Assembly: GCA_040219255.1 (NCBI GenBank)
Contig: JAVJSW010000042.1
Span: 64,001 to 128,000, forward strand
Reading direction: 5' to 3'
DNA length: 64,000 nucleotides
From: Sumerlaeia bacterium
Lineage (GTDB): Bacteria > Sumerlaeota > Sumerlaeia > SLMS01 > JAHLLQ01
A program made the position numbers and the translations under genes. This document shows, piece by piece, positions 1 to 64,000 of the stretch (position 1 is its first letter; each line of letters begins with the position of its first letter). The notes beneath the pieces are model-generated. The model saw only the letters and a list, made by a program, of their open reading frames with translations, was not told where the DNA came from and searched no databases.

Positions 1-387
1 CTCGCCATCGCCGCGGCGGCCGCCCGGGTGGGCGTGCTGACCAACGCGCCGCACGAAACACAGGACCCGAAACTGGCCAGCATCGAAGCCAGGCACCACG
101 TGGAAATCATGATGGCCAGTGACGACGCGGGGGTCCTCAAGCCCGACCCCGGTTTCTTTGAGCGCGCCGAAGCCCTCGCCGGCCACCCACCCAAGGAACG
201 ACTCCTTTACGTTGGCGATTCCTGGGCCTTCGACATGGTGGGCGCCCACGCCGTCGGTTGGCATTGCCTGTGGATCGGCGGCGGCAATGAACCGCCGGAA
301 ACGCTCCCCCGCGTCCACGCTGTCGAGAGCATCGCCGAAGCCGCTATCTGGATCGCTGACCGCACCCAGGAAAGCGCGACCGCATGA
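1..387 (+). CDS. HAD-superfamily hydrolase (5'-truncated by window edge)
   Basis: HAD motifs II-IV: GVLTN, KPDP..F, LYVGDSWAFDMVGAHAVG; frame is open from base 1. Confidence 0.85.
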   Translation, partial: LAIAAAAARVGVLTNAPHETQDPKLASIEARHHVEIMMASDDAGVLKPDPGFFERAEALAGHPPKERLLYVGDSWAFDMVGAHAVGWHCLWIGGGNEPPETLPRVHAVESIAEAAIWIADRTQESATA

Positions 388-1319
388 GACCGGAGGCCAA
401 TCGTATGCTGTTTTCCTGGATCGTATTGGGGTCCGGCCTGCTGGTGGCCCCCGCTTGCCGGACGTCTGATCCGGTCGAGTCGCGGGTCGAGGATGTGACC
501 CTCGCCCTCGAACCGACCGCCAAAATCGACTCGAAGGAGATCGACGAATCGAGCGGTCTGGCCGCGAGCCGCGCCTACCCAGGCGTGATCTGGACCCACA
601 ACGACTCGGGCGACGACGCCCGCATCTTCGCCATCACTCGCGACGGCGAAAGCGTCTGTCCCGGCGGCGGCAACGACTGCACCGGCATCACAGTCCACGG
701 CGCGGTGAACCGCGATTGGGAAGACATCGCCCTCGATAGCGAAGGCAATCTCCTGATCGGAGACTTTGGCAACAACGACAACGAACGCGAGCGTCTCCGC
801 ATCTACGTTGTGCCCGAACCCAACCCTGCCGAAGCGGTGGACGCCACCGCGACCCAAGTCCTCAAGTTCCACTTCCCGGACCAAACCGCCTTTCCGCCTC
901 CGGAAAGCGAAATGAATTTTGATGTCGAAGCCATTTTTGAAACCGGCGGATCGATCTACGTCATGACCAAGCATCGCGGCGACACGCGCACCAAGTTGTA
1001 CCGCCTGCCCCGCCGTGATACCGAAGACTTGCAGACTGTCGAATTTCTGGCCTCCTATCCCATTGAGGGCATGGTCACCGCCGCCGACATCAGCGCCGAC
1101 GGCCGCCGGCTGGCGGTGTTGACTTATCAGGATGTCTGGCTCTTCGAGTCGGACACGCCGGGGCGTTGGCTGGAAACACAGGCCGTGTGCCGCTATCCGA
1201 TCCAGATGGGCCAGTGCGAGGGCATCACCTTCCTGAGCGATGGGCGCTTGCTCATTTCCAACGAAGGCCGCGACCTCTACGAAGTCAGTCTCGACCTGCC
1301 CAGCCCCGCCAGCAAATAG
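384..1319 (+). CDS. Putative lipoprotein, beta-propeller-like (SdiA-regulated/phytase-like)
   Basis: Lipobox-like VAPAC; repeats ESSGLA, WTHNDSG, DWEDIA, FDVEAI, VTAADIS, QCEGITF; ATGA overlap with the HAD gene. Confidence 0.65.
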   Translation: MRPEANRMLFSWIVLGSGLLVAPACRTSDPVESRVEDVTLALEPTAKIDSKEIDESSGLAASRAYPGVIWTHNDSGDDARIFAITRDGESVCPGGGNDCTGITVHGAVNRDWEDIALDSEGNLLIGDFGNNDNERERLRIYVVPEPNPAEAVDATATQVLKFHFPDQTAFPPPESEMNFDVEAIFETGGSIYVMTKHRGDTRTKLYRLPRRDTEDLQTVEFLASYPIEGMVTAADISADGRRLAVLTYQDVWLFESDTPGRWLETQAVCRYPIQMGQCEGITFLSDGRLLISNEGRDLYEVSLDLPSPASK

Positions 1320-1417
1320 CCTCCGCCGGTTGGCAAAGGTTCTGCTCTGACCGGATCGCGCACTGAGCCCCGGCTCATCTCCGGCCCATTTCCTCTGCCA
1401 AGCGACTCAAACCGACC

Positions 1418-1855
1418 ATGGAACGCATCACCGTCCTCGCCAAATTCCACACCGGCCATCGCCAACTCGGCTACCCGGGCAAGTGCGCCTGGGTCCACGG
1501 CCATACCTGGCGCGGGAAAGTCACCGTCCGCACGGAAGAATTCCCCCGCGACCGCCTCGACATGGCGCTCGATTTTGGCGACCTGAAGCACATCATGCGC
1601 GAATTCGATCATCGCATCATCATCACCGAAGGCGACAAGACCTTCCAGAACACGGAACTCTTCGAACCCGAAGGCGTCATCCTGATCGAAGGCTCCGGCC
1701 CCAGCGTCGAGAACGTCGCCCGCCACGTCTTCAAAGGCGTCGTCGACCACATTAAAGACAAGTTTCCCGGATTCGACAAAGACTATCACATCGAAGTCGA
1801 AATCCAGGAAACGGACAATAACTTTTTCGCGGTGGAGAAGACGGTTAGAATCTAG
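1418..1855 (+). CDS. queD: 6-carboxytetrahydropterin synthase (PTPS/QueD family)
   Basis: FHTGH, C-x3-HGH (CAWVHGHTW), LDFGDLK, FDHR, PSVEN, ETDNN motifs. Confidence 0.88.
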   Translation: MERITVLAKFHTGHRQLGYPGKCAWVHGHTWRGKVTVRTEEFPRDRLDMALDFGDLKHIMREFDHRIIITEGDKTFQNTELFEPEGVILIEGSGPSVENVARHVFKGVVDHIKDKFPGFDKDYHIEVEIQETDNNFFAVEKTVRI

Positions 1856-1900
1856 CAGCCGCCCTTGGCTGTCCCTCCTGAATGCGGCATTGCGAGCCGC

Positions 1901-3139
1901 TTAGCTGCCATACTTCATCAGCCGGCCCGCATGCGCCATGATCAGTTGCATGATTTCGTAGCTGGGGAATACGCCGAAGGTACCCTTGTCACATTCGCGC
2001 TCGGTATAACGTTTTCCGTCGTCCACATCGCAGAGCTTGCTGGTGATGACCAAGGGCACTGGATGGAAGCTGTGACTCTTCATCGGCGGCGGCGTCGAGT
2101 GGTCGCCGGTGATGGCGATGACGTCGGGCTTCAGTTCGTTCAGCACGACGGCCAGCGCGGCGTCCGTTTCCTCGATCACCTTGATCTTGCCGTCGCGGTT
2201 GCCGTCCTCGCCGTTGCTGTCGGTTTTCTTCACGTGCAGGAAGAAGAAATCGTAGTCGTTCCAGACTTCCTTGAGCGTCGCGAATTCGTCGGCGACGGTC
2301 GTGCCGGTCTTGAGCACATCCATCCCGCAGAGTCGCGCCACGCCGCGATAGAGCGGATAGGTGGCGATGGCGCAGGACTTGAGGCCGTAGCGGTTCTGGA
2401 AGCTCGGCAGGCCCGGGTCCTGGGCGATGCCGCGCAGGGTGAAACCGTTGGCCTTGGGCTCGTCCTTGATGGCGGCGCTCATGGCAGCGATGGCTTTTTC
2501 CAGAACCTTCGCGGTTTTGGCGGTCGCCGGGGAGTCGTTCTCCGGCGTCACCGGCAGGGGCGCCTTGCCGGTCTTCTGCGGATCCGTGTCGGCGATTCCG
2601 GCGGCGAGGCCTTCACCCTCCAGCACCAGGCAGAAGCGGTATTCCTTCACCGGCAGAACCTTGACCTGGACGCCGTCGATGGGGTCCTTGACGGCGGCCT
2701 GCATCTTGTCGAGCACCGGCTTGGCCTCATCGCCGCCGATGCGGCCCGCCCGGCGGTCGGTGATAACGCCGTTCACGTCCAGGGTAGCGAAGTTGCCGCG
2801 AATCGCCACATCGGTTTTCTTCAAAGGATAATCAATACCGGCGGCTTCCAGAACGCCCCGGCCGATGTCGTTGCCCGGCACCAGGGGATTGAACCCGAAC
2901 AGCGAAAGATGGCCCGGGCCGGAGCCGACCGCCAGCCCACGCGCCGCCGGCGTCACGCGGCCCAGCGAACCCTCTGCCGCGATGCGGTCCAGATTCGGCG
3001 TCTTGGCCGCCTCCAGCTCTGTCGTGGGGTGCTCCAGCGTCCGCATGCCACCCACACCGTCCATGACGATCAGGAGGATTTTCGAGCCGTTGTCGTTCAG
3101 CAGGCCCTTGATGATCGGGGCGATATTGACTTCACTCAT
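1901..3139 (-). CDS. apgM: 2,3-bisphosphoglycerate-independent phosphoglycerate mutase (ApgM type)
   Basis: LIVMDGVGG, TELEAAKTPNLD, GSGPGHLSL, GRGVLEAAG, HVKKTD, TGDHSTP, HSFHPVP; start set at MSEVN (3139). Confidence 0.92.
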   Translation of the reverse strand: MSEVNIAPIIKGLLNDNGSKILLIVMDGVGGMRTLEHPTTELEAAKTPNLDRIAAEGSLGRVTPAARGLAVGSGPGHLSLFGFNPLVPGNDIGRGVLEAAGIDYPLKKTDVAIRGNFATLDVNGVITDRRAGRIGGDEAKPVLDKMQAAVKDPIDGVQVKVLPVKEYRFCLVLEGEGLAAGIADTDPQKTGKAPLPVTPENDSPATAKTAKVLEKAIAAMSAAIKDEPKANGFTLRGIAQDPGLPSFQNRYGLKSCAIATYPLYRGVARLCGMDVLKTGTTVADEFATLKEVWNDYDFFFLHVKKTDSNGEDGNRDGKIKVIEETDAALAVVLNELKPDVIAITGDHSTPPPMKSHSFHPVPLVITSKLCDVDDGKRYTERECDKGTFGVFPSYEIMQLIMAHAGRLMKYGS

Positions 3140-3335
3140 GAGGAAAAAACCATTCCGTTCGAAGACTTTGCCGGAGCGCTCCCGCGCGGCGGCGGCGTGC
3201 CGGCAGCGGGAAGCGTCGCTCTCCAGCGCCGGGGGGGTCAAGGCGCTATGGACTTGCGGCGCGCCGGTCTTGAGTCCTAAGAAGAAGGGGCCTGCCCCTT
3301 GACCAGCCCCCACCCAGGAAGGCCCGCGCCCGCCC

Positions 3336-4280
3336 ATGACATTGACCGTTTCCCGGCTCTTGCAAGAAAAACGCAAGCAGTTCGATCTGACCCTCCGCCA
3401 CGGCGCCACTGGTCTCGACAAACCGATCCACACCAGCGAACTGAACCGCCCGGGTCTGGCCTTCGCCGGGTTCCTGGGCGTTTACACGCACGATCGAATC
3501 CAGATTCTCGGCAACACGGAAATCGCCTATCTGTCGTCCCTGGCCGCCGAGGATCGGCGCCAGCGGCTCGAAAAGGCCCTCTCCTCCGAATACGAAATTC
3601 CCTGCTTCATCGTCACCGATGCGGGGGCTCCGCCCACCGAGCTGTGCGAAATCTGCGATCGCGAAGGCATCCCGCTCCTGACCACGTCCCGCCCCACGAC
3701 GCGGTTTTGGAGCAATATGACCTTCTACCTGGAGCGCGAGTTCGCTCCCACCGCCACCATCCACGGCGTGCTGATGGATATTTTCGGCATTGGCGTCCTG
3801 ATCCAGGGCAGCGCCGGCGTCGGCAAGAGCGAGTGCGGCCTGGAACTGATCGAGCGCGGCCACCAGCTCGTCGCCGACGACGTGGTCGTTGTGAAGCGCC
3901 TGTCCAAGACCCTGGTGGTTGGCACCGCCGTCAGCGACATCCAGCACCACATGGAAGTTCGCGGCCTAGGCATCGTCGATGTAGAGCTGCTTTTCGGCGC
4001 CGGCTCCGTGCGCGAGGAAAAGCGCATCAGCGTGGTAGTGCGACTCGAACGCGCCGACTGCGGTTTCGAAGTGGACCGCCTCGGCATCGACGAGAAATAC
4101 ACGCGGATTCTCGATGTAGACGTGCGCGAGTTCTGCATTCCCCTGGAACCGGGCCGCAACGCCGCCATCCTGGTCGAAGTCGCCGCCCTGCAGCACCGCA
4201 TCCACGCCAAGGGCCGCAACCCGGCGCAGGAACTGAACGAGAAGCTGATCAAGCAAATGGAGCGGTCGCGGCTGGTGTGA
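3336..4280 (+). CDS. hprK: HPr kinase/phosphorylase
   Basis: RPGLAFAGF, HGVLMDIFGIGVLIQG, Walker A GSAGVGKSE, LVADD, MEVRGLGI, PGRN. Confidence 0.96.
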   Translation: MTLTVSRLLQEKRKQFDLTLRHGATGLDKPIHTSELNRPGLAFAGFLGVYTHDRIQILGNTEIAYLSSLAAEDRRQRLEKALSSEYEIPCFIVTDAGAPPTELCEICDREGIPLLTTSRPTTRFWSNMTFYLEREFAPTATIHGVLMDIFGIGVLIQGSAGVGKSECGLELIERGHQLVADDVVVVKRLSKTLVVGTAVSDIQHHMEVRGLGIVDVELLFGAGSVREEKRISVVVRLERADCGFEVDRLGIDEKYTRILDVDVREFCIPLEPGRNAAILVEVAALQHRIHAKGRNPAQELNEKLIKQMERSRLV

Positions 4281-4428
4281 GAATTTTCGCCGCGACTGAC
4301 ACAGATAAACACAGCGATCGATCAAATTCCTCGGCTATCTTCCACATCATCTCTCGGTCTTGAGTCCCGCATCAAGAGGGTTCATCTATGCCCATCTGTG
4401 GGCACAGAAACCATCCCGCCGGCCCGCA

Positions 4429-5082
4429 TCAATACGCCGGGTTCAGCCGGCCCCCGCGCTCGGCATCCTCTTCGGTTCCTGCGGGACCCGCCGGGATCGC
4501 TTCGAGCGCCGCGTCGTCCGCGTCTTCGTTCAGTTCCCGAGTCCCCTCGCTAAACGTCGGGGGGGCGGGGGCGGCAGCTTCGAATCCGGGCGGCAGGACG
4601 CTCAGATCTTCCTCGACCGCATCGGTGTCCGCCGCCACCTCCTGGGCAACCGCTTCCGCCAGGGTGGCCGTTGTGGCGTCGTCGCGAAACTTGATGGCCG
4701 TTCCGCGCAGAAACGCCAGTTCATACTCCCCCTGGCGCCAGGCTTTGAAAGGCACCGCCGGGTCCGGCACGAATCCCTTATGCTCTTCCTGCAGCAGTTC
4801 GATCTCCACCACCGCGTCCGCCCCCAGCTTCGCCGCGCGCGCTTGCAGTTCCTTGAGCTGGGCACGCTTCTCAACCACCGTCGGCATGTCTTCGGTATCG
4901 CTGTTCACATAGGCGATGCGGGTGTGGGGCCGATTCACCGGGCCGATGAAAAGGCGCACCGATTCGGGGTTGGCGGCCGGTTCGAAGCGTTCGGTGGTCA
5001 AGCGGTGGACCTTGGTGTTGGTGCAGCCAACGGACTGCGTCAGCGCGACCGCCAGGACGGGGATCAGGGGGGCGAACTTCAT
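4429..5082 (-). CDS. Putative lipoprotein (YbjQ/heavy-metal-binding-like fold) with acidic tail
   Basis: MKFAPLIPVLAVALTQSVGC lipobox; LQARAAKLGADAVV...GTAIKF pattern. Confidence 0.6.
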   Translation of the reverse strand: MKFAPLIPVLAVALTQSVGCTNTKVHRLTTERFEPAANPESVRLFIGPVNRPHTRIAYVNSDTEDMPTVVEKRAQLKELQARAAKLGADAVVEIELLQEEHKGFVPDPAVPFKAWRQGEYELAFLRGTAIKFRDDATTATLAEAVAQEVAADTDAVEEDLSVLPPGFEAAAPAPPTFSEGTRELNEDADDAALEAIPAGPAGTEEDAERGGRLNPAY

Positions 5083-5110
5083 CGGCGGGGGTAGGCTCTC
5101 TGGGTCGGGA

Positions 5111-5359
5111 TCACGCGTCCGCCGCCGGGTCGACGGGCACGCGGGCGGTCTTGGGATTGGGTTCTTCGAGCGTTTCGAAGACCGATTGATTGTAGAACTC
5201 GGTGAAACCGCAAAGGCCACAGGTCACCACATAGTATCCTGTGACCGGCAACGGCAACTTGCCGCTGGGCAGCGAAGCGCTGCCCACATGGCAAACGTGG
5301 GACTTGCACTTGGGACAGTGAAAGCGAGCCCTGAGGTCGTTCTCTGCGCGATGACTCAT
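5111..5359 (-). CDS. Small zinc-ribbon protein (DUF2082-like)
   Basis: FHCPKC ... VTCGLCGFTEFY; start overlaps the upstream stop (ATGA). Confidence 0.75.
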   Translation of the reverse strand: MSHRAENDLRARFHCPKCKSHVCHVGSASLPSGKLPLPVTGYYVVTCGLCGFTEFYNQSVFETLEEPNPKTARVPVDPAADA

Positions 5360-6639
5360 GTGGCGGGGGGATCCTGCGGTTTTGTAAGGTCCGGCCGAGG
5401 CCCGGGAACGGGCGCCTGGGAAGGCCCGGCGGGTTGACCGGTACCTTGCCCCTGCGCCGAAGCGGGTGCAAAGGGAAAGGCGCGCGGTGGTGGACCCGGA
5501 GGCGCGGGCGGGGCAGGAGCGGCCGGCGGACTCTGCGGCGGAACGGGCGGGGGGCCTCCGGCCACGGGCCCCGGCTGGGAAATGGGCTGCGGCGGCGCAG
5601 TCCCATCCGCCCGGCCGTACGCCTCGTCGTACCAGTTCTCCCACTGCTTCAGATTCTCGAACCCCCGATAGTGATTTGCGTTTCCCCGGGCGAACACGTT
5701 GGGCGGCAACGGCGGCGGCGGAGCCGCAGGGACGTCGACATAAGGCTCCCTCGCTTCGCCGGAAACGCCGGTTTCCTCAGGGATCGGAGCCGGCAGGCCG
5801 GTGAACCCTCGTCCGCCCGCCGGCACCGTGACCAGGCCATCGGACATCGCCTGGAGCCGCGCCATCCACTGCCGCTCTTCCATATGGAACTCGAAACGGT
5901 CGGCCCCCAAACCGAAGTAGGTCTCGTAAGCCCGGATGCGGATCTGGAAATAAAGCGGCGCCGTGACGATCAGAAAGAGCGGACAAATCGCCGACGGGAT
6001 GGCGATCAGACTCAGCAGCAGGTTGAAAACCGCCAGCCCGAGCCAGTCGCGCCGCGCGCAATCCGCCCCGAAGCGAATCGCCGATAGGAAATCCAGCCGT
6101 TTGTCCACGACCAACGGCACCACGAAGAGCCGCAGCGGCCAGAAAATCGCCAGCCCCAGCAGGTACATCACGCCCCCGAAGAACAGGCTGAAGGTAGCCC
6201 CCGCGCTCGATGGGGCGGAGCCCGACAGGCCGGACAGGGCGAAGACGAGAAAAGGCAACGCCAGGATCGCGGCCCCAATGTTGACCGCCACCATGCTGAA
6301 ATAGTAGGCCAGCAGTCCTTGAATGTAGGAAGGAGCGTCGCGCTGGAAATCCGCCCAGGCCGGTTCGCGGCCGTGCAAACGAGCCAGCGCCGTCCCCGTC
6401 ACGCCCACTTCGATGATGCCGCGGCCCGCTAGAATCGCGATGAGACCGAAGGCCGTGCCCGCGTTGAACATGTCCAACGTCAGAAACAACGCGCGGCCAA
6501 CGCTCATCATCAAACCCGTCCCGATCGCCACCGCCATGGCCGCCGCGCCAAAGGGCAAGACCGCCTCCCACTCGGCATTGCAATCCTGCCACCCGGAGCG
6601 GAACCATTGGGAGAAGCGCGAGAAGGCGATGGGATTCAT
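5356..6639 (-). CDS. Integral membrane protein with Pro-rich C-terminal tail
   Basis: About 5-6 hydrophobic segments, VVDKRLDFLSAI motif, then a long Pro/Ala-rich tail. Confidence 0.7.
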   Translation of the reverse strand: MNPIAFSRFSQWFRSGWQDCNAEWEAVLPFGAAAMAVAIGTGLMMSVGRALFLTLDMFNAGTAFGLIAILAGRGIIEVGVTGTALARLHGREPAWADFQRDAPSYIQGLLAYYFSMVAVNIGAAILALPFLVFALSGLSGSAPSSAGATFSLFFGGVMYLLGLAIFWPLRLFVVPLVVDKRLDFLSAIRFGADCARRDWLGLAVFNLLLSLIAIPSAICPLFLIVTAPLYFQIRIRAYETYFGLGADRFEFHMEERQWMARLQAMSDGLVTVPAGGRGFTGLPAPIPEETGVSGEAREPYVDVPAAPPPPLPPNVFARGNANHYRGFENLKQWENWYDEAYGRADGTAPPQPISQPGPVAGGPPPVPPQSPPAAPAPPAPPGPPPRAFPFAPASAQGQGTGQPAGPSQAPVPGPRPDLTKPQDPPAT

Positions 6640-6803
6640 GAAACGAACGGGAAATCGGAGAGTGGGGTTGCGCTAGATCGCAACACGACCCGGGGCGCAA
6701 GAGCGATGAAAAAATTTCATCAGGGCAAAGTTAGGAAACCGGTACGAAACCCGCTTACGGGCATCTGTGGGTGATAGCGCAACTATCTCTGAGCAGGGGG
6801 CTG

Positions 6804-6846
6804 AATTTATCCCGGAGTTTTCTGAACTCTGGGATAAATTCTTTTT
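6804..6846 (+). terminator. Strong hairpin plus T-run (terminator/attenuator-like) in the divergent intergenic region
   Basis: AATTTATCCCGGAGTT-ttctg-AACTCTGGGATAAATT (16-bp stem, one G-U pair) followed by CTTTTT. Confidence 0.55.
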
Positions 6847-7144
6847 AGCCACCGGAGAAAGCCGTTGACATCTGGGTCATAATGGCGTGCAACGATTTGC
6901 AAACAAAAATTTGGGAGGAATTGCCTCCCAAACCCCACGCCGCTCGCGCCGGAAATCCCAGCCCCCTCTGTCGCAAGCCTGCAACGCCTTATGTTTCATC
7001 CCTTCGAATGCGGGCAAGAACTTACCTACCGCTCCCTCGCCCTTCCATCTCGCCCCCTTCGACCCTTAGCTGTTGAGTCAGCGGCCCGTTTCCGGCCATT
7101 CTCGCGGGTGCTTTGCGCGCCAACTCCCTCTCGTTAGGAAGCCG

Positions 7145-10100
7145 ATGCCCCCGCTCATTTCCCCTCCGAATTCGCCCCTCGATCGACTCCCTCCGGTGGT
7201 CCATACCCGATGGTTCCGTATTGCCCTGCTGAACCTGATCGACGCCGCGCTGCTCGCCTTCTGCTGGATTCTCGCCTACGCGTTGCGCTTCGCCTTCGAC
7301 ATTCCGGCGGAGCCCTTGGGCCAGGGCGACTACCTCCTGCAAATGAAACTCGCTTTGCCGGCGGTTCTGATCCTGCACCTGGCGGCCTTCTGGGCCTTCG
7401 GCGTCTATCGCGGCATGATGCGATACGCCAGCCTGCAGGAAGCGGCCCGCATCGCCGCCGCCTGCGCCGCCGTCTGGCTTGCGCTGGTCGCTTTCAGCAC
7501 TTTCCTGCCCGGATTCAGCCGCCTCGGCGATCTGCCCCTCCATCCCAACGGCGATGAAGAAGTCCTCGGCATTCCCCGCAGTGCCATCACGATCTATTTC
7601 TTCGTCTCGGTGCTCTTCATCGGTGGCCTGCGATTCTCGCGCCGCCTGTTCCTCGAGGGCCGCGCCCGCTTCGAGGACAGCGCCCTTCCCACCCTGGTGG
7701 TGGGTGCCGGCGATTTGGCGGAAAACGCGCTGAGAGACGTGCTCCGTGCCGAGACCTCGTCCTTCCGCCCCGTCTGTGCCGTCGCCACCCAGAAGGGCCG
7801 CGTCGGCGCCCGTCTCCAGGGCGTCCTGGTGGAAGGCACGATCGACGATGTGGAGCGCCTGATTGGCGAGAAAAAGGTCGAAAGCGTCCTGATCGCCCTC
7901 GACGAAGACGACCCGGCGGTGCTGCGCAAAGTCGTCCGTCAGTGTCAGAACGCCAAGGTGACTTTCCGCATCATCCCCTCGATGCGCGACATCGCCGCCG
8001 GCCGCGTCCAGGTCAGCCCGCTGCGCGAAGTCCGCATCGAAGACCTGCTGGGCCGCGAGCCTGTCAATCTGGCGCTGCCGGAAGAGCGCAACGTCCTGCG
8101 CGGCGAGGTGGTCCTGATCACCGGCGCCGGTGGCTCCATCGGCAGCGAACTCTGCCGCCAGGTGGCCCGCGCCAGACCCGAGGGCATGGTGCTGGTCGGA
8201 AAAGGCGAAAACTCGATCTACGAGATCGCCCTCGAACTCTCGCGCAAGCATCCCGGCCTGCCCATCGAACCCGTCGTCGCCGACGTTCGCGACGCCCGCC
8301 GCATGGCGCAAATCTTCGAAGCCACCGCCCCCACCGTCGTCTTCCACGCCGCCGCCCACAAGCATGTCCCTCTGATGGAGGGCCAACCCACCGAGGCCGT
8401 GAAGAACAACGTCGTGGGCACCAGCGTGATGGCCTTCCTCGCCAAAGAGTACGCCGTGAAGCGGTTCCTGCTCATCAGCACGGACAAAGCCGTGCGCCCC
8501 GCCAGCATCATGGGAGCCACCAAACGCGTCGCCGAAATGATCGTCTTCAGCCTCGCCCGCCAGGCCCAGGCCGAGGGTCTCCCGACACGCTATCACGCGG
8601 TGCGCTTCGGCAACGTGCTGGGCAGCCGCGGGTCCGTCATTCCCCTCTTCAAGCGCCAGATCGCCGAGGGCGGCCCCGTTACCGTCACGCACCCGGACGT
8701 CGTCCGCTACTTCATGACGATCCCGGAAGCGGTCAGCCTCGTCCTCCAGGCCAATTCGCGCGACGAAAGCGGCGTTCTGTTCCTCCTCGACATGGGCGAA
8801 CCGGTCCGCATTTCCGACCTCGCGGCGACGCTGATCACCCTGTCTGGTCTGCGCGAGGGTCAGGACATCGAAATCGCCTACACGGGCCTGCGCCCGGGCG
8901 AGAAGCTCGAGGAAGAACTCCTCACCGAAACGGAAGACGCGGAAGCCACCGAGATCACCAAAGTCTGGCTCGCCCGGCCCAAGTCCATCCCTGAGTGGGA
9001 GGACGCCAAAGAGCTGCTGGCGCGCCTGCAAAACGCCGCCGACCGCGGCAGCGCCGCCGAAATCCTCGCCATTCTCAACGAAGTCGTCCCCGATTTCGCC
9101 GCCAACCCGGACTTCGACGTGGACGCCGAAGAGCGAATCGCCGAATCCGCCAGCGCCAAATCCCGCGCCATCCAGGACCTCCTCTACCCCGCTGCGCTGA
9201 CTGTCGAGCTTCCGGAAGAGACCGGCGCGAAGGAATCGGTCGCTGAAACGGAGGATGCGCCCCAATCCGTCCAGGCCGCTGCGGCCGCCAGGTCCATCGA
9301 CGCGCCGTTGGAACTCAAGAGCGGCGAGATCGACGTCACCGCCCTTCGCGACGAAGATCAGTCAGCGGTCAGCAGCGACCGTGTCGCCCGCCTCGACGAC
9401 CTGGAGCGCGGCCAGTTCGACGCGCCCGATTTTCCCGACGACGAGCCCGTTCACCCCGAAAGCCTGGAAGAACCCACGCCTCAACCCGGCGACCGCGAAC
9501 TGCTCGCCGAGAACGAAACCATCGACGAAATCGAAGAGTACGCCCCCCCGGCCCTCGGCCAGGACACGGAAAGCAGTTCGCGGGTGCCGCAAGATTTGCT
9601 GACCGACCTGAGCGAGGAAGACGGCCCGGGCTTCGAAACGCGCGAATTCTCCCGCTTCGATCTGCACCGCCTTGAGGACCGACCCGCTTCCGGCCCGCCA
9701 GCGGAGGAGGTCGCCGAGGCCCTCGCGAAAGCCCAGCCTCTCGATCTCTCGCAGGCTCCGCCCCCTCCCGCCCCCGAGGAGCCCGCCGCCGGCGTACCGG
9801 CCCCGGCGGCGATCGAGCCGCCTCTGCCCCCCATGGAACCCACAATGGCGGACTTTGCCGCCGAAGACCAAACCACCAAACCCCCTCAACAGGATATTGA
9901 AATGACGGAATCCACCCCCATTCATCGCCCGCCGTGCGCCATCTTCGCCCGCGTGGATTTGGACCCGACGGCTTCGTTGGAGGACTTTCTCGCCAGTCTG
10001 ACCGGCCTCCTCGGTCCCGACGACCGGGTGCTCATTCCCCATGGACAGGCCACCGCCCACGCCGCCGCTCTCGGCGACCGCCTCGTGAATCTGCCGGAAG

Positions 10101-11434
10101 GCACCCCCGTCTACGGACCCATGGCACTGAACGCCGCGCTGGCCGAATGCCCGCTGGGGGCCTACCTGGTGGTGGCGCCCACCAGCGTCCGCCTCGCACC
10201 CGCCTTCTTCACCGGCCTCGCCACACTCGCCGCCGACGAGCCGGACTGCCCCGTCATCTACGCCGACTACGTCGTCCGCGATGCCAACGGCACGGAAACC
10301 GTAATGGAGCTGCAAGACCACCAGGGCTGCCCCCACGAGCGCTTCGAGTTCGGCCCCGTCATCGTCTACAAGAGTGCCGCCCTTCAGGGGCACGACGGAT
10401 TCGATGAAACCCTGAAGTACGCCTGGGAATACGACACGCACCTGAAGCTGATGCAGGAGGGCGAGTTCCGCCGTATCCCCCAAACCGCCTACACCCAGCA
10501 AATCCCCGCCGCCAAAGAAGGCGACGGGCGTCTTCACTCGCCGGGCCAAGGCCCCCTCGGCCACTTCTCCTACGTTTTCTATCCCGACGACGTGGAACGG
10601 GAAGTGACCACGGTCTTCGAGCGCGCCCTGAAAGAAATCGGCGCCTGGCTCGACATGCCGACCCACGAAGTGCCCGCCCCCGAGCAGACCCCGGAAGTCA
10701 CCGCCTCCGTCGTCATGCCCATCCTCAACCGCGAGAAATACGTCGGCGACGCCATTCAGACCGTGCTCGACGGCACCTACCAGGACTTCGAAATCCTGGT
10801 CGTGGATAACGGTTCGACGGACAATACCCGCGATGTGGTGCGCGAGTTCGAAAAGAAGGACAGCCGCGTCAAATTGCTCGAACGCAACGGCAAATCTATC
10901 GCATCGGCGCTCAACGAAGGCATCAAAGCCGCCCGCGGCAAGTACATCTGCCAGCTCGACAGCGATGACCTTTATGTCTCCGATACCCTGGCAACCATGG
11001 TGAATCACCTGGAAGCGCATCCCAAATGCGGCCTCGCCGTCAGCTGGTATCGCCTCACCGATCCGAACGGCACGATTTTGGAAGACATTCCGATCGTAAC
11101 CCACTCGGGTTACACGCGAAACCAACTCCTTCGCCGCGACGGTGTGGGCGCCATGCGCGTCTTCCCGCGCACTGTGCTGGTCGAAATGGGCTACTTCGAC
11201 GAAAAGGACTTCGGCAATTACGGCGAAGACTACGACATGGCCCTCAAGGTTTCCGAAAAGTACGACGTTGACCGCGTCAAGCACGTGGCCTACCTGGTGC
11301 GCCGGCACCCGGACAACAGCGACAACACCCGCGGCGCCCGTCTGAAATACAACAACAAGAACCGCGCGCGCCAACGCGCCCTGCATCGCCGCATGCAGTT
11401 GGTCGCCCAGGCCGCGCAGCCCCAGGAGGCATGA
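7145..11434 (+). CDS. CapD/PglF/WbpM-type nucleotide-sugar 4,6-dehydratase fused to GT2 glycosyltransferase domain(s)
   Basis: Four TM helices; VVGAG; IEDLLGREPV; ITGAGGSIGSELCRQ; FHAAAHKHVP; STDKAV; MGATK; VRFGNVLGSRGSVIP; LRPGEKLEEEL; acidic linker; C-terminal SVVMP..N, VVDNGSTD, QLDSDD, GEDYD. Confidence 0.88.
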   Translation: MPPLISPPNSPLDRLPPVVHTRWFRIALLNLIDAALLAFCWILAYALRFAFDIPAEPLGQGDYLLQMKLALPAVLILHLAAFWAFGVYRGMMRYASLQEAARIAAACAAVWLALVAFSTFLPGFSRLGDLPLHPNGDEEVLGIPRSAITIYFFVSVLFIGGLRFSRRLFLEGRARFEDSALPTLVVGAGDLAENALRDVLRAETSSFRPVCAVATQKGRVGARLQGVLVEGTIDDVERLIGEKKVESVLIALDEDDPAVLRKVVRQCQNAKVTFRIIPSMRDIAAGRVQVSPLREVRIEDLLGREPVNLALPEERNVLRGEVVLITGAGGSIGSELCRQVARARPEGMVLVGKGENSIYEIALELSRKHPGLPIEPVVADVRDARRMAQIFEATAPTVVFHAAAHKHVPLMEGQPTEAVKNNVVGTSVMAFLAKEYAVKRFLLISTDKAVRPASIMGATKRVAEMIVFSLARQAQAEGLPTRYHAVRFGNVLGSRGSVIPLFKRQIAEGGPVTVTHPDVVRYFMTIPEAVSLVLQANSRDESGVLFLLDMGEPVRISDLAATLITLSGLREGQDIEIAYTGLRPGEKLEEELLTETEDAEATEITKVWLARPKSIPEWEDAKELLARLQNAADRGSAAEILAILNEVVPDFAANPDFDVDAEERIAESASAKSRAIQDLLYPAALTVELPEETGAKESVAETEDAPQSVQAAAAARSIDAPLELKSGEIDVTALRDEDQSAVSSDRVARLDDLERGQFDAPDFPDDEPVHPESLEEPTPQPGDRELLAENETIDEIEEYAPPALGQDTESSSRVPQDLLTDLSEEDGPGFETREFSRFDLHRLEDRPASGPPAEEVAEALAKAQPLDLSQAPPPPAPEEPAAGVPAPAAIEPPLPPMEPTMADFAAEDQTTKPPQQDIEMTESTPIHRPPCAIFARVDLDPTASLEDFLASLTGLLGPDDRVLIPHGQATAHAAALGDRLVNLPEGTPVYGPMALNAALAECPLGAYLVVAPTSVRLAPAFFTGLATLAADEPDCPVIYADYVVRDANGTETVMELQDHQGCPHERFEFGPVIVYKSAALQGHDGFDETLKYAWEYDTHLKLMQEGEFRRIPQTAYTQQIPAAKEGDGRLHSPGQGPLGHFSYVFYPDDVEREVTTVFERALKEIGAWLDMPTHEVPAPEQTPEVTASVVMPILNREKYVGDAIQTVLDGTYQDFEILVVDNGSTDNTRDVVREFEKKDSRVKLLERNGKSIASALNEGIKAARGKYICQLDSDDLYVSDTLATMVNHLEAHPKCGLAVSWYRLTDPNGTILEDIPIVTHSGYTRNQLLRRDGVGAMRVFPRTVLVEMGYFDEKDFGNYGEDYDMALKVSEKYDVDRVKHVAYLVRRHPDNSDNTRGARLKYNNKNRARQRALHRRMQLVAQAAQPQEA

Positions 11435-12741
11435 TGAAACGACAACGGGTTGGGCTTGGTATGATCGTGGCGGTGCTGGCTCTCATGGCTGGCGCCTGCG
11501 ACAAAGGGGAGGACAGCTTGGCCGATGTGCCCACCATGGAGGTGCAACCCGCCCCGTTTCAAGTCGCCGTCGAAGAAATGGGCGTCATCGAAGCCACCCG
11601 CGTGGTTCCCGTTCTGGCGCCCTTTCGCTCCAAAATCCTCCGCCTCTCCCCCACCGGCCAGATGGTCGAACAGGGCGAAGCGGTTGGCCAACTCTCCAGC
11701 GAGCAGGAAGTCGAAAACCTCCAGGACCGCCTCAACGATCTCAAGACCATCGCCACCGATCTTGGCGGCACGTTCGAGAGCCTGAAAATTTCCCTTCGCT
11801 CCTCGACCCTCGATCTCGATTCCCAGGAAGCGCAGCTCGCTTTCGAGAGAGCTATGTTCCTCGACGCGGCCCAGGAATGGGCCCGCACCGACGTGCTCCG
11901 CGAGCAGGGCATTTCGCCCGACGAGGACCTGCGCAACGCGGAATCGCGCGTGATCCGCCGGCGCCTCGACACCATGAATCAGGACCTGTCCTTCCAAAGC
12001 GAAATCCTTGGCAAGGACGTGGAGCAGAAGGGCAACCTGCTGAGCATCGAACGGCAGACGCTAAAGGCGGCCCGCGCCCGCGCTGAAATCGACAAAGCCC
12101 AGCGCGAGGTGGACGAAGCGACCCTGATCGCCCCCGCCACCGGAGTCTTCATGCGCAAGCGCCGCTGGGATTGGCGCCGCCGCATGAACGTGGAACCCAA
12201 CCCCGGCGAGGAAGTGCGCCGGGGACAGATGCTCGGCGAAATCCCCGACATGAGCACCCTGATCGTCAAGACCCAGGTCAGCGAACGCGATTGGCTCAAG
12301 GTTCGGGAAGGCATGGAAGCCCGCCTTCGTTTCGACGCCCTGAAGGGCAAAGAAATCGCCGGCACCGTGAGACAGGTCGGCCGGGTGGCCATCCCTCGCG
12401 AGCAAAGCGCCGGCGGCTCGCTCGAGGAAACGGACTCTGACTCGGGCCAAAAGGTCTTCGATCTGATCGTGGAATTCGATGGCACCAACGTGGATGGTCT
12501 GCGGCCAGGCCTCACCGCGCAGGTCCGCATCGTGACCTCGGAAACGCCGGGCCAGATCGCCGTCCCCCTCAGCGCCGTCGAGATGACCGACGACGGACCG
12601 GTCGTCTCCGTCAAGACCCTGCTGGGCCGCCTCGAACAACGCCCCGTCGAACTCGGCCCGAAAAACGCAACGTCGGTCGTCGTGACCTCTGGGTTGACCC
12701 CCGGAGACCGGGTGGTGACAGATCGCCAAGCGTTGAAATAA
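11431..12741 (+). CDS. Periplasmic adaptor subunit (MacA/HlyD-like membrane fusion lipoprotein)
   Basis: LMAGAC lipobox; lipoyl half-motifs (GQMVEQGE, LIAPATG); coiled coil; LRPGLTA; VVTSGLTPGDRVV. Confidence 0.85.
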   Translation: MMKRQRVGLGMIVAVLALMAGACDKGEDSLADVPTMEVQPAPFQVAVEEMGVIEATRVVPVLAPFRSKILRLSPTGQMVEQGEAVGQLSSEQEVENLQDRLNDLKTIATDLGGTFESLKISLRSSTLDLDSQEAQLAFERAMFLDAAQEWARTDVLREQGISPDEDLRNAESRVIRRRLDTMNQDLSFQSEILGKDVEQKGNLLSIERQTLKAARARAEIDKAQREVDEATLIAPATGVFMRKRRWDWRRRMNVEPNPGEEVRRGQMLGEIPDMSTLIVKTQVSERDWLKVREGMEARLRFDALKGKEIAGTVRQVGRVAIPREQSAGGSLEETDSDSGQKVFDLIVEFDGTNVDGLRPGLTAQVRIVTSETPGQIAVPLSAVEMTDDGPVVSVKTLLGRLEQRPVELGPKNATSVVVTSGLTPGDRVVTDRQALK

Positions 12742-12835
12742 CGCGATTTCGCGCCGGGCCTAGCGCCTCTGCGCGAGCGAGTCTCAGCGACCCACGATCC
12801 CCCAACCGCGTCCAAAAAGGACACAACTGCGAGGC

Positions 12836-13528
12836 ATGACCAGACCAATGGCCGACGGAAACACGCCCTCTTCCCTCAACCCCAAATCCCCGATTTTCCC
12901 CACCGCCGGGCCGGCCGGCAGGCCCCTGGCGGGCCTGCGCCGCCGCAAACAGTACCGCCTGCGCCGCCGCAACTACTTCGGCGCCGGGGAACTGATGCCC
13001 GATCCCGTGCCGGCTGACGAAAGCGGCACCCGCCAGGAGGTCGAGCGGCTGAGTCGCGAGGTGGCGGACCTGCGTGAAGCCCTCCGCACCTCGGAGGAAG
13101 CCTCCCTGCGAGCCCGCGCCGACCTGGAAAACCAGCGCCGCCGCCACATGAAGGAGAAAGACGACCTGCGCAAGACCGCCACCGAGGGCCTGATGAGCGA
13201 CCTGCTCCAGCCCATGGACCACTTCGGTCTCGCCATGATGTCGCTGACTTCCGCAACGGACGTGGACTCGATCAAGCAAGGCGTGGAAATGATCCACCGC
13301 GAGTTGATCGGCGTCCTCGAAGCGAACGGCCTGAAGGAAGTGAAGCCCAACGGCCAGCCCTTCGACCCGAACCTGCACGAAGCCGCCGCTCTCGAGTCCG
13401 ACCCCGCCCAACCGGACGGCATCGTGCTCGCCACGCTGCGTTCCGGATGGGTGCTCCGGGGCAAGGTCCTGCGCCCCGCCATGGTGAAGGTCAACAAGGC
13501 GGAAGCGGCTTCGAAATCCGAAGGATGA
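12836..13528 (+). CDS. grpE: Nucleotide exchange factor GrpE (start uncertain: 12836, 12848 or 12995)
   Basis: LRARADLENQRRR, GQPFDPNLHEA, GWVLRGKVLRPAMVKV. Confidence 0.92.
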   Translation: MTRPMADGNTPSSLNPKSPIFPTAGPAGRPLAGLRRRKQYRLRRRNYFGAGELMPDPVPADESGTRQEVERLSREVADLREALRTSEEASLRARADLENQRRRHMKEKDDLRKTATEGLMSDLLQPMDHFGLAMMSLTSATDVDSIKQGVEMIHRELIGVLEANGLKEVKPNGQPFDPNLHEAAALESDPAQPDGIVLATLRSGWVLRGKVLRPAMVKVNKAEAASKSEG

Positions 13529-14499
13529 AACGTGCTCAAGTCGCCCATTCAAACCCTCTCGAAATGGTTCCAAGGTTCCGATTCGTCGTCCTCCTAACCG
13601 CCATCGCCGCCCTCGCGGCGAATGTGGCGAACGCGGCGGAAACGTATCGGTGGCCGGAGCTTCAGTGGTTTGGATTGGACAAGGATCTCCCAACGAGCGT
13701 GGCCCTGAGCCAGCGCCTGGAACGCGGTGAGGCGATTCAGGTCCTGGCCATGCCCGGCCCACGCCAGTTGCTCGATCCGGACAGCGTTCGCGCGTCCTGG
13801 GCGGGAAAGCCCCTCACGTGCTATCTTTACTATACAACTCCGGAATTGGGCCTGATTCTGGTCGAATCGCCCGTCACCACGGGAACTCACACGTTGCGCG
13901 TGCACGCGGGTCTGGTCGACAGCGATCGGGGCGCGATGCTGACCAGTGAAGCGGAATTGACGACGCGAACAGCGACCCGGGCGAACGGGACGGTGCTCAA
14001 AGCCAAGCTGCCCGGGGGCGCACCGGCGCCGTACCCACGGATCTTTGGTCAGCAACGGCGCGATCTCTTTGGGGTGGGCGATGAGAGGGGCCAGGTGCTT
14101 CTTGATGCGCCCACACGCACCACACCCAATCCACACCACATCTGGGCCGAGGGGGCATGGGCGCTGCCTTTCGATCCCCGCACCTCCACGGTGCTTGAAC
14201 TGGAGCCACTTCCCTCCTTACGTCATCCCTACCTGTATCAGACTGTCACGATTCGAAGCAACGAGGGCGAGCCAGTGCCTATAGCGCTGATCTGGCAGAA
14301 TCGCACACTTTGGACCGTCTATCGTGGGGAGGAATCCGATGAGTCGAAACAGGCGGCGCCCAATTCGGTGCTCCTTCCTGACACACAACCAGGGTCCCTG
14401 GTGGTCCTTGCTCCGGGATTCAAGCCTGAAGAAGTGCAAGTTCCCCCCTCGCTTCACGAAATTGAAGTGACCCTCCAGCGACGAGAGTCGCTCCCTTAG
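13525..14499 (+). CDS. Hypothetical exported protein
   Basis: Signal peptide (FVVLLTAIAALAANVANA); ATGA overlap with grpE; carboxypeptidase-regulatory-like C-terminus (VLAPGFKPEEV). Confidence 0.55.
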   Translation: MKRAQVAHSNPLEMVPRFRFVVLLTAIAALAANVANAAETYRWPELQWFGLDKDLPTSVALSQRLERGEAIQVLAMPGPRQLLDPDSVRASWAGKPLTCYLYYTTPELGLILVESPVTTGTHTLRVHAGLVDSDRGAMLTSEAELTTRTATRANGTVLKAKLPGGAPAPYPRIFGQQRRDLFGVGDERGQVLLDAPTRTTPNPHHIWAEGAWALPFDPRTSTVLELEPLPSLRHPYLYQTVTIRSNEGEPVPIALIWQNRTLWTVYRGEESDESKQAAPNSVLLPDTQPGSLVVLAPGFKPEEVQVPPSLHEIEVTLQRRESLP

Positions 14500-14753
14500 C
14501 CCTTGCGGTGCAGCGCCTTCGCCCGCTCCAGCACTTCGTCGGCGTCCCGCATGCGGGATTCGGCGAAGGCGATCCCGGCCTTCAGCAGTTCCTTGCGGCT
14601 TGCCACCAGGTGCTCCGTCACGCCGACCGGCATGCGCTTGAGGACGCGGTCCCGCAGGCGGCTGGTGAAATTCGTGACGCAGCAATCGTCCTGGTCCTCA
14701 TAGTACGTCTGGAACGGCTGATCTTGCGCGGCGGTGGGAGTTTCGGTGCTCAT
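14496..14753 (-). CDS. Small hypothetical helical protein (85 aa)
   Basis: MSTETP...EHLVASRKELLKAG; AAGGA upstream on the - strand; typical high-GC codons. Confidence 0.65.
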   Translation of the reverse strand: MSTETPTAAQDQPFQTYYEDQDDCCVTNFTSRLRDRVLKRMPVGVTEHLVASRKELLKAGIAFAESRMRDADEVLERAKALHRKG

Positions 14754-14930
14754 GGGGTGGGTCCTTCGAAGGAAATGGCCACCGAGGGGCGGCTCGCCGG
14801 CAATGATAGCACCCCCGATGCCAAAGTGGCGTCGCCGCAAATTCATTGACCGAGCCCCCGGCAAGTCGCGAGGTTTGCCGCGCCCAACACGGTTTTTCCG
14901 AGCAAAGGTTCCTTTCGCCTCCCCCCCACC

Positions 14931-15635
14931 ATGGACGTTCCCGACTTCGGTCTCCTCCTTCTCCTCTTTCCGATTTTCCTGTTTGCCCTGACGATCCACG
15001 AGATCGCCCATGCCCTGACCGCCAATTGGGGAGGCGACCTGACAGCGACCTATCAGAACCGTTTGTCGCTCAATCCCATCGTCCACATCGACCCCATCGG
15101 TACGATCCTGATTCCAATTTTCGCCTCCATCTCGGGCGTTCCGATGTTCGGGTGGGCGCGGCCTGTGCCGGTGGACGAGGAACGATTCAAGGACAAAGCC
15201 TGGAACGTGGTGGTCTCCATGGCGGGGCCCTTCTCGAACATCCTGCTGGTCGTCTTCGGCGCCCTTTTCGCCGAGTTCGTTTACCGCATCATCGCCGTGG
15301 GCGTTTTCCAGGGATGGTGGGATTTCCCCTACGAATTCCTGCGCGTTTTCACGGCGTTCGTGGGCTACTACATTCTGATCAACTGGGTGTTGGCTTTTTT
15401 CAACATGCTGCCGGTGCCGCCGCTCGATGGCTCCCACGTCCTCTACCACTTCGCCATTCGCGGCCGCGCTCACCTCTACCCGATGTGGGACACCTATCGG
15501 CGGTTTGGAATTCTGGTGCTCTGGATTTTCTTCCTCAGCGGCCTGGGGGAGTACCTTATGCTTCCGCCGTACCTGCTGTTCGAGTGGACCTTTGACCGCC
15601 TGACCCTATCCCAACCCTTCGCCATCGCCTTTTAA
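14931..15635 (+). CDS. Site-2 protease (peptidase M50)
   Basis: TIHEIAH, GDLTA...RLSLNP, AGPFSN, FNMLPVPPLDGSH. Confidence 0.93.
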   Translation: MDVPDFGLLLLLFPIFLFALTIHEIAHALTANWGGDLTATYQNRLSLNPIVHIDPIGTILIPIFASISGVPMFGWARPVPVDEERFKDKAWNVVVSMAGPFSNILLVVFGALFAEFVYRIIAVGVFQGWWDFPYEFLRVFTAFVGYYILINWVLAFFNMLPVPPLDGSHVLYHFAIRGRAHLYPMWDTYRRFGILVLWIFFLSGLGEYLMLPPYLLFEWTFDRLTLSQPFAIAF

Positions 15636-15647
15636 GCCGTACACGCC

Positions 15648-16739
15648 ATGCTAGCCGTCGTCATCGTCACCGTCGTATCCGCCATCATCAGTTTCCTGTG
15701 CAGCCTGATGGAAGCGGCCCTTTACAGCATCCCGCCGAGCCGGATCGAGGAGATGCGCAGCCAAGGCCGCGCCGCTGGAATCCGCCTGAGCAAACTGCGC
15801 GAGAACGTGGATGAGCCCATCTCCGCCATCCTGACCCTCAACACCGTGGCGAACTCGCTTGGGGCGACGCTGGCGGGGTCCCTCGTCGGCAAGATCTACG
15901 GCAATCTCTCCGCGGGCCTCTACGGAGTGCTCTTCACTCTCATCGTCCTGTTCTTCAGCGAAATCATTCCCAAGACCCTCGGCGTGACCTACTCGCAGCA
16001 GGTCGCCCCCATGATGTCCGGTCCGCTGGTTTTTCTGATCCGCGCGCTGTACCCGTTCGTCTGGCTCTGCCGGTTTGTGACGAAGTCGATCCGCAAACGC
16101 GCCGCCGCCGGGGGGGATGCGCCGAGCGAGCGGGAAATCCAGGCCCTCGCCGAGATGGGGGCCAAGGCTGGAACGATCTACGAAGACGAAGCCCGCTGGG
16201 CCACCAACGCCTTACGCCTGGATCAGATCACCGCCCGCGATATCATGACGCCGCGGACCGTGGTGTATATGCTGCCGGCCGATCTGCCGCTGAACCAGGT
16301 GGGCGCCCACAGCGAACACTGGACCTTCAGCCGCCTCCCCTTGGTCAAGGACGACAACCCGGACAACGTGGTGGGCATCGTGCACCGGCGCGATGTCTTC
16401 GACAAACTGGCTCTGGCGCCCAAGAAGAGTCTGGAGACGACAACGCTGAACGACCTCGCGCAGCCGGCCCGCTTCGTTCCCGATTCGATCCGGGGCCACG
16501 AACTTCTGCGCAACTTCCTCAAGGAGCGCCAGCACCTGCTGATCGTTTCGAACGAATACGGCGGCATGGAGGGCGTTGTGAGCCTGGAGGACGTGCTGGA
16601 ATTCATCCTGGGCGAGGAAATCGTCGACGCGCACGATCAGTATGAGGACATGCAGGAGTTGGCACGGGCGCAGGCGCGGCAGCGGCTGCGCGCGGTGCGC
16701 GAAAAAGCGCACAGTCCGCAGTCCAAGAAAGAGGCGTAA
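15648..16739 (+). CDS. CNNM (DUF21)-CBS hemolysin-family membrane protein
   Basis: FLCSLMEAAL, ILTLNTVAN, FSEIIPK, IMTPR, FSRLP, NEYGGMEGVVSLEDVLE. Confidence 0.92.
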   Translation: MLAVVIVTVVSAIISFLCSLMEAALYSIPPSRIEEMRSQGRAAGIRLSKLRENVDEPISAILTLNTVANSLGATLAGSLVGKIYGNLSAGLYGVLFTLIVLFFSEIIPKTLGVTYSQQVAPMMSGPLVFLIRALYPFVWLCRFVTKSIRKRAAAGGDAPSEREIQALAEMGAKAGTIYEDEARWATNALRLDQITARDIMTPRTVVYMLPADLPLNQVGAHSEHWTFSRLPLVKDDNPDNVVGIVHRRDVFDKLALAPKKSLETTTLNDLAQPARFVPDSIRGHELLRNFLKERQHLLIVSNEYGGMEGVVSLEDVLEFILGEEIVDAHDQYEDMQELARAQARQRLRAVREKAHSPQSKKEA

Positions 16740-16954
16740 TGCGCCGTTTGCAGGGCCTCGCCTCGGGAATTTCCCCATGTTCACGAAGGTTTTCCGAAGA
16801 GTGGCCAGAAAAGCCCCATTTTTCAACGTTTTCCCGAACTTTTAGCTTTACGACGGACCGCCCGCCGCTCAATCACCCCTCGTAGCCAAAACAGCGGGCC
16901 ATTCGATCCGGCCCCAGTGACCAACCCACTTTTTTCGCAAAGGGCTCTTCTCCC

Positions 16955-17233
16955 ATGACCAAAGCCGAACTCATTGAGAACGTTCACTCCAGCCTGGAAG
17001 CCCAGGTCAGCAAGACCGCCGTCGGTGAAGTTTACGACAAAATTTTCGAAACCATCACGGAGGCCCTCCTGAAGGAGAGCCGTTTCGCCGTCCATGGCTT
17101 CGGCACCTTCGAGGTCCGCGAGCGCAAAGAGCGTCAGGGCCGTAACCCCAAGACCAAAGAAGCCATCACGATCCCCGCTCAGAAGAGCGTCGGGTTCAAG
17201 CCGGCTTCTTCTCTCAAGACCCGCGTGAACTAA
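16955..17233 (+). CDS. hup: Histone-like DNA-binding protein HU
   Basis: MTKAELI...GFGTF...GRNPKT...IPAQKSVGFKP. Confidence 0.95.
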   Translation: MTKAELIENVHSSLEAQVSKTAVGEVYDKIFETITEALLKESRFAVHGFGTFEVRERKERQGRNPKTKEAITIPAQKSVGFKPASSLKTRVN

Positions 17234-17291
17234 TCTCTCACCGCTTTTCTTCTCACCTTTCCCCTTCTCCTTCCCCTCAGCCTCGGGGCCC

Positions 17292-18773
17292 ATGTTTTCT
17301 ACTCTTCCGACAACATGGTGGCGCCAGGAATTTCCCCGGCGCCTCGTTTTCTTTGCACGACTTCCCGATGCTCCCTTCCGAGCGTGCCGGGCTGCCGCGG
17401 TGGCCTTCTCCGCGCTCTTTCTACTTCTGGGCTGTGGCGATCCCGGCGAGGAACCCTCCGGTTCCCGCGCAGGCGCCACCGCCCCTTCGAATTCGGACCC
17501 GGCCGCCGGGAATCTTGATCGTCTCGATCGCCCCTCCGACCTCCGGTCACGCTTTCTGCAAGAACTCGGGGCCATGGAAGAGGATGGCCAACCCTCCTCC
17601 GCCTTCGCCTATTACGCCCAGACCAAATCCTTCCTCCCGCCGCGCGAACTCGACGCCTTGATGACCGATTCGGTCGCCGCGGCCGCGTCCGGCTGGGACT
17701 CCGTCTCGTCGCCCACCGAACTGGCCGATGTGATCGAAGCCCATCGCGGATCGCTGGAACTCCTGCGTCAGGGGGCCAAAGCCACGGAAGTTATCCTGCC
17801 TGCGGAGTCCGCCGGCAATCCCGCCATTTCCGCGTTTCTGAACGCGCAGGTGCAGGAACTGCTGCCACTTGGCGCGCTCCTGATCGCGGACGCCGCGCGC
17901 AAAGCCTCGGAAGGCGATCCGGAAGGCGCCCGCCAGGACGCCTGGGCTGCGTTGGAAATCGGCGACGACCTGCAAATCCCGGGGGCGCCATTGCCGCTGG
18001 CGATGGCGGGCACTTCGCTGGAGAGCTACGGTCTGGACCTGCTGCTGCGCCTGGGGGCCGGGCGCGAAGAGTTGGAAGCGCGCCTGCGATCGGACCGCGA
18101 TCCGGCCCAGGCCTGGACCCATAGCCTGCCGATGATGTCGCTCGCGGTGGGTTTTCTGACCCAACTGCCGGCTCAATTTCCCGCCGGGGACGAGGCTCGT
18201 TTCCGGCAAGCCCTTTCGGACCTGGAAGCGCAATTCGGCGGGGGCCGATTCGCCCAGATGAGCCGCGAAGAATTCGACCAGGCGCTCCGTCCCACCAACC
18301 TGAAGCCCGCCATCGAACGGGTGCGCTCCGCCGCCGAAGCCGTTGCCGCGGCCCGCGCCGAAAACGGGACAAACAGCCCGGAAGCGCAAGTCGCGCTGAC
18401 GTCCTACAAGGACACCTTGACCTCGGCCATCGAGACCAATCCGTTCGTCATGGTGGTGGCCCCTCCGCGGCTCGAGCCGATTCTGGTGCTCGCCGGCCTT
18501 GTGCGTGCCAAGCTTCTCATGGCGACTCTCGCCGCGACGATTCAGGAGCGGGGCGAGCCTTGGGATGGCGATTTGGCAACCCTGGATGTGGACCCGTCCT
18601 GGCTCATCGATCCGATCACAAACCGTCCGTTTGTGGCGGAACGGATCGAGTCGGGCGATTGGGTCCTGTTTGGCCTCTCGGCGGAGGACTTGGCCGCCCG
18701 GGGCCTCTTGCCGGAAACGATCCGCAATTATCTGCCGCTGGGCCGCATGGCGATCCACGTTTCCGCGCCATAG
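17292..18773 (+). CDS. Hypothetical helical lipoprotein
   Basis: LFLLLGC lipobox; Ala/Leu-rich helices; C-terminal L..L.P..IDP..F motif; start uncertain. Confidence 0.55.
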   Translation: MFSTLPTTWWRQEFPRRLVFFARLPDAPFRACRAAAVAFSALFLLLGCGDPGEEPSGSRAGATAPSNSDPAAGNLDRLDRPSDLRSRFLQELGAMEEDGQPSSAFAYYAQTKSFLPPRELDALMTDSVAAAASGWDSVSSPTELADVIEAHRGSLELLRQGAKATEVILPAESAGNPAISAFLNAQVQELLPLGALLIADAARKASEGDPEGARQDAWAALEIGDDLQIPGAPLPLAMAGTSLESYGLDLLLRLGAGREELEARLRSDRDPAQAWTHSLPMMSLAVGFLTQLPAQFPAGDEARFRQALSDLEAQFGGGRFAQMSREEFDQALRPTNLKPAIERVRSAAEAVAAARAENGTNSPEAQVALTSYKDTLTSAIETNPFVMVVAPPRLEPILVLAGLVRAKLLMATLAATIQERGEPWDGDLATLDVDPSWLIDPITNRPFVAERIESGDWVLFGLSAEDLAARGLLPETIRNYLPLGRMAIHVSAP

Positions 18774-18783
18774 CTTCGCCTTC

Positions 18784-20445
18784 TCACTCTTCGACAGCCT
18801 GATGATAAATTACCACGGTCTGGAAATCCACCACCGGGGCCAGGTGCGCCGGCGGCGTGGACAGACCGTCGCCGATGCGAACCACCGTGATGCTCTCGTC
18901 CTGGGCCCACCGCTCCTCCAGGTCTGGTCCCCCTTGCAGACGAATGCGATCCAAGTGCCCCGCCATCAACGCGATATGCCACCAGTGGGCGAAGTTGTGA
19001 TCCGCCTTGTGCAGCACGACATCGCCGCCTCTGCCCAGATTGGGCAGGTGCTGGGGCTCGCGGAACTCCTGGGCCAGGAAATGCCCCACGGCAAAAGACG
19101 CCGTGTCGTAACCCCACCATTTGTAGCGGCCCGCTTCCCCCGCCGAACGGGCCCCAAACGTAATCAGGGTCCACAGGACAAGGGCGCTGGCGATCCAACC
19201 CGCGCTCCGCAGAGCCAGGGTGGGCCGGCGGCTGGCAAGGGTGGCCAGGACCGCGTCTTCGCCGACCGCGACCGCCATGGAGGCAATGGGCGACGCGAGC
19301 ACCAGGAGGCTGATGACGTAACGCTCGAGCGAGGAGGGGATGCTCTGCAAGGCCGTTACGACGATCATCAGGCCAATGTAGGCGAGGATCGCCAACGAGC
19401 CAAAAAGCGTGAGCGGCCTCCTGCTTCCCCGGATGAGTGCGATGGGAATTCCCGCTAGGAACAACCCCCACAGGCTTCCGATCTGAGCGTGGGCGGGCAG
19501 CCTAAAGATCTGGAGGCGCTGCCAGAACGTCCATTCGGCGCCAACGGTGTGCGTTCCAGTCTGGTTTTTGAAGAATGCGAGCGGATGACCGAAATGCAGC
19601 AGGCTGTCGATCATCCAGTAGACCGGGAACGCCAGCGCCAAGGCGCCCGCCACCCAGAAAACCACAGAGTACGACCGCATCGGATTCGGTTGCTTGGGCT
19701 GGAGCCATGCGGGAAGTGCGCGTGCGCCGAAAGTCCGCCAGAGCCAGTGCAGCCCGGATAGGGCGCCGAAAGCCGCGATCCAGATCCAGCCTTCGTACCG
19801 GAAACCGGACGCCAAAGTGGCGAAGAGCCCGGCACCGGCGAGGAAGACGGGGCCTCCACGGCGACCCTCCCCCGCCCGCCGCCAGCCGTGCAGGGCGCAC
19901 GCGAGGCTGAGGCACAGGAAAGCCGTCGTGGGCATTTCCGTCATGGCGCCAGTGCTGAGCCACGAGTGCATCGGGAGAATGGCCACGAACCAGGCACAAA
20001 AGACCGCGCTGGAATCGCGCCCCGTCACCTCACGCCCAAGCCACGCCGCACTCAGCACGCTCAGCACCGCGTAAGCCGAGGCCAGCCAATGCATGATGGC
20101 GTTGTTGTCGTCGCCCATGCGCATCGCTGCGGCGCTGACGAGGTGCGAACCGACAGGCCAGACACGGTCGTTGGTGCTGAGCGCATCGCTGATGTCTTGA
20201 TCGAACGCGTGATTCATCAGCAGGCGGGCGCCTTCGTCAGGCCACATGGTGACGTAGCCCTGCCAGATGCTTTGAACGATGAAGGCGAACTTGAATGCCA
20301 CGGCGCCGCCGATCAGAGCAATGGCCCATCGGCTCCAACGCGTCATTTCCGGCGCCAACGCCGACGGCGAGGTCCATCGTAAGGTGGCCGCCAGACCCAG
20401 CGCGGCGGCGCCTGCGCAGACGGAAAGAAGAAACAGATCGGACAT
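18784..20445 (-). CDS. Polytopic membrane glycosyltransferase (GT-C, ArnT/PMT-like)
   Basis: WPDE acidic motif after the N-terminal TM segments, MTE, FRYEGW, ERY motifs; more than 10 TM segments. Confidence 0.65.
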   Translation of the reverse strand: MSDLFLLSVCAGAAALGLAATLRWTSPSALAPEMTRWSRWAIALIGGAVAFKFAFIVQSIWQGYVTMWPDEGARLLMNHAFDQDISDALSTNDRVWPVGSHLVSAAAMRMGDDNNAIMHWLASAYAVLSVLSAAWLGREVTGRDSSAVFCAWFVAILPMHSWLSTGAMTEMPTTAFLCLSLACALHGWRRAGEGRRGGPVFLAGAGLFATLASGFRYEGWIWIAAFGALSGLHWLWRTFGARALPAWLQPKQPNPMRSYSVVFWVAGALALAFPVYWMIDSLLHFGHPLAFFKNQTGTHTVGAEWTFWQRLQIFRLPAHAQIGSLWGLFLAGIPIALIRGSRRPLTLFGSLAILAYIGLMIVVTALQSIPSSLERYVISLLVLASPIASMAVAVGEDAVLATLASRRPTLALRSAGWIASALVLWTLITFGARSAGEAGRYKWWGYDTASFAVGHFLAQEFREPQHLPNLGRGGDVVLHKADHNFAHWWHIALMAGHLDRIRLQGGPDLEERWAQDESITVVRIGDGLSTPPAHLAPVVDFQTVVIYHQAVEE

Positions 20446-20479
20446 GAGAAGGAGGTCCCTGGTGCTGGCCCAGTCTCGC

Positions 20480-22402
20480 TCAGGATTCGGCAGGAGCCAG
20501 CTTCTTATGGTCCGACTTTTCGCGCTGGCGTTTCATGAGCGCAACCGAGAGCACGTCCACGTCGCTGGGGTTGACGCCGGCGAGGCGGCTGGCTTGGCCT
20601 AGGGTTTCGGGGCGGAAGCGCTTGAGCACCTGGCGCGCTTCAAAGCGAATGGATGTCAGCTCGTCCCAGTAGGCCCAGTCCTGCGGCAGAGTCAGGTGCT
20701 CGCGGCCGCGGGCGGCGACGACATGCCGGGCTTGCTTGTCCAGATAGCCAGCATAATTGATCTCGATATCCACCAACTCGCGGTAGCGCTCGTCCCAGAG
20801 GCCCTCGAGCCGTGGCGTCAACGGCCCGGCGACGGCTTCGAAGGTGGCGAGGTCGACGTCCGGGCGTGCCAGGAGCTGCGCCAGCGTGGCGTGCTTGGCG
20901 GGGCGCTCGAAACCGTGGCGCCCGGCCGCTTCCCAATCCGCGTCGCGGTGAACGAAGGCGGTGCCGCGCAGGCGTTCCGTCTCCGCATCGACGGCCCCGC
21001 GCAGCTTCTCGACCGCTTCCAGTTCCGCCTCGCCGATCATGCCGATGCGATGGGCGTGGCGTGACAGGCGCAGGTCCGCGTTGTCACAGCGCAGCAGCAG
21101 GCGGAACTCGGCGCGGCTGGTGAACAGGCGGTAGGGCTCGCGGTGGTCCTTGGTCAGCAGATCGTCCACCATCACCGCGAGGTAGGCTTCGTCGCGGTTG
21201 AGGACCAGCGGCTCCTGCTCCTTGACCGCGAGCGCCGCGTTGATCCCGGCCAGGAGACCTTGGCCCCCGGCCTCTTCATAGCCCGACGTGCCATTGATCT
21301 GTCCCGCCAGGAACAGCCCCGGGATGGCCTTCGTTTCCAGCGTAGGCCTCAACTGGCGCGGGTGGACGTAGGTGTATTCCACGGCGTAGCCATGGCGCAG
21401 GAACTCGACATTTTCCAGCCCCGGGACGGTGCGCAGGAACGCCTCCTGCACGTCGGCGGGCATGCTGGTGCTGACGCCGTTGGGATAGACGGAGTCGCCG
21501 TGGCGCGTTTCCGGTTCGAGGAAAATCTGGTGGCTCGGCTTGTCCTCAAAGCGCACGACCTTGTCCTCGATGGAGGGGCAATAGCGGGGCCCGACGCCCT
21601 GGATGGCGCCCATGAACATGGGGCTCTTGTCCAGATTGGCGCGGATAATGTCGTGGGTCTGGACGTTCGTGCTGGTCAGGTAGCAGGGCACCTGATCGAC
21701 CTGGAGGTTACGGGTCTTGAAACTCATCGGCGGCGGCGGGTCGTCGCCCGGCTGTGGCGTGCAGCGGCTGAAGTCGATGGTGCTTTTCTTGAGCCGGGCC
21801 GGGGTGCCGGTCTTGAGCCGGCCGGTGTCCAGACCGAGGTCGAGGAACGAATCGGCGAGGCGATTGGAGGCGCGCTCGCCCACGCGGCCGCCTTCGGTCT
21901 TCACCAGACCGCAGTGCATCACGCCGCCGAGGAACGTGCCGGTCGTCAGCACCAGCGCGCGGCAGGAGCAGCGCGTCCCGTCCTCCAAAACCAAGCCGCA
22001 AATGCGGCCGTCTTCCGTCAGGATTTCCGCCCCCGTGCCGCCCATCGGGATCAGTTTATCCATGCGCAGCATGACGCGCTGCATCCATCGAGGGTACGTG
22101 TCCTTGTCCAGTTGCACGCGGGGCGCGCGGACCGCCGGTCCCTTGCTGCGGTTCAGAAGGCGGAACTGAATGCCGTTGGCGTCGGAGGCGACAGCCTGGA
22201 GCCCGCCGAGCGCATCAATCTCCCGGACAAGGTGACCCTTGCCCAGGCCGCCCATGGCCGGATTGCAGGACAAGCGCCCGATGGCCGAGGGGTCCATGGT
22301 GATGAGCGCGGTCTTGCATCCGAGGCGGGCGGAAGCATGGGCGGCTTCGATGCCGGCGTGGCCTCCGCCCAGGACGATGACGTCGAATGTGAACTGGCTC
22401 AT
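20480..22402 (-). CDS. mnmG: tRNA uridine-5-carboxymethylaminomethyl(34) synthesis enzyme MnmG
   Basis: GGGHAGIEAA, SCNPAMGG, SKGPAV, RLKTGTP, GPRYCPSIEDK, AGQINGTSGYEEA, FTSRAEFRL. Confidence 0.97.
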   Translation of the reverse strand: MSQFTFDVIVLGGGHAGIEAAHASARLGCKTALITMDPSAIGRLSCNPAMGGLGKGHLVREIDALGGLQAVASDANGIQFRLLNRSKGPAVRAPRVQLDKDTYPRWMQRVMLRMDKLIPMGGTGAEILTEDGRICGLVLEDGTRCSCRALVLTTGTFLGGVMHCGLVKTEGGRVGERASNRLADSFLDLGLDTGRLKTGTPARLKKSTIDFSRCTPQPGDDPPPPMSFKTRNLQVDQVPCYLTSTNVQTHDIIRANLDKSPMFMGAIQGVGPRYCPSIEDKVVRFEDKPSHQIFLEPETRHGDSVYPNGVSTSMPADVQEAFLRTVPGLENVEFLRHGYAVEYTYVHPRQLRPTLETKAIPGLFLAGQINGTSGYEEAGGQGLLAGINAALAVKEQEPLVLNRDEAYLAVMVDDLLTKDHREPYRLFTSRAEFRLLLRCDNADLRLSRHAHRIGMIGEAELEAVEKLRGAVDAETERLRGTAFVHRDADWEAAGRHGFERPAKHATLAQLLARPDVDLATFEAVAGPLTPRLEGLWDERYRELVDIEINYAGYLDKQARHVVAARGREHLTLPQDWAYWDELTSIRFEARQVLKRFRPETLGQASRLAGVNPSDVDVLSVALMKRQREKSDHKKLAPAES

Positions 22403-22434
22403 TGGGGGTCCTCGCCGAGAATGCTTCGCGGCTA

Positions 22435-22477
22435 AAAAATAAGAAGGGCGCGGAGCGGGTTGCCCGCGCCGCGCCCC
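22435..22477 (-). terminator. Rho-independent terminator downstream of the PPIase gene
   Basis: GC-rich stem (+ strand GGGCGCGGAGCGGG...CCCGCGCCGCGCCC) followed on the - strand by TTCTTATTTTTT. Confidence 0.7.
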
Positions 22478-22502
22478 AATTGGCCTAAAGGCCGGTGCGA
22501 TT

Positions 22503-24524
22503 TCAAGAGCCGAGGTGGTATTCGTAGCCGGCTTTTTCGTTCATTTCGCTGACGATCTTTTCGCGGGCCGCGGCGTTCCTTTTGTTCATGATCTGCTGGT
22601 TGATGTCCGCCTTGGCATCTTCGAATTCGGCGGTGCGGGGTTCGTCGCGCCGCACGATGTAGTGGGCCAGCACCTCATCGCCCCAAACGATGGGGCCGAA
22701 GATGCGGCTCTTCGGATTCGCGTCGTAGATGCCTTGGCCCAAGCCATCGCGCCATTCCAGGCCGACCCGGCCGACCGAGCCGTCGGCCTTCACGAAATCA
22801 TCCTCGCTCAGTTCCTTCACCTTGGCGGTGAAGCCGTCGATGGTATCGACGCCTTCGAGTTCCTTGGCGAGTTTGGCCCGTTCCTCTTCCAGAATCCGTT
22901 CGCGTTCGGCTTCGGTGGCATCGGCGGGGATGGGGGGGCGTTTCGTGATCTGGCGCAGGAGGAGGCTGGCATCGCGCGAGTAGCGATCCATGTTCTCCTC
23001 GTAGAACGTGCGCAATTCCTCCTCCGACGGCTCCTCGATGGCGCTTTGCATCTTGTTTTCGAGGTAACGGGCGGCGTAGAAACGGTCTTCGAGGGCCTTG
23101 TTCAGATCGGCGAATTCTTGCGTCTCCGTGAGCTTCTTGCGGTTTGTGTCCCAGAAGAGCAGTTCGCGGCGAACCAGGCCGACCCGGTCCATGGCGGCGA
23201 GAAGTTCCTCAAGGGGTGTTTCCTCGTTGAAGTCGCGGCCGAAATCGAGGCGGAAGGCTTGCACGGTGTAGGACCCCGCGTCCGTCGCGACGATGACGTC
23301 CTCCGGCTCGGCGGTCGTGAACGCGGCGGCCAGGACTTCCTCGTCGATATCGATGGACTTGCCGGGGCTGGTTTCCGGCTTCGGGTCCGCGGCGCGATAT
23401 TCGTCCCAGAGCCGATCGAAGGACTCGTCGATGATGGCCGTGCGGCGTTCCCGATCGAGAGTCGAGGAGATCACGTCGCGGACTTCGTCGAGGGGTTGAG
23501 GGCCGTCGGGCCGATGACGAACCCGGTTGATGATCTGGTAGCCGTGGCGGGTCTTGACGGGTTCGGAGATTTCCCCGTCCTTGAGCGTGTCGAACGTTTC
23601 GCGGATGGGGCCGAGGATTTGTTTCCCATCGCCCGGGTTGATGACGAGAAGCCGGCCGGGGCGGTCGGCCTCGGACAATTCCGAGGCGACGTCTTCAAAG
23701 GGCTCGCCGCCTTCGGTGACTCGCTGGTAGGCGGAGCGGGCTTTTTCGAGAATGGCTTGCGTTTCCGCCTCGCTCATGGGAACGAGGAGGACTTCGCCCT
23801 CCACAAGGGCCTGGGCGGGAACCATGTTGCCTTCACGATCTTCCACGTCGGCGCTGCGCGCTTCCTTGCTGCGGCTGTCGAGAATGTCGCTCGCGCGGGA
23901 AGCGTCACCGGTCATCTTCTCTGCGATCGACTCGAGCGTATCGCCCGCTTCGACCACGTAGTCCTTGTAGGTCGAGAAGAAGATATGACGGAACTGAAGT
24001 TGCTCGCGCTGGGTGAAGCGGGATTCCTTCTTGTCTTCGTAGTAGGCGGCGATTTCCTCGTCGCTCGGTTCCTCGACCTTGGAATTGACGTTTTCATCGA
24101 GCCAGACCTTGGCGATGGCCTGGTTCTGGCGGGCGAGGAGTTGCTCCATCGACTCCGCGTCGGGGGTGAAACCCTCGGCTTTGGCGTCTTGGGTGGCCTG
24201 CTGATAAATCACGAGGTCGCTGGCCAGGAGGCGCCGCTGTTCCGGGTCCATGGCGCGGAAGGCTTCGATTTCGAGTTCCAGATTCTGGGGGCGAAGGTCC
24301 GCCGGCAAGTCACGCATTTGCTCGAAGAAATCGCCGACTGTGACGACCTCGCCAAAGGCGGTGTAGTAGGGGGTTTGCTCGGTGATGGAGTCGCCCTCGA
24401 GAGAGATCATTCTGCTGGCGGGCTGTGTTTCCTGGGCGGCGAGGGGTGCCGGGCCCGCGAGGAACGCGGCGCCGCAGAAGACCGGGATGGCGAGGCGGAG
24501 GGGATGCAAAAGGCTTGGCTTCAT
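22503..24524 (-). CDS. Exported parvulin-type peptidyl-prolyl isomerase (PrsA/SurA-like, two PPIase modules) with LysM-like insertion
   Basis: Signal peptide; PSDEEIAAYY, FRHIF, FEDVASELSE, GEISEPVKTRHGYQII; second module KELSED; YVVEAGDTLESIAEK. Confidence 0.82.
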   Translation of the reverse strand: MKPSLLHPLRLAIPVFCGAAFLAGPAPLAAQETQPASRMISLEGDSITEQTPYYTAFGEVVTVGDFFEQMRDLPADLRPQNLELEIEAFRAMDPEQRRLLASDLVIYQQATQDAKAEGFTPDAESMEQLLARQNQAIAKVWLDENVNSKVEEPSDEEIAAYYEDKKESRFTQREQLQFRHIFFSTYKDYVVEAGDTLESIAEKMTGDASRASDILDSRSKEARSADVEDREGNMVPAQALVEGEVLLVPMSEAETQAILEKARSAYQRVTEGGEPFEDVASELSEADRPGRLLVINPGDGKQILGPIRETFDTLKDGEISEPVKTRHGYQIINRVRHRPDGPQPLDEVRDVISSTLDRERRTAIIDESFDRLWDEYRAADPKPETSPGKSIDIDEEVLAAAFTTAEPEDVIVATDAGSYTVQAFRLDFGRDFNEETPLEELLAAMDRVGLVRRELLFWDTNRKKLTETQEFADLNKALEDRFYAARYLENKMQSAIEEPSEEELRTFYEENMDRYSRDASLLLRQITKRPPIPADATEAERERILEEERAKLAKELEGVDTIDGFTAKVKELSEDDFVKADGSVGRVGLEWRDGLGQGIYDANPKSRIFGPIVWGDEVLAHYIVRRDEPRTAEFEDAKADINQQIMNKRNAAAREKIVSEMNEKAGYEYHLGS

Positions 24525-24906
24525 TCTAGAGAAGAACTCCTGTCGAATGGTGTCATGGAAAACCCGCCGGGCCGCTGGTGCTTTGCGGCGGGCGGGATGA
24601 ATGGCTTCGGAAAAGACTCCCGAAGGACTGGCAGGGTTGGGTGGCGCCGCAAGGAAGATTCGCGAAACGGCGATTTTCCCCGCCGCCGAAAAGGGACTGG
24701 CGGGAGCCGCTTTTTCTCCCTTTCCCCCAGTTCGCGTCTTCTCGTAGGAATTCACAGTGTCGGCCAAGGGCGCCCGGTGCGGCTTTTTTTTCTCAGCTCG
24801 AGCCCGCCCGGCCCGTCTTTTGTGAACCGGCTGCCCTTAGGCATTGTCTATCTCGCCGAACTCATTGGGCTTCCCAAAGCCCTTACCGATGAAGGGAACC
24901 TGATCG

Positions 24907-25422
24907 ATGACAGATTCGAAAACCAATCCGCGGCGGCGCCGCGCCATCGCCTTGACAGGCGCGCTGGCCTTCGCGCTGCTGCTTTCCGCTCCGTTGGCCT
25001 GGAGCCAGAGCGCCCGCGCTGGCGACAAGGTCTACGCCAAATTCGATAACGTCCAAGTGCGTGACACCAGCCGCCGCACCCTGGCGACCGTCTCCGCGGG
25101 GACGGAATTCGTCGTGGTCGCACCCGGCCGGCCTTTTTACGAGGTGAAACTGACCGATGGCCGCCAAGGCCTCGTGAGCTACTTCCAAATCCAGGAAGAT
25201 CAACCACGCGCCTCCGGTCTGGGAGGTGTTCTCCGCGGCGACCGCGATATCGCCGAGATGCGCACCGGCTCGGGTGCCCGTGGGCTTTCCGCCGCCGCGG
25301 TGGACCTGTCGGAAGACGGCGACGCGACCACCCAAGCCGTGGCCGCGGTGCGCGCCATGGAATCGACCGCCGCCAGCATTTCGAACGCGCAAGTCGAAGC
25401 CTTCGCTTCGCAGTTGGAGTAA
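24907..25422 (+). CDS. Secreted SH3-like domain protein
   Basis: Signal peptide (RRRRAIALTGALAFALLL..AWS); SH3b-like VRD...LATVSAG...FYEVKLTDGRQGLV; GARGLS; helical tail. Confidence 0.65.
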   Translation: MTDSKTNPRRRRAIALTGALAFALLLSAPLAWSQSARAGDKVYAKFDNVQVRDTSRRTLATVSAGTEFVVVAPGRPFYEVKLTDGRQGLVSYFQIQEDQPRASGLGGVLRGDRDIAEMRTGSGARGLSAAAVDLSEDGDATTQAVAAVRAMESTAASISNAQVEAFASQLE

Positions 25423-25426
25423 ACCA

Positions 25427-26470
25427 ATGACGACGAAACCCTTTGGCCGCCGTTGGGCGGCTCTCCTGATGGCGGGCGCCGTTTCGGCGGTTACGCTCGC
25501 CTGCACTTCGTCCCAGGTGGGCGAGGCGGTGCGCACCGGAGCCACGGCGGCCGGCGCGTCGGAAAAAGAAGCGGCTGGCTACGGCGCCGCGGCGGGCAAC
25601 CTGGTTTCCGCCACGGGCTCCATCGATCCGGCGACAGAACGGGCGCTGGGCGATGGCGTGGCGGTCAAGATTTTTGATCGCCTGGGGCCGCGGCTGGCGG
25701 ACGAAAAGGTTCAGGAATATGTGAATCTGGTGGGCCGCAGCCTGACCGGCAACAGCAGCCGAGCCGAACTGCCATTCGCCTTTGGCGTGGTGGAAAACGA
25801 CACGGTGGCGGCCTACGCTGCCCCCGGCGGGTACATTTTCATCACCACGGGCGCGCTGGCGCTGATGGAGAACGAGGCGGAGCTGGCGGGCGTTCTCGGC
25901 CATGAAATCACCCACGTCAACCAGCGTCACATGGAGCCGCTGTATCGCACAGCGCGACTTCTTGACGCGGCCCAGTTCGCGGCGCAAGCCAGCGGCGATG
26001 TCTCGGAAGAGCAGCTCGCAAAGTACAGCGACCTGGCCGATCAGGTGACCGATGCCATTCTGAACAAAGGGTTCGGCCCCGCCAAGGAATACGAAGCAGA
26101 CCAGATGGGCGTGGAATTGGCCGCCGTGTCGGGCTACGATCCCAATGGGCTGGCCGATTTCCTGCGCAAGATGCAGGCGATGGAAAGCCACAGCGGCGGT
26201 TGGTTCAGCACCCACCCGCCGACATCGAGCCGCATCGGCCGGCTGGAAACCCACACCACGCAAGTGCTCGGTGGCATGAGTGGCGCCCAGGGCCGGACAC
26301 GCTTTCAGAAGGTGATCTCCGGCATGAAGCCTTCCGCCCGCGCCCAGCAACCGGCCCGCGGCGCCGTGACCAAGCCCGGCGAATCCCCCGCCGCGACACA
26401 GCCCGGCACGCCGGTGCAAGGCGGGGGGGCGCGTTTCATGCCCCGCAGCAACGCCGTCGGCCAGCCTTGA
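25427..26470 (+). CDS. M48-family zinc metallopeptidase (BepA/YfgC/LoiP-like) lipoprotein
   Basis: TLAC lipobox; AYAAPGGYIFITTG, EAELAGVLGHEITH (HExxH at 25901-25915), EYEADQMG, GYDP, FSTHP. Confidence 0.9.
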   Translation: MTTKPFGRRWAALLMAGAVSAVTLACTSSQVGEAVRTGATAAGASEKEAAGYGAAAGNLVSATGSIDPATERALGDGVAVKIFDRLGPRLADEKVQEYVNLVGRSLTGNSSRAELPFAFGVVENDTVAAYAAPGGYIFITTGALALMENEAELAGVLGHEITHVNQRHMEPLYRTARLLDAAQFAAQASGDVSEEQLAKYSDLADQVTDAILNKGFGPAKEYEADQMGVELAAVSGYDPNGLADFLRKMQAMESHSGGWFSTHPPTSSRIGRLETHTTQVLGGMSGAQGRTRFQKVISGMKPSARAQQPARGAVTKPGESPAATQPGTPVQGGGARFMPRSNAVGQP

Positions 26471-26538
26471 CCCGGGGCGCGCTCTGACGATGGAGTGCGC
26501 CTCCCAAAACTTCACTTTTCCGCAGGGAGACCCGGTCC

Positions 26539-29500
26539 TTGGCCGACAGCCCGGACAATTCGCCCGAAGTCACCGAACCCACTCCTTCACAGGAGGGGGC
26601 GTCCCAGGGCACGTCCGCCCCACCAACGGGCAAGCGCAAGCGCCGTTGGTTGCGGCGGATTCTCTGGTTTCTCGCCGTCGTCCTCTTGCTGATCGTTCTG
26701 CTCGTGGCGCTGCTGCCGACGATTCTGACCAGTGGACCCGCTGAAGACTTCGCCTCCGAGCAGGCCAGCGAAATCCTCGGGCGGGAGGTGAAGCTCGAGG
26801 GTTTGAGCTTCGGTTGGACCAAGCCGCTGCGGCTCGACCGCCTGCGCGTCGGTGCCGAAGAGGGCGAAGGCGACTACCCGCTCCTCGACATCGAGAATGT
26901 TTCGATGCCGAAGTCGTTGCTGTCGCTGGCCCACCTGCCGCCCTACGAGGCCGAGCTGAATGTTGGCCGCATTGAGGCCAACGTTGTGAGAGACGAAGAC
27001 GGCGTGCTGAACCTGGAGAAAGTGCTGCAGGCCATCGAGGAGCGCTTTCCCCCGAAGGATGTGCCCGAACCGGAACCGGAGCCGGGCCCCATCGAGTTGC
27101 CGCTCGATCAGATCGACGTCGGCATCGAGACGATCGACCTGCGTTACGTGGACTTGGCGGCGACGCGGACTTTGATCGCGGGGCTGGAGGACGGCGCGCT
27201 TTCCGCCCGTTGGCCCGGCGGGCCGCAACCTCTGGCTCTGACCATCGAAGGGGCTTTTCGCCTGAATGACGAGCGCCTGCCCTGGGACGTCCAAGCCGAG
27301 GTGCGCGATTGGATCGACGCGGAGCGCGTCGTGACGACGGAGACGCTCACCCTGGCGGCGACTTCGGCGGAGTCCCTGGACAACCCCGACCTGACCGGTG
27401 GAGGGTTCTCTCTGCTGGCGACGCTGCGGGAAATGGAGACGAATTCCCTGAGGGTCCGGGTTCCTTTCACTCCCCTCTACGATTTCGCGAGGGGCTACCC
27501 GCTTGGCACGCTGTTGCCGCCGGACCTGGAACTTCCCGAAACCGTCGCCGGGACCCTCGAGCTTGGCCTGAAGGCCACCCATAGCCAGCAATTCCAGCAC
27601 TTCACCGCCGAAACGGAAGCCTCGCTGCGAGGTTTCGCGGTGGAAGGCGGCCCCGTGGCCGGGCGGTTGGCGTTGCCGGGCTTGGAGCATTCGGCCTTTG
27701 CCGAAGTCGACCTCGCCTCCCATACACTGGAGCGGCTGGACTTGTCGCTGGAGAGCGCGCCGTTGACGCTGACCGCCGAGGCGGCGGCGCTCGACTGGCT
27801 GCACCCGGCGGAGGGATCGCGGCTGATGGCGCAGGGGTCCTTCGATCTTGGCCGCTTGGCCTCGATCGGCGCGGAAGTGCTCGGCGCCGGCGATCAGGCT
27901 TCCCTGCTGGACGCCCGCTTCGGTTTCAGCGCCCGGCTCCTGGAGGAAAGCGGCCCGAATCTGGTCGCGGTGGGCCTGACCGCGGAGGCGGAGCTGGGAG
28001 AGTTGCGGACGCTCGAACCGTTCGCTGAGAACCCGGAGTTCCTGACGAGCGGCAGCCTGAACCTTCGGCCCTTGTCCTTCGTGGCGCGGGGGCCGGTGCG
28101 ATATCGCGCTTCGGAGCACCTCGTGACCGTGCCGGATCTGGAGTTCGCCGGGGCTTTCACGACCGCCTCCCTGCGAGCCGAGGTGAACTTGGACGATCCG
28201 CTGGCCACCTGGGAATTGGCGCTATTCGGCGGGACGCATCTGACGGACCTGATCGCCTGGGACGCGCTGGATCGCTTCAAACCGGCGGATCTGCCGGACG
28301 TGCGGGCCTTGGCCGATTACGCCATTTCGGGATACGCGGTGACGGCGACGGAAGTGGCCACCAGCGGCACCGTGAACCTGACGAATGTGACGGTGGATTT
28401 GCCGCTGCGGGGCAAAGTGCTGGACAACGCGACGATCGCGGCCGACTGGGATGTGCGGGCCGATTATGAAGACCTGACCGTGGACATCGCACGGGTCGGT
28501 CTGGAGAGCCCCATCCTGCGGGCGAATTTGCGGGGGCGCTACACGCCGCGGGACTTCAACCTGGAAGGCGGAGCCGGGGCGGACCTCGAACCGATCATGG
28601 ACATCGCGAGCCTCTTCGCCGAAATTCCGGCCCAAGTGGGCGGATCGTTGGCGGCGGAATTCAGCGGCTCGGGCAACCCGGGCGATGCGGTCGAGATGAC
28701 TTTGCGTGCCACCACTCCCCGGCCGCTGGCGGTGGAAATGCCAGGCCTGATCGCCTTCTCGGAACCGTTCAGCACATCGCTGGCGGGGCAGGCTTTGTGG
28801 GAGGGGGATGGAATCAGCACCGCCACGCTCGACCTCAATTCGTTCACCTTTGGCGACGCGCTGGCCGCCAACGGCAAGGCCGTCGTCGACCTGACCGGCG
28901 GACGGGGGCTGGACTTCGAATTGGACTCGCTGCTCAATACAAGCCCCACATTGGCGTTGCTGGACCCGGCGTTGCTGGAATCCTACGGCGCGGCCGTGGC
29001 GGCCGAGGGCACGATCGAAACATTCGTGGCCGTCGACGGCCCTTTTGCGTTCGGCGAGGACGGTGTAGTTTTCTCCGAAGCGTGGACCATCGCGGGCGAG
29101 AACGACATCGCGCTGGAGTTCGTCGACTGGCTTTATCAACCTGAGCCCGCGCCCGATGAAACGGGCGAGTTGGCCGAGCCGGAGCCGCTGGCCGGGGTCT
29201 TAAAAGAAATCTTCGACAATCGCAAGTTCAATGTCTCGGTGGACTTGACCTCTCCAGTAGAAACGCTCGTTTACGAGGATGGCGCCATCAGCGGCTTCGA
29301 TTTCGTCGAGGGGCCTATGGGCGTCGCGGTCGACACGACGCGGGTGGAGACGGCGGTGCGTTACGCCACCGGAGAGCCCATCCCCTTCTCGGTCATGCGC
29401 GGCAGCTATCTGGGCGGGGTGCGCTACGGCAACGAGATCGTGACGCTGGAATGGCCGCGCACGGACTTCGCCACGGCGACCGTTACGGATCTGGAGGCGA

Positions 29501-31155
29501 CCGAGTTCCTTCTCGACTGGCTGGAATTCCGGTCGGGGAACGTGTTTTCCGGCGATGTGTCGGCCCTGGTGGACTGGGCGACGCTGGCGTGGCGGGCGGA
29601 GGGCGGCTTACAGTTGGAGAGCGCCGACGCGTTGGACCAAACCTACACACTGAGCGACGAGGCGCTGGCAGCCCTGGTTCCGGAGATGCAAGGGGGCGCG
29701 GCGCTGCTGTTCGACCTGAAGGGATACCCGCCGCCAGTGGATTATCAGGTGCTCGACGGATGGCCGGTAACCGGGCGGTTGCGGGCTTCGCTGGAGGGCT
29801 TTCAAGCCCGCAGCCGGGGCGCCGAACCGGGCGAAGCGCTCTATGACCTGCAGGGCGTGCGCGGGGCGTATTCCCTGGACCTGCCAACGACCGGATCGCT
29901 GGCGATGGCGGCGGAGTTTCTGATCGACCGGGTGGACAGCAACGCGATTCCGGAAAAACCGCTGGAGGACCTGGAGTTCCGCGGCCATCTGGCAGTCGAT
30001 GAATTGGACGAGGTCAGCGGCGAACTGGAACTCTTCGAGATCGCAAGCTATCGCACGCAGGCCTCGGGCACGCTGCGCATCGAGGGATTGCGAGACGCCC
30101 TGGCGGCCAACGAGTGGGCCGCGCTGCCGGTGTGGCTGCAGAATGTCACGCTGCGCCTGAACGCGAATCTGGCTCAGGACCTGACAGGTTTGGACGGGTT
30201 CGTCGAAGACCTGGACTCAAGCGGCGCTCTGGACCTGAATCTGACGGTCAGCAACACGCCTCGCAATCGCTTCCGCTTCGCGCCGCTGCTCAAGGCGGAC
30301 AATGTGAACTTCGCTTACGGGCAGCTGTTCCGTTTGGACAACTTCCGCGGCGAGTGGAACCTGGAGAAGACGCTGCTCCTCGACCCTGGCGCCCGCCCCG
30401 CCCCGCCGGCGCCGCCGGGTATTCTGAAGATCGAGGACATCTTTATCGACGCTAATGGCCTGGGCGGTCATTTGTCGGGCACGACGCTGGAGTTGCGAGG
30501 AGTGGAGCGGGGCCTGACGATCAGTACGACCACGGTGAATTTCCTGGGCGGGCCGGCGACATCGCAGTGGAAGCTGTTCCTGGACCGGGGCCTGCCGATC
30601 CTTTCGGGCAGCATGGAGATCACCGGGCTGAACGGCGGGAACATTGTGCCCGGTTTCAATGTCCGGGATGTGAGGCAGGCGGAAATCAACGCGGTGGCTT
30701 CGCTTCGATGGATTTTTCCGGAAAACCCGGCTCAAACGCTGATGGACAATCTGGCATTGTCGGTGCGGACAACCCGCATTGGCTCCCAAGCCCTGCGGCA
30801 GATCCTGCGGGCGCTGGACTCGAACCAGGACGATCCGCGATTCCAGGCCGCCATCGCGGCGCTGAACCTGGGGTCGCCGTCGGATGTGGAGCTGCGGCTG
30901 GAAAATGCGCTGGTCACCGCACGGGGCGATTTGCGCCTCGCCACAGGCAACGCGGTACCTCTGCCGATCCTGGACCGCGAGCCGGTGGGCGGGTTGGTCG
31001 GCGTGTACGACTTCAGTGCGCAGGCGCAACTCCTCGAGATGGTGCGCCGCGCGATCATTGTGATTCTCTCGGACGATTTGAGCGTCCTGCAGGAAGCGAT
31101 CCGTCCCCTGGACGGAGACACGGAAGGTGGAGCGACCGATGACGAAGACGACTAA
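26539..31155 (+). CDS. Large AsmA/YdbH-like protein (N-terminal membrane anchor, beta-rich)
   Basis: Basic-then-hydrophobic anchor (KRKRRWLRRILWFLAVVLL...LP); LGREVKLEGLSFGW and VRDEDGVLNL AsmA-like N-terminus; ~1500 aa of amphipathic beta-strand pattern; precedes a DUF1318 gene. Confidence 0.6.
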   Translation: MADSPDNSPEVTEPTPSQEGASQGTSAPPTGKRKRRWLRRILWFLAVVLLLIVLLVALLPTILTSGPAEDFASEQASEILGREVKLEGLSFGWTKPLRLDRLRVGAEEGEGDYPLLDIENVSMPKSLLSLAHLPPYEAELNVGRIEANVVRDEDGVLNLEKVLQAIEERFPPKDVPEPEPEPGPIELPLDQIDVGIETIDLRYVDLAATRTLIAGLEDGALSARWPGGPQPLALTIEGAFRLNDERLPWDVQAEVRDWIDAERVVTTETLTLAATSAESLDNPDLTGGGFSLLATLREMETNSLRVRVPFTPLYDFARGYPLGTLLPPDLELPETVAGTLELGLKATHSQQFQHFTAETEASLRGFAVEGGPVAGRLALPGLEHSAFAEVDLASHTLERLDLSLESAPLTLTAEAAALDWLHPAEGSRLMAQGSFDLGRLASIGAEVLGAGDQASLLDARFGFSARLLEESGPNLVAVGLTAEAELGELRTLEPFAENPEFLTSGSLNLRPLSFVARGPVRYRASEHLVTVPDLEFAGAFTTASLRAEVNLDDPLATWELALFGGTHLTDLIAWDALDRFKPADLPDVRALADYAISGYAVTATEVATSGTVNLTNVTVDLPLRGKVLDNATIAADWDVRADYEDLTVDIARVGLESPILRANLRGRYTPRDFNLEGGAGADLEPIMDIASLFAEIPAQVGGSLAAEFSGSGNPGDAVEMTLRATTPRPLAVEMPGLIAFSEPFSTSLAGQALWEGDGISTATLDLNSFTFGDALAANGKAVVDLTGGRGLDFELDSLLNTSPTLALLDPALLESYGAAVAAEGTIETFVAVDGPFAFGEDGVVFSEAWTIAGENDIALEFVDWLYQPEPAPDETGELAEPEPLAGVLKEIFDNRKFNVSVDLTSPVETLVYEDGAISGFDFVEGPMGVAVDTTRVETAVRYATGEPIPFSVMRGSYLGGVRYGNEIVTLEWPRTDFATATVTDLEATEFLLDWLEFRSGNVFSGDVSALVDWATLAWRAEGGLQLESADALDQTYTLSDEALAALVPEMQGGAALLFDLKGYPPPVDYQVLDGWPVTGRLRASLEGFQARSRGAEPGEALYDLQGVRGAYSLDLPTTGSLAMAAEFLIDRVDSNAIPEKPLEDLEFRGHLAVDELDEVSGELELFEIASYRTQASGTLRIEGLRDALAANEWAALPVWLQNVTLRLNANLAQDLTGLDGFVEDLDSSGALDLNLTVSNTPRNRFRFAPLLKADNVNFAYGQLFRLDNFRGEWNLEKTLLLDPGARPAPPAPPGILKIEDIFIDANGLGGHLSGTTLELRGVERGLTISTTTVNFLGGPATSQWKLFLDRGLPILSGSMEITGLNGGNIVPGFNVRDVRQAEINAVASLRWIFPENPAQTLMDNLALSVRTTRIGSQALRQILRALDSNQDDPRFQAAIAALNLGSPSDVELRLENALVTARGDLRLATGNAVPLPILDREPVGGLVGVYDFSAQAQLLEMVRRAIIVILSDDLSVLQEAIRPLDGDTEGGATDDEDD

Positions 31156-31723
31156 ATGGCTGCAGAGGATGACGGTGTTGGCTAGCTTGGCGGTTCTGAC
31201 GATGGGCTGCGGGCGTGGGCTGTTCAACATCAACATCGTCAGCGAGCAAACGACGCTGGAAAAACAGGTGCTGGGTACCTACAGCAGTCTCGGCCAGGAT
31301 TTGACGATCTACAGCAGTGTGCGCGGCGTGGCGCCGGACGGCACGCTGAAGGTCCCGCCGGAACGAACGCAGAGCCAGCAGCGCGTCTTCGAAGCGATCC
31401 GCAATCGCGAGTACAACCGGGACGACGTGGAGCGGCTCCTGGCGGACGGCGTCGTGGGCGAAGGCAACGATGGTCTCCTGATGATGCGCGAGGAAGCGAG
31501 CGCCGAGACCTTCATCGCTCTTACGGCGGAGGAAGTGCTCGCTATCGTGGAGGAAGAGAATGAGGACCGCCGCGCGATCCTGAATCGGCTGGTGACGACC
31601 ACGCCGGGCGTGGAGCGCGATCAGGCGGAGGATGTGGCATGGATTTTCGCGAGCCTGAATCAGGACGCGGCCCCCGCGGGCGCCTGGGTACAGGAACGGC
31701 GGGGCGATTGGCGGCGCAAATGA
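31139..31723 (+). CDS. DUF1318 (YdbL-like) lipoprotein
   Basis: LTMGC lipobox; TLEKQVLG; GVVGEGNDGLL, EENEDRR, AGAWVQ..GDWRRK. Confidence 0.75.
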   Translation: MTKTTKWLQRMTVLASLAVLTMGCGRGLFNINIVSEQTTLEKQVLGTYSSLGQDLTIYSSVRGVAPDGTLKVPPERTQSQQRVFEAIRNREYNRDDVERLLADGVVGEGNDGLLMMREEASAETFIALTAEEVLAIVEEENEDRRAILNRLVTTTPGVERDQAEDVAWIFASLNQDAAPAGAWVQERRGDWRRK

Positions 31724-34700
31724 CGATCGGAACCCCACGCCGTTCGCGGTTCGCGGCGGGTGCCCTGGCGGCTCTCGCGGCCGCGCCCGCCTTCGCGCCC
31801 GCTCAGGATCTGGAGGAGGATTTCCGCGCCTCCCTGCCGCCCCAGTTGCGGCTGCTCACGTCTGAGATCGGCGACGACTACAGCCCGTCCCTCTCGAGCG
31901 AAGAAGAGTGGATGGCCTTCGTCTCCGAGCGCGATGGCAGCCCGGAAATCTTCATCACCCGATTTCGCCAGAACGTCCCCGTGCCGCCTTCCGTGATCGA
32001 ACCGAGCCCGGCGGAAGACCGCGATCCGGTGATTTCCCCCGACGACAAGTGGATCGCCTGGGTTTCCACGCGCGAGGATGCGTTCGGCGACATTTACGTG
32101 CAGATTCTGCCCTTTGCCGAACCGTTCTTCCGCATTCCGTTCAACCTGCCTTTCATACCTGTTCTTGGCAAGGAAGGAGCCGCGCGTGTCAGCGAACGCG
32201 GCTGGCGCGACCGCAATCCGCGCTGGGAAACTCGCGACGGCGACCTTTACCTCGTCTGGGACGCGGAATCGCCGGACGGTACGGTGGTGGTCAAGGAGGC
32301 GCGGCCTGGCCGCTGGCGGGTACAGGAACGGCCTTCCGAGGCGGCGACAAGCGTGCAGAACCTCGTTCCCCCCTTTGGCGCCACGGTGGTCGAACCGCCC
32401 GAGCGTGGCACGGAAACCTGGGTCCTGGCGGCCGACGACACGGACGGTGACGGCAGCCTGACCGCCGAAGACGCCCGAGGCGTCTGGGTTTACGATGAAG
32501 AGCGCGCGATCTGGCGCCAATTGACCCCGCCCCTGCCGGGCGTCACGACACCCCTGGTGGGAAACCTCGGCAGCCTGGTGATGAGTGTAAACCTGCGAGG
32601 AAACCGCGACCTGGTGGAGGTCGAGCGTCCCTACTTCGTGTCGCGCGTGGAGTCGGCGGGCGAGGCCTTGGAGCGTGGCCGCCAGATGCAGGCGAACTCG
32701 CCGCTGAACATCTGGCCCGCCGTGGCCGTGTTCCGCCAGGGCTACCTGCTGGGTCCGGAAACCACGCCGGGCCAGCAGGCGCTGCTGGAGGCGCTGGGCA
32801 TTCTCGATCTGGCGGAACGGCCCGAACAGGCCCTAGCCATGATCGGCGAAGCGCGCACGCGGGGCGGGCTGCAAGGTGAGGAGCGGCAACTGATCGAGAT
32901 TTTCGAAGTGGCCTTCCGAGTCTCCGCGGCGGACCGCGGCAACCGCACGCCCTCGGAAACCCGCCAAGTCCGGCGGGAGGCGATCACGGAACTGGAAGCT
33001 CTGATCGCCGGTGGCGGGCTGACGCCCCGGGCTCGAGGACGGGCCTTGCTGGTGGCGGCGAGGGTCGCGGAAGAGAACGGACAACCCAAGCAGGCACTGG
33101 ACTTCGCCCAACTCGTGGAGGCGGACAACGCCATCCCGGTCGAGTTGCGCGGCGAATCGGCGCTGCTGCGGGCGGGAATTTACCGAGGGCTGGGGCTGCC
33201 GGACGATGTGCAACGGGTGCTGCTGAACATCCTGCGCGAGTACGCGACGCTGGAAACGGCGGAAGAGCAGGCGGCGCTGATGCTGACCGAGGTGGCGCTG
33301 GAAACAGCCACGGGAGCGTCCCTCGATGAAAAGCTTCGCCCCGTGCGGGCGTTGGCCTCCGCCCATCCCGATCTGGATTCGGTGCAGGTGGCGGCGTCGC
33401 TGGCGGCGGGCAACCTGCTGGCGGACGAAGTACGCTTCGAGGAGGCGGAGGAGGCGCTGCGGACAGCGATGACGTACACCCGCTCCGAGCCCCGGCTGGC
33501 GGCCCGCGCCGCTTTCGATCTCGCCCAGGTCCTCTCGCGCCAGAACGAATTCGCCGAGGCCATCGAGACCTACGAATCGGTCTCGGCGGACATGCGCAGT
33601 CAATTCTTCGCCGGCGCCCCGAGCTTCATCCGCCGGGCGCGGGAAGCCCTTATCAACGAGTACCTGCAAAAGGGCGACTACGAGCTGCGGGTGGGCGATC
33701 CGGCTCTGGCGCTGCGCACCTTCAGCGATCTGCTGGAGCTGGAGCCAGAGCTGACGGAAGGCTGGCGCGGATTCATCGACGCGCAGTTCCGCCTCGGCAT
33801 CCTGGATAGCGCGGCCAAGGCCCGCTACCGGCGCGAGGCGCTGGCGAACTTGCGCAGCGGACTCGCCCAGTACAAATACGGGCTGGCGATCACCTATCCG
33901 GAACCCACCGGCGCCTCGCGCGACATCCTGGAGCGGGCCATCGTCCTCGACGGCGCCAATCCCTATTTCCACCAGACCTTGGGTTTCGTGCTCGAATGGC
34001 AGGGCCGGCGAGGCGACCGCGAGAATCTGGCGCGGGCCCTGACGGCGAACCAGCGCGCGCTGGCGCTCCTGGACCGCCGGTCGCGCCCGGCGGACTACGC
34101 CAACTTGCTCCTGAACGCGGGCAACGTGGCGGGGGCGCTGCAAAGCTACGGCCGCGCGGCCGATCTCTACACGCAGCGCGTCGATTCCGGCGTTCCCTTC
34201 CGCGATACGCGAACGGAATTTCTTTTCTATTACAACTACGGCGAGGCGCTTTTCCAGGCTTCCCGTCCGCTCGATGCGGCGGAGGCGTGGCAAACGGCTC
34301 TGGTGCTGATTCCGGCGTTGGTGAACTACAACATTCTGACCCCCGAGCAGGGCGAAGAACGGCAGCTCGAACTGTACGACCGGCGGGCGCTCGCTTTGCG
34401 CGAGGCGGGCCGGCGGCGCGAGGCCGCGGAGCTGTTCGATCTCGTGGCGCAAGCCAATCTGCCGCAGTCCTTCAACCGCGCCCGCGCCTACCGCAACAAG
34501 GGATTCACGTTGCACCTGCTGTCCCAGCGGCAAACCGGCGCGGCCCGCCGCGACACGCTGCTGCAGGCGAAAAAAGCGCTGGAGCAAGCGCTGGCGATCG
34601 TAACGTCGGAGGGGCTGACACTGACTTCTCTGACCGGCACGGACCTGACACCGTCGTTCCAGTTCGGCTTCGACATCACCATCTCGGCCGGGGGCTCGGG

Positions 34701-37700
34701 CGCGGCGCTGCAAGACTTCTCGCCCGAGGAGGAAGAGCAACTGATCCGCGCGGGACTCGCGCGCGTCACCCAGGACCTCGGCCAGCACGCGGAGGCCATC
34801 GCCCAATTGCGCCAGCAGCTCAGCAACCGCCCCAAAGTCAACGCGGCGAACAAGGGCTATTATCGAACTGTGCGTCTGGTGAATTATGAAAGCCTGGCGA
34901 ACGAGTACCTCAAACTCGGCGAGCGCGAGGAAGCGGCCAAGGCCCTCGTGCAGGCCATCGACGAAGCCTACTTCACCGTGAAGGACCTGCCCCAGGTGAA
35001 CGGGGCGGGGTTGTCGCTGGTGCTGGGGCGGTTGACGGAAATGGCGCTCGACGGCGAGCCCTTTCCGGTTTCCGCCGACGAGCTGAAGGAAACATGGCTG
35101 GGAGAGCGATTCCGCGGTGAGGACCCGGTCGAGGCACTGGATTGGTGCCTGGAGCAGGCGCTGGCTCTGCGGGGCGAGGAGACCGGCGAGTACATCGTTT
35201 TCCGCTATGAGTATCGCGGCCGGCTGCAACTGGCGCGGGCGCTCCTGGCCGAACGTTCAGCGGTGAATCTTGGCGAGGAGGGACTGCCGCTGCTGCGATC
35301 CGCGGTGGATGGCGAGCGGGCTCGCATCCTGGCGCAGCAGCTCATCGACAACTCGCTGACGTCTGAGGAGGGGGGCTCGGTAGAGAAACTGGCTCTCTTC
35401 GCCCACGCCGTTCTGATCCGGGCAGCGGCCCGCAGCGGCTCGGTGGAGGACACGGAAGCGGCGGTCGAATCGGCGCTGAACTACGCCCGGCAGGCGGGCT
35501 GGGAGCACTTCCAATGGTGGCTGGCGGCGCAACCGGCGTTGATCGCGGGCTATCCGCAGACGGTCGAATCGGTCCGGTTGGCGCTCGAGCAGCTCGAAGC
35601 GCAGACACCCGGCGTCGCGACGCAGGAAACTCCCGTGCCCTACGACTTGCTGGCGTACTGTGAGCAGGTGGCCGTTTCCGCCGCCGCGCGCGAGGGCGAT
35701 TGGAACGAGGCTTGGGGCTTGGCGGAGCGCTGGCGCGCCATGCGGTTGCAACTCGGATTCACGGAAAGCCTGCCCCCCGCCCGCGAGTCCGACACCGCCG
35801 GGGCCGAGTGGCTGGCCACGGCGCGGACGCTAAAGCGCGCCACCCGCGACAAGCTGGTGCGGCTGCGCGATCTCCCCTACCTGGACCCGAACGTGGCCCA
35901 GGCGCGGCGAGAACTGGCGGAAGCCCGCAATGCCTGGGTCGCCCATTTGAACGAAGGCCGCGACGCCGGTATCGCCGCGGCTCTGATGATCGCGCCACGC
36001 GCGTCCTACGGCGATGGCAACACGCCGATCGAATTCGCCTCGCAGCTCTTCGACTTCGGACTCGCGCTGCCCGGTCCGCCGGCGCTGGTGCTTGTGACGC
36101 GGGAAGGCGCCGCCGCCTGGGCGGACCCCGAGAACCCGACGCAGGCCCGCCCCCTCGCATCTCCGGCTGACTGGGATTGGCTCGCCCGCCAGGCCACGGT
36201 CTGGTTCGTCAGCGGCGAGCCGCTGTCACCGGGAGCCGCTCCGGAGACGGTGACAGTCAGCCGGCTGCTGAACGCGGAAATGACGGCGGAGGCGCTGCGA
36301 ACCTACCGCTTCGACGTCTCGCCAGAGCCGGTCGCGGTCGCTGCGCCGGAGCGAACACTGACCTCGTCGGAACTCCGCCAGAGACTTCTCGACGGGCCGG
36401 ACATCGAACTGACGGCGCCGATCCTGACAAACGCGAGCGATCCGCTGGCATGGACACTGGAGGGTTCCGAACTGCAACTACGCGGGCTGGTGGCGGCTTT
36501 GCCGGACGTGGCGATTCTTCGCGCGACCTTGAAGGAAGCCACAGGAACCCGCAAGATCACGGCGAATCTTTCGCTGCGCCATCGCATCAACCAAGAGTTC
36601 CTGGCGGCGGCGATGTTCTATGGCGGCGTGACGGAGGCGATGATCGACGGCGAGCGCTGGCTCGGCGCGATCTTCAGCCCGGTCGAGTTGCGAGAGTTGG
36701 CCGAGCAGCAGGACGATGCGGATGTCGGCACCGTGATCGGCCGGCTGGAAAGCGGCGAAACAGCGGAGGCCCTGGCGCCGGCGCAACGCCTCTTCTCGAT
36801 TCGCCAGACCCTGGAGAAAAGCCCGCAGGACGTGGCCGAGGCGGGGCTGGTTCTCGCCCAGATCGAGGCGGACCTGGACCGTTACGCCCAAGCAGCGGAC
36901 GCGGCGGCGCGTGTCGTGAACGTGCTGGAGGGACAGGACGCGGAGCCGGCGACACTGGTGAACGCGCTGGATACGCTGGCGAGCTACGCGACGCGGGCCC
37001 GGGATTTCGATCAGGCGCTGGAGGCCAAATCGCGCTCCGCAAGTCTTTATGAACAACTGGGTGCTCTGGACTTACAGACAGAGGCCATCGCGGAGATGGG
37101 CGTTCTGGAGGAAAACCGGGGCAATTACGAGGAGGCCCTAAGCCAGTTCCGCCGTGCGCGGCAAATGGCCGCCGATTTCGGCGATCCGTACCTGGAAGCC
37201 AAGCAGTATCAACGCATCGGGCGCATCTACCTGCTTCGCCAGAACGATTATGTCAAGGCGGGCGAAGCCTTCGCCCAGGCCCGCGAGCTGGCCAGTGCCG
37301 CGCAGGCGCTGGAATTGGAGCTGGAGTCGCGCCTCGATCTTGCGCGCGTCGATGCCCGGCTGGGGCGGTTCGATGCCGCCATCGAGACGGCGAGGGCCGT
37401 TCGCGAGGACTCCCGCGATGCCAGCCTGCCCGTGGTAGAGACGGACGGGCTCCTGGTGGAGGGTGAAACCCATTGGGCCAAAGCGGATTACTTCGAGGCC
37501 TTCCAGCGCCAGCGCGAGGCGTTGCTGCTGGCCCAGGAGACGGACGACCAGCCCAACCGCTTCCGCGCGCGGAACTTCGCGGGGCTGATCTATTGGGCCC
37601 TGAACGATACGGAGGCGGCGCTCGCCGAATTCGACGAGGCCCTGAGACTGGCCCGTGAAATGATCTTCGACCTGGAAGTGGCCACCGCCCACAACAACCG

Positions 37701-39552
37701 CGGCCTGGTCTTCCGGTCCATGAAGCAATACCCGCGCGCCCTGGTGGAATTCAACGCGGCGCTGGCCATCGACCGGCGCCAGGGCAATGACTGGGGCGTG
37801 GCCTATGCCCAGCGCAATATCGGTCTGACGCATCTGCAAGACGAAAAACCCGAGCAATCCGTGGCTCCGCTGGAGGAAGCGGTGGCTCTGACGCAGAAGA
37901 TCGGCGACGAGCTGAATGGCGCCAAGGCGCTCGTGGCGCTGGCGGATGCGCGGCGGCAGCTCGGCGAGACGGAAGCGGCAAGCGACCTGTACGACCGGGC
38001 GCTGGAGAAATCCCGCACCGTGATCGTTCCCGAGGTCGAATGGCGCGCGCTTTATGGCATGGCGAAGCTGGCCATGGAAGCCGGTGAACCGCAAGAAGCC
38101 CGGGCCCGCCTGGGCGAGGCCATCGACGTGGTGGAGCGCCTGCGCGCCCGAATCCGCATCGAAGAATTCCAGGACGGTTTCCTGCTCGATAAGCAGGAAC
38201 TCTATGACGACATGGTGCGGCTGCTGTTGGACCAAGACGACGTGGCCGGGGCGTATAACTACAGCGAGCGGTCGCGCGGACGGCAGTTCCTGGACTTGCT
38301 GGGCAACGCCAGCATCGACTTCCGCAACCCGCAGGACACCGCCACCATCGAGCGGGAGGCCGCTCTGAGATCGGACATCGAGTCCCTCGAGCGCCAGGTA
38401 GCCGGGGCGGAGGACGAGGCCGCGCGCGAGCGGCTCGCGGGGAATCTGGAGTCGGCGCGGCGCGATTACAGCGCCTTCCTTATCGAGCTGCGGGCCCGCG
38501 ACCCGAAGCTGTCGAGCTTTGTCGAGGTCCCGACGCTCGATGTGGCGGAGTTGCAGCGGCTCCTCGAGCCCGGCACCCGCATCGTCGAGTACCACGTGCT
38601 GCCGGACGAGCTGGTGGCCTGGGTAGTCGGGCCGAACGATTTGCGCGTCGTCCGAACGCCGGTGACGCGGGATGAGCTGACACAAGATATCGGCGTTCTG
38701 CGCCTGAGAATGCAGGACTTCCGGTCCGTGGCGAACGATCTGATGGGCCTGTCGGCTTTGCTAATCGAGCCGGTGCTGCCGCTCCTGGACGGGGACGTGA
38801 AGCGCCTGGGAATCGTGGCCCACCGCGAGTTGCACACGATGCCGTTTTCCGCTTTGCCGGCCGGCCCCGAGTCCGACCTGATCGACCGCTTCGCGCTCTT
38901 CAACGCGCCCAGCGCCAGCGTTCTGCGCTACACGTTCGGGCGCCGTGGAGAGGGTCGCGGCGACCGCGTCCTGGCTCTTGGCAATCCAAACCTGGGCGAC
39001 GAGCGCCTCGATCTGCCCTTTGCGCAGAAGGAGGCGGAGCGCCTGCTCTGGCAGTTCCCCAACGCGACCCTTCTGACCGGCGAGGAAGCTTCGGAAACCT
39101 ACGTCCAGAACACCTCCGACGAATTCGCCATCCTGCACCTCGCCACCCACGGCGAGTTCGACCCCCAGATGCCCCTGCTGTCCGGCGTCCGGCTGACGCC
39201 GGACACGGAAAACGACGGCGTGCTCAGCGCCCAGGAGGTTTTCGGCCTTAGCCTGCGGGCCGATATGGTCGTGCTGTCGGCTTGCCAGACGGGCCTCGGC
39301 CGCGTCTCCAACGGCGACGACGTGGTGGGCCTGAACCGGGCGTTCTTGTTCGCTGGCACGAGGCAATTGCTCTCGACGCTGTGGCGCGTCGACGACGTTT
39401 CGACGGCGGTGCTGGTGAAGCACTTCTACCGCAATCTATCGGCCGGGATGGATACGGCGGAGGCTCTGCGACAGGCGCAACTGACGGTGCGGCAACGCTT
39501 CGACCACCCGGCCCACTGGGCCGGCATGAACCTGACGGGCGACTGGAAGTAA
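31720..39552 (+). CDS. Exported PD40/TolB-like repeat + TPR + CHAT (caspase-like) protease, ~2610 aa
   Basis: Signal peptide (AFAPA-Q); PSLS..WMAFVSERDG and PVISPDDKWIAWVSTR PD40 blades; many TPRs; CHAT motifs LHTMPF, LPFAQKEA, ILHLATHG (His 39148), VVLSACQTG (Cys 39283), STLWRVDD, HPAHWAG. Confidence 0.88.
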   Translation: MTIGTPRRSRFAAGALAALAAAPAFAPAQDLEEDFRASLPPQLRLLTSEIGDDYSPSLSSEEEWMAFVSERDGSPEIFITRFRQNVPVPPSVIEPSPAEDRDPVISPDDKWIAWVSTREDAFGDIYVQILPFAEPFFRIPFNLPFIPVLGKEGAARVSERGWRDRNPRWETRDGDLYLVWDAESPDGTVVVKEARPGRWRVQERPSEAATSVQNLVPPFGATVVEPPERGTETWVLAADDTDGDGSLTAEDARGVWVYDEERAIWRQLTPPLPGVTTPLVGNLGSLVMSVNLRGNRDLVEVERPYFVSRVESAGEALERGRQMQANSPLNIWPAVAVFRQGYLLGPETTPGQQALLEALGILDLAERPEQALAMIGEARTRGGLQGEERQLIEIFEVAFRVSAADRGNRTPSETRQVRREAITELEALIAGGGLTPRARGRALLVAARVAEENGQPKQALDFAQLVEADNAIPVELRGESALLRAGIYRGLGLPDDVQRVLLNILREYATLETAEEQAALMLTEVALETATGASLDEKLRPVRALASAHPDLDSVQVAASLAAGNLLADEVRFEEAEEALRTAMTYTRSEPRLAARAAFDLAQVLSRQNEFAEAIETYESVSADMRSQFFAGAPSFIRRAREALINEYLQKGDYELRVGDPALALRTFSDLLELEPELTEGWRGFIDAQFRLGILDSAAKARYRREALANLRSGLAQYKYGLAITYPEPTGASRDILERAIVLDGANPYFHQTLGFVLEWQGRRGDRENLARALTANQRALALLDRRSRPADYANLLLNAGNVAGALQSYGRAADLYTQRVDSGVPFRDTRTEFLFYYNYGEALFQASRPLDAAEAWQTALVLIPALVNYNILTPEQGEERQLELYDRRALALREAGRRREAAELFDLVAQANLPQSFNRARAYRNKGFTLHLLSQRQTGAARRDTLLQAKKALEQALAIVTSEGLTLTSLTGTDLTPSFQFGFDITISAGGSGAALQDFSPEEEEQLIRAGLARVTQDLGQHAEAIAQLRQQLSNRPKVNAANKGYYRTVRLVNYESLANEYLKLGEREEAAKALVQAIDEAYFTVKDLPQVNGAGLSLVLGRLTEMALDGEPFPVSADELKETWLGERFRGEDPVEALDWCLEQALALRGEETGEYIVFRYEYRGRLQLARALLAERSAVNLGEEGLPLLRSAVDGERARILAQQLIDNSLTSEEGGSVEKLALFAHAVLIRAAARSGSVEDTEAAVESALNYARQAGWEHFQWWLAAQPALIAGYPQTVESVRLALEQLEAQTPGVATQETPVPYDLLAYCEQVAVSAAAREGDWNEAWGLAERWRAMRLQLGFTESLPPARESDTAGAEWLATARTLKRATRDKLVRLRDLPYLDPNVAQARRELAEARNAWVAHLNEGRDAGIAAALMIAPRASYGDGNTPIEFASQLFDFGLALPGPPALVLVTREGAAAWADPENPTQARPLASPADWDWLARQATVWFVSGEPLSPGAAPETVTVSRLLNAEMTAEALRTYRFDVSPEPVAVAAPERTLTSSELRQRLLDGPDIELTAPILTNASDPLAWTLEGSELQLRGLVAALPDVAILRATLKEATGTRKITANLSLRHRINQEFLAAAMFYGGVTEAMIDGERWLGAIFSPVELRELAEQQDDADVGTVIGRLESGETAEALAPAQRLFSIRQTLEKSPQDVAEAGLVLAQIEADLDRYAQAADAAARVVNVLEGQDAEPATLVNALDTLASYATRARDFDQALEAKSRSASLYEQLGALDLQTEAIAEMGVLEENRGNYEEALSQFRRARQMAADFGDPYLEAKQYQRIGRIYLLRQNDYVKAGEAFAQARELASAAQALELELESRLDLARVDARLGRFDAAIETARAVREDSRDASLPVVETDGLLVEGETHWAKADYFEAFQRQREALLLAQETDDQPNRFRARNFAGLIYWALNDTEAALAEFDEALRLAREMIFDLEVATAHNNRGLVFRSMKQYPRALVEFNAALAIDRRQGNDWGVAYAQRNIGLTHLQDEKPEQSVAPLEEAVALTQKIGDELNGAKALVALADARRQLGETEAASDLYDRALEKSRTVIVPEVEWRALYGMAKLAMEAGEPQEARARLGEAIDVVERLRARIRIEEFQDGFLLDKQELYDDMVRLLLDQDDVAGAYNYSERSRGRQFLDLLGNASIDFRNPQDTATIEREAALRSDIESLERQVAGAEDEAARERLAGNLESARRDYSAFLIELRARDPKLSSFVEVPTLDVAELQRLLEPGTRIVEYHVLPDELVAWVVGPNDLRVVRTPVTRDELTQDIGVLRLRMQDFRSVANDLMGLSALLIEPVLPLLDGDVKRLGIVAHRELHTMPFSALPAGPESDLIDRFALFNAPSASVLRYTFGRRGEGRGDRVLALGNPNLGDERLDLPFAQKEAERLLWQFPNATLLTGEEASETYVQNTSDEFAILHLATHGEFDPQMPLLSGVRLTPDTENDGVLSAQEVFGLSLRADMVVLSACQTGLGRVSNGDDVVGLNRAFLFAGTRQLLSTLWRVDDVSTAVLVKHFYRNLSAGMDTAEALRQAQLTVRQRFDHPAHWAGMNLTGDWK

Positions 39553-39565
39553 CCGCCGAGAAGGC

Positions 39566-42500
39566 TCACTCTTCGACCGAGAAGACTTTGACGCTTTCCA
39601 GGAAGAGTGCGCCATTCGCGGCGTCGCCGTTGCCAGCGATGTCGAGCAGATCGAAGGAAATCAGCAACTCGCGGCCGGATTCGTTCAACGGCGGCAGAAT
39701 CACACGGTACGTCTTCGACTCCGTGGGCTTGGGGCCGTTGACGGGCATATCGGTCGTCGAGGTGATCTGGGTGTAGCGGGACATCTGGAATTCGCTCTCG
39801 TTGAGCCGCATGCGGAAGGCGGGCACTTCGGCGGGAACGGCCACATCGGTGCCTACGGTGAACTCCACGATGTAGAGCCTGCCGATCTCGATGGGAACGC
39901 GATCGGCGGCGGGAACTTCCCACCACCCGACGACACCCTGGCCATTGGTGGGCTGGGTACGCAGGGAAAGTCCCTGACTTGTCGAGGCGAAGGACGGTGC
40001 CTCGAACGCCCCTTCGATGGTGTTGCTGGTCCAGCCATGGTCCATGGAGGCAGTGAAATCCCACTGGCGCTCGAGCCGGCCCGCCGCAGGGACTTCCGTG
40101 CGTGCGATCCAGACGGTATCGAGAAACAGAGTCACCTGACTAGCGTCTCCACCACCCAGGTTCAAGAGATCGAAGGCGGCCTGCAAGACGTCGGACGCCT
40201 CGGCCATTTCGAGATAAACGGTGTAGGTCGAGGCTCGTTCGCCCAAGACTGGCGAGAGCACACCCTGACCGGTGGACTCGAGGGTCAGAACGTCGTCCCG
40301 CTCATTGTCGCGGCTGGCGGTGCGCAGGCGGAACTGCGGAACGGTGTCGCGGTTGGGCGCATTGGAGGCGACGGCGAACTCGGCTTTGATGAGGGAAAGG
40401 GAATCGCTGGCCGCCGCGTCGTCCAAAACCGCTTCCCAAGGCGAGTGCCAGAATCCGAAATCGGTCCGGTTATCGCCGGTCTGGATGGCGAGGCTCGACA
40501 CCGGCTCGGTGGTGACAAATCCCGCAGGTTCGGAGAAGAATCCGGGCAAGGTGACGAATGTCCATCCGGAGGAGGCGCCGGGTCCTTCGAAGGAATAAGA
40601 AGCGACGGGGCCCTTCGGGTCCGCGGCGATCCCCCGCAACCGGACGATGAAAGCGTCCGCGCCGTTCGCCTGGACCGGAATGGTCATCGCGCCTTCATAA
40701 ACGCCCGGTTCGGTGGACTTGAGGATGAGCGCGATTTCGGTCTGCTCACCGGGGGCGAGGCTGCCTGCGTGCGAACCGAGTTCGGAGAAAGGCGGCGTCA
40801 CTTCCACCGCGTCCAAAGGGATGGCGGTGCCGCCGTTGTTGAGAATCTGGAACACGACGGGGGGTGCGTCCTCCGAACGGAGGCGCAGCGGGTCGAACTC
40901 GACGACTTGCCCGGAAACGATCGGCTGTCGCGTGGACTTGTCGAGAACGGCATAGGAGGGCGCGGCGGGGCCTTCGCATTCGTAATCCCGCACGAGCGGC
41001 CGCATTTCCACCGAGAGCAATTCGCCGCCGTCCTGGAAAGCGGAATCGGTGATCCGCAAAGTCCACTGGCCGGCGAGCCGTTTCCCGTTCAGCGACGAAA
41101 GCGCGCCCTCCGGGCGGAAGGAACCGCTGAACGGAGCATTGCCGTTCGCGATTGCGATTCGGGCTTCGTCGTCAAAGACCGTGCCGTTCATATTGTCTCC
41201 CGAGTCGCCCCGCTGATCGATCAGCGACACTTGGGTTCCGTCGGGATGGATCAGGGTGATACTCACATCGTCCATGAACGTGTGCGTCAGGTTGATTTGG
41301 ACGTTCAGGTCGGTGAGAACTCCGTCCTGGGCGACCGCCATCGGCACATTCACCGATCCCGGGTCCGGTCCGATGGAGACATCGGTGAAGGTCAGCGGGA
41401 GGGTGAGTCGCTGCTCGCGCGCGGTGCCGACGGGCAAGGCGAGTGGGAACTGCTCGCCTCCCTCGTCGAAGGTCAAGTCGACCGAGAAAGCGACGACTTC
41501 GCCGCAGATCGCATCCCCAGCCAGATCGAACACGAAGGCCGCATCGGGCAAAACCGTTTCGCCCTGGGGGATCGTCCCGTAGGAAACCGTCGCGTTGCGG
41601 ACGACCACACTGGGCGTGGCGGTAGAGAGTGTGGCGAGGACGTTGGTGGCGCTCCGCCCCTCGTTTTCGATCGCCAGAGTGAGACTCAAACCCGTTTCGC
41701 CTGGATCGGCGGCGCCGTTACCGTTGCCGTTTTCCGCGCTGTCGGTCAGAGCGGCGGAGGCGACGCCGAGGTGGGGGATGAAATCGCAGACCGGACCGGT
41801 GGGCAGTTCGAAGCGGATCACCTGATCCGGCTGGCCGGAAACGGTGGCGACCAGTTGCAAGAAGACTGGCGTGCCACAGGCGAAGTCCTCGCCGATGCGA
41901 ATGGCATAAGGGGCAAGGCTTTCCCCCGTTTGGCCTCCGGAGATGGAGGGGAAGGCGATGGGTCCGGCGGTTTGCACGGACACCTGCGCGGAAACCGCTT
42001 CGAGGCGGGCAGTGAAGGCGGGGACGGGACCCGAGGCGTTATTGACGAGGCGCACGGTGAATGCCAGACCCGCCTCGCCCGGTTCCGCGACCCCATCGCC
42101 ATCGCCGCCCGCCGAATCGTCAAGCGGTCCCAGGGAGGCGAACACGAGGGAGGGCAAGTCCGTCCCATCGAGGGTCAGGACACCCGTGTTCAGGGGATCC
42201 AGCCAATCCTTGAGGCGCGTCTGCGGAGTTCCGCCGCCCTCCCAAGACACCGCGATGCGGCCGTACCAATCGGGGTCGTCGTTGCCGCAGGCTGCGAACC
42301 CGCCGGTCAACTGTCCGACGATGCGCTTGTTCGGATCGAAAAGGGCCGAACCGGAGGAACCGGGCTCGGTGGTGCCCAGATTCCAATCGGCCACGCGAAT
42401 ATGGGTCGTTCCCGAACCGGCGTCGCCCAAATAGGCGGAAAGGGCGGTCGGGTCGTCTTCGAAGGAAATGCGCTTTTCCTCGACGTTCGGATGATGGATC

Positions 42501-43543
42501 CCGACGGCGGAGGCGGGAGCGGCGTCCTGTCGGGACCAACCGGCGAAATAGGGATCGAAGGCGGAGGAAACCGGCTCCTCCAATTCCAGCAGGGTGAAGT
42601 CCGAGGGCCCATAGCCGGCGCGGAATATCGTGCCGCTGTTGAACATGTTGAGGGGACCGTCGCCGCCCGAGCCGCTGGCGCTGCTGCCCGGCGGCCGGCA
42701 CAGGGAATTTTCGTAGTTCCAATAGACGACGACCGACTGATCGTTGCCCGCGTCGAGATCGCAGTGATCGGCCGTGAGAAAGTACGGCCGGCCATCCTGG
42801 GCCGTGTTGTTGATCAGAGTACCGGAGCAGGCGAAGATTCCGCTGACCGAATAGGCGCCGACGGCTCGAATTTGATCCCGCCACGCGGTGCCCTCGGGGC
42901 AAATGACGTCCACATTGCAGGAACCGGACTGGAAAGCGGCGGCAGCGCGCTCGAGCGCCGCCCCCAGTTCGCGATAGCCGTGATTGATGGTGCCCAGACG
43001 CAACGGCACGCTGCGGGCCGAACCCCGCGGCAAATGAAGTTCCAGCACCCCGCGGTCGCCCGCGATGACCGGAGTCCACAGTTCGCCATGGGGCCCATTG
43101 TCCGCCGCCGTAAAGGGACCGTAGGCCTGATTGCCGCCATCGGCGTAGAGGTACAGGCTGCCGCCCTTTGGCATGGTATATTCGGTGAAGCCAAAATTCA
43201 GGCTGACGACGCCGGGGGACTCGACAACAAGGCGCCAGAGCAGACTGCCGTCTTCGAGCGTTTCCCAGGTTCCGAAATCCGACGGCCGCACATCGACCGG
43301 TTCCGGGTCGGCGAAGTGGTACGGCCCGAGGACGTCGAGTTTCAGCGCCTCGGCCCGCAGCGCGACATTGTCACGCGGGGCGAGGGCGATGGTTTCCAGT
43401 TCGTCCAGCGGGAAAGTGAAGGCCGCCATGCGGGAGGGTAGACGGTCGACGGCAACGACGCGCTGGGCCAAAGCGGAAGCCGGCGGCGCGAGCGCCAGGA
43501 CAAGCAGGAGGCAATTCAAGAACAGGAGGGAACGAGGGGTCAT
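39566..43543 (-). CDS. Secreted lysyl-endopeptidase-like (S1) serine protease with P-domain and C-terminal repeats
   Basis: Signal peptide; SGSCNVDVIC, CSGTLINN, FLTADHC, SDFTLL, TEPGSSGS; proprotein-convertase P-domain (HTFMDDVSITLIHPDG..GQWTLRITD); start set at MTPRSLL. Confidence 0.88.
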   Translation of the reverse strand: MTPRSLLFLNCLLLVLALAPPASALAQRVVAVDRLPSRMAAFTFPLDELETIALAPRDNVALRAEALKLDVLGPYHFADPEPVDVRPSDFGTWETLEDGSLLWRLVVESPGVVSLNFGFTEYTMPKGGSLYLYADGGNQAYGPFTAADNGPHGELWTPVIAGDRGVLELHLPRGSARSVPLRLGTINHGYRELGAALERAAAAFQSGSCNVDVICPEGTAWRDQIRAVGAYSVSGIFACSGTLINNTAQDGRPYFLTADHCDLDAGNDQSVVVYWNYENSLCRPPGSSASGSGGDGPLNMFNSGTIFRAGYGPSDFTLLELEEPVSSAFDPYFAGWSRQDAAPASAVGIHHPNVEEKRISFEDDPTALSAYLGDAGSGTTHIRVADWNLGTTEPGSSGSALFDPNKRIVGQLTGGFAACGNDDPDWYGRIAVSWEGGGTPQTRLKDWLDPLNTGVLTLDGTDLPSLVFASLGPLDDSAGGDGDGVAEPGEAGLAFTVRLVNNASGPVPAFTARLEAVSAQVSVQTAGPIAFPSISGGQTGESLAPYAIRIGEDFACGTPVFLQLVATVSGQPDQVIRFELPTGPVCDFIPHLGVASAALTDSAENGNGNGAADPGETGLSLTLAIENEGRSATNVLATLSTATPSVVVRNATVSYGTIPQGETVLPDAAFVFDLAGDAICGEVVAFSVDLTFDEGGEQFPLALPVGTAREQRLTLPLTFTDVSIGPDPGSVNVPMAVAQDGVLTDLNVQINLTHTFMDDVSITLIHPDGTQVSLIDQRGDSGDNMNGTVFDDEARIAIANGNAPFSGSFRPEGALSSLNGKRLAGQWTLRITDSAFQDGGELLSVEMRPLVRDYECEGPAAPSYAVLDKSTRQPIVSGQVVEFDPLRLRSEDAPPVVFQILNNGGTAIPLDAVEVTPPFSELGSHAGSLAPGEQTEIALILKSTEPGVYEGAMTIPVQANGADAFIVRLRGIAADPKGPVASYSFEGPGASSGWTFVTLPGFFSEPAGFVTTEPVSSLAIQTGDNRTDFGFWHSPWEAVLDDAAASDSLSLIKAEFAVASNAPNRDTVPQFRLRTASRDNERDDVLTLESTGQGVLSPVLGERASTYTVYLEMAEASDVLQAAFDLLNLGGGDASQVTLFLDTVWIARTEVPAAGRLERQWDFTASMDHGWTSNTIEGAFEAPSFASTSQGLSLRTQPTNGQGVVGWWEVPAADRVPIEIGRLYIVEFTVGTDVAVPAEVPAFRMRLNESEFQMSRYTQITSTTDMPVNGPKPTESKTYRVILPPLNESGRELLISFDLLDIAGNGDAANGALFLESVKVFSVEE

Positions 43544-43632
43544 GAGCGCTCGGCGGTAGAGAGAAAATAGCACCCCCGAAATTTGGGACACAGACCGCTC
43601 CCCCGCCAAGCAAAACTCTGCCTCCTGGAGGC

Positions 43633-44958
43633 TTACTCGTAGGCGGCGATAACTTCCGTGCCGGAATAATAATGGGTCAGAATCTGGCGGAAATCCTGGC
43701 CTTCCGTCGCGCGCGCCATGGCGCCGGTCTGGCACAGGCCAACACCGTGGCCATAACCCGCGCCCTCGATCAGGAACATCTCCGGCGGGCCATCTTTCCG
43801 GTCGGGCTTCACTACAAACGCCGAGCTTTTCAGCGGCGACTCCCACACGCGGCGAATCGCGAGTTCCGGACCGACGGTCACGTCCTGGCCGTACATGCCG
43901 ACGAACTTGACGCGGTTCAGGCGGCCCGACACGCCGCGCTCGAGGGGTTCGATCCGCACGATGCGGCCGATGTCTTTGCCTAGCGTGGCCACCCGCTCGC
44001 CCAGCTCCACCGCCGAAATCTCGCGCGTCCAGCGGAAGTTCTTCTGCGTCCATTCCGGCAGTTCCGGATAGGCGTCGCGGTTGCAGTAAACCGCCGGGCG
44101 GCTCGCCACCCACTGCGCGAAAACAGCGGAGTCGGACAGATCGCCGGGGTCGTTGCCCGGGCCCTCGAACACGCCGTCCCAGCACGGGATTCCCCGGTCA
44201 CGCTCGGGCCAGACGTTTTCAATGTTCTCCGAGTGCCCGCCGCAATTCGACGCATAGTAGGCCGGGATTGAGGCACCCTCATACGCGATCACCAGCCCCC
44301 GCGTGGCGCGGATAGCGGCGTCCGTGGCTTCGTTGCGCCGGCCGATTCCGGCGTACACTTGGCAATTCACATCGGCGCAGATATCATGGTGCGGACCGGC
44401 ATACACGCGCTCGCGCAGCGCCGTCATGGTCTCGGAACGCGCGGCGACGGCCTGGGCCTTCAGCGCTTCCTCCGGAGCCGTGGGCCCGATTTCCGACGGC
44501 ACCACGCCCCGCAGGTACTCCTCGACGGGCAGTTGCACGATCACGTCGATCGCGTTCGATTCGGTGCGGCGGAACTCCACCAGCCCATCGTAGGAGCGGT
44601 CCTCCGTTCCCGCCCACCACCAACCCACCCCATAGGGCACGTCGGCCATTTCCAAGAGCCCGTCCGGGTCCACCGGGCGGAACTGAATCACCTCGGCTGT
44701 GGTCCGGGCCAGGGTCTCGGACGTCGCACGGCTGACGATCCGGATGCCCGCCGAACGCGAGGGCGCAACGACGAGCGCTTCGCCCGGCGCGGCGACGCGG
44801 ATTTCGCCCGCCTCGCTGCTGACCGAAAACGCGTTGCGCGGCGTCAGGTGCAGCGACTTGGCGCCCTCCACCACGAGGACGCGCACGTCTGGTTCGGCCG
44901 TGGCGGAAGCGGCGAAGAAGAGGGAAACGGCGATCAACAGGCCGAGAATTCGAGACAT
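43633..44958 (-). CDS. SpoIID/LytB domain protein (lytic transglycosylase-like)
   Basis: VEEYLRGVVPSE, EALKAQAVAARS, CQVY, GYGHGVGLCQTGA, ILTHYY; signal peptide. Confidence 0.92.
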   Translation of the reverse strand: MSRILGLLIAVSLFFAASATAEPDVRVLVVEGAKSLHLTPRNAFSVSSEAGEIRVAAPGEALVVAPSRSAGIRIVSRATSETLARTTAEVIQFRPVDPDGLLEMADVPYGVGWWWAGTEDRSYDGLVEFRRTESNAIDVIVQLPVEEYLRGVVPSEIGPTAPEEALKAQAVAARSETMTALRERVYAGPHHDICADVNCQVYAGIGRRNEATDAAIRATRGLVIAYEGASIPAYYASNCGGHSENIENVWPERDRGIPCWDGVFEGPGNDPGDLSDSAVFAQWVASRPAVYCNRDAYPELPEWTQKNFRWTREISAVELGERVATLGKDIGRIVRIEPLERGVSGRLNRVKFVGMYGQDVTVGPELAIRRVWESPLKSSAFVVKPDRKDGPPEMFLIEGAGYGHGVGLCQTGAMARATEGQDFRQILTHYYSGTEVIAAYE

Positions 44959-45078
44959 GGCGGGACTCGCTTGGGGGGAAAAAGATGGGCTTTGATGACA
45001 CAAATGGCCTCGCGCCGGGGGGGCGGCGCAAACAATAGTTTGCCGCTGAACGACCCAAGCAAGGAGTTGCGGCCAACT

Positions 45079-45627
45079 ATGAAGCAGCCGTTCCTGATCG
45101 GCGACGGGTTCACCCTGCGCCCCGTCGAACCCGCCGACGCCCCCATCGTCGCCGCCTGCAACAACCACCCCGACATCCGGGCCACCTTCTTCACCCACAC
45201 GCCCCTCTCGGAAGAAGCCGCCTCCGCCCGCATCCGAGGCTACTACGCGCCCGGCGCCGATTATATTCCCCTCGCCATCTGCGACGCCGAGACCGACGCC
45301 GCCATCGGCATCACCGCCCTGCACCGCGTCGATCTGGTCAGCCGCGCCGCCGTCTATTCCATCTGCATCGCCGACCCCGCCCACTGGGGCCGGGGCCTGG
45401 GGCGTAGCGTCACGGAGATGATGCTGCGATACGCCTTCGACATCCTCAACCTCCACCGCATCCAACTCCACGTCTGGACCGGCAACACGCGGGCCGTCCA
45501 GAGCTACGAAAAGTGCGGTTTCATCAAGGAAGGAACCCTGCGCGAAGCGATGAAGCATCAGGGCGAGTGGTGTGATTTTTATGTGATGGGGGTGTTGGAG
45601 GGGGAGTGGCGGGGGCGGAGTCAGTAG
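45079..45627 (+). CDS. GNAT acetyltransferase (RimJ/RimL/SpeG-like)
   Basis: WGRGLG, YAFDILNLHRIQL, NTRAVQSYEKCGFIKEGTLRE. Confidence 0.9.
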   Translation: MKQPFLIGDGFTLRPVEPADAPIVAACNNHPDIRATFFTHTPLSEEAASARIRGYYAPGADYIPLAICDAETDAAIGITALHRVDLVSRAAVYSICIADPAHWGRGLGRSVTEMMLRYAFDILNLHRIQLHVWTGNTRAVQSYEKCGFIKEGTLREAMKHQGEWCDFYVMGVLEGEWRGRSQ

Positions 45628-45637
45628 AACTCACAAC

Positions 45638-45724
45638 TGGTGCCCGGGGCGGGACTTGAACCCGCACGTCCTTACGGACCCAAGATTTTAAGTCTTGTGC
45701 GTCTGCCGATTTCGCCACCCGGGC
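45638..45724 (-). tRNA. tRNA-Leu (anticodon UAA)
   Basis: GCCCGGGTGGCGAAATCGGCAGACGCACAAGACTTAAAATCTTGGGTCCGTAAGGACGTGCGGGTTCAAGTCCCGCCCCGGGCACCA; long variable arm, encoded CCA. Confidence 0.96.
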
Positions 45725-45793
45725 ACGGGGAGGAAACATCCGCGCTCACCCTTTCCCCGTTGCCCCGCCCGCGTCAAGCCGCAGTCGTGGCGC

Positions 45794-46555
45794 ATGAGCG
45801 AGGAACTGTACCACACGCCCGATCTGTACGAACTGGCCCTGGGCGCGGAGGCCGACGGGGAGGAGGTGGCGTTCTATGCGCGGTGGCTGGCGCGGGGTCC
45901 GGGGGCGGAGCGGGTGCTGTCGCTGGGGTGCGGCGGCGGGCGGCTCGAGGCGCCCCTGGCGCGGCTCGGCGTGCGGTTTGTGGGGGTGGACGCGGCGGCG
46001 GAGATGGTGGCGCTGGCGGGAGGGCGCGATCCGGGGGGGCTGTATCTGCGGGGCGACATGGCGCGCGGGGCGGTGCGGGGGCCGTTCGCGGGGGCGATCA
46101 GCGGGCTGCTGAGTTTCGCCTACCTGACCCGCCGTGGCGAGGCCGAGGCGTGCCTGCGGTGGGTGGCGGAGACGCTCGCGGCGGGGGCGCCGCTGCTGCT
46201 GGATGTGCCGCTCTCGCACCGGCCGCGCCGGTTGCAGGGGGTCGAGGAGTCGCTCGCCGGTGAGGGCTGGACCTACCGGTTTCGGTATCTGGATTGGGAG
46301 CGGTCGCTGCCCGCCGGCGAGGTCCTGCACACGCGCATCGAGGTGGAAGCGGGCGGGCGCCTGGTGCGGCGCGACGCACCGCTGCTGGTCTTCACGCCCG
46401 AGGGCGCGCGGAGGTTGCTGGAGATGTGTGGCTTCGGGGACGTGCGGTTCTTTGCGCCCCACGACGCGGAGAGCGGTAGCGAGGAGCCGCCGGAGGGGTG
46501 TTTGCGCGGGGTGGTGGTGGGGCGGAGATTTTTAGCCGCGGATGAATGCGGATAA
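45794..46555 (+). CDS. Class I SAM-dependent methyltransferase
   Basis: LY..PDLYE, VLSLGCGGGR, GVDAAAEMV, RGDM, LAAGAPLLLD. Confidence 0.82.
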   Translation: MSEELYHTPDLYELALGAEADGEEVAFYARWLARGPGAERVLSLGCGGGRLEAPLARLGVRFVGVDAAAEMVALAGGRDPGGLYLRGDMARGAVRGPFAGAISGLLSFAYLTRRGEAEACLRWVAETLAAGAPLLLDVPLSHRPRRLQGVEESLAGEGWTYRFRYLDWERSLPAGEVLHTRIEVEAGGRLVRRDAPLLVFTPEGARRLLEMCGFGDVRFFAPHDAESGSEEPPEGCLRGVVVGRRFLAADECG

Positions 46556-46654
46556 ATAGGATTTTCTGTCTGGTAGCGATATAAGAGAGACGCGGAATCT
46601 TAACCCATACATAACCGCTGGCTTCTTATCCGATTCACCCGATTCATCTGCGGC
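46535..46654. repeat. REP-like imperfect inverted repeat between convergent genes
   Basis: GCCGCGGATGAAT(GCGGATAA) ... (TTATCCG...)ATTCATCTGCGGC; 12/13 complementary arms around an AT-rich core. Confidence 0.6.
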
Positions 46655-46667
46655 CAATTCAATCAAC

Positions 46668-47249
46668 CTACCGCTTCTTCACCAACCGCCGCCACCACGT
46701 CAATTCGCTCGGGGCGGTGGCGCCTCCGGTCTTGAAGAGGCTGGTGCCGCCGACGATGCTGCGGACGTCTTCGATGGTGAGGAAAGCGCGCGGGCAATAT
46801 TCCAGGATGGCCGCGGTGGCCGTCTGGCTCTTCTTGCGCGGCACGATCAGGAAGACGATTTCGACGGCTCCCATGGCGCCTTTGCCCTGCACTTCGGTGA
46901 CGAGGTAGCCCCTCTCGCGCAAGAAGGCGGCGAGGTATTTGTGGGCCTCGATGTTGACGACGCGGATCAATTGTTCGCCCAAGGCGAGGCGGCTCTCAAT
47001 CCACATGCCGACCAACGTGCCGGCCGCGAAACCGCCGCTGTAGCCGACGACGTTCAGATAGTTTTCCGTCACGTTCGTCACCACGGCGGAGACGGCGAGG
47101 AGCCAGATGGTGACCTCGATAAAGCCGAGGAAGGCGGCGAGAATACGCTGGCCCCGGATGACGAACATGATGCGCACCGTGCCGATCGACACGTCCACAA
47201 GCCGGGCGAAGAAAATAATGAGGGGGGTGAGAAGATCGAGGTTTTCCAT
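46668..47249 (-). CDS. DUF2179/DUF5698 (UPF0316) membrane protein
   Basis: IFFARLVDVSIGTVR, LGFIEVTIW, GGFAAGTLVG, LRERGYLVT..GKG. Confidence 0.88.
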   Translation of the reverse strand: MENLDLLTPLIIFFARLVDVSIGTVRIMFVIRGQRILAAFLGFIEVTIWLLAVSAVVTNVTENYLNVVGYSGGFAAGTLVGMWIESRLALGEQLIRVVNIEAHKYLAAFLRERGYLVTEVQGKGAMGAVEIVFLIVPRKKSQTATAAILEYCPRAFLTIEDVRSIVGGTSLFKTGGATAPSELTWWRRLVKKR

Positions 47250-47259
47250 AAATGACAAA

Positions 47260-48621
47260 TCAGAAGAGCCGCAGTCGAAACGGCAGATTGAGGAGGCGGT
47301 GGGTGACGATGATTCCCGCGATGGAGGCGGCGATCTGGGCCAGGCTGCCCCCGGCCACCGCCAGGACCGGTCCGCCGAAGCGAGCACCGAGCCAAACCGC
47401 CGCGACGTTCACCACGCCCGTCGCCAGCGACACCCACAGCGCCGCCTTGGGATGGCCACCCTGGACCAGGATCGCCCCCGTGGCAACGTAGGATAACCCG
47501 AGCAACGGTAAGCACCAGCCGAGCCACTGGACCATCTCCGTAGCGTCGGTGTACTGGGGAAAGAGGGGCCGGATCACCAGGCCGTTCAAGAGAAAGGCGG
47601 CGGCTAACGGAAAAGAAACCGCCAGCACCAACCCATAGGTCCGATGGGTCATCGCCCGCAACCCCTCCTCGTCGCCCGTGGCCTTCAGCGCCGCCACGCG
47701 GGGGGACACGGCGTTGACGATGACGCCGTAGAGCAAGAGCGGAACGAGCAGAACGCGCTCGGCCAGACCAAAGTGCCCGGCCGCGGCTTCGCCGAAAAAA
47801 GCGGCGAGGATCACGGTGTTGACCTTGAAGTGAAAGTACCCGAGCGCCCCGCGGGGCAGGAGCGGCACGGCGTAGGCGAACACCGACGCGAGCGTGGCCT
47901 GGGCCGGTTCGGCGGGGGCGCGAAAGTACTGACGCGCGTAGGAAAGCGCCAACAGCCCCATGTTCAGCGTCTGGAACCCGCCCATCACCATCAGGTACCA
48001 GAACGGCCCGTAGCCCTTCATCGCCAGGACGATCAGCGCGGCGGCCTGGAGCGGCGCCAGCAGACACGCCCAGAGCGCCGGAATCGCGAAGTTCCTCAGG
48101 CCCCGGAAGGCGGCTTCGATCGCGTACTTGCCCAGCCGCGACACGGCCACGAAGACGGCGGCGGCGATTTCCGGCCACCAATCGGTCAGCAGTTCCAACC
48201 GCCACAGAAAAACCCCGAGCACCAGAAGCAGAGACAGCGCCAGGCTCAGCCCCAGCGCCCCTCCGACGCACCGCCAGCCGACTCGGGCGGCGGCTTCGAT
48301 CTGGCGCGTCGCTTCCTCGGCCACGGCCCGCATCTGCGCGATGATGAAGCCATCGACCACCATGGAAATCCACTGCGCGCCTGACAGCACCAGTGCCAGA
48401 ATGCCGAACAGGTGCGGACCATAGATGCGCGCCACGACCAGACTGACGAGGGTCAACGCGCCGACCTCCACGCCGGTCTGGATCAGGTTGTACGACAGAT
48501 GCCGCCCGAATCGCCCGGGAGCCAAGTGGGCCTTGATGCGGCCAATGAGGCCTTGGGGCGGAGGGTTGGCGGCGCTGGCTGTGGGATCGGGTGACGACAA
48601 CGGGCGGGCGGGTCCTTCCAA
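47260..48621 (-). CDS. Wzx-like polysaccharide flippase (MOP family)
   Basis: About 12 TM segments; VVARIYGPHLFG, FFGEAAAGHFGLA, AVSPRVA. Confidence 0.75.
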   Translation of the reverse strand: MEGPARPLSSPDPTASAANPPPQGLIGRIKAHLAPGRFGRHLSYNLIQTGVEVGALTLVSLVVARIYGPHLFGILALVLSGAQWISMVVDGFIIAQMRAVAEEATRQIEAAARVGWRCVGGALGLSLALSLLLVLGVFLWRLELLTDWWPEIAAAVFVAVSRLGKYAIEAAFRGLRNFAIPALWACLLAPLQAAALIVLAMKGYGPFWYLMVMGGFQTLNMGLLALSYARQYFRAPAEPAQATLASVFAYAVPLLPRGALGYFHFKVNTVILAAFFGEAAAGHFGLAERVLLVPLLLYGVIVNAVSPRVAALKATGDEEGLRAMTHRTYGLVLAVSFPLAAAFLLNGLVIRPLFPQYTDATEMVQWLGWCLPLLGLSYVATGAILVQGGHPKAALWVSLATGVVNVAAVWLGARFGGPVLAVAGGSLAQIAASIAGIIVTHRLLNLPFRLRLF

Positions 48622-48909
48622 CGAGGCGCCAGTCTGAAAAGGCGGCGGATTTGGGCAACGGAAAAGGGAGGGGGCGGCGGTGGGAGGAAATCACCGCAGA
48701 GGCGCGGAGGACGCGGAGTAAAGCGGGCGAGGAGCTTATTGGTTTTCGTAGTTGGGCGACAAGGAATTCATTCCCAAATGGTGCCACAGATGATTCTTTA
48801 TAATTTATCTGCTCATCACGATTTCCAGGATTAAAAATCCGCTCATCCCCCATTCTTTGCACCTTTGCCCCTTCGCACCTTCGCGCTAGAAGCCATCAAC
48901 CAACCGTCC

Positions 48910-49620
48910 CTAAAGCAGCGCCACCGGGTCGTCCACTCTGAGGGTATCCTGGCTCAGGTACGCCTCGCCGTACTTCACGCCGATCAACGACCCGAAGTAC
49001 ATTCCGCGCGCTTCGATCATGCGCCAGGCGAGGTCGCTGGAAACAAAGGTATCGGCGCCTTTGTAGTTGGGATTGTGGAGTTGGGAGGTGTAGGACCGTA
49101 GCGATTCCATCTTCGTTTCCCAAACATCGGACACGTCCGCCACAAAGCTCACACGCTCTGGCAATTCCGTCCGCCGCCCCACCATGTACAAGAGCCGATG
49201 GACCCGGTGGCGTTCCTGGCCGGTGTCGTACTTGACCGTGTAGGAGGAAAAGATGGCGCGCTTGACAGCTTCGGCCAAGGCGTTGTGATCGGGGTGGTGG
49301 TCGCCCGGTTCATGGGTGATGACGAGGCGGGGGCGGTGCTCGCGGATGGCGTGGACGCAGGCGTGAACGGCCTGTGGCAGTTCGTCCGCGATCCGGCCGT
49401 CGGGCAGGCGCAGGTTGAGGCGCTTGGCGATGCCGAGAACCTCGCCGGCCGCGGTGGCTTCGCGGCGCCGTTCCTCGGGCGTGCCCCGGCTGCCCATTTC
49501 GCCGCCGGTGGCATCGGCGATCACAACCTTATAGCCGCGCCGCACGAGGCTCGCCACCAGGCCCCCACCCAGAATCTCCACGTCATCGGGATGGGCTCCG
49601 ATAAACAACACATCAGCCAT
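48910..49620 (-). CDS. bshB1: PIG-L family N-acetylglucosaminyl deacetylase (BshB1-like)
   Basis: GAHPDDVE, GEMGSRGTPEERRRE, DHHPDH, IGVKYGEA. Confidence 0.8.
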   Translation of the reverse strand: MADVLFIGAHPDDVEILGGGLVASLVRRGYKVVIADATGGEMGSRGTPEERRREATAAGEVLGIAKRLNLRLPDGRIADELPQAVHACVHAIREHRPRLVITHEPGDHHPDHNALAEAVKRAIFSSYTVKYDTGQERHRVHRLLYMVGRRTELPERVSFVADVSDVWETKMESLRSYTSQLHNPNYKGADTFVSSDLAWRMIEARGMYFGSLIGVKYGEAYLSQDTLRVDDPVALL

Positions 49621-49643
49621 GGCAGTGCTCCTTCCGCCGTCCT

Positions 49644-52600
49644 TTAGTCTTTCACCACGCGGTCGAAGATCGCGCGCATGCGCCTCATGTTCGCGGCGAG
49701 CGTGTCCAGCTCGCCGCTCACGTCGGGTTCCTGGCCGAGAAGCCCACGCCGCAGCGCTTCGACTTTTTCCGGAAGAGGCGGAAAGGCGTCGCGCGCGGTA
49801 TCGAAGAGCAGCCGCTGCGTGCGCTGAATCCGCCGAAGCACCAGGTAATGGGCCCTTGTGAACTCCGCGTCTTCGGCGGGAATCAAGCCCCGCTCGGCGA
49901 TGCGGATCAGCCCCGCCGTCGCGTCGGGGGTCATCAGCGCCTCGTCCTCCAGACCCTCGCGGAGCTGGAAGTACTGCACCAGGAACTCCACGTCGATGGT
50001 GCCGCCGGGGCTTTGTTTGATGTCAAAGGGGCTGCGGCGCGGGATGCGATGGGCGGCTTCCATTTTGGCGCGCATGCCTCGCACCGCCTTGGCGAGATCC
50101 GGCATCGGCGAGCGCTCGCGCAGGGCTTCGTCGAATGCGGTCAAGGCGCCGGTGCTGATTTCCGTCGAGCCACAAGCCGCACGCAACCGCATGCCGGAGA
50201 GGAACTCCCAGATATCCGCCTCGTTGCCATAGTACCGCCGGATGCGGTCGATCGACGCGGCCAGGGGGGCGTTCGCCCCGTCGGGCCGAAGGCGAGCGTC
50301 CACTTTCCAGAGTTGGCCCTTGGGCGTCACGGAACTCATGGCGCTCAGCACTCGCGACGCGAACCGCGCCACGGCCTGGCTTTCGCTCGCGTCGCCGCAA
50401 ACCACCGCGATGTCTAAATCCGACACGAAATGGACCCGCCCGGCGCCGTAGCCGCCCATGGCCAGGAACGCCCAGGGCTCGGCCACGTCGCGGGCCAGGA
50501 CGGTGCTGACTTCCCGCAGGCAAAGGTCCGCCAGCGCCGTTGCCCCCGCCCGCGCTTCCTCAAGCGTCGAAACGCCCATGATGTCTTTCACCGCCAGAAA
50601 GAGCGCCTCTCGGGCCTTGAAGATGCGGATCATTGTCAGCGCGTCGTCCTCGCTGGCATTCGCCACGCGTGGGGCGACTTCCTGGGCGAAGATCCCTTCC
50701 AAGTCGCGATTGGGCGCCATGCCGCCTTCGCGCAGCATCACTTCCAGCCATTCCGGATGGGCGACGAATTCCCGCGCGGGCATGGGACCGAAACCCAGCG
50801 TCTGGATGAACAGCCGCAGAATCGGCGGGTGGGCGCGGATCAAATCGTAGGAAACGCCCAGCCCGCCCTCGGCCCGCAGCACCGACGCCAAGTGCCGCAC
50901 CGACGATTGCGGGTCGCTGGAAAACTGAAAGGTCTCGAGCAACTCAGGCAGGAATCGCTCGAAAGTCCGCTGGCCACGCCGCCCCAGCGCCGCCTCGCTG
51001 GTCCCCCGGGCCAATTCGCGCAGCGCCGTGAAGCCCCCCGGTGTTCCGAGGCCGTACGGCTCCAACTGCTTCAGAACTTCGTCCGGCGGCGTTCCTCCGG
51101 CATCCAGCGCGTCCAGCAAACTCGGTCCCGACCCGGTGTCTTCGCCTTCATGGAACAGCGCCTCAAAGCAGCCCCGCACCGCCGCCCGCGACTCGTCGAC
51201 GCGGCGCCAGAACGCCGTCGGATTCGATTCGCCGCACCGCATCGCCAGCGCCCGCCTCTCTCGCGCGTCCGTGGGCAGGATCTGCGTTTGCTGGTCGTTC
51301 ATCATCTGGAGCCGGTGCTCCACGATGCGGTAGAACAGATAGGCCTCGCGCAGCTTCTCCGTGTCCTCCGCCGGCAGATGTCCCGCCTCGCGCAGCCGCG
51401 CCAGGGCTTCCAGCGTGGGCCGCGTCCGGAATTCCTCGTGCGACGCCCCGTGCAGGATTTGCAGCGCCGTCACCACGAACTCGATTTCCCGGATGCCGCC
51501 GGGCCCACGCTTGATGTCGCGCTCGCGGCCCGCTTCGTCCAGCCTTTCGGTGTCGATGCGCCGCTTCAATCGAGCGATCTCCGACAGGATCGTCATGGGG
51601 CTGCTGCTGCCGAAAACGAAAGCGCGGCGGATTTCCTCGAACTTGCGGTCCACCTCCGGGTCCCCCGCCACGGTGCGGCCCTTCAGGTAAGCCACCCGTT
51701 CCCAGGCCCGCGCGGTCGTCGCCAGGTATGTCTCGAAGGACGTCAGCGAGCGCGCCATCTCGCTGCCATCGCCCTCGGGGCGCAGTCGCGCGTCCACGCG
51801 AAAGAGCATGCCTTCGCTCGTCGAATCGCCCAGCACGCGGCAGATATTCGTCGCCAGTCGTCCGTAGAACTCGCGATTGCTCAGCCGGCCGGTGCGCAAC
51901 CCGCCAGCGTCCTGCACACCGCTCGTCTCGCCGTCTTCGGCGTAGCAAAAGACCAGATCGATATCGGAGGAAAAATTCAGCTCTCCCCCGCCGAACTTGC
52001 CCATCGCCAGGACGATGAATCCGGTGCCCGCGCCCGCTCCTTCGGGGCGGCCAAAGCGCGGTTCCAGCTCGGCCCAGCAAAGCTCAATCGCGCTCTCGCA
52101 GCAGGCCTGGGCGAAGTCCGACAGCTCGCCGCACAGCGTCATGATGTCGCCATAGCCTTCCATGTCGCGGATGCCGATGCGCAACATTTCCCGGCGCCGG
52201 AATCGCGCTAGAGATTTGCGCTTGGCCTCCGGCGAACGGCGCTTCGACGCGAAGCACGCGCGCACTTCCTCGCGATAGGCGGCGAGGGTCTTGCGTTCCT
52301 TCAGGTCCGGCGAGGTCAGCACCGCTTCCAGGTATTCCGGGCTGCGGACGATGACATCGGCGAAAAACTGAGAAAACGCCAGCAGTCGCATCAGCAGCCG
52401 CCGGTATTCGGCATTGGCGTTCAGCAGCCGGAAGAACGCCCCGCGGTCGAAGACCGCATGGGCGTAGCGCGAGAAGTTCGACATCGCCATGGGAGGATCG
52501 GCGGTGACCACGACCTCGGCCAAAAGCTCCGCCGCGAAAGCCGAGACCCTCTCGAAATACAGCGGATCGCGGGCGAATTCCAGCAGTCGCTCCGTGGCGT

Positions 52601-52703
52601 CTTCCCGGTTTTCCGCCGGCCATTGGACCCGCGCAAGCGCCTCGCCGATTTCGGCGCGGAATTGGGCGAGGGCTTTGGTCTGCTGGGGCGTCAAGTCGGC
52701 CAT
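49644..52703 (-). CDS. glnE: Bifunctional glutamine synthetase adenylyltransferase/adenylyl-removing enzyme
   Basis: MGKFGGGELNFSSDIDL, RVDARLRPEG, WERVA, DIKRGPGGIREIEF; second NT domain SDLD, VDARLRPDG, IKQSPGGTIDVEF. Confidence 0.95.
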   Translation of the reverse strand: MADLTPQQTKALAQFRAEIGEALARVQWPAENREDATERLLEFARDPLYFERVSAFAAELLAEVVVTADPPMAMSNFSRYAHAVFDRGAFFRLLNANAEYRRLLMRLLAFSQFFADVIVRSPEYLEAVLTSPDLKERKTLAAYREEVRACFASKRRSPEAKRKSLARFRRREMLRIGIRDMEGYGDIMTLCGELSDFAQACCESAIELCWAELEPRFGRPEGAGAGTGFIVLAMGKFGGGELNFSSDIDLVFCYAEDGETSGVQDAGGLRTGRLSNREFYGRLATNICRVLGDSTSEGMLFRVDARLRPEGDGSEMARSLTSFETYLATTARAWERVAYLKGRTVAGDPEVDRKFEEIRRAFVFGSSSPMTILSEIARLKRRIDTERLDEAGRERDIKRGPGGIREIEFVVTALQILHGASHEEFRTRPTLEALARLREAGHLPAEDTEKLREAYLFYRIVEHRLQMMNDQQTQILPTDARERRALAMRCGESNPTAFWRRVDESRAAVRGCFEALFHEGEDTGSGPSLLDALDAGGTPPDEVLKQLEPYGLGTPGGFTALRELARGTSEAALGRRGQRTFERFLPELLETFQFSSDPQSSVRHLASVLRAEGGLGVSYDLIRAHPPILRLFIQTLGFGPMPAREFVAHPEWLEVMLREGGMAPNRDLEGIFAQEVAPRVANASEDDALTMIRIFKAREALFLAVKDIMGVSTLEEARAGATALADLCLREVSTVLARDVAEPWAFLAMGGYGAGRVHFVSDLDIAVVCGDASESQAVARFASRVLSAMSSVTPKGQLWKVDARLRPDGANAPLAASIDRIRRYYGNEADIWEFLSGMRLRAACGSTEISTGALTAFDEALRERSPMPDLAKAVRGMRAKMEAAHRIPRRSPFDIKQSPGGTIDVEFLVQYFQLREGLEDEALMTPDATAGLIRIAERGLIPAEDAEFTRAHYLVLRRIQRTQRLLFDTARDAFPPLPEKVEALRRGLLGQEPDVSGELDTLAANMRRMRAIFDRVVKD

Positions 52704-52965
52704 GGTGCGAGGGTCATAGGACGAGCGGGGGGCGGGGAGCACGGGAAAAGTGGACTGGAAGTGTCGGGATGAAGGATTCTCGACGCAAGGCAGCGAGGGT
52801 GCAAAGTTTGGGCAATGCGGAACACAACGAATGTTTCATGCATATTTATTTCCTTCTGAGTATCCAGGACGAGCCCAACATACCCACTTGTTGAAAACCT
52901 CAGAAGACGGCCGCCATGGAAGCAGAACCACGCACTTCGCGTCTCTGCTCGTTTGCACCTCTGGG

Positions 52966-54171
52966 TTAATTCCCTTTTCCTCCCACAGCGATATTATACC
53001 ACAACACCCTCACCGCCGGGCGGCTGTCTTTTCTGCCCCAGCCCACGATGCCCCACAGTGGGCCATGGGCCGCGTAGGTGCCGTCGCTGTCTTCACCGCC
53101 GGGCGTGCGATAATCCATCCACAAACTGCCCAAACCCACGAGACGGGTGGCTCCGGTGGGCTTGCCGGGGCGGCGCGGGTTCGCACCGTCCTCCCATTCC
53201 TTGTACGAGAGATAGAACGGCACGCCCCAGAGCGGACCGTGAACGGCGGCTTCGGTGCGTTCGCCGGGCTCCGTTTCCTGGAACATCGCCGTCGCCCAGA
53301 GAAGGCCGGAAAGCGCCGCGTTCAAGTTCACCTTGGACGCTGTGGTCGGCTGATCGTCCCCGGCAGTGGCGAATTCGCTCTCGTCAATGTGGAAGCCCAC
53401 GTAGCCGAGCAACCCGAGGGCGGGGCCGTGCAGGTCCACGCTGCCTTTGCTTCGTTCGTGTTCAATGGCGTCGTCGATTGACAGGTGCGCGCTGGACCAA
53501 ACAAATTCTCCCATAACGACCGGTAACCCGGGGGTCACAAACCATGCGTTGAACCGTTCGTGCCCGTCGCTGGTGACTTGGTCTCCACGCCCGCAGATTC
53601 CGCGCGGTCCCAAGTGCCACAAGGTCTGCCAAATCCGCGACCGCTCGCCGCCACCGGCGCGCCGAATGTCGATGCTGGAAAAGAACAGTGGTACACCGCC
53701 ACCGCTGAATATCGAATAGTCGTCATAGGGCGGCGAACCCGTGCTGGATGCGGTCGCATAGAATGGATTCCAACGCACTTTCCCCACCGCATCCGGCTCG
53801 CCTGGTCCATCGTAGGTATATTCGGTGTAATTGACCCAGAAAGGAGGAATCAAAGGCAGCGGATTCATGAAGCTCGACCTCGCACCCACGACATAGGGCG
53901 CCCGATCTACCCGCTTGGCCAGGAGTTCCTTCGCGAACCTGTTCAACGGAATGGGCCAAAATCTACCCGTGAGGAGTTGACTGGTCAGCGTGTCGAAGTC
54001 ATAGCCCGGGTCCCGATCAACTTTCTCCCACTCCGCCTCGGTGATCGCCCCCCCATGGCTGACTCGTTCGACCAATTCCGGATCGTCGAATTTCCGGTAG
54101 TCATCGCTCTTGATTGCGCAACCGCTCAAGACACATGCTATTAAAAGGGGAATCAGGACACGGAGAGTCAT
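52966..54171 (-). CDS. Hypothetical lipoprotein with repeated HGPLWG-type motifs
   Basis: VLSGC lipobox; HGPALG/HGPLWG repeats; Trp/Gly-rich. Confidence 0.55.
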   Translation of the reverse strand: MTLRVLIPLLIACVLSGCAIKSDDYRKFDDPELVERVSHGGAITEAEWEKVDRDPGYDFDTLTSQLLTGRFWPIPLNRFAKELLAKRVDRAPYVVGARSSFMNPLPLIPPFWVNYTEYTYDGPGEPDAVGKVRWNPFYATASSTGSPPYDDYSIFSGGGVPLFFSSIDIRRAGGGERSRIWQTLWHLGPRGICGRGDQVTSDGHERFNAWFVTPGLPVVMGEFVWSSAHLSIDDAIEHERSKGSVDLHGPALGLLGYVGFHIDESEFATAGDDQPTTASKVNLNAALSGLLWATAMFQETEPGERTEAAVHGPLWGVPFYLSYKEWEDGANPRRPGKPTGATRLVGLGSLWMDYRTPGGEDSDGTYAAHGPLWGIVGWGRKDSRPAVRVLWYNIAVGGKGN

Positions 54172-54344
54172 CGCCCACACCTAACCTGGGATTGCGCCGA
54201 AGCGCCTTGTGCCGCATTCAACCGCCCAGTCCCCCCGAGTCCGCAAGCCGAGACCCCGCCCCCGCCGTGCTCTTTCACCGGAAAACCACCGCCCCGCCGC
54301 CGCCCAAGCCGCCGACGCCCCGTCAGCGGTCCGTGGATCGATTC

Positions 54345-55757
54345 ATGAACCACACGGCCACCAGCGTCGCCGTCGTGCTTCTGATCATTGCCAGCGTGGT
54401 TCTGCTTTTCTGCGAGTCGATTTTCGCCGACCGCGTCTGGGTTTACTGGATCGTGGTGGCGGGCGACGCGATCACGTTCCTGTTCATCATCGAACTGGCG
54501 GCGCGCTACTATGGCGAGGCGGACCGGCGCCGGTTCTTCGCGCGTCACTGGATCGACGTTCTGGCGGTCCTGCCGCTGGCGCCCTTCCGTGTGCTGCGGG
54601 TGCTGCGGGTTCTTCGTATTTTCCAGGCCATCAACCTGCTCAGCCGAAGCAACCGCAAGATCCGTGGCGTCTTTCGCCAGAGCCTCGGCACCCAACTGCG
54701 CGTGCTTATTGTGATGGTCACGATGATCCTGGTGGTCGCCATGGCGCTGGTGGCGGTCGAGGGCAAGAACGGCCCGCCCGATTTCCAGGACATCAACGGC
54801 GCCCTCTGGTGGTCGTTCTTGAGCATGATCGCCGGCGAACCCATGGGCGCCATGCCGGAATCGATCGTCGGCCGCTTTCTCACCGCCATCGTCATGATCG
54901 GCGGCCTGACGGTCTTCGCCTTTCTGACCGGCACCGTGTCGGCGCTGATGATCGAACAATTTCAAACCGCACTGGGAAGCGATCAAATGGACTTGGACAA
55001 ACTCGACGGCCACATTCTCATCTGCGGCTGGAATCGCAGCGCCCCCGTGGTGCTCGAAGAATTCGAAACCAGCGATGAAACCGAAGGCGTTCCCGTCGTC
55101 GTCGTTGCCGAAATCAAACCCAAAGGCTTCGACGCGCTGGCCGCCAAATTCCCGAACGTCGAGTTCATCCTCGGCGATTACACGCGCATGGAGATCCTCA
55201 AGAACGCTGGCGTCGAGCGCGCCAGCCGCGCCATTCTCCTGGCGGACAAATCCAAAATCGACCGCAGCGACCAGGACCGCGACGCCCGCACGGTGCTGGC
55301 CGCCCTGATGATCGAGAAGCTCCACCACGGCATTTTCACCTGCGCCGAACTGCTGCTGCGCGACAACGTCGAACTGCTCCGCCACGCCGGCGTCGAAGAA
55401 GTCATCGTCGGCGACGAATACAGCGGCGTCATGCTCGCCGCCAGCGCCCGCATCCGCGGCGTGGTCGAGATCGCGGCGGAAATCTTCAGCAACCAGACCC
55501 GAAACAAACTCTTCAAGTGCGACCTGCCGCCGAACTGGGACGGCGAGTACTTCGTCACCGTCGCCGGCCGCATCCACACGCACCATCACGCCATCCTGAT
55601 CGCCGTGGAACGCGCCGGAGGCCCTGGCGACGCCCCCACCGCCCCCGGCCAGCCAACGCCCTCGACCCGCCGCACCGAAACCAACCCGCCCGCCGACATG
55701 GTCCTGCGCAAGGGCGACCGCCTGATTGTGATCGGGGAGAAAAAGCCGCCGTTTTGA
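54345..55757 (+). CDS. Voltage-sensor ion channel with TrkA-N/RCK domain (K-channel-like)
   Basis: WIDVLAVLP, S4 FRVLRVLRVLR, pore helix ALWWSF, HILICGWN, GDYT, AGVERA, RDARTVLAAL. Confidence 0.85.
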   Translation: MNHTATSVAVVLLIIASVVLLFCESIFADRVWVYWIVVAGDAITFLFIIELAARYYGEADRRRFFARHWIDVLAVLPLAPFRVLRVLRVLRIFQAINLLSRSNRKIRGVFRQSLGTQLRVLIVMVTMILVVAMALVAVEGKNGPPDFQDINGALWWSFLSMIAGEPMGAMPESIVGRFLTAIVMIGGLTVFAFLTGTVSALMIEQFQTALGSDQMDLDKLDGHILICGWNRSAPVVLEEFETSDETEGVPVVVVAEIKPKGFDALAAKFPNVEFILGDYTRMEILKNAGVERASRAILLADKSKIDRSDQDRDARTVLAALMIEKLHHGIFTCAELLLRDNVELLRHAGVEEVIVGDEYSGVMLAASARIRGVVEIAAEIFSNQTRNKLFKCDLPPNWDGEYFVTVAGRIHTHHHAILIAVERAGGPGDAPTAPGQPTPSTRRTETNPPADMVLRKGDRLIVIGEKKPPF

Positions 55758-55872
55758 GGAAGTTGGCGGACGATGAGCTTCCCGCCCCGCCCGTTTTTCC
55801 TTGTCCTTGTTCCTCCTTTTCGCCATCGGGAGGGGAGAATTCCGCCCGCGCACGACTGAGCCCTCCCGTTTT

Positions 55873-58050
55873 ATGCCGCCAACCTGGTCCGCACCTTATC
55901 GATTGCCGCTACTTGTCAGCCTGATGGTGGCGCTCGCCTGGGCGGCGGCGCTCTTCGGATCCGTGTGGCAGCAAAGCGGCGGCCATTTCATGCTGCCGCT
56001 CGACGATGCCTACATCCACCTGCAATACGCGAAGATGGCGGCGAAGGCCCAGCCGCTGGCCTACACCACCGGCGCCGCGCCCAGCGGCGGAGCCACCAGC
56101 CCGCTCTGGGTGCTCTCCCTGGTACCCGCGTTCCTCATTGGGTTGTTGGGGGTCAAGGGCGCGCTGGCGGCATTCCTGCTGGGCGTGCCGCTTTTCGCGG
56201 CGGGGGCGTTCCTGTGTCATCGGCTGACGACCGCCCTGACGGGCCATAGTGGGCTCGGCTATCTGGCGCTGGCTCTTTTTGCACTTAACGGTCATGCCGC
56301 GTGGGCCTTCTTCAGCGGCATGGAAACCGGTCTCTTCACCGTCCTGCTGCTCGGGGTGTTCGCGGGTCAGGCGGCGTGGTTCGGCGAAGAACGGCGAGGC
56401 GGGCTGGTCTTTTCCATCGCCTGCGCCGCGCTGCTGCCGCTCGCCCGGCCAGAAGGCGCGGGCATCGTGCTGCTTCTCATTCTGCTCAGCCTCTTCCGCC
56501 GCCGGGGCCCGACGCCGCTGAGCCCCCTCGGCTACCTGCCGGGCCTCGCACTGTTCGCGATCTGGATCGTGCTGCTGGGCCTGGCCACAGGCACCTGGAA
56601 GCCATCCGGCGCCGCCACCAAGGGCCTCTTCAGCGACCCCGAAACGACACCCTGGATCGCCCTACGGCTCGTGGGGCAGAACCTCGCGGCCATCGCCACC
56701 GATTTCTTCGCCAACCGTATCCCGGACCCAGCCTATACGGCTTTCAAGGGCAACCCGGTCATGCCCTACGTGGCCCTCGGTCTGGGCTTTCTAGCGGTGT
56801 TCGGAGGCGGATCGGCCATCATCACCGACTGGCGGACGCGGCGGCCAAGCCTTCCCTCGCTCATGGCGATTCTTTGGCTGGCGGGCCTGCTCTCCGTCAC
56901 AGCGTCGCGCTACCCCTTCATTCATCATCAGCGCTACCTCGTTCCCTGGAGCGTTCTCGCCATTCCCCTCGCCATGCTCGGTATCCGCCGCATCAGCGCC
57001 CTCTTCGGCCAGAACGACGGCCCCGCCGCCGGAGCCCTCGGCCTGCTCCTCGCAGCCACCGCCCTGCCTGCCGTCCCATGGTGGGCGGCGGAGTTCGGCC
57101 GCAATGGCCGCGACCTCTTTCATCAACACCGGGTCCTGAGCTTCGCCCTCGAAGGTCTCCCCCGCGACCAAATCCTCGCCGTCAGCGACACCGGCATCCT
57201 GATCTACTACAGCGATCTGCCCCATGCCGACGTTATCGGACTCACGTCCTCCGAGTTCACCCCCGTGGCCGCGCTCGGCGAAGGTGCGATCCTCGAACGC
57301 CTTTCCTCCTTGCCTCAGCAGCCGACCCGCATGGCCACCTACGACGAATGGTGGAGCGAAGGCTTCCCCCTCGGCGACGTGCTGACCGCCGCGGCCATCG
57401 CGGACAACAGCATCACCTCCGGAGCCGTGCTGACTCTTCGCTTGCTGCCCGCCTACTCCCCTGCCGACGCCCCCAGCACCCCCGGTCTGCGGGTAAACTG
57501 GGAACTCGATCATCTCGATCCCGCTTCGGAAGCCGTCGCCGATTACCGCTACGATCTCGATCCTCAGGATCGGCGCTACGACGTTTGGCCTTCGCCCAAT
57601 CGCCCGGCGCGAACGTATCTTGTGGATGACGATGGCTCGACCGTCACGCTGCCCGTCGCCGTCAGCGAAGGCGCCCGCTGGGTTCGCTCTGAAGAATTTC
57701 GCATTCCCGCGACAGCCATCGTCGGACTCTCGTCGCCAACCTTGCACCTGCGCATCGCCAGGGACGCCGAAGACATCGAGCCAGGACGGATTTCTTCGCG
57801 TACGCTGGTTCTTTCCTACCTTTCCGAGAACCGGCAAGGACGGGCGTGGCAGGACCTCCCACTCTCACTGCAAGGCGACGGCTGGCTGGGGGCGGCCGTC
57901 CCGCTCTCGTCGCTGGGTTTCGAGAGGGGCCAGACCGGCGGGGAGGGATCAGGCGGGCCGTTGCGAATCCGGCTGCGCTCGGCGGATCCGCGGTTCCCGG
58001 GCTGGTATGGGGCCCGCTACTGGATTGAAGGCCCAGCCGCCGCCCCATGA
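55873..58050 (+). CDS. Membrane glycosyltransferase, GT-C fold (DDAYI family)
   Basis: LPLDDAYIH, GATSPLW, SGMETGL, LARPEG, RYLVP, D.IGL; multiple TM segments plus a soluble C-domain. Confidence 0.72.
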   Translation: MPPTWSAPYRLPLLVSLMVALAWAAALFGSVWQQSGGHFMLPLDDAYIHLQYAKMAAKAQPLAYTTGAAPSGGATSPLWVLSLVPAFLIGLLGVKGALAAFLLGVPLFAAGAFLCHRLTTALTGHSGLGYLALALFALNGHAAWAFFSGMETGLFTVLLLGVFAGQAAWFGEERRGGLVFSIACAALLPLARPEGAGIVLLLILLSLFRRRGPTPLSPLGYLPGLALFAIWIVLLGLATGTWKPSGAATKGLFSDPETTPWIALRLVGQNLAAIATDFFANRIPDPAYTAFKGNPVMPYVALGLGFLAVFGGGSAIITDWRTRRPSLPSLMAILWLAGLLSVTASRYPFIHHQRYLVPWSVLAIPLAMLGIRRISALFGQNDGPAAGALGLLLAATALPAVPWWAAEFGRNGRDLFHQHRVLSFALEGLPRDQILAVSDTGILIYYSDLPHADVIGLTSSEFTPVAALGEGAILERLSSLPQQPTRMATYDEWWSEGFPLGDVLTAAAIADNSITSGAVLTLRLLPAYSPADAPSTPGLRVNWELDHLDPASEAVADYRYDLDPQDRRYDVWPSPNRPARTYLVDDDGSTVTLPVAVSEGARWVRSEEFRIPATAIVGLSSPTLHLRIARDAEDIEPGRISSRTLVLSYLSENRQGRAWQDLPLSLQGDGWLGAAVPLSSLGFERGQTGGEGSGGPLRIRLRSADPRFPGWYGARYWIEGPAAAP

Positions 58051-58283
58051 GTGGGTAAATAGGGTAACACCTGGGCCGTGAAAGGAGCATCTGAGCGCTC
58101 GGAAGGCCCCGAGGTTCACATTCAGATTTGATTTTGTTCAGTGCTATTCAAGCCCCCATCAAGGGTTGACGATTATTTGCCGCCGTGGATGGTGATGGAC
58201 CAGAACTCGCTTGCTCGAAACTTCAAGCGGTTCGTGCACCCGGGCGGACGGGGCGGATTCTATTGGTTCTGCGAGGCAATCCT

Positions 58284-60965
58284 GTGGCTCAAACTTTTGG
58301 CGTCGGTCCCTATCGCGTTCTCCTGGACGCCCGTGGCATTCGGCTCTGGCGCGAAGGCGCATCCCCCGAGGGCATCAACGGTCTGCTGATCTTCACCGTC
58401 GCCTTCGAGAACGGCGAAACGGTCGATTGCTCGGTTACGGACCTGCGCCCGCGCGATGAAGGTCTGCTCGAATTCAGCGGCCATTACCTCGACCGCATCG
58501 CGATCGAAGGCAAACTCTTCTACGATCCCGAACTCCAGGCCTTCGACATCGAGTTCACCGGGCGCCCCACAGCCCGCCGGACGCGCATCCGCCTGGGTCT
58601 CCACATGGAATTGATGGGCGAGGCGGAGCCCCGTTGGCTGATCCCCGGCCTGTTCTACAACGACAACCGGCTGCGCGATTGCCAGCGCATGTACCCCGGC
58701 TTTTCCGAAATCCACCGCGACGCCAAGCGCTTCCTGTCCAATCACTGGTGCTTTCGCAGCGACCGCGCCGCTCTTCCCGCCGTCATTTGCAGCACCTACG
58801 GCACCTGTGGCTTCCTGGCCACCGAGGGCGTCCTGCCCGCGCCCAAGGCCAGCCTGCCCCCCGGTTCCTGGGTCAGCGAAGCGATGACCGGCCTGGGCAT
58901 CGACTCGGAAGGCGGCGCGCCCAAGCTGTCCGCCTTCTTCCCCTATCTCGAAGAACCGGTGAAGTACTCCTACTGCCGCGACGACAAAACCGAACCGGAT
59001 CATCAGTTCCTCGCCGCCGACCCGGACATGCGCATCACGCTCAAGGCCAAGGCCGGTTTCATGCCCTACAAGGACGACGCCTGGATCGGCGTGTACCGCC
59101 GGCTCTACCGCGCCTCAATCCGCAAACACGGCCTGATGCCCCACGTCTCGCCCGAGGTGGCCGAAGCCGTTTCGATGGAAGGCCTGATGCGCTATCACGT
59201 CGATACGGAATCCGGGATGATTTTCGAGACCACCTGTCTCGATAAACACTACGGCCGGCGCGGGACTTTCGTGGAGCGCGATCAGATGCACTGCGGCTGG
59301 CTCGGCGGCGCTTTCCCCGCATACACGCTGCTCTGGAAGGGCCGCGAAAGCATGGAACCGTCCTGGGTGCGAGCCGCCCACCGGGTCATCGACCGCATCT
59401 GCATGGAAATGGCGCCCTGCGGAACGCTGTGGCCCCTGCACGATCTGGAGGATGGCGGCCTGCCAGGCGTCGGCCCGGACGCCGGACTCGCCCACGCCCG
59501 CACCATCGCCGAAGCCATCCTCTTCATCGTCCGCTCCATCCGCCTCGACATCTCCGTGTCCACGGTCCACTCGCGCTGGACCGACGCCATTTCGAACACA
59601 CTGGACTTCGCGGTTTCCAAGCAGCGCGAGGACGGGGCTTTCCCGGCCTACTGGAACGTGGAATCGGGCGAACCTTTCACTTACGATGGCGCCGCCGGCA
59701 TGGCATGGATCCCGGCCCTGATCGCCAGCAGCAACCTGCTCTTCCGTCCCGATTTCCGCCAGGCCGCCATCATGGCCGGCGAGTACTACTCCTCCTTCAT
59801 CGAAGATGATTTCATCTGCGGATGCCAGGAAGACCTGCCCCTCGTTCCCTCAGCGGAAGACGGCCACATGGCCGTGATCGCCTACATGCTGCTCTACGAA
59901 ATGGACCGCGACGAGCGCTGGCTCCAACTCGCACGCAAAGCCGCGGACTGGGCCCTGACCTTCCGCATGGCCTACAACGTTCAGTTTTCCCCCTGGTCCA
60001 TGCTGGCACAGGGCAACTTCCAAACCCGCGGCGGCGACATCTCCTCCGTGGCGACGCCCGTCCTCGGCGCCAGCGGCCTCCTCAGCTACCCGGAAATGCT
60101 CAAGCTTTCCGCCCTGACCCGCGACACATACTACCAGGAACGAGCCCATGAAGCCCGCCTCTTCGCAGCCCAACTCGTCGCCTGCGCCGACGGCCACTAC
60201 AACGCCCGCCAAGGCCAGACCCTCGGCCAGATTTTCCACACCGACTGGTGGCAGCCCAAGGGCAAAGCCCTCTCCCTCGCCTATGCCTGGAGCAGTTGCC
60301 TCCTGCTCTACGCGGGGTTGGTGGACCGGAACCTCGAAATCCCCGCCGCCGCTCTGGAGGGCGATGTGGACAGTATCCTCGCCGCTTCCTCCACCGCCGC
60401 CGTCGCCATAATGGGCGAGGAAGAAATGCCCGTCAGCGCTGAGGAACTACTGCGCCGCCGCAGCATGTCTCAGGTCGGGGTTCAAAAACTCAACGCCCCG
60501 CGCTCACGAACGAATGTCCAGCGCCTCGGCACCAACACACCCTTTCCCTCCTCGATCGCGGAAGCCACCCCACCGCCTACCCCCATGGCTCCCCTGCCCT
60601 CGATGCACGACCTCACGCCCGAGGACTTTGGCACCGCCACGCCGATGCCCTTCGAACGGTCCTCCAGTCCCCGCAACAAGAAGCCCCTCAGTGACCGGCA
60701 TACACCCCTCGAACGCAGCGACACCGAGGACATCGAGATCCGCTGGAACGACGCCTTCGACGACGAAGCCATCGCCCGCGAGCAGGAGGATAAGGCACCG
60801 GCCGCCAAACCGCGCATCAGCCCGGAGCTTCAACAAGAATTCTCCGGCGGCAATCTTCTCAGCGGCCTTCTCGACGAACTCAAATCCGCCAAGAAGCATA
60901 CCACCCTGTCCGAACTCGGAGACGAACCGACCGGCCACATCGACCGGTCGAAGTTTATCGAGTGA
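58284..60965 (+). CDS. Uncharacterised protein with probable (alpha/alpha)6 six-hairpin glycosidase-like domain and disordered tail
   Basis: Long ORF with typical codons; QREDGAFP, SAEDG, ARKAADWALTF helical-toroid-like motifs; start (GTG 58284) uncertain. Confidence 0.55.
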   Translation: MAQTFGVGPYRVLLDARGIRLWREGASPEGINGLLIFTVAFENGETVDCSVTDLRPRDEGLLEFSGHYLDRIAIEGKLFYDPELQAFDIEFTGRPTARRTRIRLGLHMELMGEAEPRWLIPGLFYNDNRLRDCQRMYPGFSEIHRDAKRFLSNHWCFRSDRAALPAVICSTYGTCGFLATEGVLPAPKASLPPGSWVSEAMTGLGIDSEGGAPKLSAFFPYLEEPVKYSYCRDDKTEPDHQFLAADPDMRITLKAKAGFMPYKDDAWIGVYRRLYRASIRKHGLMPHVSPEVAEAVSMEGLMRYHVDTESGMIFETTCLDKHYGRRGTFVERDQMHCGWLGGAFPAYTLLWKGRESMEPSWVRAAHRVIDRICMEMAPCGTLWPLHDLEDGGLPGVGPDAGLAHARTIAEAILFIVRSIRLDISVSTVHSRWTDAISNTLDFAVSKQREDGAFPAYWNVESGEPFTYDGAAGMAWIPALIASSNLLFRPDFRQAAIMAGEYYSSFIEDDFICGCQEDLPLVPSAEDGHMAVIAYMLLYEMDRDERWLQLARKAADWALTFRMAYNVQFSPWSMLAQGNFQTRGGDISSVATPVLGASGLLSYPEMLKLSALTRDTYYQERAHEARLFAAQLVACADGHYNARQGQTLGQIFHTDWWQPKGKALSLAYAWSSCLLLYAGLVDRNLEIPAAALEGDVDSILAASSTAAVAIMGEEEMPVSAEELLRRRSMSQVGVQKLNAPRSRTNVQRLGTNTPFPSSIAEATPPPTPMAPLPSMHDLTPEDFGTATPMPFERSSSPRNKKPLSDRHTPLERSDTEDIEIRWNDAFDDEAIAREQEDKAPAAKPRISPELQQEFSGGNLLSGLLDELKSAKKHTTLSELGDEPTGHIDRSKFIE

Positions 60966-60968
60966 CCC

Positions 60969-62429
60969 TTATCCGGGTGAGGATTCCGTTTCGCCTCCCT
61001 CGCCCTTGTCCTTAAGTAGCTCGTCGCGCGCCGAATCCCAGGCGGCCAGCCGCTCGGATATACGCGACTCCATCCCGCGATTCTTGGGTTCGTAGATGCG
61101 GGTGCCCGCCAGAGCGTCCGGCAGACCCTGCTTGGGGACGAAGGCCCCCTCCGCATCGTGATCGTAGGAATACCCGGCGCCGTACCCAAGGTCCTTCATC
61201 AGTCCCGTGGGCGCGTTGCGGATTTCGAGTGGTACCGGCAGCGTCCCAGTCTCCTCGATGAGGGCCCGGGCCTTCTTGTGCGCGGCGTAAACGGCATTGG
61301 ACTTCGGCGCGCAGGCCAGGTAGATCGCCAACTGAGTCACGAAGATATCCCCCTCTGGAGAGCCGATTTTCTCGTAGGCCTGCTGGCAAGCGACCGCATG
61401 CGTCAGCGCCCCCGGATCGGCGAGTCCGATATCCTCCGCCGCGGCACGCACCAGCCGCCGCAGCAGATAGCGCGGGTCCTCTCCACCGGCCATCATCCGC
61501 ATCGCGTAGTACGCCGCGCCGTGCGGGTCCGACGAACGAATCGTCTTGTGCAGAGCACTGATGACGTTGAAGTGCTCTTCGCCTTGCCGGTCGTAGATCA
61601 AGTGTCGCTGTGAGACGCCCTTGACCATTTCTACGGTCAGCGCGCTGGCTCCGCCGGCACCGGTTTCCCCGCCTTCCCGCGTCCGCGCGAGGTCGACCGC
61701 CAGTTCCAGCAAGCCGAGCGCCCGCCGCGCGTCGCCGTCGCTCATGCCGACGATGGCCTTCAGCGCATCCGGCGCCGCTTCCACCGGAGCATGACCCTCG
61801 GCCCCGGCTGTCGCATTGAGTTCCCCCAGCGCCCGCTCCAGAAGCCGCGTCAGGTTCTCCTCATCGAGCGAGGAAAGGACGAACACCCGCGACCGCGACA
61901 GCAACGGAGCCACCACCGAGAAGCTGGGGTTCTCCGTCGTGGCGCCGATCAACGTCAACAGACCGCTCTCCACGTGGGGAAGGAGCGCGTCCTGCTGGGT
62001 TCGGCTGAAGCGGTGGATTTCATCGAGGAAAAGCACGGTCTTCCGGGCATATTGCCGGTTGACCTTGGCGTTGTCCACCACGCGGCGGATGTCTTTGACG
62101 CCAGCGCTGACGGCCGAGAGGATCAGGAAATCGGCTTGCGTGTGTTGCGCGATCAATTGGGCGAGCGTGGTCTTGCCGCTGCCCGGCGGGCCCCACAGCA
62201 TCATTGAAGGAATGCGGTCCCGATCGATCAGGCGCCTGAGCGGCGCACCTTCGCCCACCAGCTTCTCCTGGCCGAGAAAGTCATCGAAGCGGCGGGGCCG
62301 CATCCGGTCCGCCAGGGGCCGCGAGCCACCCATGCGGCCGCCGTCCACCGGCACGGGGCCGGGCTGGCCGGAGAGGCTCCGGCGCCGTTCCTCATCGAAT
62401 CCGTCTTCACCAAATAAATCGTCGCTCAT
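60969..62429 (-). CDS. rarA: Replication-associated recombination protein A (AAA+ ATPase)
   Basis: PLADRMRP, LWGPPGSGKTT, FLDEIHRF, GATTENPSF, DGDAR, ISALHK, EDIGLADP, PKSN. Confidence 0.96.
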   Translation of the reverse strand: MSDDLFGEDGFDEERRRSLSGQPGPVPVDGGRMGGSRPLADRMRPRRFDDFLGQEKLVGEGAPLRRLIDRDRIPSMMLWGPPGSGKTTLAQLIAQHTQADFLILSAVSAGVKDIRRVVDNAKVNRQYARKTVLFLDEIHRFSRTQQDALLPHVESGLLTLIGATTENPSFSVVAPLLSRSRVFVLSSLDEENLTRLLERALGELNATAGAEGHAPVEAAPDALKAIVGMSDGDARRALGLLELAVDLARTREGGETGAGGASALTVEMVKGVSQRHLIYDRQGEEHFNVISALHKTIRSSDPHGAAYYAMRMMAGGEDPRYLLRRLVRAAAEDIGLADPGALTHAVACQQAYEKIGSPEGDIFVTQLAIYLACAPKSNAVYAAHKKARALIEETGTLPVPLEIRNAPTGLMKDLGYGAGYSYDHDAEGAFVPKQGLPDALAGTRIYEPKNRGMESRISERLAAWDSARDELLKDKGEGGETESSPG

Positions 62430-62499
62430 TCTATGCTGGCTCCATCCCGCCGTTTCTGCTCCGATTCCAGCAAAGGACTCCGGCAGGATCAAGGCAGCC

Positions 62500-62528
62500 T
62501 TGACATCCTAGACGAGTCTCCTCAGATT
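62500..62528 (+). promoter_or_regulatory. Putative sigma70 promoter for the FHA-GAF-HD-GYP gene
   Basis: Perfect TTGACA, 17-nt spacer, weak -10 CAGATT; about 45 nt upstream of the GTG start. Confidence 0.4.
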
Positions 62529-62573
62529 TCAGCGAAATCAACCATTCCGCATGCGAGTCAGGTTGCGCTATCC

Positions 62574-64000
62574 GTGGCTACCCAGCAGAAACTCCGATTG
62601 GTCGCCCGCTCCGGACCTCAACAAGGCCGAATCTTCTCTCTCTGCGAAGAGCGCATCGCCCTCGGCCGCGACGCCTCCTGCGAACTGCGCCTCGACGACC
62701 CGAAGGTCTCGCGCATTCACGCCTTCTTCGAACGAAAAGACGACGAAGTTTACTTCCGCGATAACCGGTCGACCAACGGCTCGCTCATCAACGGCGTCCG
62801 CGTAACCCAGCAGAAAGTCAACCCGGGCGATATCGTCCAGGTGGGTGGCACCGAATTCGCCGTCATGGAAGACGACGAGTTCACCACCATCCAGTTCATC
62901 TCCGGCGAATCGGTCGTCACCCATTCGGTCGAGGCCAACTCCGTCACACCTGACAAACTGGCCGAGAAATTCGCCAGCGTGTTCGCCCAATACTCGGACA
63001 TCCGGCCCAAGCCGGGCCAGGAAATCCCGCGTCAAATTCGCCTCGTCGGCGGTATCAAAGCCCTCTTCCGCATGTCCCACAAACTGTCCCAACTCTTGCC
63101 GATGGAGGAGTTGATGCATGTGGTGGCGGATGGCGTTTTCGAGATGTTCCCGGGAGCGGAGAACGTGGCCGTGCTGCTGCGCGATCCCGACGCGGGCCGC
63201 ATCACGTCGCGCTTCGCGCGCAATCGCTCGGGCGAGCAAACCCTCACGCTCCAAATCTCCTCCACGGTTCTCAACCGCGCCATTCAGGACAAGAGCACCG
63301 TCCTCGCCAATGACGCCAGCAGCGATCAGCGCTTCTCGGCCAGCGAGTCGATTCTCGGCTTCGAAGTCAAATCCGTCGTCTGCGCGCCGCTCGTTGCCGC
63401 GGATAAGGCCATCGGCGCCATCTACCTGGACAACCGCGCGAAGGAAATGCGCTACGACGAGTTCGACTCCGAACTCATCACCGCCTACGCCAACCAATGC
63501 GCCGTGGCCGTCAACAATTGCCGCCTTTGTGACGATCTGCAGGAATCCTATCACCAGATGCTCCAATCGCTGGTGAATGCCATCGAAGCCAAAGACCCCT
63601 ACACCGCCGGCCACACCCAGCGCGTGAAAGAGCACACCATCGGCATCGCCCAGGAACTGGATTTCGAGCCCGACCGGCTGGTGCGCCTGGAGATGGCCGC
63701 CGAACTGCACGATATCGGCAAGATCGCCCTGGAGGACGGCCTGATCAACAAACCCGGCCGCCTGACCGAAACGGAATTCCACACCATCAAATCGCATGTG
63801 GAAATGGGCGAGAAAATCCTGCAGCCCATCACATACCTGCGCGACCTGCTTCCCTGGATCCGCGGCCATCACGAACGCTGGGACGGCAAAGGTTATCCCG
63901 ACGGACGCAGGGGCGAGCAGACGCCCCTGGAGGGACGCATCCTCGCCGTTGCCGACTCCTTCGACGCCATGACGTCCCAGCGGTCCTACAACAAACCGAT
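62574..64000 (+). CDS. FHA-GAF-HD-GYP cyclic-di-nucleotide phosphodiesterase (3'-truncated; absent from the ORF track)
   Basis: Own translation: LGRDASC..LDDPKVSRIHA..STNG (FHA); SVVCAPL..GAIYLDN (GAF); AKDPYTAGHTQRV, LHDIGKI, HHERWDGKGYP, ILAVADSFDAMTS (HD-GYP). Confidence 0.9.
   Translation, partial: MATQQKLRLVARSGPQQGRIFSLCEERIALGRDASCELRLDDPKVSRIHAFFERKDDEVYFRDNRSTNGSLINGVRVTQQKVNPGDIVQVGGTEFAVMEDDEFTTIQFISGESVVTHSVEANSVTPDKLAEKFASVFAQYSDIRPKPGQEIPRQIRLVGGIKALFRMSHKLSQLLPMEELMHVVADGVFEMFPGAENVAVLLRDPDAGRITSRFARNRSGEQTLTLQISSTVLNRAIQDKSTVLANDASSDQRFSASESILGFEVKSVVCAPLVAADKAIGAIYLDNRAKEMRYDEFDSELITAYANQCAVAVNNCRLCDDLQESYHQMLQSLVNAIEAKDPYTAGHTQRVKEHTIGIAQELDFEPDRLVRLEMAAELHDIGKIALEDGLINKPGRLTETEFHTIKSHVEMGEKILQPITYLRDLLPWIRGHHERWDGKGYPDGRRGEQTPLEGRILAVADSFDAMTSQRSYNKP

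Follow-up and report, generated by a model that had tools for sequence, protein, structure and literature searches.

The analyzed stretch of DNA (64,000 nt over its whole length; the window) comes from a representative of the little-studied phylum Sumerlaeota and carries a tightly packed block of five genes (g1-g5), located on the same (+) strand and spanning positions 24907-39552. All five ORFs have coding-type GC3 values (0.77-0.82). The spacing of g1/g2, g2/g3, g3/g4 and g4/g5, determined from the ORFs, is 4, 68, -17 and -4 nt, respectively, i.e. exactly as given in the initial annotation of this region. The g1/g2 junction reads TAA-ACCA-ATG, a GGTGGAG box is located 5' of the ATG of g4, and the codons of g4 and g5 overlap (ATGA). 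The genes and their main features are as follows:

24907-25422, + strand: g1, secreted SH3b-like protein (ORF, 171 aa; signal peptide, beta-rich SH3-like part and helical tail)
25427-26470, + strand: g2, M48 zinc-metalloprotease lipoprotein (ORF, 347 aa; Pfam Peptidase_M48)
25493-25504, + strand: lipobox of g2, TLAC (by eye)
25901-25915, + strand: zinc motif of g2, HEITH (HExxH), residue 159
26087-26101, + strand: EYEAD of g2, residue 221 (downstream Glu ligand)
26539-31155, + strand: g3, predicted inner-membrane-anchored AsmA/DUF748-type protein (ORF, 1538 aa; Pfam, AlphaFold2)
26659-26727, + strand: transmembrane helix of g3, residues 41-63 (by eye)
31139-31723, + strand: g4, lipoprotein with a YdbL (DUF1318) domain (ORF, 194 aa; Pfam, hhalign, Foldseek)
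31199-31210, + strand: lipobox of g4, TMGC, with Cys24 (by eye; conserved)
31720-39552, + strand: g5, exported PD40-TPR-CHAT protein (ORF, 2610 aa; Pfam)
32434-32454, + strand: DDTDGDG motif in the PD40 propeller region of g5 (sequence)
about 38749-39543, + strand: C-terminal CHAT domain of g5 (Pfam)
in 39139-39153, + strand: His2477 of g5 (CHAT dyad)
in 39274-39294, + strand: Cys2522 of g5 (CHAT dyad)

The composition proposed in the initial annotation (SH3, M48, AsmA-type, DUF1318 and TPR-CHAT) proved right, with SH3 as the probable identity of g1, as judged by Pfam, ESM Atlas and profile matches. All five products are likewise predicted to be exported: inspection of the sequences by eye revealed signal peptides in g1 and g5, lipoboxes in g2 and g4 and a transmembrane helix in g3, and these export signals were seen again in relatives.

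The separable SH3b-like and M48 genes

The g1 protein begins with a signal peptide of the n/h/c type. It gave no match to Pfam or NCBIfam at E<=0.01, and its ESM Atlas features placed it with the SH3_3/SH3_4 clusters (0.96; 25 of 30 matches). The g1 profile also matched residues 9-85 of an SH3-M48 fusion protein encoded by a Desulfovibrionales locus, L069 (E 3.4e-8), whose N-terminus was recognized by Pfam as SH3_4 (24.9 bits, cut-off 24.1). In this genome a single gene, directly 3' of the giant g5-like gene, encodes the fusion, and g2 shares 28% identity with the M48 part of this protein (E 6e-24).

The g2 protein matches Pfam Peptidase_M48 (E 1.3e-28, 100.5 bits) and has a Pro/Ala/Gln-rich tail. 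HExxH is kept in 17 of the 18 ORFs of its relatives; a lipobox was found by pattern match in 13 of the 18 and by eye in 4 of the remaining 5. In NCBIfam, g2 scored 108.5 bits with BepA (cut-off 570) and 65.9 bits with LoiP (cut-off 365), and therefore it is neither of these equivalogs. BepA has a part in outer-membrane quality control. With these two E. coli proteins g2 shares the M48 fold and the zinc motif and, like LoiP, it is a lipoprotein; it differs in lacking the TPR domain of BepA (no TPR was found with Pfam or NCBIfam) and in its pairing with an SH3b domain, which in one genome takes the form of a fusion.

The g1 profile revealed a homologue immediately 5' of the M48 gene at 20 of the 24 Sumerlaeota-type loci, and tblastn added one more. 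Elsewhere, 7 of the 8 distant loci from genomes with room for SH3 and M48 genes beside g3-g5 lacked them, as did locus L086; in Salidesulfovibrio brasiliensis the pair is located away from these genes. The SH3b-like and M48 genes thus form a separable two-gene unit, which joins the g3-g4-g5 trio only in Sumerlaeota and in the one Desulfovibrionales genome.

The g3-g4-g5 trio and its conserved order

Within residues 32-200 of g3, Pfam recognized DUF748 (E 1.1e-14, 53.9 bits, cut-off 50) and, more weakly, AsmA (2.9e-4) and YhdP (6.7e-3); the nearest ESM Atlas clusters were likewise AsmA/DUF748/YhdP (0.95-0.97). An AlphaFold2 model of residues 340-1538 (pLDDT 85, pTM 0.54) consists almost entirely of strands, interrupted by short helices at about 98, 229, 344, 462, 567, 690 and 845 (model numbering), i.e. 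every 100-155 residues or so, a spacing that we take to fit the repeat unit of the AsmA-like superfamily. The 1538-aa protein is thus predicted to be an almost all-beta repeat protein, which supports the initial annotation; in fold searches (Foldseek, VIA-align) the model matched only generic curved beta-sheets (the ApoB100 belt, LptD and outer-membrane barrels, Z 10-13), with no TamB chain among the listed matches, so that an open hydrophobic (beta-taco) groove like that of the solved TamB fragment is at most conjectural for g3. No Pfam match to the YdbH family was obtained at E<=0.01, and hhalign of residues 340-1538 with E. coli YdbH gave a probability of 0.2%; g3 is therefore not assigned to the YdbH family proper. 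Consequently, the initial description of g3 as an AsmA/YdbH-like bridge stands for the AsmA/DUF748 type of the N-terminal part and fails for sequence likeness to YdbH. We classify g3 as a membrane-anchored AsmA/DUF748-type protein with a predicted all-beta repeat body.

The assignment of DUF1318 to g4 was upheld by Pfam (E 1.5e-10, 41.9 bits, cut-off 27), by hhalign with E. coli YdbL (93.8%, E 1.8e-7) and by Foldseek, in which the AlphaFold2 model (pLDDT 88) had a sole PDB match at E<=1e-3, namely 28oj, the crystal structure of E. coli YdbL (TM 0.79 on target, rmsd 3.0). The YdbL/DUF1318 domain comprises residues 97-194 and is preceded by a family-specific helical extension (residues 25-96), while Gly23 and Cys24 of the lipobox are kept in at least 90% of 25 relatives. 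It is the only DUF1318 gene of its genome. A small soluble YdbL (about 108 aa) working with YnbE was considered for g4 and rejected, as g4 has 194 aa, a conserved lipobox and the N-terminal extra part. YnbE (PF13617) had no match at E<=0.1 in this genome, which is 92% complete, with a model of 34 positions, and it aligned to g4 at the lipobox only (probability 2.9%); a YnbE may thus have escaped detection. The g4 protein represents YdbL in lipoprotein form, lengthened by 70 residues at its N-terminus.

The giant g5 protein matches CHAT (E 1.6e-63, 215.3 bits), TPR_12 (8.9e-31) and PD40 (6.1e-12) in Pfam. Its signal peptide (n/h/c type, by eye) is followed by PD40 repeats, about 2000 aa of TPR-like repeats and the CHAT domain, whose His and Cys are unchanged in all 19 relatives that were aligned. 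The N-termini of relatives carry signal peptides or lipoboxes (the latter in loci L032, L034, L048 and L050), in agreement with the earlier claim that the giant CHAT protein is exported. It is the sole CHAT match of its genome, and 24 of the 25 genomes examined within the order (a set that includes G000) had exactly one such match. Forms of the giant from KSB1 and 'Cytophagia' lack the CHAT domain, so proteolysis is not a universal function of the trio.

Several known proteins resemble parts of g5. As in Csx29 (Craspase) and separase, a TPR scaffold is followed by a caspase-like CHAT domain, and it is on this domain that a weak NCBIfam match to Csx29 sits (30.7 bits, cut-off 300); however, those proteins are cytoplasmic, whereas g5 is exported and has no CRISPR context. 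Given this score and the lack of cas genes among the neighbours, a Type III-E Csx29/Craspase identity was rejected. The statement that the best-characterized CHAT proteases are cytoplasmic, made in the initial annotation, applies to these proteins but needs qualification, as a periplasmic TPR-CHAT protein, DdvA of Myxococcus xanthus, has already been characterized. According to PMC11506125, DdvA resembles g5 in placing a TPR-CHAT with a His-Cys dyad outside the cytoplasm and differs in its size (about 1000 aa), membrane anchor, cytoplasmic zinc anti-sigma domain and sigma partner. The 2610-aa g5 has a cleavable signal peptide (by eye) and a PD40 propeller; no anti-sigma or sigma domain was found in it or in its neighbours, and an anti-sigma factor of the DdvA type was likewise rejected. 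PADLOC gave no matches for g1-g4 and only weak ones for g5 (TPR 1.1e-10, BovA 2.5e-5), which does not place it in a known anti-phage system. The PD40 repeats at the N-terminus recall TolB of the Tol-Pal system, but the score is about 25 bits against an NCBIfam cut-off of 343; a separate TolB-like gene (319.7 bits) is present on another contig of the same genome.

The g4 gene was found in each of the 24 further genomes that were sampled within the order of the source organism. In the 24 Sumerlaeota-type loci, g5 lies 3' of g4 in every case, g3 lies 5' of it in 23 and g1 plus g2 are present in 21, while the PPIase and MnmG genes flanking the block in the window were found in none. At G069/L048 a PMT glycosyltransferase gene, not g3, precedes g4-g5. 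Among 8 distant loci, a PD40-bearing giant was located 3' of g4 in all and a g3 homologue 5' of it in 7; both neighbours also occur in L069 and L086. Unannotated upstream ORFs of distant loci aligned with g3 in hhalign (99.3%, E 1.9e-20). Metagenomic contigs (n=16) showed the start of g5 after g4 in 15 cases, the sixteenth having no room. Further loci with the trio carry labels such as Desulfovibrionales, Delongbacteria, KSB1 and Nitrospinota, and the flanks in all lineages are housekeeping genes (mnmG, purL, glmS, UDP-sugar genes). Conserved synteny, set beforehand as a test, was thus found throughout the order and again in distant phyla, which makes the arrangement more than a chance one. 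Its conserved core consists of g3, g4 and g5. No published description of this gene combination was found in the literature searched, which agrees with the suggestion that no system of this composition has been described.

A proposed bridge with dedicated proteases and the alternative readings

The parallel with the E. coli ydbH-ynbE-ydbL operon, drawn in the initial annotation, is sound. In both cases the gene of an inner-membrane-anchored AsmA-like protein is placed beside a DUF1318/YdbL gene within one tightly packed operon, and the C-terminal half of g4 matches YdbL in sequence and fold. The differences are also clear: YdbH has 879 aa, compared with 1538 aa of g3, and the two lack detectable sequence likeness; YnbE is present in the E. 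coli operon and none was found for the g3-g5 locus; g4, unlike YdbL, is itself lipidated and extended at its N-terminus; and the E. coli operon contains neither a 2610-aa PD40-TPR-CHAT protein nor an SH3b and M48 pair, both of which are present in the Sumerlaeota operon. According to PMC11126948 and bioRxiv 10.64898/2026.03.16.712125, YdbH, YnbE and YdbL build and adjust a bridge between the membranes, and DegP degrades free YdbL in vitro; proteolytic control of such a bridge therefore has a precedent.

Our best reading, held with middling confidence, is that the locus encodes a YdbH-YnbE-YdbL-like intermembrane bridge which has gained dedicated proteases in the periplasm. Anchored in the inner membrane, g3 would extend its long beta-sheet body across the periplasm, whereas the lipid-tethered g4, most likely attached to the outer membrane through its lipid, could serve, at the distal end of g3, as its docking or assembly partner, a role that YnbE and YdbL fill for YdbH. 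The cargo would most likely be phospholipid moving between the membranes. As a dedicated third component, g5 may bind its partners with the TolB-like propeller and the TPR scaffold of roughly 2000 residues, and its CHAT domain, with intact catalytic residues, may cleave a bridge component or a client so as to control assembly, bring about turnover or exert quality control. In Sumerlaeota, g1 and g2 would represent a further, separable unit for proteolysis that the same operon has taken in.

It is also possible, though unlikely, that g3 serves as a conduit of the TamB or GspN kind, carrying proteins or lipoproteins and not bulk phospholipid, which would help to bring g2, g4, and g5 or its lipidated forms to the cell surface or the outer membrane. 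Both g2 and g4 are lipoproteins, as are some relatives of g5 (those with a lipobox, listed above), and the AsmA-like TAM and GspN are tied to protein or lipoprotein delivery in PMC12802150 and the TAM papers. TamB (of TamB/TamA) and YhdP resemble g3 in their size range, in being anchored at the N-terminus and in the long beta-sheet body that is predicted for g3. Its own genome yielded no match to DUF490/TamB (PF04357) and hence the TamB-like role appears vacant, which speaks for a conduit; on the other hand, no Omp85 gene adjoins the locus, a difference from TamB/TamA. Moreover, LolA (59.5 bits) and two Omp85 genes are present in the genome, so the ordinary routes exist, and g4 resembles YdbL, a bridge helper and not a known cargo. 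Rather improbable is a sensor of envelope damage or phage, in which the TPR-CHAT protein would recognize a protein signal in the periplasm and set off a response by cleaving a target, the bridge protein being an effector or that target. DdvA, according to PMC11506125 a proposed signal-triggered protease, offers a model for it, and the weak PADLOC matches of g5 point the same way. Against it, genes for anti-sigma factors, sigma factors, kinases or nucleases are missing from the operon and its immediate neighbourhood, g1-g4 gave no PADLOC matches, the Csx29 score of g5 is far below its cut-off, and the module, unlike defence islands, is single-copy, occurs in all genomes sampled from the order and has housekeeping flanks in all lineages.

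Finally, these genes might be neighbours merely as co-regulated envelope genes that do not act on one another, which we regard as very improbable. Indeed, SH3 plus M48 and g3 are each unlinked from g4-g5 in some genomes. However, g4 and the giant gene adjoin wherever there is room (24/24, 8/8 and 15/16, and also in L069 and L086), often with overlapping codons, and this is seen in several phyla with wholly changed flanks; unrelated genes would not be expected to keep their order in this way.

Layout and surroundings of the operon

The window consists of chromosomal DNA with a G+C content of 65%, and the genome to which it belongs (5.35 Mb) is 92% complete. The five genes of the candidate operon (g1-g5) and the genes bordering them are listed below.

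Genes of the operon and its flanks (window coordinates)
20480-22402, reverse strand: mnmG, lying beyond the rotamase gene, away from g1
22503-24767, reverse strand: rotamase (PPIC-type domain) gene, 754 aa, divergent from g1 and followed by mnmG
24907-25422, forward strand: g1, SH3b-like protein, 171 aa
25427-26470, forward strand: g2, M48 lipoprotein, 347 aa
26539-31155, forward strand: g3, AsmA/DUF748-type protein, 1538 aa
31139-31723, forward strand: g4, YdbL/DUF1318 lipoprotein, 194 aa
31720-39552, forward strand: g5, PD40-TPR-CHAT giant, 2610 aa
39566-44185, reverse strand: 1539-aa ORF with a proprotein-convertase P-domain (7.4e-12), convergent, ending 13 nt after g5

The spacing claimed in the initial annotation (4, 68, -17 and -4 nt between consecutive genes) was confirmed from the ORF coordinates, and g4 and g5 overlap through the sequence ATGA. 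The third-position G+C of all five genes is of the coding type, and the starts of g2 and g4 are preceded by purine-rich boxes. Scans around the operon ends revealed no promoter-like site of the sigma-70 type and, as terminators, weak hairpins only, all located within genes. In the related loci searched for them (L013-L058), the module is accompanied by neither the rotamase gene nor mnmG. As the genes that flank the operon in the window did not reappear at any of the 24 Sumerlaeota-type loci (from public genomes) used for locus counts, g1 and g5 were taken as the borders of the module. Elsewhere, the same genome encodes LolA, two Omp85 proteins and a separate TolB-like protein, and a search of it for the TamB domain (PF04357) gave no match.

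Features of the encoded proteins

All five proteins carry export signals, which were read by eye. In g3, a transmembrane helix (residues 41-63) is followed by a DUF748/AsmA-type N-terminal domain (53.9 bits, with a cut-off of 50), and its neighbours in the ESM Atlas are clusters of AsmA, DUF748 and YhdP proteins (0.95-0.97). The model of residues 340-1538, folded with 20 relatives (pLDDT 85), consists almost entirely of strands, with short helices spaced about 100-155 residues apart. Fold searches with this 1199-residue model (Foldseek PDB, VIA) returned generic curved sheets only (ApoB100 belt, LptD and outer-membrane barrels, Z 10-13), so that the hydrophobic groove of g3 is a putative one; neither TamB nor another bridge protein was among the matches listed, a listing that does not exclude such a likeness. 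No sequence likeness was found between g3 and E. coli YdbH. Three further ORFs of the DUF748/AsmA-N type are present in the window's own genome (G000).

Further DUF748/AsmA-N-type ORFs in the same genome
G000:C60:159567-160286: ORF of 1461 aa
G000:C60:169457-170071: ORF of 646 aa
G000:C37:44766-45218: ORF of 411 aa

In loci L029, L030, L032 and L034, and also in L079 and L082, g3 is naturally shorter (1041-1061 aa). These proteins are devoid of the stretch equal to residues ~380-888 of the window's g3, about one third of the beta body, and the rest of the operon is unaltered in these loci.

A lipoprotein whose Gly23 and Cys24 are conserved in 90% or more of 25 relatives, g4 is composed of a conserved helical extension (residues 25-96) and a YdbL domain (residues 97-194; Pfam 1.5e-10, hhalign to E. 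coli YdbL 93.8%). The sole significant PDB fold match of its model (pLDDT 88) was 28oj, the crystal structure of YdbL, while the g4 profile, run against PDB sequences, gave 0 matches at E<=1. The family of this long lipoprotein form of DUF1318 is sizeable: with E<=1e-30 as the threshold it counts at least 112 representative clusters, and with E<=1e-3 it counts 1601; of the 150 best-scoring clusters, nearly all measure 170-250 aa. The possibility that g4 is a YnbE-YdbL fusion was dropped, as hhalign of its N-terminus to YnbE aligned the lipobox only; no YnbE was detectable in the (92% complete) genome.

The giant g5 is built of a signal peptide, a region of PD40 repeats, TPR-like repeats that span about 2000 residues and, at the C-terminus, a CHAT domain (1.6e-63). 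The active site of the latter is intact, with His2477 and Cys2522 invariant in 19 of 19 relatives. Its relatives all start with a signal peptide or a lipobox, and those found via the propeller region (n=23; 2512-2793 aa) all contain both CHAT and PD40 and bear generic source names only, e.g. 'CHAT domain-containing protein'. In the precomputed Pfam annotation of relatives P0156-P0179, PF26549 was assigned to 23 of 24 proteins and PF26550 to 14; these families, of which no mention was found in the literature searched, might provide curated annotation for part of the giant. When a possible second, dead CHAT module was looked for, a BLASTP search of the CHAT domain against the remainder of g5 gave no match, and Pfam gave nothing for residues 1350-1700 at E<=10. 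The non-TPR residues 1424-1652 (window positions 35989-36675) showed a weak hhalign match to the C-terminal half of CHAT (21%, E 0.001).

The two remaining proteins are smaller. In g2, an M48 zinc protease (Pfam 1.3e-28), the HEITH and EYEAD motifs and a lipobox are present; it scores far under the equivalog cut-offs of BepA and LoiP, and no TPR part was found in it. A Pfam search with g1 gave no match, and its SH3b-like character is indicated by the ESM Atlas (0.96) and by a match of its profile to an SH3-M48 fusion encoded in L069, a locus of a second genome of the Salidesulfovibrio order. In L069, a g3-like gene (1263 aa), a g4-like gene and a giant (2886 aa, with CHAT) are followed by a gene for a 410-aa protein that joins SH3_3/SH3_4 and Peptidase_M48 in one chain; its N-terminus matches the g1 profile (E 3.4e-8) and its M48 part shares 28% identity with g2 (E 6e-24). 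This fusion, found at another position than g1-g2, connects g1 with g2, and the two of them with the trio g3-g4-g5. In Salidesulfovibrio brasiliensis, adjacent ORFs for an SH3-like (187 aa) and an M48 protein (298 aa) (L104, G075:C13, 12516-13979) lie on a contig separate from that of the trio, with no CHAT gene within the 12 kb before them, and the SH3-M48 pair was thus considered a separable unit.

Distribution of the module

Within the same order, g4 was detected in all 24 other genomes sampled, and 16 further genomes of the class yielded 2 weak matches only. When 75 genomes of the phylum sample were searched with the family profile, the full-length form of g4 was found in those 24, in the window's own genome and in one outlier (G069), while the remaining 49 contained the DUF1318 domain only (10 genomes) or nothing (39 genomes). 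The window's own genome has one CHAT gene and one DUF1318 gene, both inside the operon, and exactly one CHAT match was obtained in 24 of the 25 genomes of the order (its own included), the missing one being at a contig end.

Gene order is conserved in the 24 Sumerlaeota-type loci: a PD40/CHAT gene follows g4 in every one, a g3 homologue precedes g4 in 23, and the M48 gene and a g1 homologue are each present in 21 (the latter in 20 cases by profile and in one by tblastn). The exceptions are L037, whose contig begins within g3, L031 (= L014/L031), the sole Sumerlaeota locus in which a different gene replaces g1 and g2, and L048/L071 (G069:C26), with a gene of the PMT-family glycosyltransferases, not a g3 gene, directly upstream of g4. 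The outlier G069, from another family of the phylum sample, encodes a 2799-aa giant besides the full-length g4, and it also gave one match limited to the DUF1318 domain. In L014/L031, a relative of the window's 1539-aa ORF (32% identity over 156 aa) lies directly upstream of the g3 homologue.

Beyond the order, relatives of g4 (26-37% identity) were identified in 8 distant loci, the titles of which name Deferribacteres, Nitrospinota, Salidesulfovibrio brasiliensis JCM 12178, KSB1, Delongbacteria, 'Cytophagia' and 'Bacteroidaceae' (labels as deposited, some of them doubtful). In each of the 8, the gene after g4 encodes a giant with PD40, and a g3 homologue (recognized by Pfam, by the g3 profile or by hhalign at 99.3%) precedes g4 in all 7 loci tested for it (those other than L053). 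The giants of KSB1/'Cytophagia' (L055, L056 and L057; 1801-1815 aa) consist of PD40 and TPR, with no CHAT according to Pfam (L055 and L056); g3- and g4-like genes lie upstream of them. The other neighbours of the module in the distant loci are housekeeping genes. On metagenome contigs, the start of the giant was found after g4 in 15 of 16 cases, and the sixteenth had no room for it. The module is recurrent and not peculiar to the window.

Possible function of the module

The module is a real, conserved elaboration of the AsmA-like/YdbL module, undescribed in the literature searched, which also held no description of a combined AsmA-like/DUF1318/CHAT module (subscription journals being outside its coverage). 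In the same literature, the CHAT domain appeared together with AsmA in papers on DdvA (a periplasmic TPR-CHAT anti-sigma factor of Myxococcus xanthus) only, and nothing relevant was found for CHAT with a signal peptide and the periplasm.

The nearest comparison is the E. coli YdbH-YnbE-YdbL system. According to the published reports, AsmA-like YdbH and the outer-membrane lipoprotein YnbE bridge the two membranes, YdbL binds YnbE and tunes the assembly, and in vitro DegP degrades free YdbL (PMC11126948; bioRxiv 10.64898/2026.03.16.712125). In contrast to that system, the AsmA-type protein is longer here, the YdbL-type protein is lipid-anchored and YnbE was undetected. The g3-g4 pair may form a bridge of this type whose outer-membrane end is simplified; g5 would act in it as a built-in periplasmic proteolytic partner and, in the window's lineage, g1-g2 would be further partners of this kind. 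To this overall reading we give even chances. The analysis shows the domain identities, the intact active sites, the export signals and the conserved gene order, and the cargo, the contacts and the protease targets are inferred. A more specific version makes the giant one of the physical subunits of an intermembrane lipid bridge, whose opening, closure or disassembly would be brought about by CHAT cleavage of a bridge part (e.g. the g3 tip or g4); this version is doubtful. Complex prediction with the C-terminal 380 aa of g3, the N-terminal 316 aa of g5 and g4 (ipSAE 0.00 in both runs) bears on it neither way. If it is true, the outer-membrane lipid supply in several phyla would be gated by regulated proteolysis, and the SH3b-M48 pair would be a second control layer in some lineages.

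Other roles for the same genes were considered. It is unlikely that g3 serves as a conduit through which lipoproteins or the giant pass. The module is core, single-copy and flanked by housekeeping genes, and it found no support in PADLOC, which makes a role as a sensor or defence device resembling DdvA very unlikely. That the genes are merely co-located is highly improbable, because their adjacency holds across phyla.

The supply and balance of phospholipids in the Gram-negative outer membrane are still being worked out and, to our knowledge, what is known of this supply is built on YhdP, TamB and YdbH, three proteins of E. coli, and few partners. The module presents a naturally occurring, multi-phylum variant, in which the genes for a bridge protein and its YdbL-type helper are found together with that for a huge periplasmic scaffold, which in most lineages has an intact caspase-like protease at its end. 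Should these components cooperate, the module would suggest that a lipid bridge is controlled by proteolysis, and exported TPR-CHAT giants, which are widespread but unexplained, would gain a concrete cellular role. At least one carrier of the trio is in culture, the non-pathogenic sulfate reducer S. brasiliensis JCM 12178, and the idea is therefore open to ordinary genetics.
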